A stretch of DNA of 64,000 bases from Pseudomonadales bacterium (GTDB lineage Bacteria; Pseudomonadota; Gammaproteobacteria; Pseudomonadales; UBA7434), in contig JAOIUY010000006.1 in assembly GCA_028223755.1 (NCBI GenBank), forward strand, positions 24,564 to 88,563, given 5' to 3'. A model generated the notes under the pieces. The model did no database searches, had not been told where the DNA came from, and saw nothing but the letters and a program-made list of their open reading frames with translations. The position numbers and the translations under genes were made by a program. Positions 1 to 64,000 of the stretch are shown here, in pieces (position 1 is the first letter of the stretch; every line of letters begins with the position of its first letter).

Positions 1-1
1 G

Positions 2-706
2 CGCGCCGAGCTGCCCACCATTGCATTAGTGGGCTACACCAATGCGGGTAAATCGACGCTCTTTAATCGGATATCACAAGCCACGGTTTATGCGGCTGAC
101 CAGTTGTTTGCGACGCTGGATCCGACCCTTCGCTCGGTAGATTTGCCGCGCTTAGGCAAAATTATTCTGGCCGACACCGTAGGTTTTGTCCGCCATTTAC
201 CGCATCAGCTGGTTGCTGCCTTTAAGGCAACGCTAGAGGAAGCGTCGGAAGCCGATTTACTGCTGCATGTGATTGATGCCTCGGCTGAAGAGGTTGAAGA
301 AAATATCCGCGCTGTGGATGAGGTATTGGTTGAGATCGGCGCGGGTGAGATTCCAGTGTTGCATGTCATGAATAAGATTGACTGCCTGCCTGCCGTGCAG
401 CCACATACCGATAAAGCGGGGGCGGGTGATGAGGATTTGCCTTATCGAGTCTGGTTATCCGCCCATGATGGCGAGGGTATTGATGGCCTAGTGGCGTCAT
501 TGGCCGAGTTATTGGGCGGCACATTTTGGCGTGGTACCTTATGTTTAGCGCCTTCTGAGTCAAAGTTGCGCTCGCGGCTCTATTCGGTGGGGGCAGTAAC
601 CACCGAATCGATGTCTGAGCAGGGTGAATATCAGCTCGATTTATGTTTTCCGCGCGATGATTTGGCGCGCTTAATGGCATCGGCAAATGTGCCACTGCCG
701 GATTGA
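2..706 (+). CDS. hflX: GTPase HflX, C-terminal part (5' end outside window)
   Basis: The frame is open from the window edge. G-domain motifs are GYTNAGKST (G1), DTVGF (G3) and NKID (G4). It is followed by hflK-hflC, as in the conserved hfq-hflXKC block. Confidence 0.9.
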   Translation, partial: RAELPTIALVGYTNAGKSTLFNRISQATVYAADQLFATLDPTLRSVDLPRLGKIILADTVGFVRHLPHQLVAAFKATLEEASEADLLLHVIDASAEEVEENIRAVDEVLVEIGAGEIPVLHVMNKIDCLPAVQPHTDKAGAGDEDLPYRVWLSAHDGEGIDGLVASLAELLGGTFWRGTLCLAPSESKLRSRLYSVGAVTTESMSEQGEYQLDLCFPRDDLARLMASANVPLPD

Positions 707-958
707 TTTAAAAACGGTGATTAAAGACGGTACTAATTCCGTTAGAAGCGTTCATCGTTACAGCTACTCAACGAAGACAGCTATTTTTTTTGCTACAATC
801 ACTCGGCTTTATATTGGTGATGGCAGCGGTAAGTTTGCTGATGCTATTATACTTATAAGGGCCGAATTCTCAGGGGGCTGCAGGTCGTGTATTATCGATT
901 AAATTACACACACTGCAGTCTCTATTAATGGACAACTATCTAACCTTAGGAGTCAGCA

Positions 959-2110
959 ATGGCTTGGAATGAACCGGATAAAAACGGCGGCAACAAAGAC
1001 AGGGATCCTTGGAGCCAACAAGATCAAGGCCCACCAGATCTTGATGAAGCACTTAATAAGTTAAAAGCGCAGATCTTCGGTATTTTCGGAGGCTCTGGCG
1101 GTGGTCGTCCATCAGGTTCAGGAGGCGATATGCCGAAAGGGTTAATCAGTTTAGTGATTGTTGTTTTAGCGGCGGTTTGGGGTTTTGCTGGTTTTTATCA
1201 GGTCGATGAGAAAGAGCGAGCCGTTATTTTAAGACTGGGTGAGTTTCATGACACCGTTGGCCCAGGCTTGCATTGGAATCCGCTGTTTATCGATCAGCGT
1301 TACACTGTATTAGTGACGCAAGAGCAAGACTACCATGCACGCGGATTGATGCTCACAAAAGACGAGAATATTGTAGAGGTGCCAATTTCGGTGCAATACA
1401 CAATTCCCGAGCCGAAAAAGTTTGTTCTTAATGTTCGCGACCCGATCACGAGTTTGCATCATGCAACTGACAGTGCCATTCGCCACGTAGTGGGCAGCAC
1501 TAAATCAAGTGATGTACTTTCTGAAGGTCGTCAGGCGATGGCGCAAGAAACAAAAGAGCGTCTGCAAAAATATCTTGATAGTTATGAAACGGGTATTGCT
1601 ATTACCTTGGTCAACATCTTAAAAGCTGAACCACCTAAAGCTGTTAAGTCGGCATTTGATGATGTGATTTCGGCAAAAGAAGATAAAGACCGTTTTGTTA
1701 ACGAAGCTAAAACGTATGCTAACGGTATTGTGCCGGAAGCGCGCGGTAAAGCGCAGCGTATTATACAAGAAGCTATTGGTTATCGTGAGCGTCTCGTCGC
1801 TGAAGCCGATGGTGAAGCAGAACGTTTTGAAAAACTCTATGCTGAGTATCGTAAAGCGCCAGAGGTTACTCGCGAGCGTTTGTACTTAAACTCAGTTGAA
1901 AAAGTCATGAGCAATGTATCTAAAGTGCTTATTGATGTGGAAGGCGGCAACAATATGTTGTATCTGCCATTGGATAAAATTGTTTCGCAAACGTCGGCTA
2001 GTGCGACAAATAATTCCCGACAAACCGATATGGTAGGTCAGGTTGCGAATGAAGTGATCGAGCGTTTACGTCAAGAACAAATTCGCTCTAGACGATCGGA
2101 GACACGCTAA
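959..2110 (+). CDS. hflK: Protease modulator HflK (SPFH/band-7 family)
   Basis: The N-terminus MAWNEPDKNGG..DPW is typical of HflK. It has one TM segment and an SPFH core. AGGAG lies upstream of the ATG, and a TAATG junction joins it to hflC. Confidence 0.92.
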   Translation: MAWNEPDKNGGNKDRDPWSQQDQGPPDLDEALNKLKAQIFGIFGGSGGGRPSGSGGDMPKGLISLVIVVLAAVWGFAGFYQVDEKERAVILRLGEFHDTVGPGLHWNPLFIDQRYTVLVTQEQDYHARGLMLTKDENIVEVPISVQYTIPEPKKFVLNVRDPITSLHHATDSAIRHVVGSTKSSDVLSEGRQAMAQETKERLQKYLDSYETGIAITLVNILKAEPPKAVKSAFDDVISAKEDKDRFVNEAKTYANGIVPEARGKAQRIIQEAIGYRERLVAEADGEAERFEKLYAEYRKAPEVTRERLYLNSVEKVMSNVSKVLIDVEGGNNMLYLPLDKIVSQTSASATNNSRQTDMVGQVANEVIERLRQEQIRSRRSETR

Positions 2111-2982
2111 TGTCAAATAGATTACCTGTATTTATCTTAATTGTTGCGTTGCTAATGTTAGCGGCCTCAAGTGTTTTTTATCGTGTTATGGAAGTTGAAA
2201 CCGCGGTTAAATTGCGCTTTGGTCAGTTAGTTGAGTCTGATATTCAGCCCGGCTTACATGTCAAAATTCCTTTTGCTGACGAAATCCGCAAAGTTGATGC
2301 ACGCCTATTAACATTGGATGCGCGACCTGAAAGTTTTTATACGTTAGAGAAAAAACGTTTAGAAGTTGATTCGTTTATTAAATGGCGTGTTGTTGATGTC
2401 AGTAAATATTATCGTGCCACTAACGGCGACGAAGAGCGTGCCAAAGTATTATTGGCTAACCGTGTTAACAATAACTTGCGTGATGAGATTGGTGTAAGAA
2501 CATTGCACGAAGTTGTTGCTGGTGAGCGTGATCAAATGATGGCGAACCTGACTAAAGGTTTGCATGAAGCGACGATCGTCGATTTTGGTATTGAAATTAT
2601 TGACGTGCGCGTTAAGCGAATTGATTTTCCACAAGAGGTAAGCTCAGCGGTATTTAATCGTATGCGAGCTGACCGTGAAAAAGAAGCACGGCAGTATCGC
2701 TCTGAAGGTTTAGAGCTGGCCGAAAAAATACGCGCTGATGCAGACAGAGAAAAAGTCGTTATCGAAGCCGATGCTTATCGTCAAGCTGAGCAAACGCGCG
2801 GTGACGGTGATGCAAAAGCGGCAGGGATTTATGCTGATGCTTATAATAAAGATCGAGAGTTCTACGCTTTTTCACGACGTTTAAAAGCGTATGAAGAGTC
2901 GTTCTCTAACAAAGGTGATGTACTGTTAGTTGATCCAGATAGCGATTACTTCCGCTACCTGAATAGCGTTAACGGTAAATAA
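2110..2982 (+). CDS. hflC: Protease modulator HflC (SPFH/band-7 family)
   Basis: It has an N-terminal TM segment and an SPFH domain, is translationally coupled to hflK, and is followed by a strong terminator. Confidence 0.92.
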   Translation: MSNRLPVFILIVALLMLAASSVFYRVMEVETAVKLRFGQLVESDIQPGLHVKIPFADEIRKVDARLLTLDARPESFYTLEKKRLEVDSFIKWRVVDVSKYYRATNGDEERAKVLLANRVNNNLRDEIGVRTLHEVVAGERDQMMANLTKGLHEATIVDFGIEIIDVRVKRIDFPQEVSSAVFNRMRADREKEARQYRSEGLELAEKIRADADREKVVIEADAYRQAEQTRGDGDAKAAGIYADAYNKDREFYAFSRRLKAYEESFSNKGDVLLVDPDSDYFRYLNSVNGK

Positions 2983-3005
2983 AACGGCTTAATGCCTCAC
3001 CGGTG

Positions 3006-3041
3006 AGCCGGGATGGCAGAAGCTGCCTACCCGGCTTTTTT
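3006..3041 (+). terminator. Rho-independent terminator after hflC
   Basis: Stem AGCCGGG..GGCAG / CTGCC..CCCGGCT (12 bp with a 2-nt internal mismatch), a 3-nt loop, then T6. Confidence 0.7.
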
Positions 3042-3091
3042 GTGTTCAGAGCGAAACGCGTGCTGAATCCATAAAAGTAGAGTTAACTAAC

Positions 3092-3277
3092 ATGTGGCAA
3101 GAATTGATTGAAGCGGCTTGTTTAGTGTTGGTCCTTGAGGGGATGCTACCGTTTATTGCGCCGCAGAAGTGGCGAGCGATGTTAGCAAACATACTCACGC
3201 TAAGTGATAGCACGATTCGTCGTATCGGTTTAGCGAGCATGATAACGGGTGTTATTCTGCTCTATATTTTAAATTAG
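3092..3277 (+). CDS. Small two-TM membrane protein, DUF2065-like
   Basis: 61 aa with the motif EGMLPFIAPQKWR and a hydrophobic C-terminus. The position between hflC and hisZ/purA is typical for this family (recalled, not searched). Confidence 0.6.
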   Translation: MWQELIEAACLVLVLEGMLPFIAPQKWRAMLANILTLSDSTIRRIGLASMITGVILLYILN

Positions 3278-3304
3278 CGGTTATAAAAATGGTTATCAAA
3301 GCAG

Positions 3305-4570
3305 GTGTCTCACATGACTAGTGTCGATCGCTGGATGCTTCCTGAAGGTGTAAATGAATTGCTTCCCGAGCGGGCAGCGGTTGCTGAACAAATACGCCGT
3401 AATATTCTGGATCTATTTAACAGCTGGGGTTACCAGTTGGTTGTGCCGCCGTTAATTGAGTTTACCGACTCACTGTTAATTGGTATGGGTAAAGATATTG
3501 AAACCCAAAGCTTTCGCCTAACAGATCAAATAAGTGGCAAAAGTATGGCGGTGCGTGCGGATATAACACCGCAGACGGCTAGAATCGATGCACACAGTTT
3601 AAAGATCGAAGGTGTTCGTCGCCTTTGTTATGCGGGCAGCGTATTACATACGCGACCTAAGACATTAATGGCATCGCGATGCCCGATGCAGGTTGGCGCA
3701 GAATTATATGGTGCGCCATCGATCTCGGCAGATATCGAAGTAATATCGCTATTGCTTGAAACCTTGCAAGTGATTGATGGTGCGTTTGCCTCGGCCAATG
3801 GCAGTGCGGGCAAAGGACTTTGTAAGCTAACGTTGGATTTAGGTCACGTATCTATTTACAACGCAGTGCGCGAAGCAATACAGCAAGCGGTGCCGACATT
3901 AGATCAAGATGATTTGGCGTTAATTTTTGATGCGATACAGCGTAAATCGCTGCCGGATTTAAAATGCTTATTGCCGAATTTATTGGCTGGACATGCAATA
4001 ACAGAAACACTGTACCAGTTACCGAATTTATGTGGCGGTGCTGAAGTGTTAGGTCAAGCTAAAGAATTACTGGGCTCTCTAGGCCAAGGTGTTGTTGATG
4101 CGATTGATCAACTTACCCAAGTGGCTGAGGTTGTCGCGCAGCGTTTTACCGAGGTTGAAATTTATTTTGATCTGGCAGAAATTCGTGGCTATGAATACCA
4201 CACAGGTTTAGTTTTTGCGGCCTATGCCGACGGTCATGGTTTAGCGTTAGCTAATGGTGGTCGCTATGACAATATCGGCAAAGTGTTTGGTTCAGAGCGA
4301 TCGGCGACAGGTTTTAACACTGATATAAAAGCGTTAATCGACTTTTTAGGAAGTCGTGCAATTGTAGCGGGCCAGCAAGCCAGTGCGGCGCGTGAAATTA
4401 TTGCGGCGCCGAGTGATTGTAGTGGTGCGCAAGCATCATTGTGGCAAGCTGTCAGTCAGCTTAGAAGCGCTGGCCAAGTCGTTATTTTTAATGGCGAAGA
4501 AGGTACAGAGAAACCCACTAGCCTGTTAGTGCAAAAATCAGGTGATTGGGTTGTAGAAAAAATTAAGTGA
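3305..4570 (+). CDS. hisZ: ATP phosphoribosyltransferase regulatory subunit HisZ (HisRS paralogue)
   Basis: N-terminus WMLPEGVNELLP..; class-II aaRS-like core (RLCYAGSVLH, GGRYD); located between hflC and purA. Confidence 0.85.
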   Translation: MSHMTSVDRWMLPEGVNELLPERAAVAEQIRRNILDLFNSWGYQLVVPPLIEFTDSLLIGMGKDIETQSFRLTDQISGKSMAVRADITPQTARIDAHSLKIEGVRRLCYAGSVLHTRPKTLMASRCPMQVGAELYGAPSISADIEVISLLLETLQVIDGAFASANGSAGKGLCKLTLDLGHVSIYNAVREAIQQAVPTLDQDDLALIFDAIQRKSLPDLKCLLPNLLAGHAITETLYQLPNLCGGAEVLGQAKELLGSLGQGVVDAIDQLTQVAEVVAQRFTEVEIYFDLAEIRGYEYHTGLVFAAYADGHGLALANGGRYDNIGKVFGSERSATGFNTDIKALIDFLGSRAIVAGQQASAAREIIAAPSDCSGAQASLWQAVSQLRSAGQVVIFNGEEGTEKPTSLLVQKSGDWVVEKIK

Positions 4571-4620
4571 TTGCTTATGGCCAAATGGCTTAGCAGTTTG
4601 ATAATAAATTTTTATGATAA

Positions 4621-5946
<1,326 letters not shown>

Positions 5947-5991
5947 GGTGTTTTTACTATAAGCTGATTTGAGTGTCATTCAAAATAATTA

Positions 5992-6028
5992 ACGGGCCAG
6001 TTATTTTTATAAATTGGCCCGTTTTTTT
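5992..6028. terminator. Hairpin terminator between convergent purA and the GH16-like gene
   Basis: ACGGGCCAGTT / AATTGGCCCGT stem of 11 bp including one G-U pair, followed by T7. Confidence 0.65.
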
Positions 6029-6078
6029 ATGGGTGGCGAAGTAATCAATTTAATTCCGTTGTTATCCGTTATAGTTCA

Positions 6079-7500
6079 TTAATGCACTTTTTTTCTACGA
6101 GATAGATTAACAATAAAAATCATTGAGGCAAGTGCGAGCAAGTAAAGCGGATGATTAAACGGTACGTTAAAGATAGTTTCAGGCGGTAGCGTTCCATCGG
6201 CAACAAAAACAAAGTCGCTCAGTATAATCTCATATTCTTGGCCATCACTTGGCGGCCCATAGAGTTGCCATAAATTCAAATGCATTCTGGCAACTTCTTC
6301 ACGCGGGATGTGTGGGCCGGTATAAGTCCACTGGTGGATCATGTTCGCTTCGGATTCACTCAATGCATCGCCACGCCAAGCTCTAAATATAATGCGATCA
6401 CTCAACCATTCATAAGCAAAAGTAGTGAGTTGCTCAGGGTCGCCGGTATAGGGGAGATCAAATTTTTCGGCGATATAATCCTGCCAAGGCTGAACAATAA
6501 AATGAGCGGGATCTCTACTTGGGTCACCCCAGCGTGAAATTTCCATATCCATTTCATTATGTAAGTTCCACGGGTTTCTATCATTATAGCAAAATGGGTA
6601 CTGCCAGTGAAAAAAACCAAAGACGACATTGGGTGCCCAGTCATCGAGACGGCCGACGACAGTTAAACGATAGTCACCATACCCCATGATCTCTTCTGTA
6701 GCGATTTCGCTGCTTGACCAAAATTGTCCTCTATTTTTAATGGTCATGTGCAGCCGATCATTTTCGTCAACCCAGACTTGGTCGCTAGTATCAAAAAAAT
6801 GATTAGGGCCGGGGCCATAATAACCGCTGCCTTTAACGCGCCAACTATAGTCACCTAAGTTCACCGTTCTACCGCTGGGAAAATCACCCCACTGCATATC
6901 GGCTAATTGTGCACCTGTCGTTTCTACAAAAGAAACTGAATCAATAATAACTGCGCCAGTCTCGTTACTTGGGGTTTGCAATATGCCAATAAGAATATGA
7001 GTTGATGCGGTATTCGCGGGCGCAGAATCAGACGTAACGGAAACTGCATGAAGAGTATCGGTTGCCGTACTGGCGGTTGCTATATCAGTCGTTGTAAAGC
7101 TAATAAGGTTGTCTTCACTGTCACGCCATTCAATGTTAACAATGGCTTTCATACTGCCAGTGATTGGATTACTGCTGGTGTGCCCTACGTTAAGATCCGC
7201 TTGCCAAATATCGCCTTCACTCGCAGTTTGTTTTTGCCATACTGCCGATAAACTCCAAGTCCCTGAGTTGGTGCCACTGAGTTGTGCGGCGCGATTACCA
7301 TGATTGGCTAATACGTTAGTTGCCTTTATAACGCCAAATTGATTCCAGCCTTCGAGCGTATTACCACTGCCTACCTCAAAACTGGGGTTAGCGATTTGTA
7401 ATAGGTTGCATTGAGCCTGAGTTTGCAGAGTATTGGTTGATAATATAAGAAGAAGCGTTGACAGTAGCGTTTTACATTTATCGTGATAATCTAAGATCAT
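6079..7500 (-). CDS. Secreted carbohydrate-active protein: signal peptide, CBM-like jelly-roll, GH16-like domain, C-terminal sorting signal
   Basis: Signal peptide ..LILSTNTLQTQAQ. The start NPSFE..GW resembles CBM4/9/22-type modules. NEMDMEISRWG fits the GH16 ExDxE catalytic signature. The C-terminus is VPFNHP, then a hydrophobic helix, then RRKK. Confidence 0.6.
   Translation of the reverse strand: MILDYHDKCKTLLSTLLLILSTNTLQTQAQCNLLQIANPSFEVGSGNTLEGWNQFGVIKATNVLANHGNRAAQLSGTNSGTWSLSAVWQKQTASEGDIWQADLNVGHTSSNPITGSMKAIVNIEWRDSEDNLISFTTTDIATASTATDTLHAVSVTSDSAPANTASTHILIGILQTPSNETGAVIIDSVSFVETTGAQLADMQWGDFPSGRTVNLGDYSWRVKGSGYYGPGPNHFFDTSDQVWVDENDRLHMTIKNRGQFWSSSEIATEEIMGYGDYRLTVVGRLDDWAPNVVFGFFHWQYPFCYNDRNPWNLHNEMDMEISRWGDPSRDPAHFIVQPWQDYIAEKFDLPYTGDPEQLTTFAYEWLSDRIIFRAWRGDALSESEANMIHQWTYTGPHIPREEVARMHLNLWQLYGPPSDGQEYEIILSDFVFVADGTLPPETIFNVPFNHPLYLLALASMIFIVNLSRRKKVH
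6082..6165 (-). other. C-terminal tripartite sorting signal (VPxxxP motif, TM helix, basic cluster)
   Basis: The last 28 aa are VPFNHPLYLLALASMIFIVNLSRRKKVH. The architecture is that of PEP-CTERM-class (exosortase-type) signals and resembles the VPXXXP-CTERM variant (recalled). Confidence 0.5.
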
Positions 7501-7893
7501 TTCACCAGTATCCTTTGTTGCTTCTAGTAATATCTAGTAGGGGAGGGTACTTCTGGACTGCCTATTAAAGATATTGTAGGTTTAAATTATATTAAGTTTT
7601 TAATTGTGCAAATGCCAGCGTCTTAAACTAAGGGAGAATTTTGTAATAGCTTTTTCGCGCGCAATTTTTTTGCTGCGTTTGATATTTTTATTTCTTCGAT
7701 TTTCAAGCTGTTTGTTTGAAAAATAACCTATTCGGACCTTTCTTATCAGTCCCAACTAAAAAATAGCTTGTAGTTAATGTATTAGGTATGAAACCATTTT
7801 AAATGTTATCTTGTCGAGAAATGATCATAATATCGCATTCTTTTATGGTGTTATTGATGGGAGTTGGGTTAAGCTGGTTCTAAAGGATTTGTA

Positions 7894-9426
7894 GTGATGA
7901 AAAGTATTATGGATAATAAGAAAGTTAAGAGTCTTAACTGCAAGCTGTGGTTTGTAAAATTCATGCTGGCAGTAATACTTCCCTCCTTTGCGTTTAACAC
8001 CTTATCTGCCGCTCCTTGGATTGATAGTGGCGATCAGCGTCTACGTCATCATATTCAACTTTTAGCTGATAAAAATATTCTCACTACCCCTGTCACTACT
8101 TGGCCCTTGGCGTGGAGTAGTATTATTCATGATTTGAAGAACGCGTCTTATGATAAGTTAGATGAGGAGGCGTTTTGGTCTGTTCATTATGTAAAGCATT
8201 CTTTTGCGCGACAAACCGAAAGTGACATTAGATTAAATGCTCAGCTGTCTGTAGGCGAAAATACTCAAGCGGTTAAATACTTTGGCGATGCGCGTCGCGA
8301 AGAATCAGAAGCGAAAGCCAGTATTGATTGGATGGGCGATAAGTTGGCTGTTCACCTCGCAGCCGGTTATGCCGAAGAGCCACTTGATGGTGACCAATGG
8401 CGCGCCGACGGTTCTTATGTGAGTTATGCATTGGGCAATTGGGCTTTAACGGCTGGTGCTGTTGACCGCTGGTGGGGGCCAGGCTGGCATTCAAGCCTTA
8501 CCTTATCCAGTAATGCTCGGCCCATACTTGGTTTGAGTTTACAGCGCAGAAATTCCGATGCATTTAAAAGTGCTTGGCTATCGTGGATAGGCCCTTGGCA
8601 GTTTACCAGTATTGCTGGTCAACTCGAATCGGACAGGCACTTACCCGATGCATATTTTTTAGGTGCGCGTATTAGTTTTAAGCCATTCAATAATTTAGAG
8701 CTTGCCTTAAGCCGCACTGCGCAATGGGGTGGTGAAGGTCGACCGCAGAGCTTGAGTTCATTAAAAGATTTAATTATAGGGAACGATAATCGCGGCGATA
8801 GCGGCATAGCCATAGATGGTAGCAATGAGCCGGGTAATCAGCAGGCCAGTATAGATGCACGTTATAATTTTTCTTTGGCACAAACAAGTAGCGCCTTATA
8901 TTTTCAGTTTACCGGCGAAGACGAGGCGGGCGGCTTACCGTCTCGTGGGCTAGTACAGTTAGGGCTAGAGAGTAGTTTCCTTTATCGCAATATACAGCAC
9001 CGTTTTGTACTTGAAGCCAGTGATACCTCATCCGAAAGTTACAGTACAAAGCGTCCTAACTACGCCTATGAGCATGGTATTTACCGCAGCGGTTACCGCT
9101 ATAAGCAGAGGCCTATAGGTGCAAGTATCGATAACGATAGCCGATTAATCTCATTATCCGCTGATCACTATTTAGCTAGCGGTCAGCAGTTTTCGTGGTC
9201 TTTAGCCGCAATCGATTTAAATACCGACACGACCAATGCCGGCTCGCCTGGTGGTAGTGTTTATGGCGAGGGGACGGAAGTAAGCATGGCAACTCTTAAA
9301 TATGCTTTACCGTTAAATGAGTATTGGCAGGCCTCCTTTGTTTACCACCAGACCTCAGAGTCATTTACCTTTAATAACAAGGTGTTAGATAGCGGTGCCT
9401 CTCTAATATTAGATTTTAGATACTAG
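7894..9426 (+). CDS. wzi: Capsule assembly outer-membrane protein Wzi
   Basis: Matches recalled Klebsiella/E. coli Wzi blocks: APWIDSGDQRLRHHIQLLADKNIL..TWPL, WWGPGW, WLSWIGPWQ, QWGGEGRPQS, EPGNQ. Confidence 0.88.
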   Translation: MMKSIMDNKKVKSLNCKLWFVKFMLAVILPSFAFNTLSAAPWIDSGDQRLRHHIQLLADKNILTTPVTTWPLAWSSIIHDLKNASYDKLDEEAFWSVHYVKHSFARQTESDIRLNAQLSVGENTQAVKYFGDARREESEAKASIDWMGDKLAVHLAAGYAEEPLDGDQWRADGSYVSYALGNWALTAGAVDRWWGPGWHSSLTLSSNARPILGLSLQRRNSDAFKSAWLSWIGPWQFTSIAGQLESDRHLPDAYFLGARISFKPFNNLELALSRTAQWGGEGRPQSLSSLKDLIIGNDNRGDSGIAIDGSNEPGNQQASIDARYNFSLAQTSSALYFQFTGEDEAGGLPSRGLVQLGLESSFLYRNIQHRFVLEASDTSSESYSTKRPNYAYEHGIYRSGYRYKQRPIGASIDNDSRLISLSADHYLASGQQFSWSLAAIDLNTDTTNAGSPGGSVYGEGTEVSMATLKYALPLNEYWQASFVYHQTSESFTFNNKVLDSGASLILDFRY

Positions 9427-9616
9427 TTCGGCTGAAAAGCTTGATAGCTGTGGTTTTACTTGTGTCTATGCAAATAGATGAAGATAATAGTTTTATGGCA
9501 GGCGCTAACCTGCTGTAAAAGAAGAGAATGATAAAAATTAACGTCAAGCGTTAGCCCGGTTAATGGTTTAGCGAAAGGCAAAAGACAAACCAAAAAAACA
9601 ATAATGGTTTTTAAAT

Positions 9617-12094
9617 ATGAATATTAAATTAAGCCTTTCTGGCTTACTTTGCGGCACCGTTTTTTTATTAACAAGCAGCATGAGTTTGGCGCAAACACCA
9701 ACAGCCGCTCAAATAGAACAGTTTAAAAGCTTGCCTGCTGCACAGCAGCAAGCATTAGCCAGGCAATACGGTGTTGATTTAGACGCCTTAAGTAAAACCA
9801 AACATGCGCAGCCTAATTTAAAGCAGGCTGCTAGTGGTCATGCTCGTCGAGCGGCAAGCACCGCTGGGGAAACAGCGATAGAAAAAAATGCAGTAGAGGC
9901 CAGTAATAAAGTTAACCTTGCTGAAGTAAAAGAGGAAAAAGTTACTAAGCAACAGCTTAAACAGTTTGGTTATGAATTGTTTGACGGAACGCCTGGCAGT
10001 TTTATGCCGGCCACCGACATACCTATTCCCTCAGAATATGTCATGGGCCCTGGCGATAATATTATTGTTCAGTTGTACGGTAAAGAAAACCAAAGTTACG
10101 CGCTCACCATTAATCGCGAAGGTGAAATTCAGTTTCCTAATTTAGGACCAATGGTTGTAGCGGGGTTAAGTTTTACCGATGTAAAGGCATTAATAGGCAC
10201 GATGGTTTCGGAACAAATGATAGGGGTAAAGGTCTCTGTTACGGTCGGCGCTTTGCGCTCAATTCGTATATTTATATTAGGTGCAGCTAAGCTGCCAGGC
10301 TCATATACGATTAATTCGCTGTCTACTATGACCAATGCATTATTTGCCAGTGGTGGTATTTCAAAAGCGGGTTCGCTGCGTAATATTCAATTAAAGCGTG
10401 GCGGCAAATTAGTCACTAGTTTAGATTTGTATGACCTGCTATTAAGCGGTGATACTTCAAGCGATACGCGATTATTACCAGGCGATGTTATTTTTATTCC
10501 ATCGATTGGTAAAACCGTGGGTGTCAGTGGGGAAGTACGTAGGCCAGCCATTTATGAATTAAAAGATGAAACAACAAGCGAGCAGGTAGTGGCATTAGCT
10601 GGTGGTTTTTTACCAACGGCTTATCCGCAAGTGTCACGCATAGAGCGTATTAACAGTCGTGGTGAGCGAACGCTAGTTGATGTTGACCTTAAGAGTAAGC
10701 AGGGCAAAAGTTTACCTATAAGGGACGCTGATATTTTGCAGGTGTTTTCTGTACTCAACACGATGGAAGACATTGTTGTAATAGAAGGACATATTAAGCG
10801 GCCGGGTGGTTCGGCGTGGCGAGCAGGTTTGTCTTTTAGCGATATCGTAAGTGGTGCTGATGCGTTGTTACCCAATGCCGATTTGAATGCGGCATTAATC
10901 GTTAGCGAGTTAGAGCCAACGCAGCAAATAGAGGTAAAGTTTTTTAGTCCTGCTGCTGCGTTTGCATCGCCACGCAGTGCAAGCGACCCAGTATTAAATG
11001 CGAGAGACAAAGTTTTAATTTTTGATTTTCAAAGTAACCGAGCAACTGTTTTAAAAGATATTGTTAAGCGTTTAGCGGTGCAAGCAAATGGTAACCAGCG
11101 TCGGCAGCTTGTATCCATTAATGGCAGTGTGCGATTTCCTGGCCAGTATCCATTGGTCAGCAATGCTAGCGCTAATGACATTATTGCGTTAGCGGGTGGG
11201 TTAACCGATAGAGCGTTTAGTTTAGGCGCGGAAATAACGCGATACGTATTTGATGAGCAACAACAACAAGTCACCGAGCATATTAATATTGATTTAAAAA
11301 GCGCGGCTGGTTATAGCCTTGTGCCCGAGGATGCAATACAAATTAAGCATCTACCGAGTTGGGTAGGTACAGAAACCATAGAGCTTGAAGGTGAGGTGGT
11401 TTTCCCTGGCACTTACACTATTCAGCGAGGTGAGACGTTATCGCAAGTTATTCAGCGTGCGGGTGGTCTTACCGAATATGCCTTTATAGAAGCGAGTATT
11501 TTTTCGCGTGCGCAATTACGTAGCTTAGAAGCGCAGCGGCTTAAAGAATTAAAGCAGCAGCTTACAGCGGATATAGCGGCGGCGAATTTACAAGAGCAAA
11601 GTGTTGATGGTGATACCCAGCTCGACACGCAGAATTTGTTAAGCACAATGGAAGGTATGCGACCCACTGGGCGAATGGTTATAGATTTAGCCAATATTAT
11701 TAAAATGCCAGAGCAGCATGATGTGGTATTAAAAAATGGTGACCGTTTAACTGTGCCAAAGCAAAGTCAGTCGGTAACTGTTGTTGGTGAAGTGCAATAT
11801 GCAACATCACATATATTTGAAAGTAAGCTATCGGTTAATGATTATATTGAGCGCAGTGGTGGCACAAATATTAAAGCCGATAAAAAACGTATTTATGTGG
11901 TTAGGGCTAACGGTAGTGTATTTTTACCTAGTGAGTCACGTTGGTTTAAGCGTGGTGATAGTGCAATTCAACCTGGCGATACAGTAGTGGTGCCGTTGGA
12001 TGCGGATAGGATGAAGAAATTGACGTTGTGGGCTAGTATCTCTGAGATTGTTTATCGGATGGCATTGGGTGCTGCGGCTGTGGCGAGTTTTTAA
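9617..12094 (+). CDS. Large polysaccharide export protein (Poly_export domain plus multiple SLBB domains; Wza/KpsD/OtnA-like)
   Basis: Signal peptide; the block GPGDNIIVQLYGKENQ..GEIQFPNLGPMVVAGLSFTD is a Poly_export motif; several repeats of PGxY.. / GG.t..A type are SLBB-like; amphipathic C-terminus ends in F. Confidence 0.8.
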   Translation: MNIKLSLSGLLCGTVFLLTSSMSLAQTPTAAQIEQFKSLPAAQQQALARQYGVDLDALSKTKHAQPNLKQAASGHARRAASTAGETAIEKNAVEASNKVNLAEVKEEKVTKQQLKQFGYELFDGTPGSFMPATDIPIPSEYVMGPGDNIIVQLYGKENQSYALTINREGEIQFPNLGPMVVAGLSFTDVKALIGTMVSEQMIGVKVSVTVGALRSIRIFILGAAKLPGSYTINSLSTMTNALFASGGISKAGSLRNIQLKRGGKLVTSLDLYDLLLSGDTSSDTRLLPGDVIFIPSIGKTVGVSGEVRRPAIYELKDETTSEQVVALAGGFLPTAYPQVSRIERINSRGERTLVDVDLKSKQGKSLPIRDADILQVFSVLNTMEDIVVIEGHIKRPGGSAWRAGLSFSDIVSGADALLPNADLNAALIVSELEPTQQIEVKFFSPAAAFASPRSASDPVLNARDKVLIFDFQSNRATVLKDIVKRLAVQANGNQRRQLVSINGSVRFPGQYPLVSNASANDIIALAGGLTDRAFSLGAEITRYVFDEQQQQVTEHINIDLKSAAGYSLVPEDAIQIKHLPSWVGTETIELEGEVVFPGTYTIQRGETLSQVIQRAGGLTEYAFIEASIFSRAQLRSLEAQRLKELKQQLTADIAAANLQEQSVDGDTQLDTQNLLSTMEGMRPTGRMVIDLANIIKMPEQHDVVLKNGDRLTVPKQSQSVTVVGEVQYATSHIFESKLSVNDYIERSGGTNIKADKKRIYVVRANGSVFLPSESRWFKRGDSAIQPGDTVVVPLDADRMKKLTLWASISEIVYRMALGAAAVASF

Positions 12095-12144
12095 ACTTTT
12101 AATTTTGATTGTTAACAAAATCAACCAGAGAGCCGAGGTGTAGA

Positions 12145-13539
12145 ATGAATATCCGAGCAGTAATTATGGCAGGAGGGTCTGGTGCTCGACTTTGGCCATT
12201 GTCAAGAGCGGCATATCCTAAGCAGTTTCTGACATTATGTGGTGAAAAAACTATGCTTCAGTCGACAATAGATCGAATATCTGAGTTGGGTATCCAGTCA
12301 ATTACGATCATATGTAATGAAGAGCATCGTTTTCTCGTCGCTGAGCAGTTAAAAGAGGGAAGTTGTCGTAGTTCCATTATTCTTGAGCCAATTATGCGGA
12401 ATACCGCTCCGGCCGTAGCGCTCGCAGCGCTTGAGGTAAAAGATGATCCCATATTGTTAGTTTTAGCGGCTGATCATGTAATAGAGGATCAGGCTGCTTT
12501 TAATCTGGCTGTGTCAAAGGGTATTCCTTTCGCAAAGTCAGGAAAGCTAGTGTTGTTTGGTATGAAGCCAATAGAGCCACATGCTGGGTATGGTTATATT
12601 AAGAAAGGTGGTCAGATAGGTGAAGGATTTAAGGTTGATGATTTTATAGAAAAACAAGTCTTAGATGAGGCTGAAAATTATGTCTCTTCTGGGGAGTATT
12701 ATTGGAATAGTGAGATGTTTATGTTTAGAGCAAGTAGATATCTAGAAGAGTTAGAAAAATTTGAGCCTGATGTTTACAGAGCCTGTAAAGCTTCGATGGA
12801 AGACTCAAAAACTGATATGGATTTTTTAAGAATAGATGTTGAAAATTTTAAGTTAAGTCCGAGTGTTTCAGTTGATTTTGCTATTATGGAGAAAGCTACA
12901 GATAAAGTTGTGGTGCCCATGGATGCTAAATGGAGTGATATAGGATCTTGGTCTTCACTATGGGGGATAAGTGAGAAGGATGCAGATGGAAATGTATCGA
13001 ACGGAGATGTCATGCTGCATGACGCTAAGAATTCTTATATTAAAACGGATGGTAAATTAGTGGCAGCAATTGGGGTGGATGATTTAATTATTGTTTCAAC
13101 TAAAGATGTTGTAATGGTTGCGCATAAGGATAGTGTGCAAGAAGTAAAAGAAGTTGCTAAGAGATTAAAAGGAGAGTCTAGAAATGAGTGGAGACAACAC
13201 AGAGAGGTTTATCGGCCATGGGGTAAATATGACTCTATCGATAATGGCGAGCGTTATCAGGCTAAGCGGATTACGGTTAAGCCAGGTGAAAAATTAAGTA
13301 CGCAAATGCATCACCATAGAGCGGAGCATTGGGTGGTTGTTTTGGGTACGGCAAAAGTCACGAATGGAGAAAAAATATTCTTGCTATCCGAAAATGAGTC
13401 TACATACATTCCCTCTGGTGTGGTGCATTCACTTGAGAATGTAGGGAAGATTGATTTGGAGGTGATAGAGGTTCAAACAGGAGGTTATCTTTGTGAAGAT
13501 GATATTGTAAGATTTGAAGATGCTTATGGTCGGTCATAA
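12145..13539 (+). CDS. manC: Mannose-1-phosphate guanylyltransferase / mannose-6-phosphate isomerase
   Basis: [16 protein letters not shown] nucleotidyltransferase motif; C-terminal cupin [14 protein letters not shown]; GAGGTG Shine-Dalgarno sequence before ATG 12145 (the ORF track starts at 12109). Confidence 0.9.
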
Positions 13540-13622
13540 ATAAATATAACGGTTTTTTTGGCAAGTACTGGTATATTTAAAAGTGTTCGTCAGTATTTAA
13601 AATTAATAAATGGTAAAGAATT

Positions 13623-14705
13623 ATGGATGTAAAAAAATCACCTAGAGTTGCTGTTGTATCTGGCCAGTGGGGGCAAAATATAGGTAACGCCTTTTTTAAT
13701 TTGGGTGGATTTTATTTAATGGAGCAGGTTTTTGGACCTGACAGCGTTGGCTTTTTTCAGGATCAGCCAAACTATCGAACTCTACATAATAAATTCGAAG
13801 GTAACCCAGAAAATTATATAGATTTTGTTCGATATTTGGATATTGAATATCTAGTTCTTCAAGGCCCTGTTTTAAATAGCTGGATGAATAAAAGCTGGGA
13901 AAAAACTTTTAAAGAATTAAAGAAATCAGGTGTGAAAATAATTCTTAACTCATGTGCATTTTTTAAATTCACTAGCTCTGAAATCTCTTCAGTAAAGAAT
14001 TTTCTTGAAGAGTACCCTCCGCATTTAATATTAACTCGTGATTCGCGGACATATGAGATCCTGAAAGGCTGGATCCCAGAAGTACCAAAATACGATGGAA
14101 TAGATGCTGGATTCTTTTTAAATAGGGCAGTAAAACCTTTTTCTACTAAATCAGATTGTCAGTATATGGTATCTAATTTTGATAGGTATCCAGAACCGAA
14201 TATAAGTGTGGGTGACAGACCGAAAGCAAGAATGAATGCATTAGAAGTCATATTTAAAAATCAAAAAATATGGCTCGAAACGCCAAAATTTCAAAATTTT
14301 ACTGCGCATAAATCAAAAATATGGAGCTATTTGGGTGACTTATTTGACCGAAGGAGGCTGCCTAATGAGTTTATTGATTTAAAAATAATCAGACCAGAAC
14401 ATCGTTATTATCCTCATATGACGCATAAAATTTATCGCCAGCCTAATTCTTTATCATCAGATGAGCCTTGGACTTATATTAGTATTTATTCTAATAGTAA
14501 TTTGACTCTATCTGACCGAGTCCATGCCTGTGTTGCGACGTTGGCTTTTGGGAATCCAGCTATGCTTTTTACACCTTCGCCGCGCTCTGCATTATTTGGT
14601 CGTGTCGGTTTGGGGGATATTTCGAAAAAAATAGTAGAGCTTGATATGAGTTTTTTATCTGATGAGCAAGAGAATCAAATATCTTGGCTCAAAGATAATG
14701 TTTAA
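13623..14705 (+). CDS. Hypothetical protein, possibly polysaccharide pyruvyl-transferase-like
   Basis: The N-terminal GQNIGNAFFNLGG and C-terminal LSDRVHACVATLAFGNPAMLF resemble the two conserved ends of PS_pyruv_trans proteins. The match is weak and from recall only. Confidence 0.4.
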   Translation: MDVKKSPRVAVVSGQWGQNIGNAFFNLGGFYLMEQVFGPDSVGFFQDQPNYRTLHNKFEGNPENYIDFVRYLDIEYLVLQGPVLNSWMNKSWEKTFKELKKSGVKIILNSCAFFKFTSSEISSVKNFLEEYPPHLILTRDSRTYEILKGWIPEVPKYDGIDAGFFLNRAVKPFSTKSDCQYMVSNFDRYPEPNISVGDRPKARMNALEVIFKNQKIWLETPKFQNFTAHKSKIWSYLGDLFDRRRLPNEFIDLKIIRPEHRYYPHMTHKIYRQPNSLSSDEPWTYISIYSNSNLTLSDRVHACVATLAFGNPAMLFTPSPRSALFGRVGLGDISKKIVELDMSFLSDEQENQISWLKDNV

Positions 14706-15969
14706 CTTTGGAGTAAATTTTACAGCGCTATACTCTATTGTCAGTAATTTTTCTATTAGGGGGGGCGGGGCGCTCCTTGAAATGTTCTTTGTCATTCTGG
14801 TTGCAAATAAACTTGGGCTGGAGAACTCTTCAAAGTATTTTGTTGCTTATTCAGTTTTCCTTGTGATGGTTGCTTTTTCTCGCGGGGGTGCAGATTTTAA
14901 GGTGGTAAGAGATATATCAAGATCTTGTAAGGTGGACAATCAGTATGAAATTAGGACTACTATACTAGAATCATTTTTCAAAGTTATTGTTTATAGTTTG
15001 ATGGTGTTTTTGTTGGCAAGGTTTTTGGATTCTCTAGGTTTTTTTGATTACTTTATAGGTAAGGACTCAGCAAGAATTCTGAATATTTTGATTTGGGCGA
15101 TAATGCCAGTGGCATTAATATTATTAAGCTCAGAGATATTTAGAGGTTACGGGCGTATACAGTTTTCTCAGCTAATCTATAGTTGGGTTATTTTAGGACC
15201 AACTATCCTATGGGTCTGTCTTCAAGAGACGTTTACTGCTATAGATCTTGTAAGATTTTACGTTGCCTCAAGTTATTGTGTTTTTTTGATAGTTCTTTTT
15301 TTTGTTTTACGGCGTATAAATTTCAAGAAAAAAGGTGATTTTCGGCTAAATATTTTAATGCTGAGGTTTGATTTTTTTTTTCTCATAAGAATAGCTATAT
15401 TGATTTCAGCTGGGCTCCCGATTTGGATTATTAATTTTTTTGGGGATGAATCTGTTGGTTTATTTATAGTTGCAAATCGTTTCGCAATGGGTGTTACGTT
15501 GGCACTTGTAGCTATAGAGGCGTCAGCCGGACCAAAATTTGCGAGGATGTATGGAAACGATACAATAAATATGCTCTGTAAATCGCTTAGAGATACACAG
15601 TATATGGCTTTCATGCTAAGTGTTATCGTTGGAGTTGTATTGGTATTTTTTTCATCTTTGGTTGCTGAATATTTGAGTATAGAATCTGAAAAAAACTTCA
15701 CTATTATTTCAGGGATTTTGATTATTGGCTATATAGTGAATGGATACTTTGCACCAATTGGTACTTTTTTCCAGATGACCTTCAATGAAAAGTTGGCTTT
15801 ATATGCTTATCTTAAGGCTACTTTTTTTGGATTTTTTATCTTGGTTTTTCTGTTAACAGTTTTTGGAGCGGTAGGCCTTGCTGTTGGTTGTGTCTTGGTT
15901 TTTTTTATAAGAGGCTTGGAATTAAATAAAATGTACATAAAGAAATTTGAGGTGAAGAAACATTATTAA
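14698..15969 (+). CDS. wzx: Polysaccharide flippase (MOP/Wzx-like, multi-TM)
   Basis: About 12 hydrophobic segments, in a capsule-locus context. The ORF is open from 14662. ATG 14698 gives an ATGTTTAA overlap with the upstream stop. Confidence 0.6.
   Translation: MFNFGVNFTALYSIVSNFSIRGGGALLEMFFVILVANKLGLENSSKYFVAYSVFLVMVAFSRGGADFKVVRDISRSCKVDNQYEIRTTILESFFKVIVYSLMVFLLARFLDSLGFFDYFIGKDSARILNILIWAIMPVALILLSSEIFRGYGRIQFSQLIYSWVILGPTILWVCLQETFTAIDLVRFYVASSYCVFLIVLFFVLRRINFKKKGDFRLNILMLRFDFFFLIRIAILISAGLPIWIINFFGDESVGLFIVANRFAMGVTLALVAIEASAGPKFARMYGNDTINMLCKSLRDTQYMAFMLSVIVGVVLVFFSSLVAEYLSIESEKNFTIISGILIIGYIVNGYFAPIGTFFQMTFNEKLALYAYLKATFFGFFILVFLLTVFGAVGLAVGCVLVFFIRGLELNKMYIKKFEVKKHY
15372..15381 (+). 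repeat. T10 homopolymer inside wzx
   Basis: gat ttt ttt ttt ctc, encoding DFFFL. Counted directly. Confidence 0.9.
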
Positions 15970-16042
15970 TTTTTTTGCGGCTAAATCAGGTGATGGCTTT
16001 GCAATATCTACATTACCAGTTGCATGGTTTGTCTTAATATCG

Positions 16043-17227
16043 ATGTTTATCTGGGATCTTAATGACGCAACGGCGCCTTATTCAGTACCAAATGCACCTA
16101 TTTTTTTTATAGCTTTAACTTTCATACTTACTTATGCCTTTCTGAAACAATCTAAAATGGAGGGGTTGGCATTTGAGGCGAAAATAATGTTATGGCTTTT
16201 GGTTTCATGTGCGTTTTGTGGGGTTTTGATGACGCCATTGAGAGATGATTTTTATCTGAAATATTTTTTAAGTGACGCAGGTGTTATGTTTTTTTTTGGG
16301 ATAGCTTTTCTTGCATGTGCAGGTAATCGTCAAAAGCTTGAATCAGAAAATACTATAAAATATATCGCAATTCTTTACTCGGTATTTGCACTGATTGCAT
16401 ATTTATCGGCTGCTTTTAATTTGCGTCCTGAATATTGGTGGCATGGGAGGTGGGACCCTCCATATTGCCTTTTATTTGCATACCTTGGACTTAAGATTCG
16501 CTTAAGCCATAATATGACGACGACAATATTTTATTCCATACTATCTGCCCCTGCATTAATTCTAAGTTTTAGTTCGGGGAATCGAACTCAATTTTTTTTG
16601 GCGCTAATCTTTATTGCTGCACCTTGGGCTAATAAGTTTAAGTTTTATGCCATGCTGATATTTTTAATAGTAACCTTTTATGCTTTTATCATAGGTGGAG
16701 GTGGTATTGGTTGGGTTCGAGTTCTAATTGAGAATAGTAGGTTTGGATTATTACGGCTCGATGGTGACGCATCTCTATTAGGTAGATTTAATGAGTTGAG
16801 GGATATTTGGGTTCACATGGTTCAGCTTGGTAATGAATGGCAGCTTATACTGGGTCGTGGATTCGGTGCTACGTGGCAACAACTTACGGGTATCTCGCAG
16901 GAAAATATTATCGATAATGGCCCGACTATTCATTACATACATATGGGATTTGTAAATCTTAGTTATAGATATGGAATATTTGGTTTGGCTCTCTTTTCTT
17001 ATTTTACTTGGTTGATTGTTCGGAATGTGGGTGTTCTCTATTCAACGAGCACATGCTTCCCGTTGAAATTTTGGTATCTTTCGGCAGTTGGTTTTGTTGT
17101 AAATTTTTTTGTTCAGAATAGTATGTACGACCCGCCTGCGGTTATTGGTATCGCAGCATTTGTTACCCTTAATAATAAAAAATACTTACGCCAGGCTGAG
17201 GTAGGGTTTATCAGATGTTTGTCATAA
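16043..17227 (+). CDS. wzy: O-antigen/capsule repeat-unit polymerase (Wzy / O-antigen-ligase family)
   Basis: Multi-TM protein with a large loop and a GRGFGATW...IHYIHMGFVNLSYRYGIFG block resembling the Wzy_C motif. Confidence 0.55.
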   Translation: MFIWDLNDATAPYSVPNAPIFFIALTFILTYAFLKQSKMEGLAFEAKIMLWLLVSCAFCGVLMTPLRDDFYLKYFLSDAGVMFFFGIAFLACAGNRQKLESENTIKYIAILYSVFALIAYLSAAFNLRPEYWWHGRWDPPYCLLFAYLGLKIRLSHNMTTTIFYSILSAPALILSFSSGNRTQFFLALIFIAAPWANKFKFYAMLIFLIVTFYAFIIGGGGIGWVRVLIENSRFGLLRLDGDASLLGRFNELRDIWVHMVQLGNEWQLILGRGFGATWQQLTGISQENIIDNGPTIHYIHMGFVNLSYRYGIFGLALFSYFTWLIVRNVGVLYSTSTCFPLKFWYLSAVGFVVNFFVQNSMYDPPAVIGIAAFVTLNNKKYLRQAEVGFIRCLS

Positions 17228-17312
17228 GAAAAGTTATGGGTTTATTTTGTAGAATAAAATCATAAATTATTTTATGTGGTGATATTTTTTTAGAGTTCCT
17301 GTCAATTATTTA

Positions 17313-18512
17313 ATGAGAATGAGATTGTATATGTTAGTTGTTATTCATGATTATGCGGGGCACCCATTTCAAGTCGAACTGTCGAGGGCTCTTTCTCGTC
17401 GAGGCTATAGCGTGCATCATATTTTCTTTGCTGGAGATCAGGGGCCAAAGGGGGAAATGAAAAAAAAATCAGGTGACGGATATATTTTCTTTGAGCCGAT
17501 TGGTAGTTCGAAAAGTTATTCAAAAACAAATTTTCTAAAAAGAAGATTTTCTGATTTGGAATATGGGAAAGCGGTTGCTCGAAGATTGGCTGAATTGTCT
17601 CCAGATGTTGTTATTTCTGGTAACACTCCGACGGAGACTCAAGAAATAATCCTAAACATGTGTGGGTCGATTGGCACAAAATTTATTTATTGGTGTCAAG
17701 ACTTTTACTCAATTGCTGCAACAAGCATCCTGAAAAAGAAGCTGTTTTTTTTTGGGGTTATGGTTGGGAAGTATTATCAGCATCTAGAAAAGAGGCAGAT
17801 GTGTAGGTCTGAGCATATTATTCATATAACTGAAAGGTTTTGTATTCAGACAGATCTTTGGGGAATAAAGAGAGGGAAAATTTCGATCATTCCAAATTGG
17901 GGAGCCTTGCATGATATAAATGTGCTAACAAAAAATTCTAATTGGTCAAAAAGACATGGGTTAGACGAAAAACGAAAAAGAGCATTATATTCTGGCACCT
18001 TAGGATTAAAGCATAATCCTACTATGTTAGAAAAAGTCGCGCTGGATAACCCGGATATTGAGGTTGTGGTTGTGGCAAGTGGAGTTGGTTTCGACTATTT
18101 AGAAAGCAGGCAGACAGAAATACCGAATATAAAACTTTTTCCTTTGCAGCCCTTTTCAGAATTTGCGGAAGTATTATCGAGTGCAGATATTCTTTTAGCT
18201 GTAATTGAACGTGATGCGGGTGAGTTTTCTGTTCCTTCTAAAATTTTAAGTTATCTGTGTTCGGGTAGAGCGATCGTTTTGGCTGCGCCTATAGATAATT
18301 TAGCTTCTGTTATGGTTAATGATTCTAAGTCGGGATTAGTCGTTGAGTCTGATGATGATGAAGGTTTTTCTAAAGCGGTCTCTAGTTTGATGGGTGATTT
18401 TTGTTCTCGAGAATCGTCTGGAGTAAATGCAAGGAACTATGCTGAGAAAAATTTTGATATTGAAAAAATCACTGATAAATTTGAAAAAATTCTTGTCCGT
18501 ATTGCAAGTTAA
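17313..18512 (+). CDS. Glycosyltransferase, GT4 family, WcaI-like
   Basis: N-terminus HDYAGHPFQVELSRALSRRGYSVHH is typical of WcaI-type GTs; GT-B C-terminal half (E..P.K..SYL..G). The start is probably at ATG 17331. Confidence 0.75.
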   Translation: MRMRLYMLVVIHDYAGHPFQVELSRALSRRGYSVHHIFFAGDQGPKGEMKKKSGDGYIFFEPIGSSKSYSKTNFLKRRFSDLEYGKAVARRLAELSPDVVISGNTPTETQEIILNMCGSIGTKFIYWCQDFYSIAATSILKKKLFFFGVMVGKYYQHLEKRQMCRSEHIIHITERFCIQTDLWGIKRGKISIIPNWGALHDINVLTKNSNWSKRHGLDEKRKRALYSGTLGLKHNPTMLEKVALDNPDIEVVVVASGVGFDYLESRQTEIPNIKLFPLQPFSEFAEVLSSADILLAVIERDAGEFSVPSKILSYLCSGRAIVLAAPIDNLASVMVNDSKSGLVVESDDDEGFSKAVSSLMGDFCSRESSGVNARNYAEKNFDIEKITDKFEKILVRIAS

Positions 18513-18610
18513 ATTAAGTGGACTCTAAATTTAAGTTTTAATAACATACTCTCTTGATTTAAGAGAGTTTTTTGTTTTATATTCAAAGACTATTATAAAG
18601 GATTAAAATT

Positions 18611-19579
18611 ATGAAAAAAGCAGTTGTATGTGGCGGTGGTGGATTTATTGGTGGGCATCTTGTTAGCCGTTTAAAAGAAGAGGGTTTTTGGGTTAGAGCT
18701 GTTGATTTAAAATTCCCTGAATATAATGAAACCTCAGCAGATGACTTTATACAAGGAGATCTTCGAGATATTAAAGTCTGCGAGAGAGTTTTTGATCAGC
18801 CTTTTGATGAGGTTTATCAGTTAGCTGCTGACATGGGTGGTGCTGGTTTTGTTTTTGTTGGGGATCACGATGCTGATATTATGCATAATTCCGCAACGAT
18901 CAATTTAAATGTTTTAGAAACATGCCGCAGACGAAACATTAAACGAATTTTTTATAGCTCATCTGCATGTATGTACCCAGAGCATAATCAGATGGATCCT
19001 GATAATCCTTTATGTTCTGAAGATTCTGCTTACCCCGCTGATCCTGATAGTGAATATGGCTGGGAAAAACTTTTTAGTGAACGGTTGTTTCTAGCGTATG
19101 GTAAGAATTATGGGATGGATGTAAGAGTGGGGCGTTACCATAATATTTTTGGTCCTTATGGTACCTGGGACGGTGGCCGAGAAAAGGCCCCTGCCGCATT
19201 TTGTAGAAAAGTGGCCCAGACTGAGGATGGTGGAGAAATCGAAATGTGGGGTGATGGCCTTCAAACAAGATCTTTCCTTTATGTAGATGAATGCTTGGAA
19301 GGAAGTATAAGGTTGATGAGAAGTGACTGGACGGGCCCTGTTAATATAGGTTCTGAAGAGATGGTCTCAATCAATGATCTTGCAAATTTAATTATGGATA
19401 TTGCGGGAAAATCTCAGTCAATTAAGCGCATACCGGGCCCGCTTGGAGTTCGAGGTCGTAATTCAGATAATAAATTAATAAGTGAGAGATTAGGTTGGAA
19501 GCCAAGCGCCCCTTTGCGGGAAGGTTTAATCAAAACCTACGAGTGGATTGCGGAGGAGGTGAAGCAGGCTATAAATTAG
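18611..19579 (+). CDS. gme: GDP-mannose 3,5-epimerase homologue (SDR fold)
   Basis: Long collinear identity to recalled plant GME: LAADMGGAGF, SSACMYPE, YGWEKL, GRYHNIFGPYGTWDGGREKAPAAFCRK, EMWGDGLQTRSF, PVNIGSEEMVS, IPGPLGVRGRNSDN. Confidence 0.85.
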   Translation: MKKAVVCGGGGFIGGHLVSRLKEEGFWVRAVDLKFPEYNETSADDFIQGDLRDIKVCERVFDQPFDEVYQLAADMGGAGFVFVGDHDADIMHNSATINLNVLETCRRRNIKRIFYSSSACMYPEHNQMDPDNPLCSEDSAYPADPDSEYGWEKLFSERLFLAYGKNYGMDVRVGRYHNIFGPYGTWDGGREKAPAAFCRKVAQTEDGGEIEMWGDGLQTRSFLYVDECLEGSIRLMRSDWTGPVNIGSEEMVSINDLANLIMDIAGKSQSIKRIPGPLGVRGRNSDNKLISERLGWKPSAPLREGLIKTYEWIAEEVKQAIN

Positions 19580-19637
19580 TTAGCTTTGGTGTCAGCTTAT
19601 GTTTTAATTTTTCAATTTCTTCTTAGAGATATTTATT

Positions 19638-20657
19638 TTGAATTGCGCAGTGATTTTTGGTGGCACAGGGTTTATTGGAATCTGCTTCGCTAGATATTTA
19701 GTGGATAAAAAGCAGGTGCAAAAAGTATATCTGTACGATCATGAAGCCTTATCAACTAAGGCTTCATTTGATCGACAAAAAATGTTGGCTTCTTATTCGT
19801 GTATTAATGAAATCCATGGTGATGTCCGCCAGCCAATTGATTGGATTCCGCCAGAAACAATTACTCTTATTGCCAATTTCGCTGCAGTACATCGTGAGCC
19901 TGGCCATGTCGCAGGTGAATACTTTGAAACCAATCTTCTTGGTGCTGATAATGTTTGTAACTGGGCTGAGAAAGTAAATTGCAAAAAAATTATATTTAGT
20001 AGTTCAATTGCCCCATATGGCCCAAGTGAACATGAAAAGGATGAGTCCTTTTTGCCAGTGCCTCCAACACCATATGGTGGTTCAAAATTGGTAGCTGAGA
20101 AAATACATCAAACTTGGCAGGCTAAAGAAAGTGAAAACCGTCAGCTAGTTATTGTTAGACCGGGCGTTGTTTTTGGTCCGGGTGAGGGCGGTAATGTTTC
20201 TCGATTGATAAAAGCGGTTCGTAACCGATACTTCTTTTATACGGGCAACCAAAAAACTCGTAAGGCGGGGGTTTATGTCAAGGAGCTATGTAATGCCATG
20301 TGTTGGGTCCTTAATAGCGAAAAAGCAAAAGCAGATAAAGTAACCTTATTTAATATGACTATGAATCCTGGCCCATCCATCGAGGAGTATGTGGATACGA
20401 TTGCTAAAGTGATGGGTATCAAAATTTGGATACCAAGTATTCCTATTAAGTTATTATTAGTGGCTTCTTACTTTATTGATTTATTTGCTCGTCCTTTGGG
20501 TATCGAACATCCATTTAGTCCTGTTAGGATTAAAAAATTAACTCGTTCAAATAATATTATCCCTATGTACCTAGCGACCAATGAATATAAATATAAATAT
20601 ACTTTAGAAGAGGCGCTTATCGATTGGAAAAAAGAATGTCCCGAGGAATGGAGTTAA
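19638..20657 (+). CDS. NAD-dependent epimerase/dehydratase family protein (SDR)
   Basis: GGTGFIG Rossmann motif; PYGGSK fits the YxxxK catalytic region; TTG start. Substrate unknown. Confidence 0.7.
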   Translation: MNCAVIFGGTGFIGICFARYLVDKKQVQKVYLYDHEALSTKASFDRQKMLASYSCINEIHGDVRQPIDWIPPETITLIANFAAVHREPGHVAGEYFETNLLGADNVCNWAEKVNCKKIIFSSSIAPYGPSEHEKDESFLPVPPTPYGGSKLVAEKIHQTWQAKESENRQLVIVRPGVVFGPGEGGNVSRLIKAVRNRYFFYTGNQKTRKAGVYVKELCNAMCWVLNSEKAKADKVTLFNMTMNPGPSIEEYVDTIAKVMGIKIWIPSIPIKLLLVASYFIDLFARPLGIEHPFSPVRIKKLTRSNNIIPMYLATNEYKYKYTLEEALIDWKKECPEEWS

Positions 20658-21658
20658 TTTTTATTAAAATGCCTTATCAAAACAAAAATCACCGCTAACA
20701 TTCCGCCCAGTAAAGTGACCAACACACAAATCATTGCTCGCTTGGGTTTGGCTTCTTCTTCCGGCGCTACCGCTGGGTCAATCACTTCCAGCACATAATC
20801 CTGCCTAACATTAGCCAGCATTATTGTTTTGGTTTGCTCTTCTATTAACTGATAAAAAATGGTTTGCATGTCGGCAATCGATGTACTGTTTAATTGCTTA
20901 GTTAAATAATTAATCGTGCGCTCTGCATTGTTAAGGTCTTTGTCGCGCATATAGTTATTTAAATCTGTTACTAACCAATCAACCCATTGCTTGGCGACAT
21001 AGGGTGAGTAAAACTCAATGCCAATGTTTACCAGCCCTGTTTTTTTATCTTGCGATACGCTTAATACATCATCTATAAATAATTCGTAGGCTTCAATGTC
21101 CGAAGGCTTGGGCTTTAACGGTGCGCTGACATCTCGTACCCATTGCTTGTTCTCGACATCGTAAATATCGTTATCAATTTCTAAAGTGTTATTCGTATCA
21201 TCCCATCCGTCAGTCGCCATAAGCGGCACTAACAGCTGGTGATTATCAATAAAGGTTTTTATAAAACGTCGTGACTTTAATGTTTCAATAGCCACTGTTG
21301 TTGGGTCGGTGGCGCCATCCGATAAGTTAATGCCTGCAATACTGGCTAGGCCGCCAAATTGGCCGGCTAGTGCCGATAGGCCGCCACCTTGCGATTCGGC
21401 TGCGGGTGCGAGCAATGCTTCGGAGCGGTAAATATTGGGGAGCATTAACGCGATAATCACGGAGATAACGGCAAACACGGAGGTAATAGCAACAATGTGT
21501 AACTTACCCTGCCAAAGTGCATCCCATAATTCGCGTAAATCAATTTCATCATCAACAGCTTTATTATTATTGCCCTGCACTAAATAAACGGGTTGCATGG
21601 CCGATTCTGTTGGCGCAGTTTGAGAAGAGGGGCTGTGCTTCGATTCGTTTGTTGTCAC
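20654..21658 (-). CDS. wzz: Polysaccharide chain-length determinant (Wzz, PCP-1 type, no kinase domain)
   Basis: Wzz N-terminal motif IDLRELWDALWQGK plus TM1 and PNIYRSEALLAP; coiled periplasmic region; C-terminal TM preceded by a Pro-rich PEEEAKPKR. Confidence 0.8.
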   Translation of the reverse strand: MTTNESKHSPSSQTAPTESAMQPVYLVQGNNNKAVDDEIDLRELWDALWQGKLHIVAITSVFAVISVIIALMLPNIYRSEALLAPAAESQGGGLSALAGQFGGLASIAGINLSDGATDPTTVAIETLKSRRFIKTFIDNHQLLVPLMATDGWDDTNNTLEIDNDIYDVENKQWVRDVSAPLKPKPSDIEAYELFIDDVLSVSQDKKTGLVNIGIEFYSPYVAKQWVDWLVTDLNNYMRDKDLNNAERTINYLTKQLNSTSIADMQTIFYQLIEEQTKTIMLANVRQDYVLEVIDPAVAPEEEAKPKRAMICVLVTLLGGMLAVIFVLIRHFNKN

Positions 21659-21718
21659 GTATTTAATCCTTAAATCACGGGTTAATCTTGGTGGGGTGGT
21701 TAGTTAAAATGCCACTAT

Positions 21719-21726
21719 GGTAGCGT
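21719..21726 (+). promoter_or_regulatory. Partial ops-like element (GGTAGCGT)
   Basis: 8 contiguous nt of the 12-nt ops consensus GGCGGTAGCGTG, in the 5' region upstream of the wcaJ-like gene. Bracketed by GGGTGGT (21693-21699) and ACCACCC (21742-21748). Confidence 0.2.
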
Positions 21727-22131
21727 CTAGTCCTTCATTACACCACCCTTAGGGGGGTAAATATCTACGTAGCTTATTCATTATCATGTTGTTGATTCTT
21801 CGCCAGTTTTTTTATTAAAAACCATGGTTTTACGAGGTGCTTGCTTTAACAGCCTTCACATCAAGCTTGATAACAGCTTTTACAGCAATGCGCATAACAA
21901 ATCTCACAACAACTTTTATAACTGCTTTCATAATGGCTGTATTGGGTGGGCTATTCCTAACTCATTCAAATTCATAACATTATTATTAGTGTAAAAAAGC
22001 ACATCCATTATTGTGAGTATTTTTTGAACTAAATATAATCTGTAACCGTCTTAATATCCCTTTATTTAGTTTTTAAGCCTTTGGCCGTATATGAAATTGT
22101 GTTATAAAGCGGCAATACGGAAATACAATTT

Positions 22132-23559
22132 TTGCGGGAATGCACATTCATGCAACAAGGTTTTATAAAGCAACACCAATCGTTTTTTGCGCTGATTCAA
22201 GAACTTGCTGATGCAGCGGTTATTGGCTGTTCTTTATGGTTGGCCATTTTTATTCATGGCCGCGAGTGGTCGTATATCTACGACGTTGCTTTTGTTTCAT
22301 TTGCTCTTCTGTTCTATTTGATTGCTCGTTACAACGGCCTTTATCTATCTTGGCGTGTGCAAGGCTTTACTCAAGAGGCTTTTACGGTTTTAAAGTCGTT
22401 TGCTTCGGTATTTGTTATTCTGCTTATTATTGCTTTTGCTTTACAAGTATCCGCTACGTATTCTCGGTTAGTCATTGGTAGTTGGATGCTCATTTGTCCC
22501 GCCTTGTTATTAAGTTTTCGCTCATGCGTAAAATTATTTTTGCGCATTAAGCGTGCTTCTGGCCGCAATACGCGTACGGTAGTTATTGCTGGTGCTGGGT
22601 CATTAGGTATTGCATTAGCCGATTCCATTGAGCAAAGCCCTTGGATGGGCATTCATGTATCGGGCTTTTACGATGATAAAGTACCGCCTGGGCCCATTCA
22701 TAAATCATCTAAAGGATTGGCTATACCGGTTATTGGTTGTCTTGACCAGCTGGTGAAAGACGCTAAGACAAATAGCTATGATTCTATTTATGTTGCCTTG
22801 CCCATGCGGGCCGAAAAGAAAATGAAAAGCTTAATTCATGATTTGGCCGACAGCTCTGCTAATGTGAATTATGTGCCTGATATTTTCACGTTTAATTTAA
22901 TGAATTCGCGGATGCGCCAAATTGGTGGCATACCAACCATAAGTGTTTATGACACACCTTTCGATAGCTTTGGTCGTTTTGTTAAGCGTAGTTTAGATGT
23001 GCTGTTGTCATTATTTATTCTGACGATTATTGCTTTGCCCATGTTAGTTATTTATTGCGCAATAAAAATGGAATCGCCTGGCCCAGTAATATTTAAGCAG
23101 CGTCGTTATGGTTTAAGCGGTGATACATTTTGGGTGTGGAAGTTTCGTAGTATGTCAACGCAAGATAATGGCGACAACATTCAGCAAGCCAGCAAAAATG
23201 ATAAACGCATAACGCGTTTGGGCAGTTTTTTGCGTAAGAGTTCATTAGATGAATTACCGCAATTTATCAATGTGTTGCAAGGCACTATGTCTATTGTAGG
23301 CCCGCGGCCACACGCGGTGGCGCACAACGAGCTTTACCGACAAGAAATTGACCAATATATGTTGCGCCATATTGTTAAGCCAGGCATTACTGGTTGGGCG
23401 CAAATTAATGGTTGGCGCGGCGAAACCGACACCCCCGATAAAATGCAAAAGCGCATTGAATTCGACCTGCATTACATTCGTAATTGGTCAGTTATCCTGG
23501 ATATAAAAATTATTTTCCTCACACTTTTTAAAGGCTTTGTTAATAAAAATGCTTATTAA
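22132..23559 (+). CDS. wcaJ: Undecaprenyl-phosphate hexose-1-phosphate transferase (WcaJ/WbaP-type initiating PGT)
   Basis: Four to five N-terminal TMs, a Rossmann-like middle, and a C-terminal bacterial sugar transferase domain (KFRSM, DELPQFINVLQG.MSIVGPRP, PGITGWAQ). The start is probably at ATG 22150. Confidence 0.88.
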   Translation: MRECTFMQQGFIKQHQSFFALIQELADAAVIGCSLWLAIFIHGREWSYIYDVAFVSFALLFYLIARYNGLYLSWRVQGFTQEAFTVLKSFASVFVILLIIAFALQVSATYSRLVIGSWMLICPALLLSFRSCVKLFLRIKRASGRNTRTVVIAGAGSLGIALADSIEQSPWMGIHVSGFYDDKVPPGPIHKSSKGLAIPVIGCLDQLVKDAKTNSYDSIYVALPMRAEKKMKSLIHDLADSSANVNYVPDIFTFNLMNSRMRQIGGIPTISVYDTPFDSFGRFVKRSLDVLLSLFILTIIALPMLVIYCAIKMESPGPVIFKQRRYGLSGDTFWVWKFRSMSTQDNGDNIQQASKNDKRITRLGSFLRKSSLDELPQFINVLQGTMSIVGPRPHAVAHNELYRQEIDQYMLRHIVKPGITGWAQINGWRGETDTPDKMQKRIEFDLHYIRNWSVILDIKIIFLTLFKGFVNKNAY

Positions 23560-23572
23560 TGGTTTTGGGTTT

Positions 23573-23959
23573 TTATAAAAATATTAGCAATGGCAATGCA
23601 TAAGCGGTTATAAAACCAATAGCCCACATGCTTGCCGAAATAATAATAAACCGACGGTTCCATTTATCTGCTTGTGCACATGCAGCAGCTAAGTTGGGAT
23701 CGGAAGGGCAGCTTCGTCCGGGCCTATAAACTGCATACGTCGATAATAAAATCAGTACGCCGGATAATAAAAACATCCATAATTTATATTGACTCAAAAT
23801 AATTAACCACGGCGCCGATGATGCCATGGTCGCAACCGCAGCTCCCATTCCAAGCGAAACTAACGTAATAGGTAATGCGCAACAAAGCAGCGTACCTGAG
23901 GTAGTAAACAATAATAACCAGCTCCATGAACGAGGCGAGTCTTGTCGATTTTTATTCAT
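23573..23959 (-). CDS. MerT-like three-TM metal transport protein
   Basis: CC pair in TM1 (LLCCALPITL, cf. MerT ACCLGPLVL), YRP after TM2, a loop Cys pair (SCPSDPNLAAAC), then a third TM. This is the same layout as recalled Tn501 MerT. Confidence 0.5.
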   Translation of the reverse strand: MNKNRQDSPRSWSWLLLFTTSGTLLCCALPITLVSLGMGAAVATMASSAPWLIILSQYKLWMFLLSGVLILLSTYAVYRPGRSCPSDPNLAAACAQADKWNRRFIIISASMWAIGFITAYALPLLIFL

Positions 23960-23982
23960 GCCTGGCGGCTCCTAAGTCAATG

Positions 23983-24639
23983 CTAATAAACGATGCCAAT
24001 CCCAAAGTTTATAAAGTTACCTTGCCATTCGTCATCGTTGTCATAGGCGGGCATTTTGTATTCTGCGCGCATAACGATATTACGCTTAAAATAAACCAGC
24101 ACTGGCCCGGTTAATACACGCTGTCCTGAATCAGAATCTTGTGCAGATATATCCCATAGCGTAAACCATGATGAACCTTTGCTATCGGGGTACGACCAGC
24201 CAACATTAATATCTAAACCGGTCTTGTCGCCCAGTGTGTATAAATCGAAGAGTTGATACATGGTGGGGGTTTCTGAACTGTAGCTTAGGCTTATACCTGC
24301 ATCCCAGTCATTGCCGCCATCGGTTGGCATGCGTATAGAGGGCGTAATGCTCCAGTTGTATGTTAATGGGCCTTGGTTGGTATAGCGCTTTAAAGGCACG
24401 GCAAAAATAGCGTTGCCCATTTCGCCGTTAACATAAGGTATTTTTAAGGTCATGCGCACTGCCGGCTTAAAGGTGTAAACCCCTTCAAGCCAGGTAGTGG
24501 TTTCTGAGTTGCTGTGTTCAACCCGTGATTGCACACCGTAACCTTTGTTCCAGCGCGGCGCCATATCCATAATGGGTTGATGAGCTACGGCTGTAATGGC
24601 AACGCTTGATGTGAGTAAAGCAATGAGTAAGTGTTTCAT
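23983..24639 (-). CDS. Putative small outer-membrane beta-barrel protein
   Basis: Signal peptide (..AITAVA/HQ); alternating hydrophobic/polar strands rich in Y/W/G/T; aromatic C-terminal residue (..GIGIVY). No family recognised. Confidence 0.4.
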   Translation of the reverse strand: MKHLLIALLTSSVAITAVAHQPIMDMAPRWNKGYGVQSRVEHSNSETTTWLEGVYTFKPAVRMTLKIPYVNGEMGNAIFAVPLKRYTNQGPLTYNWSITPSIRMPTDGGNDWDAGISLSYSSETPTMYQLFDLYTLGDKTGLDINVGWSYPDSKGSSWFTLWDISAQDSDSGQRVLTGPVLVYFKRNIVMRAEYKMPAYDNDDEWQGNFINFGIGIVY

Positions 24640-25085
24640 TTTTTGTCCTCTATGGGTTTAGAGGCTTTGTTCTTAATAGTGACTTCTTCTGAAGTGGTAT
24701 GAGCGTTGTTTATATGGGTAACATCTATCGGTTTATAACCACCGTCTTCTATCGCTTTAAATAATGCGGCTTTGTCTAGCCCCATATCTTCGCGGACGGT
24801 TATAAATACTCTTTGGTTTTCAACGTCTACACTAACGCCTTTGTCAAAATGCTGGGCATTAATAAAGGACAGCTTGCGTATATTTTTGGCAACGCCGTAA
24901 GCGCATAGCTCACAGACAATACCGTGTACGTTGACGACGTAATAATTTTTTGGCATTCCATTATTTGTGCCACCAAGTTGTTCTTCGACTTCATGGTCGT
25001 GGTTGTGGTCGTGATGGTGTTGAGCAAATGAAAATGGAATAAGCAGCGTATATAGCAACGCCATTGCTATGAATTTTATAAACAT
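24636..25085 (-). CDS. Periplasmic His-rich heavy-metal-associated (MerP/CopZ-like) protein
   Basis: Signal peptide; QHHHDHNHDHE tract; beta-alpha-beta-beta-alpha-beta-like domain with VHGIVCELCAYGVAKNI (CxxC); ATGA overlap with the downstream barrel gene. Confidence 0.55.
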   Translation of the reverse strand: MFIKFIAMALLYTLLIPFSFAQHHHDHNHDHEVEEQLGGTNNGMPKNYYVVNVHGIVCELCAYGVAKNIRKLSFINAQHFDKGVSVDVENQRVFITVREDMGLDKAALFKAIEDGGYKPIDVTHINNAHTTSEEVTIKNKASKPIEDKK

Positions 25086-25136
25086 GTCTTTACCTTCCTA
25101 ATAAAAAAAATCGGTGACCTTGTGGCCGTTGATAAA

Positions 25137-25559
25137 TTAAGAAAGGTGAGTGATGGGAGGCCTAAAAAGCGGGGCGATGTTGCTGGAAATAAAGTTGAGC
25201 AATGTGTCAGCGTGTAGGTTGTTGGCCTTACTGCTAATGGGTTTGCTTAGGTTGGTGGGGATTGCTATGGCTGTGCAGCTAGCGCAGCAATTTTGGTAAT
25301 CGGTGGAAGGGGCACTATGATCGGCATCAATATTCGTATCGGTATTAACATCAGTAGCGGCATTTGCTTTGTCATTGTTGTGGCAAGGCATACTGGTTTG
25401 GGCTTTTGCGGGCTCTTCAGCCATACAGCAGGCGGCATAGCCTATGCTGGTATGCATTGCGAAGACGAATAACAGGGCTTTTATTAAAAGGCCGCGATGT
25501 CGATTAATGGCGATTGTGCTCATAGGCTTTATTGAGCGCCTAAATAACGAAAAAATCAA
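25137..25559 (-). CDS. Small exported Cys-rich protein (DUF2946-like?)
   Basis: Hydrophobic N-terminus; motifs AACC, PCH, NCCASC; D/N/T-rich linker; C-terminal ..FRPP. The likelier start is ATG 25523 (MSTIAIN). The family guess is from recall only. Confidence 0.35.
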   Translation of the reverse strand: MIFSLFRRSIKPMSTIAINRHRGLLIKALLFVFAMHTSIGYAACCMAEEPAKAQTSMPCHNNDKANAATDVNTDTNIDADHSAPSTDYQNCCASCTAIAIPTNLSKPISSKANNLHADTLLNFISSNIAPLFRPPITHLS

Positions 25560-25694
25560 GGGTTAAATAACGCGATTATGGGGCCAGTGTTTGTTTTTTT
25601 GGCATTGTCCTTTCTGTTGGCGGGGCGCTTCTTGTGTTACTTTACGGCCTGACGAATAAAAACGCATTCCATTGACCAATAAGCCAATACTATT

Positions 25695-26642
25695 ATGCTC
25701 AACAAATCTTCCACCCGCTTAAATAAATACATTAGCGAGAGCGGTATTTGCTCGCGCCGTGAGGCTGACCGCTTTATAGAGCAGGGCAATGTTTATATTA
25801 ATGGCAAACGTGCGGCTATTGGTGCGCAGGTCTTTGCTGGCGATACGGTTAAGGTTAATGGGCAATTAATCGAGGCGCAGGAAGAAGAGGATTTAATTTT
25901 TATTGCGCTGAATAAACCGGCTGGTATTGTTAGCACTACCGAAAGTCGCGAGGCGAATAATATTGTTGATTTTATTAATCACAGTACGCGCATCTTTCCT
26001 ATTGGCCGTTTAGATAAAGATTCTCAAGGATTAATCTTATTAACCAATAACGGTGATTTGGTTAATAAGATTTTACGCGCCGGCAATAACCACGAAAAAG
26101 AATACCGCGTGACGGTGAATAAATCGGTGAGCGATGATTTTGTCCGCGGCATGAGTGATGGCGTGCCCATTCTTGGCGTTAAAACAAAACGCTGTAAGGT
26201 CGTTAAAGAATCGCAATACAGTTTTACTATTACATTGGTTCAAGGATTGAATCGCCAGATTCGCCGCATGTGTGAGTACTTTAATTTCGAGGTGGTGAGT
26301 TTAGAGCGCGTGCGCATTATGAATGTCAGTTTAAAAAAGTTGGCAGTGGGTGACTGGCGCGATTTAACAGAAAAAGAATTAACCGAGTTGTTGGCCTTAA
26401 CCAAAGACTCATCGTCCGAAGCAGAGGCGGGGACGAAAAAAAGAATTAGGAACCCCGATGCGCGCTATAAGAAAAAACCGGTGGTAGGTGCTAAGCATAA
26501 ACCTGCTAATAGTGAAGGCAGGGGCAAGCATAAATCAAAAGCTAAGGGCGGCGTTAAGAGTCGTGGCCAAAGTAAGAGCGGCAATCGAAACACGTCTAAA
26601 AATACCCCTAAAGGGGGTGGCGGACAAAGAGGCCGGCGTTGA
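25695..26642 (+). CDS. rluF: 23S rRNA pseudouridine synthase RluF
   Basis: Near-collinear with recalled E. coli RluF: [52 protein letters not shown]. The basic K/G/R tail is also present in E. coli. Confidence 0.88.
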
Positions 26643-27011
26643 TTGCTGTGTTTTAAAATACATTTCTATAAATGGCTTAACAATTATCGTGTTGAATAGG
26701 ATAAATTATCGGTAAATCAGATACTTAAAAGAAAAAATCGTAATGTTATCAATGGTCTTATTGATAACACCATCTATTGCAGCATCCATAAAACCATCTA
26801 AGCCCCCTAAAAAGCTAAGTCCCTGATTTAACTATAAAACAGCCCAGAATGCGGTGTTTAGTCTTAAAAACAGGCCAGAGTTGCTCAATTTGAACGAAAA
26901 AGCTGTGATAAAATTGATACCTTAAGCTAATATTTAACGTATAAAACAGATAGCTTTTAAAGAAAACCTCCTAAAAAAACGATTAATAAAAATAATGTGA
27001 GATAACCACTG

Positions 27012-30000
27012 ATGTTTGAGAAATCTTGTCTTGTCGGTTCGTTAATGACTGCACTTTTATCTTTTTGCTTAGCTATTGGGGCAAGTGTAAACGCCTATGC
27101 CTTCGATGTAGAAGCCGATAGCGTCGATAACACGGTCTATATCTTGCTGCGCAACTTAAATGCGGGCGACTCTTACGATTCTATTAGCATTAATAACGCG
27201 TCTCCGGGCATTGTGAGCAGCGCTTCGGCTAATATTATTCCGGCATCGGTTTCTGCCAGTGGCAGTGATCTTGCCTCAGTAGATTTTACGGTCTCATCCG
27301 CTGCGTTGTTGGGTGCGACGGGTGATCTTGAGATTACGGTTTCTGGCACAGTTTCCGGTCAGACGGTTGATGTTGATATTGTGGTGCCTCTTGAAGTGGT
27401 GGCTAATGTGGCCTCTGCGCAAGGGTTTGTTGGTACAGGCTTGCCGACACCGAATGCCTCGGGTGTCGATTCTGATAATGATGGCGTTAGCGACGCGCTA
27501 GAACTCGCTTTTGGTTCCGATCCTAATAATGTTGATTCTCAGCCGGGCGATCCGCTTGTCTTTATCGAAGTCAACGTTCCGATGATGGGCGTATTCGCCA
27601 CGATGGCAATGGGTCTATGTTTTCTTGTTTTTGGTTCAGCTGCTGTGCGCCGCAATGCGAGCGTATTGATGTTGGTGGCGGTGACTTTTTTACCGATGGA
27701 CTTAAATGCCGGTTCATCGACACGTATTCATTTGATTGCTGAGATTCCAATTCCGCCGCCACCGCCAGTGCTTTTATCGATTGAAAGCGCTACGGCGAGT
27801 TCACAATTAACGCCTGCAGCGTTGGCCTTTGATGGCAGTATCACTACCCGTTGGGAGTCTACCCACGGTATTGATCCGCAAACGCTTACTGTTGATTTAG
27901 GTGCAACGCATTTATTGTCAGAAGTTGTTATTCAGTGGGAAGCCGCTAATGCGGCGAGCTATCGTATTGATGGTTCGTTAGATGGCAGCAATTGGACGAC
28001 TGATTTAGCGTCTTTTTCGGGCGGTACTTGGGACCCAGGTGCGGGTGTGAGACGCACCGATACGTTGTCGCTATCAGGCAGTTATCGCTATGTGCGTATG
28101 TATGGCCTAACTCGTCCGGCGGGTAACTCTTACGGCTATTCTATTTGGGAGATTGACGTTTATGGTAATGCCATTATCGATACCGATAATGACGGTGTTG
28201 CCGATAGTGATGATCAATGTCCGAGTACACCGGCTGGCAGTGATGTTGATGCTAACGGTTGCGTTATTGTTGATACCGATAATGATGGTGTGCCCGATGC
28301 CGCAGATTTATGTTCAAACACACCGGCAGGTAGTTATGTTGATGCAAGTGGTTGTGCGATTAATGCTGTGTTGATTTCGGCAACGGCGAGCGCTAGTTCT
28401 GGTACCGGTATTGCCAGCCTTGCTGTTGATGGCAATATGGCATCTCGCTGGGCATCTGCTGCTGGCACTGATCCAAGTTGGCTGCAATTAGATTTTGGCA
28501 GTGTTTATGATTTAGCGTACGTGACGATTGACTGGGAAGCTGCGAATGCCGCGACCTATGAGATCCAAGGTTCGATGAACGGTGAAGACTGGACAATACT
28601 TGCGAGCGAGTCGGGCGGTGTTTTTGGTGATCGTACTGACACCGTCACTGTGTCGGGCATGTATCGCTATGTTCGTATGAATGGTTTAACCCGCACCAGT
28701 GTTTATGGGTATTCTATTTGGGAGATGAAAGTCTACGGCGAAGAAGCGCCTGATACCGATGGTGATGGCGTATCCGATAGCTTGGATCAGTGCCCGAATA
28801 CCACGGCTGGCAGCAGCGTGGATGCAAACGGTTGTGTTATTTTGGATAGCGATAATGACGGCGTGCCGGATAGTGCCGATCTCTGTTCGAACACAGCGGC
28901 GGATGCTCTGGTTGATGCGAACGGCTGTGAGATTATTATTTATGTGAATGAAGTTGCCTCCATCAACGGAATCTTGGCGGGTGGTTCAGGTTCTAGCCAG
29001 CCGGGCATCACGTTATATGTGTTTGATAACGACCCTGTTAATGGTGGCGTGAGTAATTGTAATGGTGGTTGTGCAACCAATTGGCCGCCACTGTTAGTGA
29101 GTGACGGTGTGCCATCGGGCGTGTCTGACTTGAGCATTGTTGTGCGAGCAGATGGTACAGAGCAAGTGGCTTATAACGGTCGACCACTGTATTACTTTAT
29201 TGCCGACTCGGCGGTGGGCGATACCAATGGCGATGGTGCGGGTGGTGTTTGGCATACAATTGCTTATGCACAGCTCTATGCGAATTTGTTTGATAACACC
29301 GCGGTGTTAGAGCCAGATACGCAATTTGAAACAGCGGATGCTTTAGTCACGCGATGGTCTGATCGTCCGCGTACTCGCCATGCGCGCGAAGCACAATATC
29401 AGTCTTATGATCATTACATTAAATTTTATTTTGAAGATCGCTCAAGCAATGTTGAAATTGTTGATTATGTTGCTAAAGGTGGCGATACCATTGAAATGAA
29501 CGTGCGGACTATTTTTCCGCTTAGCAACAGCCAAGCAGAAAACCGTTGGTGGTTTGCAAGCCCTAGTGCCAAGTACATGAGTAATACCATCATGGATTAT
29601 AAAGGCTTTGACGGGACTTATTATCACTACCAAAAAGTAGGGACAAATAACCCGCGTACAAATAGTGCTATTGCGGTGGGTGATCGTCTTGAAATTGAAA
29701 TTAGTCAATTCAGTGCGCCGGGTATTCCGCGTGGTCAGGCGAATTATTACGGCACGGTGTTTTTGTATATTGTCGGCGAAGGTATTGTGCCTTGGTATGC
29801 AGAAGCCGGTAATGAAGACAGCCAAAAAATTCCTGAAGAATATTGGCTGGGTGGTGAAACGACGATTCATTACCAGTACTCGGATGAGCCGAATGATCAT
29901 TTCTTACAGATGGCAACCAACTTAGGTTACGACAACGGTCAAAACTTTTTATTGGGTCGTCGTGTACATCACTCATCGTTTGTTAGCGGTTTGCATGATG

Positions 30001-31154
30001 AAGATCCTGCTAATGGCGTGTTAAGCAGCAATGCTGGTTTAGCGGGTACGCGTTATATTAATGAACGTTGTTCTGATTGCCATGAAAGAAATGGCAGCGC
30101 GCCGGTCGCTGATAATGGTGAATTACTTGATCGCTGGGTATTTAAAGTCGGTGATGCTAACGGTAATGAAGATCCGAACCGTGGTCATGTATTACAACCT
30201 AACGGCAGCGCGGGTGAGGGCAGTGTATCCATTGCTTCATGGACAGAGCTTGGTAATGGTTTACGCACACCTAACTACCAATTTACCGGTGGCACGCCAG
30301 CGACATTCTCTGCGCGGATTGCACCACGCTTAGTAGGTTTAGGATTGTTAGAAGCCATTATTGAATCGGATATTGAAGCACTGGCAGATCCTAATGATCT
30401 TAATAGCGATGGTATTTCGGGTCGAATGAATATTGTTGCTGATGCTGTTACCGGACAAAATCGTGTCGGTCGTTTTGGTTGGAAGGCCGCGCAGCCGACA
30501 GTTAAACAACATACCGCATCAGCATTGAGTACTGACTTGGGTGTGCGTACCTCGGTTGTACCGAATCCAGACTGTGGTTCGGCACAAACCAATTGTGGTG
30601 AAAATAGCCCACTGATGTCGGATGAAAATCTTGATAATTTAACGCTATATCTTTCTGCTTTAGGTGTTCGTCCTCAGCGCGTTTGGAAGGAAGGCGTAGA
30701 AGATCAGCAAGTATTGCAAGGCCGTGAGCTATTTAGAAATAGTGGCTGCGTAGATTGTCATACGGAGACTTTCCAGACGAGTGAATATCATCCTTTAGCC
30801 GAAGTGCGTAACCAAACCATTCACCCCTATAGCGATATGTTATTGCACGATATGGGTCCTGGACTTGCCGATAATTTAGGTGAAGGTGAGGCAACGGGTA
30901 GTGAATGGCGAACAACGCCGCTATGGGGGCTGGGCTTATCGGCTTGTGTGACAGGCGGCGTGATTAATCCTTCGGGTACAGAGGGTGGCGAGAGTTGTAC
31001 GCCGCATCATGCTTATCTTCACGATGGTCGCGCGCGTTCAATTGACGAAGCGATTAGGTGGCACGGCGGTGAAGCGGCTACTTCGCAGGCTGCTTACAGT
31101 GTTATGAGTGCCAGCGATAAGGCCTTGATGATTCGTTTCTTAGAATCGTTGTAA
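27012..31154 (+). CDS. 1380-aa exported mosaic protein: N-terminal domain, sorting-signal-like TM, 2x(F5/8 type C + 2 TSP3 repeats), YxFxxD (COG4315-like) domain, unknown ~230-aa region, DUF1111-type di-haem cytochrome c domain
   Basis: Signal peptide ..ASVNAYA. Discoidin signatures are DGSITTRWES..VDLG..YRYVRMYG and DGNMASRWAS..LDFG..YRYVRMNG. TSP3 repeats are of the DTDNDGVxDxxDxCP type. The YxFxxD domain reads LYVFDND..CNGGCATNWPP..GRPLYYF. CxxCH sites are at 30069-30083 (CSDCH) and 30747-30761 (CVDCH). DUF1111 hallmarks are GRFGWKA and YLHDGRARSIDEAIRWHGGEA. Confidence 0.8.
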   Translation: MFEKSCLVGSLMTALLSFCLAIGASVNAYAFDVEADSVDNTVYILLRNLNAGDSYDSISINNASPGIVSSASANIIPASVSASGSDLASVDFTVSSAALLGATGDLEITVSGTVSGQTVDVDIVVPLEVVANVASAQGFVGTGLPTPNASGVDSDNDGVSDALELAFGSDPNNVDSQPGDPLVFIEVNVPMMGVFATMAMGLCFLVFGSAAVRRNASVLMLVAVTFLPMDLNAGSSTRIHLIAEIPIPPPPPVLLSIESATASSQLTPAALAFDGSITTRWESTHGIDPQTLTVDLGATHLLSEVVIQWEAANAASYRIDGSLDGSNWTTDLASFSGGTWDPGAGVRRTDTLSLSGSYRYVRMYGLTRPAGNSYGYSIWEIDVYGNAIIDTDNDGVADSDDQCPSTPAGSDVDANGCVIVDTDNDGVPDAADLCSNTPAGSYVDASGCAINAVLISATASASSGTGIASLAVDGNMASRWASAAGTDPSWLQLDFGSVYDLAYVTIDWEAANAATYEIQGSMNGEDWTILASESGGVFGDRTDTVTVSGMYRYVRMNGLTRTSVYGYSIWEMKVYGEEAPDTDGDGVSDSLDQCPNTTAGSSVDANGCVILDSDNDGVPDSADLCSNTAADALVDANGCEIIIYVNEVASINGILAGGSGSSQPGITLYVFDNDPVNGGVSNCNGGCATNWPPLLVSDGVPSGVSDLSIVVRADGTEQVAYNGRPLYYFIADSAVGDTNGDGAGGVWHTIAYAQLYANLFDNTAVLEPDTQFETADALVTRWSDRPRTRHAREAQYQSYDHYIKFYFEDRSSNVEIVDYVAKGGDTIEMNVRTIFPLSNSQAENRWWFASPSAKYMSNTIMDYKGFDGTYYHYQKVGTNNPRTNSAIAVGDRLEIEISQFSAPGIPRGQANYYGTVFLYIVGEGIVPWYAEAGNEDSQKIPEEYWLGGETTIHYQYSDEPNDHFLQMATNLGYDNGQNFLLGRRVHHSSFVSGLHDEDPANGVLSSNAGLAGTRYINERCSDCHERNGSAPVADNGELLDRWVFKVGDANGNEDPNRGHVLQPNGSAGEGSVSIASWTELGNGLRTPNYQFTGGTPATFSARIAPRLVGLGLLEAIIESDIEALADPNDLNSDGISGRMNIVADAVTGQNRVGRFGWKAAQPTVKQHTASALSTDLGVRTSVVPNPDCGSAQTNCGENSPLMSDENLDNLTLYLSALGVRPQRVWKEGVEDQQVLQGRELFRNSGCVDCHTETFQTSEYHPLAEVRNQTIHPYSDMLLHDMGPGLADNLGEGEATGSEWRTTPLWGLGLSACVTGGVINPSGTEGGESCTPHHAYLHDGRARSIDEAIRWHGGEAATSQAAYSVMSASDKALMIRFLESL
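27576..27656 (+). other. Internal PEP-CTERM/IPTL-CTERM-like segment (motif, TM helix, RR) at residues 189-215 of the mosaic protein
   Basis: VPMMGVFATMAMGLCFLVFGSAAVRRN, preceded by a TSP3-like DSDNDGVSD and followed in frame by a second short hydrophobic stretch, VLMLVAVTFLPM. Confidence 0.5.
27777..28931 (+). repeat. Intragenic tandem duplication of a [discoidin + two TSP3 repeats] module
   Basis: Residues ~256-450 and ~453-640 are collinear paralogues at both protein and DNA level, for example gataccgataatgacggtgt.. versus gataccgatggtgatggcgt... Confidence 0.75.
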
Positions 31155-31176
31155 GAGTTTATTGGGTTTACGATTA

Positions 31177-31210
31177 ACGACAACAGAATGCTGGCGCATT
31201 TTGTTGTCGT
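31177..31210. terminator. Hairpin after the mosaic gene (no U-tract)
   Basis: ACGACAACAGAATG / CATTTTGTTGTCGT, a 14-bp stem with one mismatch and a 6-nt loop. It lacks a T-run on either strand. Confidence 0.35.
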
Positions 31211-31308
31211 TGTATAAAAAGTAAATCAGAAATGACATTCGAGTTTTAGATAATCCAGCCACACGCCTTAAATTTATTGAGTAAATAAAAGACGCATGGT
31301 TGTAAAGA

Positions 31309-31385
31309 TGGTGGGCCTGGAGTGACTCGAACACTCGACCTGCCGATTATGAGTCGGATGCTCTAACCAACTGAGCTACAGGCCC
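31309..31385 (-). tRNA. tRNA with CAT anticodon (elongator Met, or Ile2 if lysidine-modified), encoded CCA
   Basis: The reverse complement GGGCCTGTAGCTCAGTTGGTTAGAGCATCCGACTCATAATCGGCAGGTCGAGTGTTCGAGTCACTCCAGGCCCACCA folds as a cloverleaf with a 7-bp acceptor stem, G1-C72 (so not an initiator) and loop CTCATAA. It lies downstream of rpoD, as ileX does in E. coli. Confidence 0.9.
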
Positions 31386-31437
31386 AAATTTGTGATGCTG
31401 GGGACATCTTACTTCTGTTACTACCACGGCCCATTAC

Positions 31438-31477
31438 ATTATGAGTCGGATGCTCTAACCAACTGAGCTAAGGGCCC
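31438..31477 (-). pseudogene. Truncated copy of the 5' half of the neighbouring tRNA
   Basis: 31438-31470 is identical (33/33 nt) to 31346-31378. The acceptor 5' arm is GGGCCCT versus GGGCCTG. The sequence after the anticodon loop does not continue the tRNA. Confidence 0.7.
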
Positions 31478-31516
31478 TTAACTGGATAAGTTAAGTGAGA
31501 AATGTCGAGGCAATAA

Positions 31517-33337
31517 TTACTCGTCGAGGAAGCTGCGTAAATGATCCGAGCGCGAAGGATGACGTAATTTACGCAATGCCTTAGCTTCTATCTGACGAAT
31601 CCGCTCACGCGTTACATCAAACTGTTTGCCCACCTCTTCTAAGGTGTGGTCAGTATTCATTTCAATACCAAAACGCATTCTTAATACCTTAGCTTCACGC
31701 GCTGTTAGGCTACCTAAAACATCAGTCGTCGCATCACGTAAACTTTGATCGGTCGCCGAATCAATCGGTGAATCAACCGTACCATCTTCAATAAAGTCAC
31801 CTAGGTGCGAATCTTCGTCGTCACCAATCGGTGTTTCCATTGAGATAGGTTCTTTAGCAATCTTTAAGACTTTACGTACTTTGTCTTCGGGCATTTCCAT
31901 GCGCTCGCCTAATTCTTCTGGCGTTGGCTCGCGACCAATTTCTTGTAACATCTGACGCGAAATACGATTCAGTTTATTAATCGTTTCAATCATGTGCACT
32001 GGAATACGAATAGTCCGCGCCTGATCCGCAATCGAGCGAGTAATCGCCTGACGAATCCACCAAGTCGCATAAGTCGAGAATTTATAACCACGGCGGTATT
32101 CAAATTTATCAACCGCTTTCATTAGGCCGATGTTGCCTTCTTGAATAAGGTCAAGGAATTGCAAACCACGGTTGGTGTATTTTTTAGCAATCGAGATAAC
32201 TAGACGTAAGTTAGCTTCAACCATTTCTTTCTTGGCGCGTCGTGCACGGGCTTCACCCAGTGACATGCGACGGTTGATATCTTTAATCTCGGCAATGTTC
32301 AGCTCAACGGCTTCTTCAATGCTATTGATTTTACGCTGCGCACGAAGAATATCTTCGCGAACCATTGATAGTTTATTAGCAGAGGGTTGCTCGCCAGCTT
32401 TAATGATCTCGTCAATCCATTCGATCTCGGTCTCGTGACCCACAAACGCTTTAATAAATGTTTTGCGTGGAATCTTTGATACCTTGCAGCACAGGCGCAT
32501 AATCTCGCGCTCTTGCTCACGAACTTGATACAGCGTGACGCGAGGTGCGTTCATAACTGGATCGAGAATACGTGGGACAAGTTTTAAATATTTGAATTTC
32601 TCGCCTAGCTCAAAAAGATTTTTGACTGACGATGAGGCATCACGGCCATAACGTTTAATAGAGCGCTCGGCTTTAACGTGATACTCGGCAATTTCGTCGA
32701 AGCGCATTTTTGCTTCTTCAGGATCCGGACCATTGTCGACCACTTCATCTTCAGCTTCGCCGTTGGCGGCTTTTGCTGTTTTAGCGGCTTGGGCATCAGC
32801 AATTTCTTGCGCTGAAGGAACCGAGTCGGCTGGGTTGAGGTAGCCAATTAAAACGTCAGAGAGTTTTTTCTCTTCGGTTTCGGTTAGGGCGTACTCAATT
32901 AAAATGCTGTTAACGGCATTCGGATAGCAAGCCAAAGCCGCCATCATTTCACGAATACCTTCTTCGATACGTTTAGCGATGGCAATTTCGCCTTCGCGGG
33001 TCAGTAGCTCAACAGTACCCATTTCACGCATATACATGCGCACTGGGTCGGTGGTGCGACCGGCTTCTGTTTCTACAGCAGCAAGGGCTGCGGCAGCTTC
33101 AGCAGCGGCGATATCATCGGTAGAATCGTTTTCGGCAAGGAGTAAATCATCGGCATCGGGTGCTGTTTCAAACACCTTAATACCCATGTCGTTAATCATT
33201 TGAATGATATCTTCAACCTGATCGGGATCAGAAATATCTTCGGGTAGGTGATCGTTTACCTCGGCATAGGTTAAATACCCTTGCTCTTTCCCTCGAGTGA
33301 TTAATTCCTTAATGCGAGATTGTTTCTCGTCAGACAT
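31517..33337 (-). CDS. rpoD: RNA polymerase sigma-70
   Basis: Regions 1.1-4.2 are present, including [39 protein letters not shown] and the C-terminus RSFLDE. AGGAAG Shine-Dalgarno sequence. Confidence 0.97.
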
Positions 33338-33910
33338 GTGCTTACTTCCTGAAAAATATCAAAGCTGGTTAGTTATATTGTGTGATTTATCATTGTCTTT
33401 AGTGTATCCACACTCTAATCCAGACAAACGTGCTTACTGTCTACGGGTAGCCGATAGCGCGGTGACTTGCTCAATGCACGCTTGTTAGCTCAATAATAGT
33501 CGTTAAATAGCGTACCCAATGACTAAAACATGAATAAGCTAACAACATCACTTCCGTATTTGTACTTCTGTATATTTGTATCCGTATTTAAAACGGTGTC
33601 TTGATAATGATTTTGTGGCTCAAAGAACCAAAATAAGCATTATCGAGATATGTCTATATCGGCCTGATAGGCTTGATACGGCTAAAAATTAGCCAGACAT
33701 TATAACGTATAGTGACGAAATCGTATAACGATAAAAGGCTTTAAGGCGCAGAAAATTAGCCAAAAACGGTGATTAGCGATGAAAATAGTCGATTGAGCTG
33801 TTTTTGAGCCGATCATCAGCAGTCTAATGCTCGCATTCGTAGCTGATTGTTGCTGAATTCAGTGAGTGTTGCAGTGAGTCAGCATTTGGCGGTTTTGGCT
33901 GAGCTTAACG

Positions 33911-35791
33911 CTATTGCCTTTTGTTTAAACCAATCGATTTAAGCTTTTTTCGTTCGTCTTCGCTTAAGTCTGACAATGGTTTGAGCTCGAGTTCCGCAAG
34001 AAATTGACTCAGTTCACGACCGTCAAATTGTTCTTGGATACGCTTTAAGACATCGGCAAGCTCTTGCTCGGCAACGGCTTCTTGCTCGGAGGGTTTATGA
34101 CGGCTAGCGCAATGATTCAATGCTGCGGCTTCGGCGGTTCCATGCCAGTAGCCGAGCAGCATGCTGGTGGTGACGGCTTGTGTTTGCGCTTGAATATGAT
34201 TGAACAATTTAAGTAATAACTTAGCTTCGTCGCTATTAATGGTGGCAACACAGCTGGGCATATCACTGGTTTTAGCTAGTTGCGGATAGTGCAGTAACAA
34301 TGCAATAGCCCAGACGATGGGTGTTTTTTCTAGGCCTAGTTCAGTCGTGGCTGGCTTATTGGGGTTTGCTGTTGTCTTATTTTGCAGTTCTTTATTTGCC
34401 GCTGGTTTAATCTGCTCATTATCACTGCTACCGGCTTTTGTTAAAGCAGGTTTCTTGGCGGCGGCTAATTCTGCTTCGCGTGATTGCAATAAGCTGATAT
34501 CAGCGCCGGTCTCATTGGCTAATCGACTCAGCATTAATTGTTTGAATACGCCATGAGGCAGCTGTTGAATTAGCGGTAAAGCACTTTGACTTAACTTGGC
34601 TTTGCCAGCAACAGAGTCGAGGTTAATACCCTCGCTGGCTGTTGCAAATAAAAAGTCTTCTAGCGGCATAGCTTGGTCAACGGTGTGAAAGAAAGCTTCT
34701 TTGCCATTGCTCCGCACATAAGTGTCGGGGTCTTCGCCGTCGGGTAAGAATAAAAAGCACACCTCGCGACCATCAGACATGGCGGGCAGGGCGGTTTCAA
34801 GTAAGCGTCCTGCTGCTTTTTTACCGGCATTATCGCCATCAAAGCAAACCACTAGCTTGCTGGTATGGCGAAAGATTTTTTCAAGATGATAGATGCTGCT
34901 TGCGGTGCCGAGTGTCGCAACAGCGTTGGTAATGCCGTACTGCACCAGAGACACAACGTCCATATAGCCTTCAACCATCAACAAGTAATCGAGCTGGCGG
35001 TTGGCTTTGCGGGCTTCGTAAAGACCGTAGAGTTCGCGCTGCTTATGGAAGACGGGCGTTTCGGGTGAGTTTAAGTATTTCGGTTTATCATCATTGAGAA
35101 CGCGACCGCCAAAGGCAATAACGCGACCACGGTTATCGCGGATCGGAAAGATAATGCGCTCACGAAAGCGATCATAAAAATCGCCATTCTCTTTTTTAAC
35201 CAGCATGCCGCAGGTTTCTAGTTGAGCAATTTTTTGTTGCTGTGCTTTGTTATCGTTGTTGTCAATTGCCTGCAATAAGTTATCCCAGCCTGGTGGCGCA
35301 TAGCCAATCCCAAAATCGCGGGCGACCTCACCACTTAAGCCGCGATTTTTTAAATAATCAATGGCCTGTGTTTTATTGCTGTGTTGGCGTAACTGGATTT
35401 GAAAGTGATGCGCTGTCCATGCCAGTACATCGTAAAGACTTTGCGCTTGGCTTTTACGTTGGCGCTGTAGGTCACTGTTACCACCGCTTTCTTCGCGAGG
35501 GACCTCAAGGCCAACCATAGCCGCCAGTGATTCTACCGCGGCGGGAAAATCGACATTTTCATAATCCATGATAAAGCTGATGCTATTACCGCCGGCACCA
35601 CAGCCAAAGCAGTAGAAGAATTGTTTATCGGGATTAACACTAAAGGAAGGCGTTTTTTCTTCGTGAAATGGGCAGCAGGCCGAATAATTACGGCCACTTT
35701 TTTTCAAGCTGACGCGGCGATCGATAACCTCGACAATATCGACTCGGTCGAGCACATCATCGATAAATTGTTGAGGAATGAGTCCGGCCAT
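33911..35791 (-). CDS. dnaG: DNA primase
   Basis: Zinc ribbon CPFHEEKTPSFSV..YCFGCGAGG, TOPRIM EGYMDV, and a C-terminal DnaB-interaction domain. Confidence 0.95.
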   Translation of the reverse strand: MAGLIPQQFIDDVLDRVDIVEVIDRRVSLKKSGRNYSACCPFHEEKTPSFSVNPDKQFFYCFGCGAGGNSISFIMDYENVDFPAAVESLAAMVGLEVPREESGGNSDLQRQRKSQAQSLYDVLAWTAHHFQIQLRQHSNKTQAIDYLKNRGLSGEVARDFGIGYAPPGWDNLLQAIDNNDNKAQQQKIAQLETCGMLVKKENGDFYDRFRERIIFPIRDNRGRVIAFGGRVLNDDKPKYLNSPETPVFHKQRELYGLYEARKANRQLDYLLMVEGYMDVVSLVQYGITNAVATLGTASSIYHLEKIFRHTSKLVVCFDGDNAGKKAAGRLLETALPAMSDGREVCFLFLPDGEDPDTYVRSNGKEAFFHTVDQAMPLEDFLFATASEGINLDSVAGKAKLSQSALPLIQQLPHGVFKQLMLSRLANETGADISLLQSREAELAAAKKPALTKAGSSDNEQIKPAANKELQNKTTANPNKPATTELGLEKTPIVWAIALLLHYPQLAKTSDMPSCVATINSDEAKLLLKLFNHIQAQTQAVTTSMLLGYWHGTAEAAALNHCASRHKPSEQEAVAEQELADVLKRIQEQFDGRELSQFLAELELKPLSDLSEDERKKLKSIGLNKRQ

Positions 35792-35805
35792 AGCTAAATT
35801 ATCAC

Positions 35806-36258
35806 TTACCCGAGAGCGGCTTTGATTTTGCCGCTGACAGCACCGATATCGGCACGGCCTTGCAGCTGAGGCTTAAGAATACCCATTACCTTGCCCATAT
35901 CTTTCATGCTCTGCGCACCCGAGGCACTAATCGCTTCGGCAATGAGGTCGGCAATTTCTTGCTCACTAAGCTGGGTGGGTAAGAAGGATTGAATGGTGAC
36001 CATTTCAGCTTCTTCAATTTCTGCTAGATCTTCACGGCTAGCGGCACGGAATTGTTCAATTGAATCGCGTCGCTGTTTGAGCATTTTATCTAACACCGCA
36101 ATAATGCGGTCGTTATCAATATCAATGCGCTCGTCGACTTCGATACGCTTGATCTCGGCGAGAATCAGGCGAATAGTGCTGAGTGTCGGCTTGTCTTTTG
36201 CGCGCATAGCGGCTTTCATAGCATCTTCAATGGCGATTTTCTGATCACACTTGCTCAC
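35806..36258 (-). CDS. yqeY: GatB/YqeY domain protein
   Basis: 150 aa; AMRAKDK..L.TIRLILAEIK pattern; located between rpsU and dnaG as in pseudomonads. Confidence 0.85.
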   Translation of the reverse strand: MSKCDQKIAIEDAMKAAMRAKDKPTLSTIRLILAEIKRIEVDERIDIDNDRIIAVLDKMLKQRRDSIEQFRAASREDLAEIEEAEMVTIQSFLPTQLSEQEIADLIAEAISASGAQSMKDMGKVMGILKPQLQGRADIGAVSGKIKAALG

Positions 36259-36343
36259 GGGCTATCCTCAGTTTTATGGTTGTTTAATGATTCGCTAATT
36301 ACTTAGAAGTATACAGTGAGCGATTCAGAGGTTATACGACTTT

Positions 36344-36377
36344 AAAAACAAAAAACCCGACGCGAGGTCGGGTTTTT
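36344..36377 (-). terminator. Internal terminator/attenuator after rpsU
   Basis: ACCCGAC / GTCGGGT, a 7-bp GC-rich stem with a 5-nt loop, followed on the minus strand by TTTTTGTTTTT. It is analogous to the T1 site of the E. coli rpsU-dnaG-rpoD operon. Confidence 0.65.
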
Positions 36378-36401
36378 GGGGCATGCTACACCAGTCGTTG
36401 A

Positions 36402-36617
36402 CTAGTACATGCGAACTCTAGAGCGAATATCACGGCCAACTTTCTTTTGATGACGTTTAACGGCAGCAGCAGCTTTGCGTTTACGAACAGCTGTTGGCTT
36501 CTCGTAGAATTCGCGACGGCGTACTTCGGCAATGACACCGGCTTTTTCGCAAGATCGTTTAAAACGACGAAGGGCGATATCAAAGGGCTCGTTATCTTTT
36601 ACTCTAACTTGTGGCAT
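36402..36617 (-). CDS. rpsU: 30S ribosomal protein S21
   Basis: [28 protein letters not shown].. 71 aa. Confidence 0.96.
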
Positions 36618-36661
36618 AAAAACTCATCTACTTGGTATAAGGTTCAAATATACATTTTAAA

Positions 36662-36680
36662 GATAATCACTGTGATTATC
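36662..36680. promoter_or_regulatory. Perfect 19-bp palindrome GATAATCAC-T-GTGATTATC upstream of rpsU
   Basis: 9-bp arms around one central nt, 45-63 nt upstream of the rpsU ATG. The outer hexamers equal the Fur-box hexamers GATAAT/ATTATC. Confidence 0.4.
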
Positions 36681-36817
36681 AGGCACAGCCAAAGGTCGGC
36701 TTTTGCAAGGGCGGCAATTCTATACAGGCTTTGCGTAAATTGCAAAGGCATTTGGATGGTTTTTATTGCCTATTGAGTGGCTCGATTAGCGGTTTATATA
36801 AAGGTCTATCTGCAGAC

Positions 36818-36877
36818 TAGGTTATATACCTAGTTATATACCTAGTTATATACCTAGTTATAGACCAAGGTATAGCC
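36818..36877. repeat. 12-bp tandem repeat (TAGTTATATACC), about 5 copies
   Basis: Two perfect copies (36831-36854), one copy with an extra g (36818-36830), one with a single substitution (36855-36866) and one degenerate copy (36867-36877). Flanked by the 10-bp direct repeat TGGCTCGATT at 36778-36787 and 36888-36897. Confidence 0.85.
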
Positions 36878-37138
36878 AGTGCTGGAATGGCTCGATTGAG
36901 AGACTTAAGCACGATGCAGATACGCCAGCCGCCGGACTATTTATCGCTTTTTTAGTAAAAAATAAGCTATTACAGCGCCGAGATTTACGCCAATCAATAG
37001 TCTATGCCGTTGTTTTTATTCGTAAAGTCCGCATAATGACAGCCATTATGGCTATGCTTGTTGTCGCTGCTCGATAAGAACCTCTTATGAGCGTATCGGT
37101 CGAAGTTTATCCGCAGCAAACCCTTTGGAGATAGTGTC

Positions 37139-37642
37139 ATGAACAAATTATTGAATTTATCAGGTGCATCAAGACTGGTAAGTATTTTAACGGCTAGCCT
37201 TTTGTTAGTTGCCTGTGTCCCTTCTCAGCAGACGGGCACGAGTTATTCGCGTGATGAAGCGCGTACCGAACAGAATGTGAAGCTGGGAACCATTGTCGAT
37301 GCAACGCCAGTAGTGATTGAAGGGACTAAAACCGGTATAGGCGGCGTACTTGGCGGTGTTGTCGGTGGTCTTGCCGGTTCAACAGTGGATGACGGCACTA
37401 CTGGCGATATTGCCGCCGTGATAGTGGGTGCCGCTGGTGCCGCAGTTGGTGCTAAAGCGGAGAGTGCAATAACGAAAGCGCAAGGCATGGAATACATGAT
37501 TAAATTAGACGATGGCGAAGTGATTTCTGTTGTACAGGCGTTGGATCCAAATGCGGAACCTATTGGCGCTGGCGATGCGGTAAAATTATTATCGCAGGGC
37601 GGTACTTTTCGAGTGACTAAATTAGCGAGTACACGATATTAA
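37139..37642 (+). CDS. Outer-membrane lipoprotein with glycine-zipper domain (SlyB/PCP-like)
   Basis: Lipobox LLLVAC; glycine zipper GIGGVLGGVVGGLAGS..VIVGAAGAAVGA. Confidence 0.65.
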   Translation: MNKLLNLSGASRLVSILTASLLLVACVPSQQTGTSYSRDEARTEQNVKLGTIVDATPVVIEGTKTGIGGVLGGVVGGLAGSTVDDGTTGDIAAVIVGAAGAAVGAKAESAITKAQGMEYMIKLDDGEVISVVQALDPNAEPIGAGDAVKLLSQGGTFRVTKLASTRY

Positions 37643-37676
37643 TGTCGGTTTTAATCAATAGCAGCAGCGCAGCCAA

Positions 37677-38705
37677 ATGTTAGTGTTAGGTATAGAAACG
37701 TCTTGCGATGAGACGGGCATTGCTCTGTACGATACTGAGCGTGGTTTGTTGGCCGATGCACTGCATAGCCAAATTGATCTGCATGTTGAGTATGGTGGCG
37801 TAGTGCCTGAGTTGGCCTCGCGCGATCATATTCGCAAGACGCTGCCGATGATCCGCCAATTAATGGCAGAGGCCGATATTGATAAAGACGCGATTGATGG
37901 TATTGCCTACACCGCAGGTCCAGGTCTAATTGGCGCTTTATTAGTGGGGGCGTCACTGGGACGCTCGCTGGCAATGGCTTGGAATGTACCCGCAGTTGGC
38001 GTGCATCATATGGAAGGCCATTTACTGGCGCCAATGTTAGAAGATAATCCACCGGCGTTTCCTTTTGTTGCGCTATTAGTTTCCGGCGGCCATACGCAGT
38101 TAGTTGAAGTGAAACAGTTGGGTGATTACACGCTCTTAGGTGAATCGTTAGATGACGCCGCAGGTGAAGCGTTTGATAAGGCGGCTAAAATGATGGGCTT
38201 GCCTTATCCGGGCGGTCCGCAAATTGCGCGCTTAGCAAAAGATGGCGTTGAAGGGCGCTTTGATTTTCCGAGGCCAATGGTGAATCGACCTGGTTTGGAT
38301 TTTAGTTTTAGCGGACTTAAAACGTTTACTAAGAATACCATCGCGCAATGTCAGCGTGACCAATTACTTAATGAGCAAACGAAAGCAGATATTGCTCGTG
38401 CTTTTGAAGAGGCGGTGGTAAGTACGCTAACGATAAAATGTAAGCGCGCTTTAAAGCAGACGGGCTTAAAGCGACTTGTCATTGCTGGTGGCGTGAGTGC
38501 TAATCAACGGCTACGAGAATCTTTAGAAACGATGACGGCAGCGCAGCAGTCACAGGTTTATTATGCGCGACCAGAGTACTGTACCGATAACGGCGCGATG
38601 ATTGCTTTAGCAGGAGCATTGCGATTAGAAGCTGGCCATGTTGAACCGCTCGAAGTAAAAGTTAGACCACGTTGGCCGCTTGAAGAATTAGAACAGCTGG
38701 CTTGA
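37677..38705 (+). CDS. tsaD: tRNA N6-adenosine threonylcarbamoyltransferase
   Basis: [26 protein letters not shown], and GGVSAN at the C-terminal side. Confidence 0.95.
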
Positions 38706-38746
38706 GCAGCAGAATAAATTTTAAATAAATATAAGTAAGGTGTTAG

Positions 38747-39103
38747 ATGGCAACGGTTTTTATTGAAGATTTAAAAGTAGATACAGTGATTGGTTTGTGC
38801 GAGTGGGAAAAACACGTCAAGCAAACACTGCATTGTGATATTGATATGCAAGTTGATATTAGCGGTGCGGCTGGCGGCGATAATATTGATGCTACTGTGG
38901 ATTATGCTGCGGTTGCTCAACAGGTCATTGATTTTACGCAGGCGCAAAGTTGTTTGTTAATTGAAACCTTGCTTGAATCATTGTTGCAGCACTTACTTGA
39001 TAGTCATGAGCGCATTAGTGAAATCACTATTACTTTGCGTAAGCCTCTTGCGATTCCTGCCGCGGCCTGTGCGGGTATTACCAGTTCTTTAAGTCGCGAT
39101 TAA
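38747..39103 (+). CDS. folB: Dihydroneopterin aldolase
   Basis: 118 aa; VFIEDLKVDTVIG..EWEK start; DYAAV motif; adjacent to tsaD. Confidence 0.85.
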   Translation: MATVFIEDLKVDTVIGLCEWEKHVKQTLHCDIDMQVDISGAAGGDNIDATVDYAAVAQQVIDFTQAQSCLLIETLLESLLQHLLDSHERISEITITLRKPLAIPAAACAGITSSLSRD

Positions 39104-39126
39104 ATTTGTTAAAACAATCAATAGTA

Positions 39127-40374
39127 TTAGAATTGTTGTTTTAATTCTGCGATACACACTTTTCTAGCATTGCGGATGGATTCGCCGATTGCTTCGCCAC
39201 TAATTCCCGCCGCGATAAATTCTTTAGCATCAACTTGCTTGCAGCGTTCATGTGCGGTTCTTAAAAAAGCAATGGAGCCAAGATTTTGATGTGAGCGCTC
39301 TGGGCTGGTTGATATTAATGCCTCGCAGCTTTGCAGGAATGCTTGGAAGCGATCGGGTCTTCGCCACGCATCACAAATATCTAGCAGCGAAATAATAATG
39401 TCAGGCTTAGAGGCTTTGGCCTGTATTGCGAATTCAATATAGTAAGCGACAAGGCTTGCAAGTTCGCCGTAGTCGTTGGGTACTCTTAATCGCTCGCTAA
39501 TCATTTTTATAGCATTGTCGCTATCGCTTTTTTTACTAATGACTTTAGCGATAATGTTTTTAGGTCGGCTATTGCTATCAATAGCATGTAAGACAATAGC
39601 CCAGCGTATTTCACCAGCGTAGTGTTGTTTGGCGGCATATTCTAAAGCGGTCAATGTACGTTTGCCGATGCTGCTTGAGACATCAAGCATATTGTCATTG
39701 TTATGAAAACAACGATTCAATTCAGGTAGTAACTCTTCTAATGCGCCACATTGATAAAGTGTTTGGATAAATGCTTGTGGGGAGGTTTCGTTTAAACCTT
39801 TGCGAAATTCTTGCCATACACGTTCGGGTGAAAGCGTATTTAATTCACCCGAACGACTAATGTCTTTCATCAGTGCTAATGTTTCATCGGCAACCGTAAA
39901 GCCAAGATGTAAAAGTTTGGCGTGAAATCTTGCAACGCGAAGTACGCGTAGAGGGTCTTCGGTAAAAGCATCAGAAACATGTCTGAGTAAACGTTGGTTG
40001 ATATCGCCGAGACCATTGTAAGGATCAATTAAACGACCGGCATCGTCTTTAGCGATAGCATTAATGGTTAAGTCGCGGCGTAAAAGATCTTGTTCGAGTG
40101 TGACATCGGCGCTTGCGTGAACTTGAAAGCCTGTATGTCCGCTGCCGTCTTTTCTTTCGGTGCGGGCGAGGGCGTATTCCTCTTTGCTTTCTGGGTGTAA
40201 GAAAACAGGAAAGTCTTTGCCGACTTGTTGAAAATCTTGGTCAAGCATGGCTTTTGCTGTTGCGCCAACCACTACCCAGTCGCGCTCAATAACTTTAATA
40301 CCTAGTAGCTGGTCGCGAACTGCGCCACCAACTAAATAGGTTTTTATGCTTTGATGGTCTTTGTCTTCTTTCAT
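39127..40374 (-). CDS. cca: CCA-adding tRNA nucleotidyltransferase with degenerate HD domain
   Basis: YLVGGAVRDQLLG, RDWVVVG, GKDFPVFLHP, EEYALARTERK and RRDLTINA are collinear with recalled E. coli Cca. The C-terminal half lacks the HD/HHGH residues. Confidence 0.9.
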   Translation of the reverse strand: MKEDKDHQSIKTYLVGGAVRDQLLGIKVIERDWVVVGATAKAMLDQDFQQVGKDFPVFLHPESKEEYALARTERKDGSGHTGFQVHASADVTLEQDLLRRDLTINAIAKDDAGRLIDPYNGLGDINQRLLRHVSDAFTEDPLRVLRVARFHAKLLHLGFTVADETLALMKDISRSGELNTLSPERVWQEFRKGLNETSPQAFIQTLYQCGALEELLPELNRCFHNNDNMLDVSSSIGKRTLTALEYAAKQHYAGEIRWAIVLHAIDSNSRPKNIIAKVISKKSDSDNAIKMISERLRVPNDYGELASLVAYYIEFAIQAKASKPDIIISLLDICDAWRRPDRFQAFLQSCEALISTSPERSHQNLGSIAFLRTAHERCKQVDAKEFIAAGISGEAIGESIRNARKVCIAELKQQF

Positions 40375-41189
40375 AGCGCAGGCTTAGCTTTAGCGGTAGT
40401 GATACGATAATTATCAAGTTGTAACAGTGTAAGTGTTTGGCCCCATACGCAGCCAGTATCAAGACCGAATAAATATTCGTTATCTATATGACCATTAAGC
40501 GCAGCCCAATGACCAAAAATAATGCGTTGCTGCTGTGTTTGTCTGTTGGCTTGTTTAAACCAAGGGTAGTACCCCTTAGGTATATCGTTAAGGTCGCCTT
40601 TGTAGCTAAGGTCGAGGTTACCTTCAATGTCGCAAATACGCATACGCGTAAAATAATTAGTAATGCATCGCAGCCTATCGCTGCCAGTTAAATCATCATT
40701 CCATAGGCTGGGGGTGTTGCCATACATATTCATTAAAAACGGATGAATGGCGTCGGTCTTTAGTACGGCTTCAACTTCAGCAGAATAATTAAGTGCTTGT
40801 TCTAGTGACCACTGTGGGGCAATGCCAGCATGAACCATGGTGTAGTTGATAGTTTCATCATGAATGCAAAGCGCTTGCTGTCTTAGCCAGTTAATTAATT
40901 GCTCACTATCGGGTGCTTCTAAAATAGCGGTGACACTGTCAGATGGCTTTGCTTCGCGGTGGCCATAATAAATAGCCAGTAGATGCAGGTCATGATTACC
41001 GAGTATGCAACGGACACTGTCTTGATGTTGATGTAAAAATCTTAGGGTGGCGAGTGAGTCAGGACCGCGATTAACCATATCGCCGGCTACCCATAGACAA
41101 TCGTTAGATGGATTAAAGGCAACCTGCTCAAGACAGTCTATTAATTCACTGTAGCAGCCTTGAATATCACCAACGGCATAGTCAGTCAT
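40371..41189 (-). CDS. apaH: Bis(5'-nucleosyl)-tetraphosphatase, symmetrical
   Basis: Metallophosphoesterase motifs GDIQGC, GDMVNRG, GNHD, and GH..L. Confidence 0.92.
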   Translation of the reverse strand: MTDYAVGDIQGCYSELIDCLEQVAFNPSNDCLWVAGDMVNRGPDSLATLRFLHQHQDSVRCILGNHDLHLLAIYYGHREAKPSDSVTAILEAPDSEQLINWLRQQALCIHDETINYTMVHAGIAPQWSLEQALNYSAEVEAVLKTDAIHPFLMNMYGNTPSLWNDDLTGSDRLRCITNYFTRMRICDIEGNLDLSYKGDLNDIPKGYYPWFKQANRQTQQQRIIFGHWAALNGHIDNEYLFGLDTGCVWGQTLTLLQLDNYRITTAKAKPAL

Positions 41190-41248
41190 AGTTGATAGAG
41201 GATCGTGGTTGATAGGGCGCCATAGCGATCATCTTAGAATGTCTGCGT

Positions 41249-41641
41249 TTATTGCAATGAGTTTGGATGAACTAACCCAAACGGTTTGATAATGGCGTCA
41301 AATGGCAGGCCGCTATCTGAGCACATTTTATAACTGCCTTCCATGGTACCGGTTTTGGTCGAGAGAATAGCGCCACTACTGTACTGGTAGATTTCGCCAG
41401 GTTTGATATGAGGCTGTTCGCCAACAACACCTTCACCTTCGATTTCACGAATGCTGTTGTTGCCGTCGGTAATAATCCAATGGCGTGCTAATAGTTGCAC
41501 GGCCACATCGCCAAGGTTAGCAATTTCAACGGTATAGGCGAAAGTGTATTCAGCAACCGCTTCATTGGATTGCTCGGGCAGATAGCGTGGTGTGACGTTA
41601 ACCGCAATGCTTTCTTGTAATGTGAGTTGCTCTGTATTCAT
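41249..41641 (-). CDS. apaG: ApaG protein
   Basis: About 125-aa ApaG/DUF525 fold; RHWIITDGNN..EGEGVVGEQP motif; sits between rsmA and apaH. Confidence 0.9.
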   Translation of the reverse strand: MNTEQLTLQESIAVNVTPRYLPEQSNEAVAEYTFAYTVEIANLGDVAVQLLARHWIITDGNNSIREIEGEGVVGEQPHIKPGEIYQYSSGAILSTKTGTMEGSYKMCSDSGLPFDAIIKPFGLVHPNSLQ

Positions 41642-41699
41642 GGATGATATTATGCCGCAATCAAAGTGAGTTGTCTCGCCGTGCCGCAGGATAGATTTT

Positions 41700-42530
41700 T
41701 TATTTTAGTGCGTTTGCTATTTTAACGAACGTGGCGATGTCGAGTGTTTCCGCTCTTGCCGTTGGATCGACATTTAAAGCTTCAAGCTGGTCTGCACTAA
41801 TTAAGCCTTTTAGACCATTACGTAATGTTTTTCGTCTTTGCGCAAAAGCGGCTCTCACAACTTTATCAAGCATTTGTGGCTGGTCTGCTTGCAGAGGTAA
41901 AGTTTTATAAGGCAGTAAGCGGACAATCGCCGACATGACTTTGGGCTTAGGTGAAAAGGCTTCGGGCGGCACATCGAAAAGCGGTTCCACTTCGCAATAG
42001 TATTGCGTCATGATACTTAATCGCCCATAGGTTTTACTGCCCGGTGGTGCTGCCATGCGATCAACAACTTCGCGTTGCAGCATAAAGTGCATATCACTAA
42101 TAACATCGGCTTGGGGCTCTGCGGCGGCTTGCTGAAGTAGATGAAAAATTAATGGCGTAGAGATGTTGTAGGGCAGATTGCCAAATACGCGTAGCGGTTT
42201 TTCCGCTTGCTGCCGAAGCGAAGAGAAATCGAAGTCTAAGGCATCCCCTAAATGAATATTGACACGTTGGTCATTGGCGAACTGCAGCTCTAACTGTGCA
42301 GCTAAGTCTCTATCAATTTCGAGTAAGTTGAGTGAGCTGTTATCGGCAAGCTGATCGACCATCGGTTGGGTTAATGCTGCCTGACCTGGACCAATTTCAA
42401 CAAGCTGATCGCCGCTTTTGGGGACGATAGCGCGCAAAATATTGTCGATGACCAAGCCGTCTTGTAGAAAATTTTGACCGAAGCGCTTGCGGGCAGTATG
42501 CGACACAGCATTGTAGTTAGATTCGTTCAC
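41700..42530 (-). CDS. rsmA: 16S rRNA (adenine1518/1519-N6)-dimethyltransferase
   Basis: RKRFGQNFL, VEIGPG and GNLPYNIS motifs. Confidence 0.93.
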   Translation of the reverse strand: MNESNYNAVSHTARKRFGQNFLQDGLVIDNILRAIVPKSGDQLVEIGPGQAALTQPMVDQLADNSSLNLLEIDRDLAAQLELQFANDQRVNIHLGDALDFDFSSLRQQAEKPLRVFGNLPYNISTPLIFHLLQQAAAEPQADVISDMHFMLQREVVDRMAAPPGSKTYGRLSIMTQYYCEVEPLFDVPPEAFSPKPKVMSAIVRLLPYKTLPLQADQPQMLDKVVRAAFAQRRKTLRNGLKGLISADQLEALNVDPTARAETLDIATFVKIANALK

Positions 42531-43570
42531 TCGTTATTCGCTTTTTGGCAGAGGTCAATTGACATATTAATGGCTGCGCGCAAACTGCTGACACTGGCTT
42601 TGCCTGTGCCGGCAAGATCAAAGGCGGTGCCGTGATCAACTGAAGTTCTAATAAAGGGAAGCCCCAATGTGATATTCACCGCCTGACCGAAACCGTGTGA
42701 CTTCAGTACTGGTAAACCTTGGTCGTGATACATCGCTAGTACGGCATCAGCAGTATCTAAGTATTTTGCGGTAAATAATGTGTCGGCGGGTAGCGCTGGT
42801 GACAACTGCATACCTTGGCTGCGTAATTTAGCGAGACAGGGTTCAATAATTTTTAGCTCTTCATCGCCTAGGTCGCCTTGTTCTCCAGCATGTGGGTTGA
42901 GCCCGCAGACTAAAATGTTCGGCTGGCTAATACCAAAGTGTGAAATTAAATCTTGTTGCAAAATACGCAGCGTCTCTTCAAGCATCTCAGGCTGAATGGC
43001 ATCAGCGATATCGCGAAGCGGTAGATGTGTTGTGGCTAATGCCACTCTTAACGGTCTGCTTAGTAATGATGATTCACTGTTCGCGGTGGCGAGCATCATA
43101 ACTACGCGAGGTGTTTGTGTTTGCTCGGCTAAGTATTCAGTGTGGCCACTGAAAATTGCACGTTGATTGTTGGTGCGCGACAAATGCTGATTAATTACGT
43201 GTTTATTAATGGGGCCAGTGATTAGTGCATCTAAAGATCCATTGCGGCAGTGTGCGATAGCGCAGTCGAGCGTTTTCAAAACGTACTCTCCAGAATCGCT
43301 ATTGGCAACGCCCGGTTCGGGGATGGATGTTAGCTCAACAGCCTCAACATATAATTCGCCAGGCTTTGAATACTGTGCGGTGGCGTTTTTATCGAAAGGG
43401 ATAATAGATAAAGGGAGATCAAGACGTTTTGCGCGGTCGTGTAATAGCTCAGGGTTGGCAATGGCGACTAATTGCGCGCACTGTTCCTGCTGCGCAAGCT
43501 GCACAAGAATGTCAGGGCCAATGCCGGCAGGTTCTCCCGGCGTTATTGCGATGCGCGAAATTTTTTTCAT
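42527..43570 (-). CDS. pdxA: 4-hydroxythreonine-4-phosphate dehydrogenase
   Basis: ITPGEPAGIGPD, GLNPHAGE, and SVDHGTAFD. Confidence 0.93.
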   Translation of the reverse strand: MKKISRIAITPGEPAGIGPDILVQLAQQEQCAQLVAIANPELLHDRAKRLDLPLSIIPFDKNATAQYSKPGELYVEAVELTSIPEPGVANSDSGEYVLKTLDCAIAHCRNGSLDALITGPINKHVINQHLSRTNNQRAIFSGHTEYLAEQTQTPRVVMMLATANSESSLLSRPLRVALATTHLPLRDIADAIQPEMLEETLRILQQDLISHFGISQPNILVCGLNPHAGEQGDLGDEELKIIEPCLAKLRSQGMQLSPALPADTLFTAKYLDTADAVLAMYHDQGLPVLKSHGFGQAVNITLGLPFIRTSVDHGTAFDLAGTGKASVSSLRAAINMSIDLCQKANNE

Positions 43571-43642
43571 TTTAGATTGATTAATTAATTATTCAGGTCA
43601 TCAAATTAAATGCGCTTAATAGAGTATTTAATGTAGATGCTA

Positions 43643-44935
43643 TTATTTTATATCAACAAATGCGTTGTCTCGAAGTTCTTGTAACCAATTATTTAATTCG
43701 TCATCGTATTTGGTTTCAGCTATGGCCATTCTCGCTCTTTGCGCTGCGCGTTCTTGCGATAAATCTTTTTCTCGACGCTCGCTAACTTCAAGAATATGCC
43801 AGCCAAATTGACTTTGAAAAATAGGGCTGCTGACACCAATTTCGGCGTTGTTCATTGTCTCTTCAAAAATAGGCACTAAAACGCCAGGCTCAGTCCAGCC
43901 AAGATCACCACCCGATAAAGCCGAGCCAGGATCATCAGAGTATTTGCGAGCAAGTTGTACAAAGTCTTCACCTTCATTCAATCTTGCTTTAACTTCACTA
44001 GCGAGTATTTTGGCTTCGTCTATGGTGCGGATTTCATTAGGCGCAATAAGAATATGTCTGACGTTTGTCTCGGTGGTTTTTCCTTCTACACCGCCGCGCT
44101 TTTCGTTGATATAGATAACATGATAACCACTGTCACTAAGTATAGGTGCACTAACATCGCCAGCTGCCATGGTATCGATAACGCCTTTAAAGAGGCTGGG
44201 CATGTTTTCGGCGCGACGCCAGCCCAGCGGGCTACGCTCAGCGTTGTGTGCGGCAATTTCATTTTCAATCGCTGCAAAGCCACCATTTTTAAATGCGAGC
44301 TGTTGTATCTGTGAGGCTTTTTCTTTTGCTAGCGTTTTGGTTTGTTCTCCGGGGCTGGTAGGTAGCGGTAATAAGATGTGGTCAATATTAAATTCAGGAG
44401 AGAGTAAAAGCTGCCCTTGCTCTGACTGTAAAAAATTATCGACTTCGCTTTCGCTAATGCTGATATTTCTAATTACGCTGCGGCGCTGGACTTCGTTGAT
44501 TAAAAGATCTTTTCGTACTTTCTCTCGAATCTTCAAGTACGATTCGCCTTGCTGCTCAACCGATGTTTTAAAATCGGCCAGTGATAAGTTGTTGCGTGCA
44601 GCGATGTTTGACATGGCTTCGTTTAATTGCTGGTCGCTAATGCGCATACCCATTTGTGAAGCGCGCTGCAATTGAAGATTCTCAAGAATACTGCGCTCAA
44701 GAATTTGTTCAAACAGCACATCATCAGATGGCATTTGACCACCCGTTGAAGTAATGCGGTTTTTGATTTCGATAATCTTATTTCTAACATCGCTGGCGAG
44801 TACGACATCATCTTCGACAATGGCGATGATGCGATCAAGTAGTTGGTACTCGGCACTTGCTGTTTGAGTAAATGAAATACTGCTTATTGCCAATACAGCC
44901 GACATAACTAACGTTTTTGATAAGTGCGAAATCAT
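43643..44935 (-). CDS. surA: Periplasmic chaperone/PPIase SurA
   Basis: Signal peptide, SurA N-terminal domain, and two parvulin domains (..HILI.., GDLGW..). Confidence 0.92.
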   Translation of the reverse strand: MISHLSKTLVMSAVLAISSISFTQTASAEYQLLDRIIAIVEDDVVLASDVRNKIIEIKNRITSTGGQMPSDDVLFEQILERSILENLQLQRASQMGMRISDQQLNEAMSNIAARNNLSLADFKTSVEQQGESYLKIREKVRKDLLINEVQRRSVIRNISISESEVDNFLQSEQGQLLLSPEFNIDHILLPLPTSPGEQTKTLAKEKASQIQQLAFKNGGFAAIENEIAAHNAERSPLGWRRAENMPSLFKGVIDTMAAGDVSAPILSDSGYHVIYINEKRGGVEGKTTETNVRHILIAPNEIRTIDEAKILASEVKARLNEGEDFVQLARKYSDDPGSALSGGDLGWTEPGVLVPIFEETMNNAEIGVSSPIFQSQFGWHILEVSERREKDLSQERAAQRARMAIAETKYDDELNNWLQELRDNAFVDIK

Positions 44936-44986
44936 ATAAAAATATTATCCTGTTAATTTTCTGCGCTTACTTCTAAGGTTGAGCGC

Positions 44987-47491
44987 TTAAAATGAATTAT
45001 GTTTACTATGCTGGCTATTTTGTTGGCTGTTAAGGCTGCTACCTGATAATGATCGGTAACCTAAAATCGATTCATCGAGAATGTTTTCTAGTGCATTGCC
45101 TATGCCAAATAGTCCTTTGAGTTCAATTTGCAAAAAGATACTGCGATCGCGTTCATTGTCTCTGCCGGCGCCGCGATAGACGAGGCCATCACGATAGATA
45201 ACGCGTAATTTAATACAACAGTCATTGTACTCGATTCCGGCTAAGGATTCGTTATTACGATTTTGGGTAGTATCAAACTGATAGCGACCAATGATTGCCC
45301 AGCGAGAACTTAAAGCTGTGACAAAGCTGAGGTCGGCTTGTTCAATATCAGCTTCTAATAAGCTCAACCGGTTGTCGGCTTGTCGATAATGGTAGCCAAG
45401 GTTGGCAATCGTGGAATTACGTTGGCTGCTGTTCTCGCCAGTATTATAGCCGCCACTGCGGTAGCGCAATGAAAAGCTACCTTCTTCTAATTCATTGTCG
45501 TTTGAATCCCATAGGGCGCTGATATGGCTTTGCCATCGATTACCTAGGGTGGCCTCAATATCAGTGATGACGGCTGAGCTGTCGCTATCACTATTGCGGT
45601 TGGTCAGTGTGTTATTGGTCGTGCTGACATCTTCAAAATAGTTGATCTGTCCAATCGTGGCGGCAAGCGTTTCATGACCGCGAGCATTGAAGTGCCGGTG
45701 CGTTAAATACACTGCCGCTTGATGTGTGTCTTCAAGTCGATCATAGCCACTAAAAGCACTATTGCGTGTCAATTGATTGCGATTAATAGTGGTTAGTCCA
45801 GTATCAAATAAAGGCAGTGCACTTTGGTCGTCGGCGTCGCGGTAAACATAAAAAATGCCAGGCTCAAGCGTGCGGCGTGCGGCACTATTTTTTTCAAACA
45901 CCATATCAAATTTTAATTGCGCTTGCGGTGCGGTAATCGCAGGTGAATCATTCAGCGCATTAAAGTTATCATCTAAATCGTAGGTCAAATGCTGCACCCC
46001 AATTGATGGGGCGAGACGAATACCGCCCCATTGCATCGGGTAGTTAATATTGAATTCGCCAAAGCTCCGTGCACCTGAAGCTAGCTCATCATGCTCGAAG
46101 GCGGTGTGGCGCAAGTGGGCGTTGCCACCAATATGAAAAGGTATGGCTGATGATTGATAGCCGAGCCAGAGCTCAGGTGTTTTTTCAAACGGTTTAATAA
46201 TGTCGACATTGTTTTTATCGAGTGTTTGATACTGCTGAATGTTTAGTCCACCGGTCCAGTGGTCGCCGTAAAAATTTAATGCGGCGCGTTGGTTAAGATG
46301 AGTGGTGCGGTTAACAGAGAGGCTAGTGGTATTTAAATCGCGTAAATAGTCGTTATCACTGATACGGGTGAAATTAATGCGACTAAAAAAATATTTGGCA
46401 AATTGGCCTTGTTCTTTTATATCAATAACCCATCGACGACCATCGCTTGAGTTTTCATCTTCGGCAAATACAGAGTCGTTATTTACGTAAGCGCCACTAA
46501 TAACCCATTGATCAAAACGATTTAACCAGCGACCTTCAGCTTCTGTGATGTAACCGCGCTCTGCGTTATAACGTGGTGCTAATGTGGCGTCGATATTGGT
46601 TGCGAGGTTAAGGTAGTAGGGCAGCGTAATATCTATGCCGCTACTGCTGTCTGAAATGCTTGGGAATAACAAACCCGATTGTCGTGCTTCGCCAATCGGA
46701 AATTGTGCATAGGGTATGTAGGCAACCGGCACATTCTTAATTTTTAATTTAGCATGGCGCGCTTTACCTTGGCCGCTTTCTTTATCGAGCGTAATTTTTC
46801 CTGCATCTAGCTGCCATAAATTACTGTCGGGGCTGCATTGTGTATAGCTGCCATGATCAATTTGAATATTACCTTTGGCGTCGGCTGAAATTTTATCGGC
46901 ATTGCCGCGTATATGTTGTTGGTGAACAATGTAATTAGCATCGCGAATAATACTACTGTTCTGGTTGATATTGACGCTCGCTGAACTGCCACCAAATGCA
47001 GCGTCGCTAGATCGCACCACGACATTGCCGTTAAGTTCAAGTTTTTCTGACTCGGCTGCATAGGTAGCTTTATCTGCTTGTAGCGAGATATCACCTTGAG
47101 TCACTAATACGTTGTGTTCAAAAACGGTGAGCGATTCCTGCATCGTGGTGCTGCCAGCACTGGCTTCTATCGGCAGTGCTTCTTGATCGCTTGCCGGTTG
47201 TGAATTGCTATTAATGGAATTGCCGTTAACAGGATTGGCATTGATCGGGTTGATATAGCCGCCGCCGCAATAGTTGCTTCTACTGTCTTCGCTCTGCCAA
47301 TCTTGGTGGGCCAAGTTGCGATGATCAATATTAGTCGTGGGGGCCTGATGATTGATGATCGAAGTTGACGCGTCATCGGCAAAATCATCTTCTTCGCTGA
47401 TGTTTGTATTTTGTCCGGCTTGCGCAGCGGCAGCACACAGTAATAAGCATAAGGCTTGCGGTGCGTGCTTAGATGTCAGTTTTGGTCGCAT
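44987..47491 (-). CDS. lptD: LPS-assembly outer-membrane protein LptD
   Basis: 834 aa; signal peptide; OstA N-terminal domain; large C-terminal barrel; upstream of surA-pdxA-rsmA-apaGH. Confidence 0.92.
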   Translation of the reverse strand: MRPKLTSKHAPQALCLLLCAAAAQAGQNTNISEEDDFADDASTSIINHQAPTTNIDHRNLAHQDWQSEDSRSNYCGGGYINPINANPVNGNSINSNSQPASDQEALPIEASAGSTTMQESLTVFEHNVLVTQGDISLQADKATYAAESEKLELNGNVVVRSSDAAFGGSSASVNINQNSSIIRDANYIVHQQHIRGNADKISADAKGNIQIDHGSYTQCSPDSNLWQLDAGKITLDKESGQGKARHAKLKIKNVPVAYIPYAQFPIGEARQSGLLFPSISDSSSGIDITLPYYLNLATNIDATLAPRYNAERGYITEAEGRWLNRFDQWVISGAYVNNDSVFAEDENSSDGRRWVIDIKEQGQFAKYFFSRINFTRISDNDYLRDLNTTSLSVNRTTHLNQRAALNFYGDHWTGGLNIQQYQTLDKNNVDIIKPFEKTPELWLGYQSSAIPFHIGGNAHLRHTAFEHDELASGARSFGEFNINYPMQWGGIRLAPSIGVQHLTYDLDDNFNALNDSPAITAPQAQLKFDMVFEKNSAARRTLEPGIFYVYRDADDQSALPLFDTGLTTINRNQLTRNSAFSGYDRLEDTHQAAVYLTHRHFNARGHETLAATIGQINYFEDVSTTNNTLTNRNSDSDSSAVITDIEATLGNRWQSHISALWDSNDNELEEGSFSLRYRSGGYNTGENSSQRNSTIANLGYHYRQADNRLSLLEADIEQADLSFVTALSSRWAIIGRYQFDTTQNRNNESLAGIEYNDCCIKLRVIYRDGLVYRGAGRDNERDRSIFLQIELKGLFGIGNALENILDESILGYRSLSGSSLNSQQNSQHSKHNSF

Positions 47492-47639
47492 ACAATTTTG
47501 CTTGTTAATTATCGAGCAGTGGTCGATGGCTTGAGTGAATCATGCAACAATAGCTATTACAATCCACACGTCTGAATACGCATCGTTCTATGTTCTTTAT
47601 ACTTAAATGATAAAGATATTGCGATGATAAAGCATTCTG

Positions 47640-49366
<1,727 letters not shown>

Positions 49367-49387
49367 CTTTTCCATTGAATATTTGTT

Positions 49388-49406
49388 GCAAATAAGAATC
49401 ATTATC
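49388..49406. promoter_or_regulatory. Fur-box-like operator overlapping a sigma-70-like promoter
   Basis: GCAAATAAGAATCATTATC matches GATAATGATAATCATTATC at 15 of 19 positions (hand count). It sits between TTGCAA (49386-49391) and TAAACT (49408-49413), 16-nt spacer, 40 nt upstream of ATG 49446. Confidence 0.5.
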
Positions 49407-49445
49407 ATTTAAACTGCTCCCACGTTCGTTGAGGAGTATCTATTT

Positions 49446-49928
49446 ATGAAATTAACCTTTTTATGCGATTCGCATCGCGGAATGCTGAGTGAGAAGTCAT
49501 CACTGGCGATTAATTGTTGGCAAAACGGGTTTGATACTGGTCAGTTATTTCACGACCAAAAATTGTGGCAGGAGGCATTGCCACATTTGGGTTGTGCTTT
49601 TGAATCGGCAGAAATTATGATTTCTACACGCGCGCTAGATCGTCCTAATGCCTATGAATTGTTTACCTACTCGGCGGTATTGCTAGCCGATACTTTTATG
49701 CAGTTAAAGTATGTTGAGCGGGGCCGTGAAATTTGTTTGTTGACGATTGCGCGCTTTGAAAAAGAGCTTAATTTTTTTCCTGAGACGCAGGAGTTAGTTA
49801 AGGCGCAGTTGGATATTCTCTATCAGTCGATTCATCAACTGAATAGTCTGTCATTAAAGGTTGATAAAAAGATAGATCAGAATCTCGATCATTGTACTTC
49901 GCTATTTTATTCGCCATTAAAAGCCTAG
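49446..49928 (+). CDS. Hypothetical cytoplasmic protein (160 aa, helical, family not recognised)
   Basis: GAGGAG Shine-Dalgarno sequence 10 nt upstream; no signal peptide or TM; no motif I can name. Confidence 0.5.
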   Translation: MKLTFLCDSHRGMLSEKSSLAINCWQNGFDTGQLFHDQKLWQEALPHLGCAFESAEIMISTRALDRPNAYELFTYSAVLLADTFMQLKYVERGREICLLTIARFEKELNFFPETQELVKAQLDILYQSIHQLNSLSLKVDKKIDQNLDHCTSLFYSPLKA

Positions 49929-49943
49929 CAAGGAGTTAAAACG

Positions 49944-50099
49944 ATGTCTTATATTCAAGTTGAATTAGATGCTAATACATTACGACAGTTAGTTGCGGGA
50001 GATTTGTTAAGCTTGTCCGATGTGCATGGTTTAAACCAGCCATCCGATAGCGCACTTAAAAAAATCTTGTTAGACAGTTTAAAAAAATCGGCTATTTAA
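49944..50099 (+). CDS. Small hypothetical protein (51 aa), not in the ORF track
   Basis: AAGGAG 8 nt upstream of ATG 49944; translation MSYIQVELDANTLRQLVAGDLLSLSDVHGLNQPSDSALKKILLDSLKKSAI; 15 nt after the upstream stop. Confidence 0.35.
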   Translation: MSYIQVELDANTLRQLVAGDLLSLSDVHGLNQPSDSALKKILLDSLKKSAI

Positions 50100-50108
50100 G
50101 CTTTAAAA

Positions 50109-50936
50109 TTAGAATTTTTTAAACCGTGTTTCCAGCCAGTCTCTGACGCGGCGCTGGGTATGGTCAATACCGGCTGAGCCCTGTGGCGAAGTGATTAAAC
50201 GATAATTTTGCGCAAAGCCTGCAAGATTAAATTGACGGACTCGTTCAGCTTTTTCTGTTGCGCTAATACCGTGATCAACAACATCCAATACAGTAATTTG
50301 ACTTTGCGCTAACGATTTTAATTGCGGTAGTGATAATCCATGACGATCGACTCGCCAAAGAACTAAGCCACTCGTTGCATCAGCTTGACTGATCGATGCT
50401 TGTATCGCACGTTGTGCACTATGATTTTCTGCCACTAACGCTACCGAGCGCATACCTTTATCAAACAAAAAGCCAATACTCGTTGCGATGCGCGCTGCAG
50501 CTAATGCTTCTTGTGCTTCATTCGGTGTCTCTGTCTTTTCCGCACTTTTAGGTAAACTCATATGCAAGGTTGACCAGCCTGTCATCGGTAGCTCGATGTA
50601 AAGTTGGCGCATTAAGCTTCGTTGCGCTAATTTATGAATGCTATCAGGCATCAAAACAACGGCCATTTGTGCAGCTTGAAGGGCGGGGCGATAAAGCGTA
50701 ATAAATGTTTCTTCGCCCTCGTCGAGCCAGATGATTTCATTGGGCTCTAATGCAGCGGCTAGTGAAATCATATGGTTTTGCTGCGGAGGCACAGACGTAC
50801 GCTCCAAAATTAGCGTATCACCTGTCTCGTCATGTTGCTCAGCTTCTGTGGCAATTTCGTTAGCGGTAGCGGTTAGACTGGCGAGCAATAGAATTAAGTG
50901 AGCTGAGTAAATAAGTGTGCTGTTCGATTGCGACAT
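50109..50936 (-). CDS. Exported alpha/beta-hydrolase-like protein, DUF3530-like
   Basis: Signal peptide. The block IIWLDEGEETFITLYRP..AVVLMPD....LMRQLYIELPMTGWSTLHMSLP resembles the recalled DUF3530 pattern. Confidence 0.5.
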   Translation of the reverse strand: MSQSNSTLIYSAHLILLLASLTATANEIATEAEQHDETGDTLILERTSVPPQQNHMISLAAALEPNEIIWLDEGEETFITLYRPALQAAQMAVVLMPDSIHKLAQRSLMRQLYIELPMTGWSTLHMSLPKSAEKTETPNEAQEALAAARIATSIGFLFDKGMRSVALVAENHSAQRAIQASISQADATSGLVLWRVDRHGLSLPQLKSLAQSQITVLDVVDHGISATEKAERVRQFNLAGFAQNYRLITSPQGSAGIDHTQRRVRDWLETRFKKF

Positions 50937-51095
50937 AGTTCAGTAGAATCTCGTTATGATTATCAGCGCATAATAAGCCCAGCGCAGATATTTTGCAGCA
51001 AAGCTTGGATTTTTAGTGTTTTTTAAACCGATTCGATCCAATCGTTCGACGGAAAGGTTAATCATTCATCAATCTATTTATGGATAGGCATAAAC

Positions 51096-51764
51096 ATGAC
51101 CGATTTTAAAATAGCACCTTCTATCTTATCAGCTGATGTTGCTCGCCTAGGAGAAGAGGTTGATACGGTGCTGGCCGCCGGTGCCGATATGGTGCATTTT
51201 GATGTTATGGATAATCACTATGTGCCTAACCTAACTATTGGTCCGATGGTCTGTAAGGCTTTGCGCAGTCATGGCGTGATTGCGCCGATCGATGTGCATT
51301 TGATGGTCAGCCCTGTTGATCGACTTATCGGCGATTTTGCTGAAGCGGGTGCCTCGTATATTACTTTTCACCCTGAGGCGAGTAATCATGTGGATCGCTC
51401 TTTGCAGTTAATTAAGGATGCAGGCTGTAAAGCCGGATTGGTGTTTAACCCTGCCACACCTTTAGATGCTCTGAGTCATGTAATGGATAAGCTGGATATG
51501 ATTTTGCTGATGTCGGTTAACCCCGGTTTTGGTGGTCAGTCTTTTATTCCGTCAACACTGTCTAAGTTGACTGAGGCGCGTGAATTAATAGATTCGACTG
51601 GCCGTGATATCCGTCTGGAGGTCGATGGTGGTGTGAGTGCTGCTAATATCCGTGAAATTGCTCAGGCGGGGGCGGATACCTTTGTTGCTGGGTCGGCCAT
51701 ATTTAATACGGATGACTATAAGGCTGTCATTGATAAAATGCGTGCTGAGCTAGCACAGGCTTAA
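51096..51764 (+). CDS. rpe: Ribulose-phosphate 3-epimerase
   Basis: [23 protein letters not shown], and [13 protein letters not shown]. Confidence 0.95.
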
Positions 51765-52035
51765 ATGGGTTATTATCGGCCGATTAAACAAATAACAACT
51801 TGCGAGACCCGCTGGCTGGGTTACAATTAAAGAACGTAATGTGATCAATCCTGTTGGTCGCTATTAAGTTAGCCATTTATATTAGCTTTGTCTCACGCTA
51901 ATTTGATATGGCCCCAGATAAGTAACCGGTGGATAGAGTGAACCAAAAAAATAGTTTTTTACGATGGCGTTGGCAATAACCATTAATTCGTTGATATCGA
52001 ATGTATTTCGATAGCTATTTTTTTGCAATTACCGT

Positions 52036-53619
52036 GTGACTCAACTGTCTGGATTCGCCATGAACCTCAACTTACAACAATTCTCTGATCTTGCTAGCGC
52101 AGGCTATAACCGTATTCCAGTGACTCGCGAAGTGCTTGCGGATATGGATACACCGCTTAGCGCCTACCATAAACTGGCTTCTGGCCAGTATTCTTATTTA
52201 TTTGAATCAGTACAAGGCGGTGAAAAATGGGGCCGCTATTCGATTATCGGCCTGCCATGCCGTACGGTTTTAAAAGTCTTTGGTGAGCATATTACGGTTG
52301 AGCATGATGGTGTCGTTATTGAAGAGACCAATATGGCTGATCCGTTAGTGTTTGTTGAGGCTTTTCAGGCGCGTTATACCGCCCCGGATATTGAAGGCCT
52401 GCCGGCATTTTTTGGTGGGCTAGTCGGTTACTTTGGTTACGACACGGTTCGTTATGTTGAGCCTAAGTTAAAAAGTTCGACGCCGCCGGATCAGCTCGGC
52501 ACGCCCGATATTTTATTAATGGTCTCTGAAGAAGTATTGGTGTTTGATAATCTGGCTGGCAAAATTCATATTGTTGCGCATGCTGATCCGAGTCAGGTTG
52601 ATTCCAATCAAGACGGTGATGATGCAGCTCGTTACGAACTAGCGATGAATAAAGCAGTTGATCGTATTAATACCTTAGCAGCTAAATTGCCTGTTGCTAC
52701 ACCCGCGCTACCACCTATTGGTTTAGAACAAGAGCAGCAAGAAGGTGAGAGCCCAAGTTTAAATGAGAGCGATTTCAAGTCGGGCTTTACCCAAGAAGAC
52801 TACGAAGCCGTTGTTGAAAAAATAAAAGCCTACACCTTAGCCGGTGATGTGATGCAGGTGGTTCCCTCGCAGCGTATGCGTGTACCATTTACTGTGCCGC
52901 CGCTTAATTTGTATCGTTCGCTGCGCAGTTTAAATCCTTCGCCGTATATGTATTTTCTTGATTTGGGTGATTTTCAAATTGTCGGTTCATCGCCAGAAAT
53001 TCTTGCGCGCGTTGAAGAGGATGTTGTTACCGTTCGCCCAATTGCTGGTACCCGTCGCCGCGGTTATACCGAAGAAGAAGATGATGCGTTAGAAGCTGAA
53101 CTACTAGCCGACCCTAAAGAAATTGCTGAGCATTTAATGTTAATTGATTTGGGACGTAATGATGCAGGTCGCGTTTCTGAAATTGGCTCAGTAAAACTCA
53201 CCGATAAAATGATTGTTGAACGCTACTCGCACGTTATGCATATTGTTTCTAACGTTACAGGTAAAGTGCGCAAAGGGTTAAGTGCAATTGATGTATTAAA
53301 AGCGGCATTGCCAGCAGGTACATTAAGTGGTGCGCCTAAAGTACGCGCTATGCAAATTATTGATGAGGTTGAGCCGGTTAAGCGCGGTATTTATGGTGGC
53401 GCAGTTGGCTATATTAGTTGGAAAGGCAATATGGATACTGCTATTGCTATTCGTACTGCAGTTATTAAAGACGGCGTATTAAATGTGCAGGCCGGTGGAG
53501 GTGTGGTTGCTGATTCCGTGCCTCGATTAGAGTGGAAAGAAACCATGAATAAATCGCGCGCGATGTTTCGTGCTGCAGCACAAGCCAGTCGTCCAACAAA
53601 ACATGAAGGAGAATCGTAA
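52036..53619 (+). CDS. trpE: Anthranilate synthase component I
   Basis: [21 protein letters not shown], and [15 protein letters not shown]. The likelier start is ATG 52060 (MNLNLQQF..). Confidence 0.93.
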
Positions 53620-54197
53620 TGCTATTAATGGTCGATAACTACGATTCATTCACTTACAACGTGGTTCAGTATTTGGGTGAGTTAGGCGCAGACGTTAACG
53701 TAGTACGCAATGATGAAATCAGTTGCGATGATATTACTCAATTGGCGCCCGAAAAAATTGTTATTTCACCTGGTCCTTGTACGCCTAACGAAGCCGGTAT
53801 ATCGCTTGAATTAGTTGATCGCTTCGCAGGTAAGATTCCATTGCTGGGTATTTGCTTGGGGCATCAAAGTATTGGTCAGGCTTTTGGCGGTAAAGTTGTT
53901 CGCGCTCGTGAGGTTATGCATGGCAAAACCTCACCGATTTATCATAACGGCACTGGCGTATTTGCAGGATTAAATAATCCCTACGAAGCAACGCGCTACC
54001 ATTCTTTAGTGGTTGAAAAAGAAAGTTTGCCAGACTGTTTTGAAATTACTGCATGGACTCAACATGAAGATGGATCGATGGATGAGATTATGGGTTTACG
54101 CCATAAAACCTTAGCGGTTGAAGGTGTGCAGTTTCATCCTGAATCGATTTTAACTGAGTTCGGTTACGAGTTACTTGATAATTTTTTAAAGGCTTGA
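53619..54197 (+). CDS. trpG: Anthranilate synthase component II (glutamine amidotransferase)
   Basis: [18 protein letters not shown], and FHPES. Confidence 0.93.
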
Positions 54198-54201
54198 GTT
54201 T

Positions 54202-55251
54202 ATGAATATCCAGTCAGCGATTAGCGCGGCCATTGAGCAGCAGGATTTATCAGAATCAGAAATGATTGCGGTGATGCGCTCAATTATGACCGGTGAGGCA
54301 ACACCAGCTCAAATTGCCGGTTTTTTAGTGGCGCTGCGCATTAAGGGTGAGACGGTAACCGAAATTGCTGCCGCCGCAACGGTAATGCGAGAGCTCGCAA
54401 CAGCCGTAGATGTGACCGGTGATCATTTAGTAGATATTGTTGGCACCGGCGGTGATGGCGCACGTTTATTTAATGTGTCGACGGCCAGTACCTTTGTTGC
54501 TGCAGCGGCAGGTTGTCAGGTAGCTAAACATGGTAACCGTTCAGTCAGTAGCTCAAGCGGTGCAGCTGATGTGTTAGAAGCCGCCGATGTGCGTCTTGAT
54601 ATTAATGCCGAACAAGTAGCACATTGTGTTGAAAGCGTTGGTGTTGGTTTTATGTTTGCACAAAACCATCACGGTGCTATGCGTCATGCCATTGGCCCAC
54701 GAAAAGAATTGGGAACAAGAACCTTATTTAATGTGTTAGGACCCATTACTAATCCGGCGGGTGTTAAAAACCAGTTGCTCGGAGTTTATTCGCGTGATTT
54801 AGTGCGACCTATTGCCGATGTATTAAATGCCTTAGGTAGCAATCATGTCATGGTCGTACACTCGGCTGATGGCTTAGATGAAATCAGTATTGCGGCTGAG
54901 ACTTATGTCGCCGAATTAAAAGGCGGTGTTGTCACTGAGTATACGGTTTCTCCTGAACAGGTCGGTATGAGTATCACAGCGATTGACGATTTATCGGTTG
55001 CTGATGCTGCAGAGAGTTTGCAGTTAATTCAGTCGGTGTTAGGTAAAACAAAAGGTGATTTTTCTGCGCGTGAACAAGCGGCGGCCGATATTATTGCGAT
55101 TAATGCTGGTGCCGCTATTTATGTGGCTGGCTGTGCATCTGATTGGCAGCAAGGCGTAGTAATAGCACAGGATATGATTGCATCCGGTATGGCTTTAGAG
55201 AAAATGAAAGAGCTGGCCGATTTTACTGCGGCTTTAAAAGCGGCAGAATAA
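54202..55251 (+). CDS. trpD: Anthranilate phosphoribosyltransferase
   Basis: DIVGTGGDG, KHGNRSVSS, and GPITNPAG. Confidence 0.93.
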   Translation: MNIQSAISAAIEQQDLSESEMIAVMRSIMTGEATPAQIAGFLVALRIKGETVTEIAAAATVMRELATAVDVTGDHLVDIVGTGGDGARLFNVSTASTFVAAAAGCQVAKHGNRSVSSSSGAADVLEAADVRLDINAEQVAHCVESVGVGFMFAQNHHGAMRHAIGPRKELGTRTLFNVLGPITNPAGVKNQLLGVYSRDLVRPIADVLNALGSNHVMVVHSADGLDEISIAAETYVAELKGGVVTEYTVSPEQVGMSITAIDDLSVADAAESLQLIQSVLGKTKGDFSAREQAAADIIAINAGAAIYVAGCASDWQQGVVIAQDMIASGMALEKMKELADFTAALKAAE

Positions 55252-55274
55252 TTAAGTAGCAGAATAGATATTAT

Positions 55275-56087
55275 ATGAGTACACAGTTTAGTTCGGATAC
55301 ACCCACCATCTTAAAAAAAATTCTTGATCGTAAGGTCGAGGAAATAGCCGAGCGCAGCGCTATTCGTTCGCAAGCCGAGTTGATGACGGCCATTGCGGAT
55401 GCAAGCCCTTGTCGAGGTTTCGTTGCCGCTATGCAACGGACTTTAGATGCAGGTCATTCGGCGGTGATTGCTGAAGTTAAAAAAGCTTCGCCAAGTAAAG
55501 GTGTGATTCGCGAAGATTTTGACCCAGCCAGTATTGCGCGCAGTTATGAAAAAGGCGGCGCGGCTTGTTTGTCGGTATTGACAGATATTGATTTTTTTCA
55601 GGGTGCGGATAACTATTTAGTTGAGGCGCGTAAAGCATGTCAGTTACCTGTGATCCGTAAGGACTTTATTATTGATCCTTATCAAATTTACGAAGCGCGT
55701 GCGATGGGCGCCGATTGTATTTTATTGATTGTTGCAGCGCTTACCGATAACCAGCTGCAATTATTAAATGAATGTGCGTTGTCTTTGGGTATGGATGTTT
55801 TGGTTGAAGTGCATAATCGCGATGAGCTGATTCGCTCACTGCCGTTAGGCAATACTTTGGTCGGTATTAATAATCGTGATCTGCATTTATTTGAAACCAG
55901 TCATGAAAATACTTATCAGTTATTAGATGACATACCTGCAGATCGTATCGTAGTCACTGAGAGTGGTATTCACACGGCGGAAGATGTTGCCGCTATGCGC
56001 GCGCATGATGTCAATGCGTTTTTAGTGGGCGAAGCCTTTATGCGCGCCGATGAGCCGGGCGAGCGACTGCACGATTTATTTTTTTAA
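55275..56087 (+). CDS. trpC: Indole-3-glycerol phosphate synthase
   Basis: [23 protein letters not shown], and VGINNRDL. Confidence 0.93.
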
Positions 56088-56108
56088 TCGAAGATTATTC
56101 TTAACAAC

Positions 56109-56141
56109 AAAAAACGGCAGCTATTAAAGCTGCCGTTTTTT
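56109..56141. terminator. Bidirectional rho-independent terminator between trpC and crp
   Basis: ACGGCAGCT / AGCTGCCGT, a 9-bp stem, flanked by A6 upstream and T6 downstream. Confidence 0.75.
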
Positions 56142-56191
56142 GTTGTTGCTCGTGCCAGTTTTGTTGTTGCTGATTTGGCGTTGTTACTGGT

Positions 56192-56896
56192 TTAGCGAGT
56201 ACCGAAAACAACCATGGTCTTTCCTTTGACCCCGACTAAACCTTGTTCTTCAAGATCTTTAAGTACGCGACCAACCATTTCGCGAGAGCAGCCAACAATA
56301 CGGCCGATTTCTTGGCGGGTAATTTTGATTTGCATACCATCGGGATGCGTCATTGCATCGGGCTCTTTGCATAATTCAAGCAAGGTGCGAGCAACACGAC
56401 CGGTAACATCAAGAAATGCTAAGTCGCCAACCTTTCGAGTGGTTTTGCGCAGGCGCTTGGCCATTTGCTGACTGACCGAAAACATTAAATCAGGATGCTG
56501 TTCAGAGAGTTCATGAAATTTAGCAAAGCTAATTTCTGCAACTTCACATTCTGTCTTGGCGCGGATCCAGGCGCTACGGGCATCTTCGTTATCAAATAAG
56601 CCCATTTCGCCAAAAAAGTCGCCGTCGTTAAGGTAGGCAACAATCATTTCTTTGCCTTCATCGTCTTCGATGGCAACGGTAACTGAGCCCTTAATAATGT
56701 AATACAAGGTCTCTGAAGTATCACCGGCATAGATAATGGTGCTTTTAACGGGATAGCGACGCCGATGGCTATTGGCAATAAGCGTCTCTGCATTTTTAAT
56801 ATGGGGAGTGAGCGGTACGGGAGTCACAAATGATCTTCCTTTGGCAGCGGGTGGTACATCACGGTGTGTGTTTGGGTTCAATTTGGGAGCTAGCAT
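56192..56896 (-). CDS. crp: cAMP receptor protein (Crp/Vfr)
   Basis: Collinear with recalled E. coli CRP: [86 protein letters not shown]. Confidence 0.93.
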
Positions 56897-56970
56897 AATA
56901 TATCAACAACCTCTGTGCGTGAGACAACAAATTTATCGGCTTTCTTCATTTAAGTATTGTCTATATTGAG

Positions 56971-56986
56971 TGTGAAACCAGTCACA
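56971..56986. promoter_or_regulatory. Consensus CRP/Vfr binding site TGTGA-N6-TCACA upstream of crp
   Basis: TGTGAAACCAGTCACA has both half-sites perfect and lies about 75 nt upstream of the annotated crp start. A second half-site TGTGA is at 56998-57002. Confidence 0.6.
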
Positions 56987-57254
56987 GTTGTTTAAAATGT
57001 GAACTGGCACTCGTTATGTTGAAATTTTGATCAATCGAGGTTTTGGTGGTTTTATCTAAGTGTCTGAATTTTCTATAAATCTAATGAAATAATGGTGAAA
57101 ATTGATTTTTGCTGTTTGGTGACACTAAAAAAGCATACTGAACAAAAAGAAGCGGGTATCATTCGCATCCTGATCAACTATTGCATTTATTGTTGAGACG
57201 GTCCCTATTTTTGAGAAGAACCTATTTTTGCAACAAAGCTGTGAGAGGTAGAGC

Positions 57255-57677
57255 ATGAAGGCAACGGTCCAGTGGACTGGCAATGTCAGTTTTAAAGCGG
57301 AATCTGAAACCGGTCATACCGTACAAATGGATGGGCCTGCCGATCAAGGTGGCGAAAACTTAGGGCCTAGACCTATGGAGATGCTGCTAATGGGTATGGG
57401 CGGCTGTGCTTCTTTCGATGTGATGTCGATGTTGAACAAGGGTCGTCAGGATGTGGTGAGTTGTGTCGCTGAACTCAGTGCCGAACGTGCCGACGCAGTG
57501 CCCGCCGTATTTACTCATATCCATCTCAAATTTATTGTTACTGGCAATCAATTAAAAGATGCGCAAGTTAAGCGTGCCGTGAGTTTGTCGGCCGAGAAGT
57601 ATTGTTCGGCATCTATTATGATGGAGAAAGCCGGTGTAGAAGTTACCCATAGTTATGTCGTTGAGGAGGTATCATGA
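57255..57677 (+). CDS. OsmC/Ohr family protein
   Basis: 140 aa with two conserved Cys contexts (GMGGCASFD and EKYCSAS). Confidence 0.8.
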   Translation: MKATVQWTGNVSFKAESETGHTVQMDGPADQGGENLGPRPMEMLLMGMGGCASFDVMSMLNKGRQDVVSCVAELSAERADAVPAVFTHIHLKFIVTGNQLKDAQVKRAVSLSAEKYCSASIMMEKAGVEVTHSYVVEEVS

Positions 57678-58114
57678 GTCAGGCAGCAACTTATATCGGT
57701 GAGCGCCCAAATCCAACGGCGGGTATGCGGCATGTGGCTTTATTTGTCCCTGACTTCGATGCCGCTTGTTACTTCTATATAGAGCTGCTGGGTATGGCCG
57801 TCGAGTGGCAGCCCGACCCTGACAATATTTATCTTTGCTCGGGCAATGATAATGTCGCCCTTCATAATAAACCCGACAACGTCAATTTAGACCCTGCACA
57901 TCAGCGTTTAGATCATATTGGTTTTATTATCGATGAGATTGATGATGTAGATAGCTGGTATACGTTTTTAAAGGCTAATGACGTCAAGATGCAAAGTGAG
58001 CCAAGAACTCATCGCGATGGTGCTAGAAGTTTTTATTGTTTAGATCCTGCTGGCACGTTGGTACAAATTATTTATCATCCACCATTATCAACGGGTGATG
58101 CGCCGAGCGTTTAG
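57674..58114 (+). CDS. VOC (glyoxalase/bleomycin-resistance/dioxygenase) family protein
   Basis: MRHVALFV..D......FY.ELLGM and LDHIGF patterns; ATGA coupling to the osmC-like gene. Confidence 0.75.
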   Translation: MSQAATYIGERPNPTAGMRHVALFVPDFDAACYFYIELLGMAVEWQPDPDNIYLCSGNDNVALHNKPDNVNLDPAHQRLDHIGFIIDEIDDVDSWYTFLKANDVKMQSEPRTHRDGARSFYCLDPAGTLVQIIYHPPLSTGDAPSV

Positions 58115-58125
58115 CAATTATGTGA

Positions 58126-58794
58126 TTAGATTCGATAGCTGGTGGCGGTCATGAGTTTTGAAATAGCCGTCATCAGTTTTTTAGCCGGCGGATTAAAGGC
58201 AACACCGCCATGTTCCATGGCTTTTTCACCGTGATGCTCTTCATCACTAAGCATTTGCGTTAGTATCGCTCGCGTTTTGACATCGTGCTCTGGCAGTTGA
58301 TCTAAGTGGGAGCGCAAATGCTGACAGACTTGATCTTCGGTAGCTGCGACAAACCCTAAGCTCCACTTATCGCCAGCAACACCGGCCAGTGCGCCAATAC
58401 CAAACGATAAACCGTAAAACAGTGGGTTCAAATAGCTGGGCTTGCTTTCTAGTTGCTCTAAACGTTCCTCGCACCAAGCCAGATGATCTTCTTCTTCCTT
58501 GGCCGACTCATTCATGGCATCTCGAATAGTATCGGTTTTTGCGGTTAATGCCTGTCCTTGATAAAGCGCTTGAGCACAGACTTCACCAGTATGGTTAATC
58601 CGCATTAAGCCGCCAATATGCTTTTTTTCTTGGCTAGTAAGAGTATCGATATCTTTTTCTATGGTGTTTAACTGGGCTGCCGGCGATTCACGATGCGCAC
58701 GCGTGCTGCCGTTGCTAACGGTGCGAACAATATGATCGACACCCATAATCAACTTGTCGACGGGGGTGATTTTTCTTGGCGGTTTGTCTGACAT
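58126..58794 (-). CDS. coq7: 2-polyprenyl-3-methyl-6-methoxy-1,4-benzoquinol hydroxylase (di-iron Coq7)
   Basis: [24 protein letters not shown], and SDEEHHG di-iron ligand motifs. Confidence 0.9.
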
Positions 58795-58867
58795 ATTAGG
58801 TAACCGGCGGTGAGTTAAGTGCTCGAGTCTGATGATTAATGATAATGGAATTTAAGCACGCTAGGCG

Positions 58868-59539
58868 TTAATCGCGCAAACTAATACAGGGCCAGCCTGC
58901 TTTAGTCGCGTGTGCTAATAGTGTGTTGTCGGCATCGACAGCAATCGCGTGGCCAACGGCTTCTAAAAGTGGAATATCGTTGCGCGAGTCACTATAAAAG
59001 CAGGCATCGGCTAAATCAAAGGGCTTATCAGCTAACCACTCATTGAGTCGCGTGACTTTGCCAGCTTGAAAACAGGGTGTACCGGTTGGCTTGCCCGTAT
59101 AAATACCGTCTTTCTGTTCGGCATCGCTGGCCAGAATGTCATCGACACCCAGCATCTGCGCAATCGGTCGAGTCACAAAGTCATTAGTGGCGGTGATAAT
59201 AAGAAGGTAGTCGCCAGCATCGCGATGCTGGGCAAGAAGCGCATCCGCTTTGGCGAGGCGTATGGGTTCGACGCAGCTTGCCATAAAGTCGGCATGTAGG
59301 GCGGCTAAGGTATCAGCGGGCTGTCCTGCGATCGGTGTTAAGGCAAAGGTCAGGTAGGCGGTAATATCGAGCGTGCCGTTATTGTAATCCTCAAAAAAAC
59401 CATCATTGGCTTTTTTGTGTTGATCGGCATCGACTAAGCCTTTTTGAATCAGGAATTCGCCCCATGCGTGGTCACTATCGCCGCCAAGCAAGGTGTTGTC
59501 GAGATCGAAGATGGCGAGCTTTTGTGGTTCGTTTGGCAT
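58868..59539 (-). CDS. HAD-IB family hydrolase (SerB-like)
   Basis: FDLDNTLL motif I, ITATN motif II, and SDSRNDIPLL motif IV. Confidence 0.8.
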   Translation of the reverse strand: MPNEPQKLAIFDLDNTLLGGDSDHAWGEFLIQKGLVDADQHKKANDGFFEDYNNGTLDITAYLTFALTPIAGQPADTLAALHADFMASCVEPIRLAKADALLAQHRDAGDYLLIITATNDFVTRPIAQMLGVDDILASDAEQKDGIYTGKPTGTPCFQAGKVTRLNEWLADKPFDLADACFYSDSRNDIPLLEAVGHAIAVDADNTLLAHATKAGWPCISLRD

Positions 59540-59758
59540 GCGGGCTCCCGGTAAGCCTAAATGATATGAGTTGTATCGATTTTGATCTAGATACTCTTCA
59601 TCAAATTAAGGTCACAATTTTATGCTGTATTCGCAAAGATACAAAGAAGATAAATACCGATGTTAGGAGTGAACCGCTGTTGTATTACTGGCCAGTTTTT
59701 GAAGGTTTTTTTGGCGGGCGCGTAGAAGCGCTGTGGTATAGTACGCAGCTTAATTATC

Positions 59759-60280
59759 ATGAGGGTGGAAAGTAACTTGTTGGACGCTGACGGATACCGT
59801 TTAAATATAGGGATTGTGATTGCCAATGGTCGCGGTGATGTGCTGTGGGCGCGTCGAGTTCGGCAGGGCGGCTGGCAGTTTCCTCAGGGCGGCATTAACG
59901 AAGGTGAAAGTCACGAGCAGGCGATGTATCGTGAGTTGGAAGAAGAGACCGGCTTAACCAAAAATCAGGTTGAGGTTTGGGCTGTGACTCGCGATTGGTT
60001 GCGTTATCGTCTACCTAAAAAAATGATCCGACCAACATCAGGCCAAGTATGCATTGGCCAAAAACAAAAATGGTATTTACTGCGCTTGACTGCTGATGAG
60101 TCAGCGATTCACTTTAATGGCTCGGATAAGCCAGAGTTTGATCATTGGGAGTGGGTGAGTTATTGGTATCCGTTGAATCAAATTATCGATTTTAAACGAC
60201 AAGTTTATCAGCGTATGCTCAAAGAGCTCTCGAGTGTGCACGCCCAAAAGGTTGCTCGTTATCTTAATGGCGATCGGTAG
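59759..60280 (+). CDS. rppH: RNA pyrophosphohydrolase (Nudix)
   Basis: [38 protein letters not shown]. The true start may be a few codons downstream of 59759. Confidence 0.9.
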
Positions 60281-60289
60281 CGACCTCTT

Positions 60290-62575
60290 ATGAATATTCT
60301 TCAATCCCTCAGTAATATCGTCCAAAAGGTTAATTCAGCACCTGATTTGCAATCGGCATTGGATATTATTGTGACGCAAGTGCGTGGCGTTATGGGGACT
60401 GAAGTCTGTACCGTTTATTTGGCGGATCATCAAGAGCAGCGATTGATTTTTCGTGCAACAGAAGGACTTAACAAAAGTGCGCTAGGCAATCTTAGTCTTG
60501 GATTTGGTGAAGGCTTGGTTGGGCAGGTTGCATTGCGTGAAGAGCCGATAAACACCAATAATGCTGAATCACATCCTCACTTTCAATATCTTGAAGACAT
60601 TGGCGAAGAAAGTTTTAGCTCGTTTCTGGGTGTGCCGATTATTCACCATCGTATTGTTTTAGGTGTGCTGATTGTTCAGCAGACGGCAAAGCGTCGTTTT
60701 GATGAAAGTGAAGAAGCGTTTTTGGTCACCATGTCTGCGCAATTAGCCGGCTTGATTGCGCATGCACAGGTTACTGGCTTGGTAGATTTACGCGCCGATG
60801 CCAAAGCGGTGAATGCTGAATTCAGAGGTGTGGCCGGTGCTTCAGGTGTTGCGATTGGCCGCGCCGTAGTGGTTTCTCCGCCGGCTGATTTATACGCCGT
60901 GCCACAGCGACAAAGTCGGGACTCTTATGAAGAGCTAACATTCTTTCGCGCCTGTGTTGCCCGTGTTCGAAATGACATTGAGCAACTCAGTTTGCAGTTA
61001 GCCGATCGGCTTCCGCCGCAGGAGTTGGCCTTATTTGAAGTGTATTCCAAGATGCTCGACACGCCGGCACTGCCTGCTGAAATTGAAGAGTTGATTGAGC
61101 AGGGCGAGTGGGCGCAGGGTGCGGTGGCACATGTCATCCGCATGCACTTGCAAGCTTTCGAGCAAATGGATAATCCGTATTTAAGAGAGCGTGCGGTCGA
61201 TATTAAAGATCTTGGTCGTCGCTTGTTAGAGTATTTACAACAGGCTAATAACGAGCCGATTATTTATCCTGATAACACCATATTAATTGGTGATGAATTA
61301 ACGGCATCGATGTTAGCCGAGTTGCCACGCAAAAAATTAGCTGGTTTAGTCTCGCTACGTGGTTCGCGTAATTCGCATGTTGCAATATTGGCGCGCAGCA
61401 TGGGTATACCGACAGTCATGGGTGCCGTCGATGTTCCCTTTATGCAGGTTGAAGGTACTGAATTAATTGTCGATGGTTATGCAGGTTTAGTTTACTTTAA
61501 TCCAACGTTAGAACTATTGGCCAGTTACGAAGAAATTGTTGAAGAAGAGCGCTTAGTATCGCGAGGTCTTGAAGCGCTTAAAGATTTAAGTTGTGAAACA
61601 ACCGATGAGCATCGCGTTTCGCTGTGGGTAAATACGGGTTTGGCTTCAGATATTGTTCGCTCTTTGGACCGTGGTGCTGAAGGTGTTGGTTTATACCGAA
61701 CCGAAATCCCTTTTATTATGCAGGATCGCTTTCCCAGTGAAGAAGAGCAGCGCACGATTTACCGTATTCAGCTTGAGGCCTTTGCGCCTAGCCCGGTTAC
61801 GATGCGAACGCTGGATGTTGGGGGCGACAAATCACTGCCTTATTTTCCAATTGAAGAAGATAATCCATTTTTAGGTTGGCGTGGTATACGTGTCACCTTA
61901 GACCATCCAGAAATATTTTTATCGCAAGTGCGCGCCATGATGAAGGCCAGTGTCGGTCTAAATAATTTACGCATTATGCTGCCAATGATCAGCTATGTGA
62001 AAGAGTTAGATGAAGCATTGGCATTGATTCGTCGTGCTCATGCTGAATTAGTTGAAGAGGGTATTGATGCCTTGTTGCCTTCGATTGGCGTCATGGTTGA
62101 AGTACCTGCTGCAGTTTATTTATCGGCAGAATTAGCTTCGCGAGTCGATTTTTTATCGGTGGGCAGTAACGACTTAACGCAGTATTTATTAGCGGTTGAT
62201 CGCAACAACTCCAGCGTTGCTGAACTTTATAATTCTTATCACCCCGCTGTTTTGCAAGCGCTTGTTCATGTAGCCAATGCAGGTCATGCGGCGGGTAAGC
62301 CGGTTAGTATTTGTGGTGAGCTAGCGGGTGATCCCGGTGCGGCCATATTGCTCATGGCTATGGGTTATGACTCGTTGTCGATGAATGCCACTAACTTACC
62401 GAAGGTAAAATCGGTTTTGCGAAGCGTGAGTAAGGTTGAGGCAGATGAGTTGCTTGCTAAAGTAATGGAGTTGCATGAGATCGAAGATATTCGCGCGCTT
62501 ATAGAAGTCTTGTTTGAAGAAAAAGGTATTACTCGATTATTTCGCAATCAAATTAAACAGCGACAATTGCATTAA
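60290..62575 (+). CDS. ptsP: Phosphoenolpyruvate-protein phosphotransferase PtsP (EI-Ntr, GAF domain)
   Basis: N-terminal GAF domain; GGRNSHVAILARSMGIP-type phosphohistidine region (LRGSRNSHVAILARSMGIPTV); PEP-utilising C-terminal domain (GSNDLTQY). Confidence 0.93.
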   Translation: MNILQSLSNIVQKVNSAPDLQSALDIIVTQVRGVMGTEVCTVYLADHQEQRLIFRATEGLNKSALGNLSLGFGEGLVGQVALREEPINTNNAESHPHFQYLEDIGEESFSSFLGVPIIHHRIVLGVLIVQQTAKRRFDESEEAFLVTMSAQLAGLIAHAQVTGLVDLRADAKAVNAEFRGVAGASGVAIGRAVVVSPPADLYAVPQRQSRDSYEELTFFRACVARVRNDIEQLSLQLADRLPPQELALFEVYSKMLDTPALPAEIEELIEQGEWAQGAVAHVIRMHLQAFEQMDNPYLRERAVDIKDLGRRLLEYLQQANNEPIIYPDNTILIGDELTASMLAELPRKKLAGLVSLRGSRNSHVAILARSMGIPTVMGAVDVPFMQVEGTELIVDGYAGLVYFNPTLELLASYEEIVEEERLVSRGLEALKDLSCETTDEHRVSLWVNTGLASDIVRSLDRGAEGVGLYRTEIPFIMQDRFPSEEEQRTIYRIQLEAFAPSPVTMRTLDVGGDKSLPYFPIEEDNPFLGWRGIRVTLDHPEIFLSQVRAMMKASVGLNNLRIMLPMISYVKELDEALALIRRAHAELVEEGIDALLPSIGVMVEVPAAVYLSAELASRVDFLSVGSNDLTQYLLAVDRNNSSVAELYNSYHPAVLQALVHVANAGHAAGKPVSICGELAGDPGAAILLMAMGYDSLSMNATNLPKVKSVLRSVSKVEADELLAKVMELHEIEDIRALIEVLFEEKGITRLFRNQIKQRQLH

Positions 62576-63363
62576 TGGATTGGTTACTGTTTCTTGTTAT
62601 TGGTGCCTTTGCTGGTTTGTTAGCAGGATTATTCGGTGTTGGTGGCGGCGCGATTATTGTGCCGATACTTATTTTTATATTTACCCTGCAAGGTTTTGAT
62701 GCAGGGTCTTTAGTTCATTTAGCCATAGGGACATCTTTTGCGACCATTGTCGTAACATCATGTGGTTCGGTTGCCGCGCATCAACGTTTAGGTAATATCA
62801 ATTGGCTGGTCGTTAAATCAATGACGCCGGGTTTAGTTGTTGGTGTGTCGTTAGGCTCATTGATTGCTGCAGAGCTTGCTGGTGGTTATTTGCAATTGGC
62901 GATTGCGATATTTTTAATGTTGGTTGCCGTGCAAATGTTTTTGGCTTTGCAGCCCAAAGCGATATTTGGTTTACCTGGGCATGTGGCGTTGGCAAGTAGT
63001 GGTGTTGTGGTGGGTGGTTTGAGCGCCTTTTTTGGTATTGGCGGCGGTTCATTAACGGTACCTTTTTTAACGGCTTGCCGGGAAGTTATGAAGCGTGCAG
63101 TGGCGACATCGGCAGCCTGCGGATTGCCTATCGCATTATTTGGCGCATTAACTTATGCCTTTAAAGGTTTTAGTGTTGAAGGCTTGCCGGGTTTAACTAC
63201 AGGTTATATTTATTGGCCGGCATTTATCGGCATTGTGATTGCTAGTGTCCCTTGCACGCGAATGGGTGCCATGCTGGCATCAAAAGCACCCGAGAAAGTA
63301 TTAAAGCGAAGCTTTGCGCTGCTGTTATTTTTAATTGGTTTACAACTATTGCTAACGCATTAG
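62575..63363 (+). CDS. TauE/SafE family membrane transporter
   Basis: Eight hydrophobic segments; duplicated GVGGG / GIGGG motifs; TAATG junction with ptsP. Confidence 0.8.
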   Translation: MDWLLFLVIGAFAGLLAGLFGVGGGAIIVPILIFIFTLQGFDAGSLVHLAIGTSFATIVVTSCGSVAAHQRLGNINWLVVKSMTPGLVVGVSLGSLIAAELAGGYLQLAIAIFLMLVAVQMFLALQPKAIFGLPGHVALASSGVVVGGLSAFFGIGGGSLTVPFLTACREVMKRAVATSAACGLPIALFGALTYAFKGFSVEGLPGLTTGYIYWPAFIGIVIASVPCTRMGAMLASKAPEKVLKRSFALLLFLIGLQLLLTH

Positions 63364-63376
63364 TTTAGGAAGCATT

Positions 63377-64000
63377 ATGTTGCAGTATCCAACTATAGAT
63401 CCGATTATTTTTTCGGTTGGCCCTGTCAGTTTGCGCTGGTATGGAATGATGTATTTGCTTGGCTTTATTGCCGCGTATCTATTGGGCCGAAGGCGCGCGC
63501 GACAAGCGTGGTCACCTATGCAGCCGGAGCAAGTTGAAGATCTAGTTTTTGCGAGCGCACTTGGTGCCGTGTTAGGTGGTCGTGTTGGCTATGTATTTTT
63601 TTATGGCTTTGATCGGTTTCTAACAGATCCATTATGGTTGTTTCGGGTCTGGGAAGGCGGCATGGCTTTTCATGGCGGCTTGATTGGTGTTTTTTTAGCG
63701 CTAATTATTTATGCGCGTAAATTGAATCGACCATTAGGTGAGGTTTGCGACTTTGTTGCGCCGTTAGCACCCATTGGCTTAGGTTTGGGTCGAATGGCTA
63801 ATTTTATTAATGCTGAGCTATACGGTCGCGCGAGTGATGTTTCTTGGGCGATGGTTTTCCCATCTGACAGCCTTGCTATCCCAAGACACCCTTCACAGCT
63901 TTATCAGTGCTTTCTCGAAGGGATCGTTTTATTTGTTCTGATTTACGGCTTTACCCGTGTACGTCGACCAGTTTGGGCCGCTTCAGGTCTCTTTTTGTTC
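63377..64000 (+). CDS. lgt: Prolipoprotein diacylglyceryl transferase (3' end outside window)
   Basis: PTIDPIIFSVGPVSLRWYGMMYLLGF, GGRVGYV, FHGGL, and HPSQLYQ. Confidence 0.9.
   Translation, partial: MLQYPTIDPIIFSVGPVSLRWYGMMYLLGFIAAYLLGRRRARQAWSPMQPEQVEDLVFASALGAVLGGRVGYVFFYGFDRFLTDPLWLFRVWEGGMAFHGGLIGVFLALIIYARKLNRPLGEVCDFVAPLAPIGLGLGRMANFINAELYGRASDVSWAMVFPSDSLAIPRHPSQLYQCFLEGIVLFVLIYGFTRVRRPVWAASGLFLF

Follow-up and report, generated by a model that had tools for sequence, protein, structure and literature searches.

A conserved gene fusion places a sorting-signal-like tail beside a signal peptide inside a multidomain bacterial protein

How does a segment built like a C-terminal sorting signal come to lie deep inside a long bacterial reading frame? 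The question is raised by an ORF of a Pseudomonadales bacterium, carried on a 64,000-nucleotide stretch of DNA (the window, in its full length). A first-pass annotation had offered two readings: that an upstream sorted protein was fused to a downstream secreted one, or that the protein is deliberately cleaved or anchored at an internal site. Its descriptive part is borne out. The motif-helix-Arg signal at residues 189-215 is real, as sequence, hydropathy and the C-termini of stand-alone relatives agree, and the frame does run on without a stop into a second hydrophobic stretch, a Pro linker and a long remainder. Likewise, the haem c and TSP3 elements ascribed to this mosaic ORF are present (CxxCH at residues 1020 and 1246; Pfam TSP3_bac and TSP_3). 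The ORF is organized as follows.

27012..31154, + strand: fused ORF of leader module and cargo, 1380 aa, uninterrupted; same frame in orthologues P0040, L007 and L008
27012..27101, + strand: N-terminal Sec-type signal peptide, residues 1-30, ending in SVNAYA before FDVE; hydropathy peak at 6-24; an equivalent in all homologues
27102..27431, + strand: N-domain (residues 31-140, YDVEADS...AQGxVG), main part of the small partner; Ig-like beta-sandwich by prediction, homologous to stand-alone proteins
27459..27545, + strand: bacterial TSP3 repeat of the Ca-binding type, residues about 150-178 (DSDNDGVSDALELAFGSDP); Pfam PF18884 at 153-173
27576..27590, + strand: signature motif VPMMG, consensus [VI]-P-x-x-G, ahead of helix 1
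27582..27647, + strand: helix 1, residues 191-212, once the C-terminal anchor of the small protein; predicted orientation, periplasm to cytoplasm
27648..27656, + strand: RRN, residues 213-215, a predicted cytoplasmic turn
27657..27710, + strand: predicted internal signal peptide, h-region ASVLMLVAVTFL (216-227) and c-region PMDLNA (228-233)
27711..27749, + strand: mature-cargo start motif GSSTRIHLIAEIP, residues 234-246; predicted beta-strand (AF2 strand 238-245)
27747..27764, + strand: proline-rich linker PIPPPP, residues 246-251
27765..31154, + strand: cargo with two F5/8 type C domains, TSP3 repeats, two Lipoprotein_15 repeats and a C-terminal DHOR domain

Pfam recognizes TSP3_bac, two F5/8 type C domains, TSP_3, two Lipoprotein_15 repeats and the C-terminal DHOR domain. 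The DHOR assignment (PF06537) scores 191.4 bits against a cut-off of 22, with alignment to profile positions 213-499 only, and is accompanied by two CxxCH haem sites, CSDCH at residue 1020 and CVDCH at 1246. In the AF2 model (pLDDT 72.8), a helix at 5-23 lies ahead of the first beta-strand, strands occur throughout residues 31-138 to form the beta-sandwich (block pLDDT 74-89), and a helix-turn-helix at 191-232 (helices 191-207 and 210-232) leads to a strand at 238-245. In a Foldseek comparison with the PDB, the N-domain matched Ig-like folds only weakly (best E 1.2e-3); many of the matches are PapD-like pilus chaperones, a likeness that we do not count as evidence of function.

Residues 189-215 (nucleotides 27576-27656) read VPMMGVFATMAMGLCFLVFGSAAVRRN and comprise VPMMG, a 22-residue hydrophobic helix and RRN. 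Residues 216-233 (27657-27710) read ASVLMLVAVTFLPMDLNA and are followed by GSSTRIHLIAEIPIPPPPP; here a 12-residue hydrophobic stretch ends in PMDLNA. Kyte-Doolittle averages over 19 residues reach 2.09 both at 194-212 and at 6-24, and 1.54 at 216-234; over 11 residues the maximum is 2.64, at 217-227. Both junction stretches and the N-terminal signal peptide have the highest hydropathy windows of the entire protein.

Split and fused forms of the cassette

Split homologues directly support the conclusion that this ORF arose by the natural joining, in frame, of two genes of one cassette, and that the fusion is conserved. About 35 stand-alone proteins of 210-218 aa show homology to residues 1-215 (E 1e-40 to 1e-57). 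A search with residues 1-260 returned 39 homologues, nearly all of this same length, which carry VPxL/M at the VPMMG position and end 5-15 residues past VPxL-TM-RRR. Since residues 189-215 align column for column with the true C-termini of these proteins, the junction segment is not a chance pattern. Matches to the N-domain fall into about 45-50 clusters at 50% identity among 1.84 billion representatives.

The first-pass annotation had proposed aligning orthologous loci to see whether two genes occur there, and most relatives do carry two separate genes. The split loci sampled comprise nine fetched contigs with six distinct cassettes, in which L001-L003 carry P0004 and L004-L006 carry P0007; further split loci in the sample are L011, L012, L013, L014 and L015. 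In eight of the nine contigs (five cassettes) the two genes overlap by four nucleotides (ATGA), and in L012 the cargo gene starts 2 nt past the stop. Assembly or frameshift artefacts are unlikely to account for these loci because they are seen in at least nine independent contigs with clean ATGA overlaps. The hosts of the split cassettes are other marine and environmental bacteria.

At split loci, the next gene encodes a signal peptide followed by G(S)xTRIQLVAEIP, a motif also found after LNA in the window protein and, in all unfused partner genes that were inspected, immediately behind the signal peptide. The cargos are otherwise diverse (Abhydrolase/DUF7379, F5/8 with GH16, and an F5/8-TSP3-Lipoprotein_15-DHOR type), and the last of these, at L013, has the cargo architecture of the window. 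Thus, the suggestion that an upstream sorted protein was joined to a downstream secreted one is correct, since split versions exist and one bears the same cargo. The cassettes L001, L004, L011, L012, L013 and L015 resemble the window in the N-domain, the TSP3 repeat, the VPxL-TM-RR tail, and the signal peptide with its GSxTRIQLVAEIP cargo start. They differ in having two genes, a stop codon and the ATGA overlap, a tail that extends 5-15 residues further past the Arg cluster, and a signal peptide with its own Met and n-region.

Versions of the cargo that stand alone and bring their own signal peptide are P0081, P0085-87 and the L013 cargo. The homologue of helix 2 serves as the N-terminal signal peptide in P0081 and P0085-87, and the signal peptides of unfused cargo genes align in register with the internal segment of the window protein. 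The description of VLMLVAVTFLPMDLNA as signal-peptide-like is therefore correct by homology. No small gene was found upstream of the stand-alone cargos P0085 and P0087, which look like leader-loss derivatives that keep a stub of helix 1 and RRK.

In the two-gene cassette, the first gene encodes a small secreted protein composed of a signal peptide, a predicted Ig-like beta-sandwich and one Ca-binding TSP3 repeat, and ending in a tripartite C-terminal tail ([VI]PxxG, a TM helix and an Arg cluster). The second encodes a Sec-secreted cargo enzyme whose mature N-terminus is G-S-x-T-R-I-Q-L-[IV]-A-E-I-P. A one-nucleotide shift at the ATGA overlap would both remove the stop and bring the ATG of the second gene in frame. 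In the lineage of the window, the junction has been trimmed, such that RRN is shared by the tail of one protein and the signal peptide of the other. RRN supplies the tail anchor with its basic cluster and the next signal peptide with its n-region; its equivalent in split homologues is RRR, a 5-15 residue tail and the Met/Arg-rich start of the following gene. The odd topology is explained by this arrangement, with the tail anchor of the small protein now abutting the signal peptide of the cargo in the middle of a protein. The sequence TGATG at 27666-27670 was considered as an out-of-frame stop/start relic and rejected. Orthologues align with an in-frame, conserved junction, and thus no frameshift is needed in the window.

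Fusion has taken place at least twice. The N-domain of the fused protein P0046 groups with the unfused P0028 and P0033 in 50 of 50 bootstraps, and its junction retains a relic Met-Arg (DNA GCG GTA ATG CGC versus GCG TCA TGA TTT in the split L013); both observations underlie this estimate. Recurrent fusion in turn argues that the fused and split forms are functionally equivalent.

More than 30 fused orthologues from independent assemblies, at 43-90% identity, share the uninterrupted frame and the junction. The proposed re-sequencing is unnecessary for this reason, and a sequencing error or recent accident is refuted by frame retention down to 43% identity. Four types of cargo (DHOR, GH3, GH16 and CarboxypepD_reg) follow the fused leader, and the orthologue with 90% identity, P0040, has 1381 aa. 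A genome-collection scan with the single protein found two loci, and the fused frame is present in two species-representative MAGs, one of which is a Cellvibrionales MAG. Orthologues with the same uninterrupted ORF had been named as grounds for abandoning the idea of a fusion. Close orthologues are indeed uniform, but this does not refute fusion because more distant relatives are split.

Proposed processing of the fused protein

The second suggestion of the first-pass annotation, deliberate processing at the junction, is a likely inference. Residues 213-233 have the layout of a Sec signal peptide (positive n-region, h-region of 7-15 residues, polar c-region, small residues at -1 and -3), with RRN as the n-region, the 12-residue h-region ASVLMLVAVTFL and the c-region PMDLNA. 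The segment is internal rather than N-terminal, and its homologues are N-terminal in unfused cargos. A signal peptidase I site is predicted after A233, between nucleotides 27710 and 27711, by homology and by the -3/-1 rule (the AxA rule; PMC3509430). This rule is obeyed in all 19 aligned fused orthologues, which have A, S or G at -1 and L, M, I, A, S or T at -3.

Conservation around the junction is uneven. Residues P190, G193, G234, R238, I239 and P246 are invariant in the 19 aligned fused orthologues, as are D153, D155, D157, G158 and D161 of the TSP3 repeat in the fused-orthologue alignment. Most orthologues have a proline-rich stretch after the motif (P248 invariant, P250 in at least 90%) and a basic cluster at the RRN position, with RRN itself unchanged at the protein level in L007 and L008. 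Compared with these same two orthologues, 11-12 of 19 codons in the core of helix 1 differ nonsynonymously with hydrophobicity kept, and the c-region shows 0-1 nonsynonymous and 2-4 synonymous codon changes. By this comparison the c-region and the GSxTRIH motif are under purifying selection, with hydrophobic replacement in helix 1 being free.

In the account that we favor, the N-terminal signal peptide would export the N-domain, after which helix 1 (191-212) would cross the inner membrane from outside to inside and leave RRN in the cytoplasm. Helix 2 (216-227) would then re-export the chain as an internal signal peptide. This hairpin topology would place both large parts of the protein in the periplasm, where haem c attachment and Ca-binding repeats require them to be. 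Signal peptidase I would most likely cut after L-N-A233 and free a cargo of 1147 residues whose N-terminus, GSxTRI(Q/H), is that of the split systems, with the hairpin keeping the small protein in the membrane. By this route the fused gene would act as a polyprotein that supplies both partners 1:1. We infer the topology from the positive-inside rule, and likewise signal peptidase I cleavage and any binding of the cargo strand by the small protein. For the account as a whole, comprising a retained fusion, a hairpin, a cut by signal peptidase I after LNA and regeneration of the partner proteins, we estimate a probability of roughly 0.7. A point against it is that few bacterial proteins are documented in which this peptidase cuts an internal signal located behind a TM helix.

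A rival to this account is an uncleaved two-helix membrane hairpin, which would keep the whole 1380-residue protein in the inner membrane with its N-domain and enzyme domains in the periplasm. The consecutive AF2 helices at 191-207 and 210-232 fit this proposal, as does the agreement of the RR turn with the positive-inside rule, and the 23 residues modeled for helix 2 are enough for a stable second TM helix, which counts against cleavage. However, the h-region of helix 2 is only 12 residues, short for a stable TM helix, and the Pro, the Asp and the conserved small-x-small site that follow it are typical of a cleavable signal peptide. Furthermore, helix 2 is homologous to the N-terminal signal peptides of released, unfused cargos, purifying selection is stronger on the c-region than on the helix cores, and recurrent fusion and fission implies equivalent products. 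We consider a permanently uncleaved hairpin unlikely, though well short of negligible.

Sorting-signal classes and other alternatives

Tripartite sorting signals are defined by a short signature motif, a TM helix of about 20 residues and a basic cluster (PMC3237569), and the PEP-CTERM/IPTL-CTERM layout is present in the window protein as VPMMG, residues 191-212 and RRN. A sortase-type cut at [VI]PxxG might therefore occur in mid-protein, instead of or besides the action of signal peptidase I, and move the N-domain to a cell-surface acceptor. The enzyme would be exosortase-like or a putative IPTL-CTERM enzyme, as proposed for 'midcut-by-XrtH' proteins. This idea draws on the invariance of P190 and G193, which a plain TM anchor does not need, and on a tripartite layout like that of LPXTG, PEP-CTERM and GlyGly-CTERM signals (PMC3237569). 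It also draws on sub-threshold scores of relatives (IPTL_CTERM 13.7-14.1 bits, midcut_by_XrtH 13-20.6 bits) and on a canonical PEP-CTERM protein encoded 7 kb from a split cassette in one MAG.

Nonetheless, the cut-offs of curated sorting-signal HMMs (20.5 bits for IPTL-CTERM TIGR04174, 45 bits for midcut-by-XrtH NF033207) were never reached. NCBIfam scans were run on the window protein and segments of its junction, on ten homologues that stand alone and on seven segments from orthologues. At E<=10 neither the whole window protein nor the 80-aa stretch around its junction was matched; a 40-aa segment gave no match either, and all homologue scores were sub-threshold (IPTL_CTERM 8.9-14.1, MYXO-CTERM 13.5 and JDVT-CTERM 9.9 bits). 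Membership in a curated CTERM sorting class was rejected on these scores. The earlier assignment to the PEP-CTERM/IPTL-CTERM class thus stands as a tripartite resemblance and fails as a classification.

PEP-CTERM/exosortase, IPTL-CTERM (TIGR04174), GlyGly-CTERM/rhombosortase and LPXTG/sortase signals share the motif-TM-basic layout, and P0003, P0007 and P0011 align with all 27 positions of the IPTL_CTERM profile. The window segment, in contrast, lies at residues 189-215 of 1380 with 1165 residues to follow, has the motif [VI]PxxG rather than PEP, IPTL or GG, and takes the extreme C-terminal position only in unfused homologues. Pfam or NCBIfam searches of all 42 window ORFs of at least 180 aa, which include an EPS/capsule cluster and housekeeping genes, found no exosortase, rhombosortase or CAAX-type protease. 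No further window ORF ends in such a signal, and across the window and the fetched loci the same tail was found only on the small proteins themselves.

Midcut-by-XrtH proteins (NF033207) are named for a sorting-signal-like region in mid-protein, a likeness to the window ORF, and the family name is a prediction rather than an experimental result. Members are small proteins encoded beside the exosortase XrtH. In the window no XrtH lies near the ORF, which has an RluF-like pseudouridine synthase as its upstream neighbour and rpoD/dnaG on the downstream side. The window protein, moreover, is a 1380-aa multidomain enzyme, and its fusion to a signal peptide accounts for the internal segment. In relatives the segment of helix 1 matches profile positions 31-67 of 175, with a best score of 20.6 bits (P0004) and scores of 13.1-15.9 for fused orthologue segments, all far below the cut-off. 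A mid-protein sortase-type cut is doubtful on balance, yet the conserved [VI]PxxG, which a hairpin and signal peptidase do not need, hints at an additional processing enzyme.

Separate production of the cargo from an internal start at Met220 (ATG 27669-27671), which would make the fusion only apparent, is very improbable. In-frame TTG, ATG, TTG and GTG codons do occur at residues 219-222, and the relic Met-Arg at the P0046 junction could be read in the same way. However, no Shine-Dalgarno-like sequence lies within 20 nt upstream (cgcaatgcgagcgtattg), the product begun at Met220 would have a signal peptide without a positively charged n-region, and Met220 is not conserved in orthologues. Weakest of all is an artefact or pseudogene, in which a sequencing or assembly indel, or else a newly arisen inactivating mutation, cost this genome alone its stop codon. 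Gain or loss of one nucleotide at an ATGA overlap would suffice for fusion, but the orthologous frames described above, with junction motifs conserved amid synonymous changes, already refute it.

Related polyproteins and consequences of the fusion

The cytochrome b-c1 precursor FbcH of Bradyrhizobium is a polyprotein in which signal peptidase cuts at an internal signal peptide. Viral glycoprotein polyproteins are split likewise (PMC7926653). These systems resemble the window protein in having a small-x-small site in an internal signal peptide that comes after a TM segment, and they yield two extracytoplasmic or membrane products from one ORF, which is by analogy the predicted outcome for the window protein. 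The window protein differs in that both halves are secreted and are encoded by separate overlapping genes in relatives, with a sorting-signal-like tail closing the upstream half; its cleavage, moreover, is a prediction. No description of the cassette was found in the literature on IPTL-CTERM, XrtH, internal sorting signals and FbcH.

The cassette reveals a small family, unnamed in the curated libraries searched, in which a tail-anchored secreted protein is always paired, as neighbouring gene or as fusion, with a cargo that bears one invariant motif. More speculatively, the small protein may bind the GSxTRIQLVAEIP strand and serve the cargo as a tether or escort at the cell envelope, an idea prompted by its strict co-occurrence with that strand on unrelated cargos. 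A bolder extension would make the 235-residue leader an undescribed, portable envelope tether in which the [VI]PxxG-anchored small protein captures the cargo strand. The Ig-like Ca-binding anchor would be fixed to the envelope through a new [VI]PxxG-TM-Arg signal and a putative sorting enzyme, and would take up the invariant GSxTRIQLVAEIP N-terminal beta-strand of the cargo in a donor-strand-like manner. In that case, fused genes would encode bacterial polyproteins, and a cut at the internal signal peptide would load anchor and cargo 1:1. We hold this extension to be tentative and rather improbable. If true, marine polysaccharide degraders would possess a modular means of displaying GH3, GH16, hydrolase and di-haem enzymes at the cell surface.

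In the fused form, the idea of an internal signal peptide within a secreted protein of a bacterium can be put to a clean test, and the split and fused forms with the same cargo constitute a natural experiment on back-to-back sorting signals and signal peptides. Annotation should avoid marking ORFs of this kind as frameshifted genes or pseudogenes. Similarly, the leader module should be separated from the enzyme when the localization of carbohydrate-active or haem enzymes is predicted in marine Cellvibrionales-type bacteria.

The cargo itself belongs with DHOR/DUF1111 proteins (PF06537) that combine discoidin and Lipoprotein_15 domains, and is alike in its two CxxCH sites. Stand-alone DHOR proteins of about 1000-1250 aa with the domain order of the window are common in Cellvibrionales-type bacteria, and most of them have an ordinary N-terminal signal peptide or other leaders instead of the 235-residue module.

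The joint within the fused reading frame

The sorting signal in the middle of this protein marks where two secretion signals meet in a gene fusion that is both conserved and recurrent. Across all 1380 residues of the ORF, the most hydrophobic windows are the N-terminal signal peptide and the 189-215 and 216-233 stretches. When the ORF, these stretches, the Pfam domains and the CxxCH sites were re-examined, the first-pass annotation proved accurate in every detail of its sequence description.

Features of the fused ORF
27012-31154, +, single uninterrupted ORF, 1380 aa
27576-27656, +, residues 189-215, VPMMGVFATMAMGLCFLVFGSAAVRRN
27657-27710, +, residues 216-233, ASVLMLVAVTFLPMDLNA
Next after residue 233, GSSTRIHLIAEIPIPPPPP
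Residues 153-173, TSP3_bac (Pfam)
Two F5/8 type C domains, TSP_3 repeats and two Lipoprotein_15 repeats (Pfam)
Residue 1020, CSDCH; residue 1246, CVDCH
Residues 1100-1380, DHOR (Pfam)

Residues 1-260 match 39 proteins (E 1e-57 to 1e-13), nearly all of 210-218 aa. The aligned small homologues share a signal peptide, a YDVEADS...AQGxVG domain, a DxDxDGxxDxxE repeat, a VPxL/M motif, a hydrophobic helix of ~20 residues and an Arg cluster, and they end 5-15 residues beyond this cluster; the stranded signal is therefore homologous to genuine C-termini. This N-domain family is rare (~45-50 clusters in 1.84 billion representative proteins). Because ~6-8 of these clusters are fused, the split form predominates and is probably ancestral.

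Split cassettes and their cargo genes

Nine contigs with unfused small genes were fetched, representing six distinct cassettes: L001-L003 (homologue P0004), L004-L006 (P0007), L011, L012, L013/L014 (P0028) and L015. In eight of the nine contigs (five cassettes) the start of the next gene overlaps the end of the small gene by 4 nt (ATGA), and in L012 it lies 2 nt past the stop. The next gene's product carries an N-terminal signal peptide followed by the same motif that succeeds LNA in the window protein.

Starts of next-gene products (signal peptide / motif)
L001, MSGRRHLHALGLAVVMLLAATHAHG / GSATRIQLLAEIP
L004, ...THAHA / GSPTRIQLVAEIP
L011, ...PASYG / ATRIQLVAEIP
L012, ...PATVFA / GSPVRIQLVEGI
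L013, MIYSRVRALCALLVLLLPLSVLG / GDPIRIQLVVDIPVPPPIPP

In the stand-alone cargo proteins P0081 and P0085-87, a homologue of the second hydrophobic stretch likewise serves as the N-terminal signal peptide. By homology, the second stretch of the fused ORF is the partner gene's signal peptide. Gene fusion, the first of two readings proposed earlier, is therefore borne out, since the halves exist as separate genes in split cassettes.

The cargo is an Abhydrolase/DUF7379 protein of ~786-792 aa in L001, L004, L011 and L015, an F5/8 plus GH16 protein in L012, and in L013 a protein with the window's own architecture (F5/8, TSP3, Lipoprotein_15, DHOR-type region). Every split cassette with an Abhydrolase/DUF7379 cargo has a tightly linked third gene for an ankyrin-repeat protein of ~784-796 aa (L001 11008-13374, L004 10999-13359, L011 9987-12341 and L015 10095-12485), which is absent from the window locus. 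In the window cargo, the Pfam DHOR model aligns from profile position 213 onward only, and no Pfam model covers 29300-30310 (~residues 765-1100), which holds the first haem site and the ~300 residues before it; the oxidoreductase thus diverges in its N-terminal half.

The motif G-S-x-T-R-I-Q/H-L-[IV]-A-E-I-P always stands directly after the cargo signal peptide, internal or N-terminal, and its position is constant across DHOR, GH3, GH16, Abhydrolase/DUF7379 and CarboxypepD_reg cargos, much as expected of a tag that marks partners of the small protein (window 27711-27749; L001 8642-8760; L004 8636-8750; L011 7630-7740; L012 8020-8130; L013 1993-2100). A scan for GSxTRI[QH] returned 33 database proteins, 29 of them with the leader module upstream. 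In an AF2 model (19 sequences, pLDDT 72.8), residues 31-138 form a beta-sandwich, 191-207 and 210-232 are helical, and 238-245 is a beta-strand. A DSSP strand requires a pairing partner, and apart from this strand the model has no beta structure but the sandwich; docking of the cargo strand onto the small protein is hypothetical. Matches from Foldseek were weak and generic Ig-like. The pairing of small protein and TRIQ-motif cargo appears to be undescribed, literature searches having found no description of such a cassette, and it is a more interesting lead than the fusion itself.

Conservation and recurrence of the fusion

With the full-length query, fused orthologues were found at 50-90% identity, including P0040 (1381 aa, 90%), P0044, P0045 and P0046 (1375-1383 aa, 55-57%), and P0043, P0047-52, P0054, P0065, P0070 and others. 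Cargos on the fused leader include DHOR, F5/8-only (~1115 aa), CarboxypepD_reg, GH3 and GH16 (P0163). The uninterrupted frame is present in two species-representative MAGs, one from a Cellvibrionales bacterium that shares the rpoD synteny. Among 19 aligned fused leaders, P190, G193, G234, R238, I239, P246 and P248 are invariant; the residue preceding G234 is A, S or G in all 19, and two positions further back stands L, M, I, A, S or T. Codons were compared between the window and the fused loci L007 and L008. In the helix 1 core, 11-12 of 19 codons carry nonsynonymous changes, each of which preserves hydrophobicity, while nonsynonymous versus synonymous changes number 0-1 versus 2-4 in PMDLNA and 1-3 versus 4-5 in GSxTRIHLIAEIP...

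Most fused proteins cluster together in an NJ tree of the N-domain. The exception, P0046, groups with unfused P0028 and P0033 in 50/50 bootstraps and is 66-67% identical to them versus 56% to its best fused match. At its junction the whole tail is still there, along with a relic Met-Arg (...GFGNGGAV-MRTPLGILVITLAVLSTQNSIS / GSAVRIQ), and the DNA reads GCG GTA ATG CGC versus GCG TCA TGA TTT in split L013, as expected if the ATGA overlap had shifted by one nucleotide. Fusion or fission therefore happened at least twice. Sequencing error and a pseudogene are both ruled out by a fusion that is conserved and recurrent.

The stand-alone DHOR cargos P0085 (L009 6001-9078) and P0087 (L010 6001-9063) have no small gene upstream and keep a helix 1 stub with RRK/NRK before the signal peptide (e.g., LALVLAGVTCRRK-TSVLAVIAILLLPLNLFA / GSTRIQ). 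They look like one-time fusions from which the leader domain has since been lost.

Predicted processing, sorting systems and genomic setting

The N-domain would be exported by its N-terminal signal peptide. Helix 1 is predicted to span the membrane from outside to inside, with RRN kept cytoplasmic by the positive-inside rule, and the 12-residue h-region and Pro/Asp-containing c-region would re-export the chain. Only this putative hairpin places the Ca-binding part as well as the haem c part in an extracytoplasmic location. Signal peptidase I cleavage after A233 is the most likely outcome, because the conserved small-x-small site sits at precisely the position that it has in the split partners' N-terminal signal peptides; fused gene and split cassette would then end in one and the same pair of proteins. 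In function, the fused gene most resembles one for a polyprotein that is divided at an internal signal peptide, such as bacterial FbcH. The fused gene is rated as combining known kinds of element: a tail-anchor or sorting signal, an internal signal peptide and a gene fusion.

A sortase-type step may take the place of signal peptidase I cleavage or come on top of it, since the invariant P and G of [VI]PxxG suggest that something recognizes this motif. The segment shares the motif-TM-basic layout that defines LPXTG, PEP-CTERM and GlyGly-CTERM signals (PMC3237569), but it is not C-terminal and falls outside the curated classes. It matches no curated model, and its relatives score 8.9-14.1 bits against IPTL_CTERM (cut-off 20.5) and 13-20.6 bits against midcut_by_XrtH (cut-off 45). 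No sorting enzyme was found among window ORFs of >=180 aa (EPS/capsule cluster, CopZ/CopL-like genes, rluF-like, rpoD, dnaG, tsaD, cca, surA, lptD, trpEGDC, crp, ptsP), and no other window ORF ends in a motif-helix-Arg tail. In the L004 MAG, a canonical PEP-CTERM protein (1016-1681, -, ...AIVPEPTSALLIGLGLIGLGRVRR*) lies 7 kb upstream of the split cassette, and thus at least that organism has an exosortase-type system. The VPAM-TM-RR tail of the L004 small protein resembles PEP-CTERM but lacks the second proline.

It is common for an exosortase system to be linked to an EPS locus. Upstream of the fused gene, at a distance of 3.5 kb, is a large capsule/exopolysaccharide cluster (7894-23559), which encodes Wzi, a Wza-like exporter, ManC, a pyruvyl transferase, a flippase, a GT4 glycosyltransferase, two epimerases, Wzz, an initiating sugar transferase and a 394-aa ORF (16043-17227) without a family match; no exosortase was found in the cluster or window among ORFs of >=180 aa. 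Between the cluster and the rluF-like gene are two small genes (24636-25085, -; 25137-25559, -), one for a His-rich HMA/CopZ-like protein (21 bits, sub-threshold) and the other for a CopL-family-like protein (25 bits, cut-off 40). Core genes at 31517-35791 (-), 37677-38705 (+) and 39127-47491 (-) stand in the conserved gammaproteobacterial order rpoD, dnaG, tsaD, cca, apaH-like, rsmA/ksgA, pdxA, surA, lptD, and therefore the fused gene is chromosomal and not on a mobile element. The rpoD neighbour also occurs in L007, a Cellvibrionales MAG.
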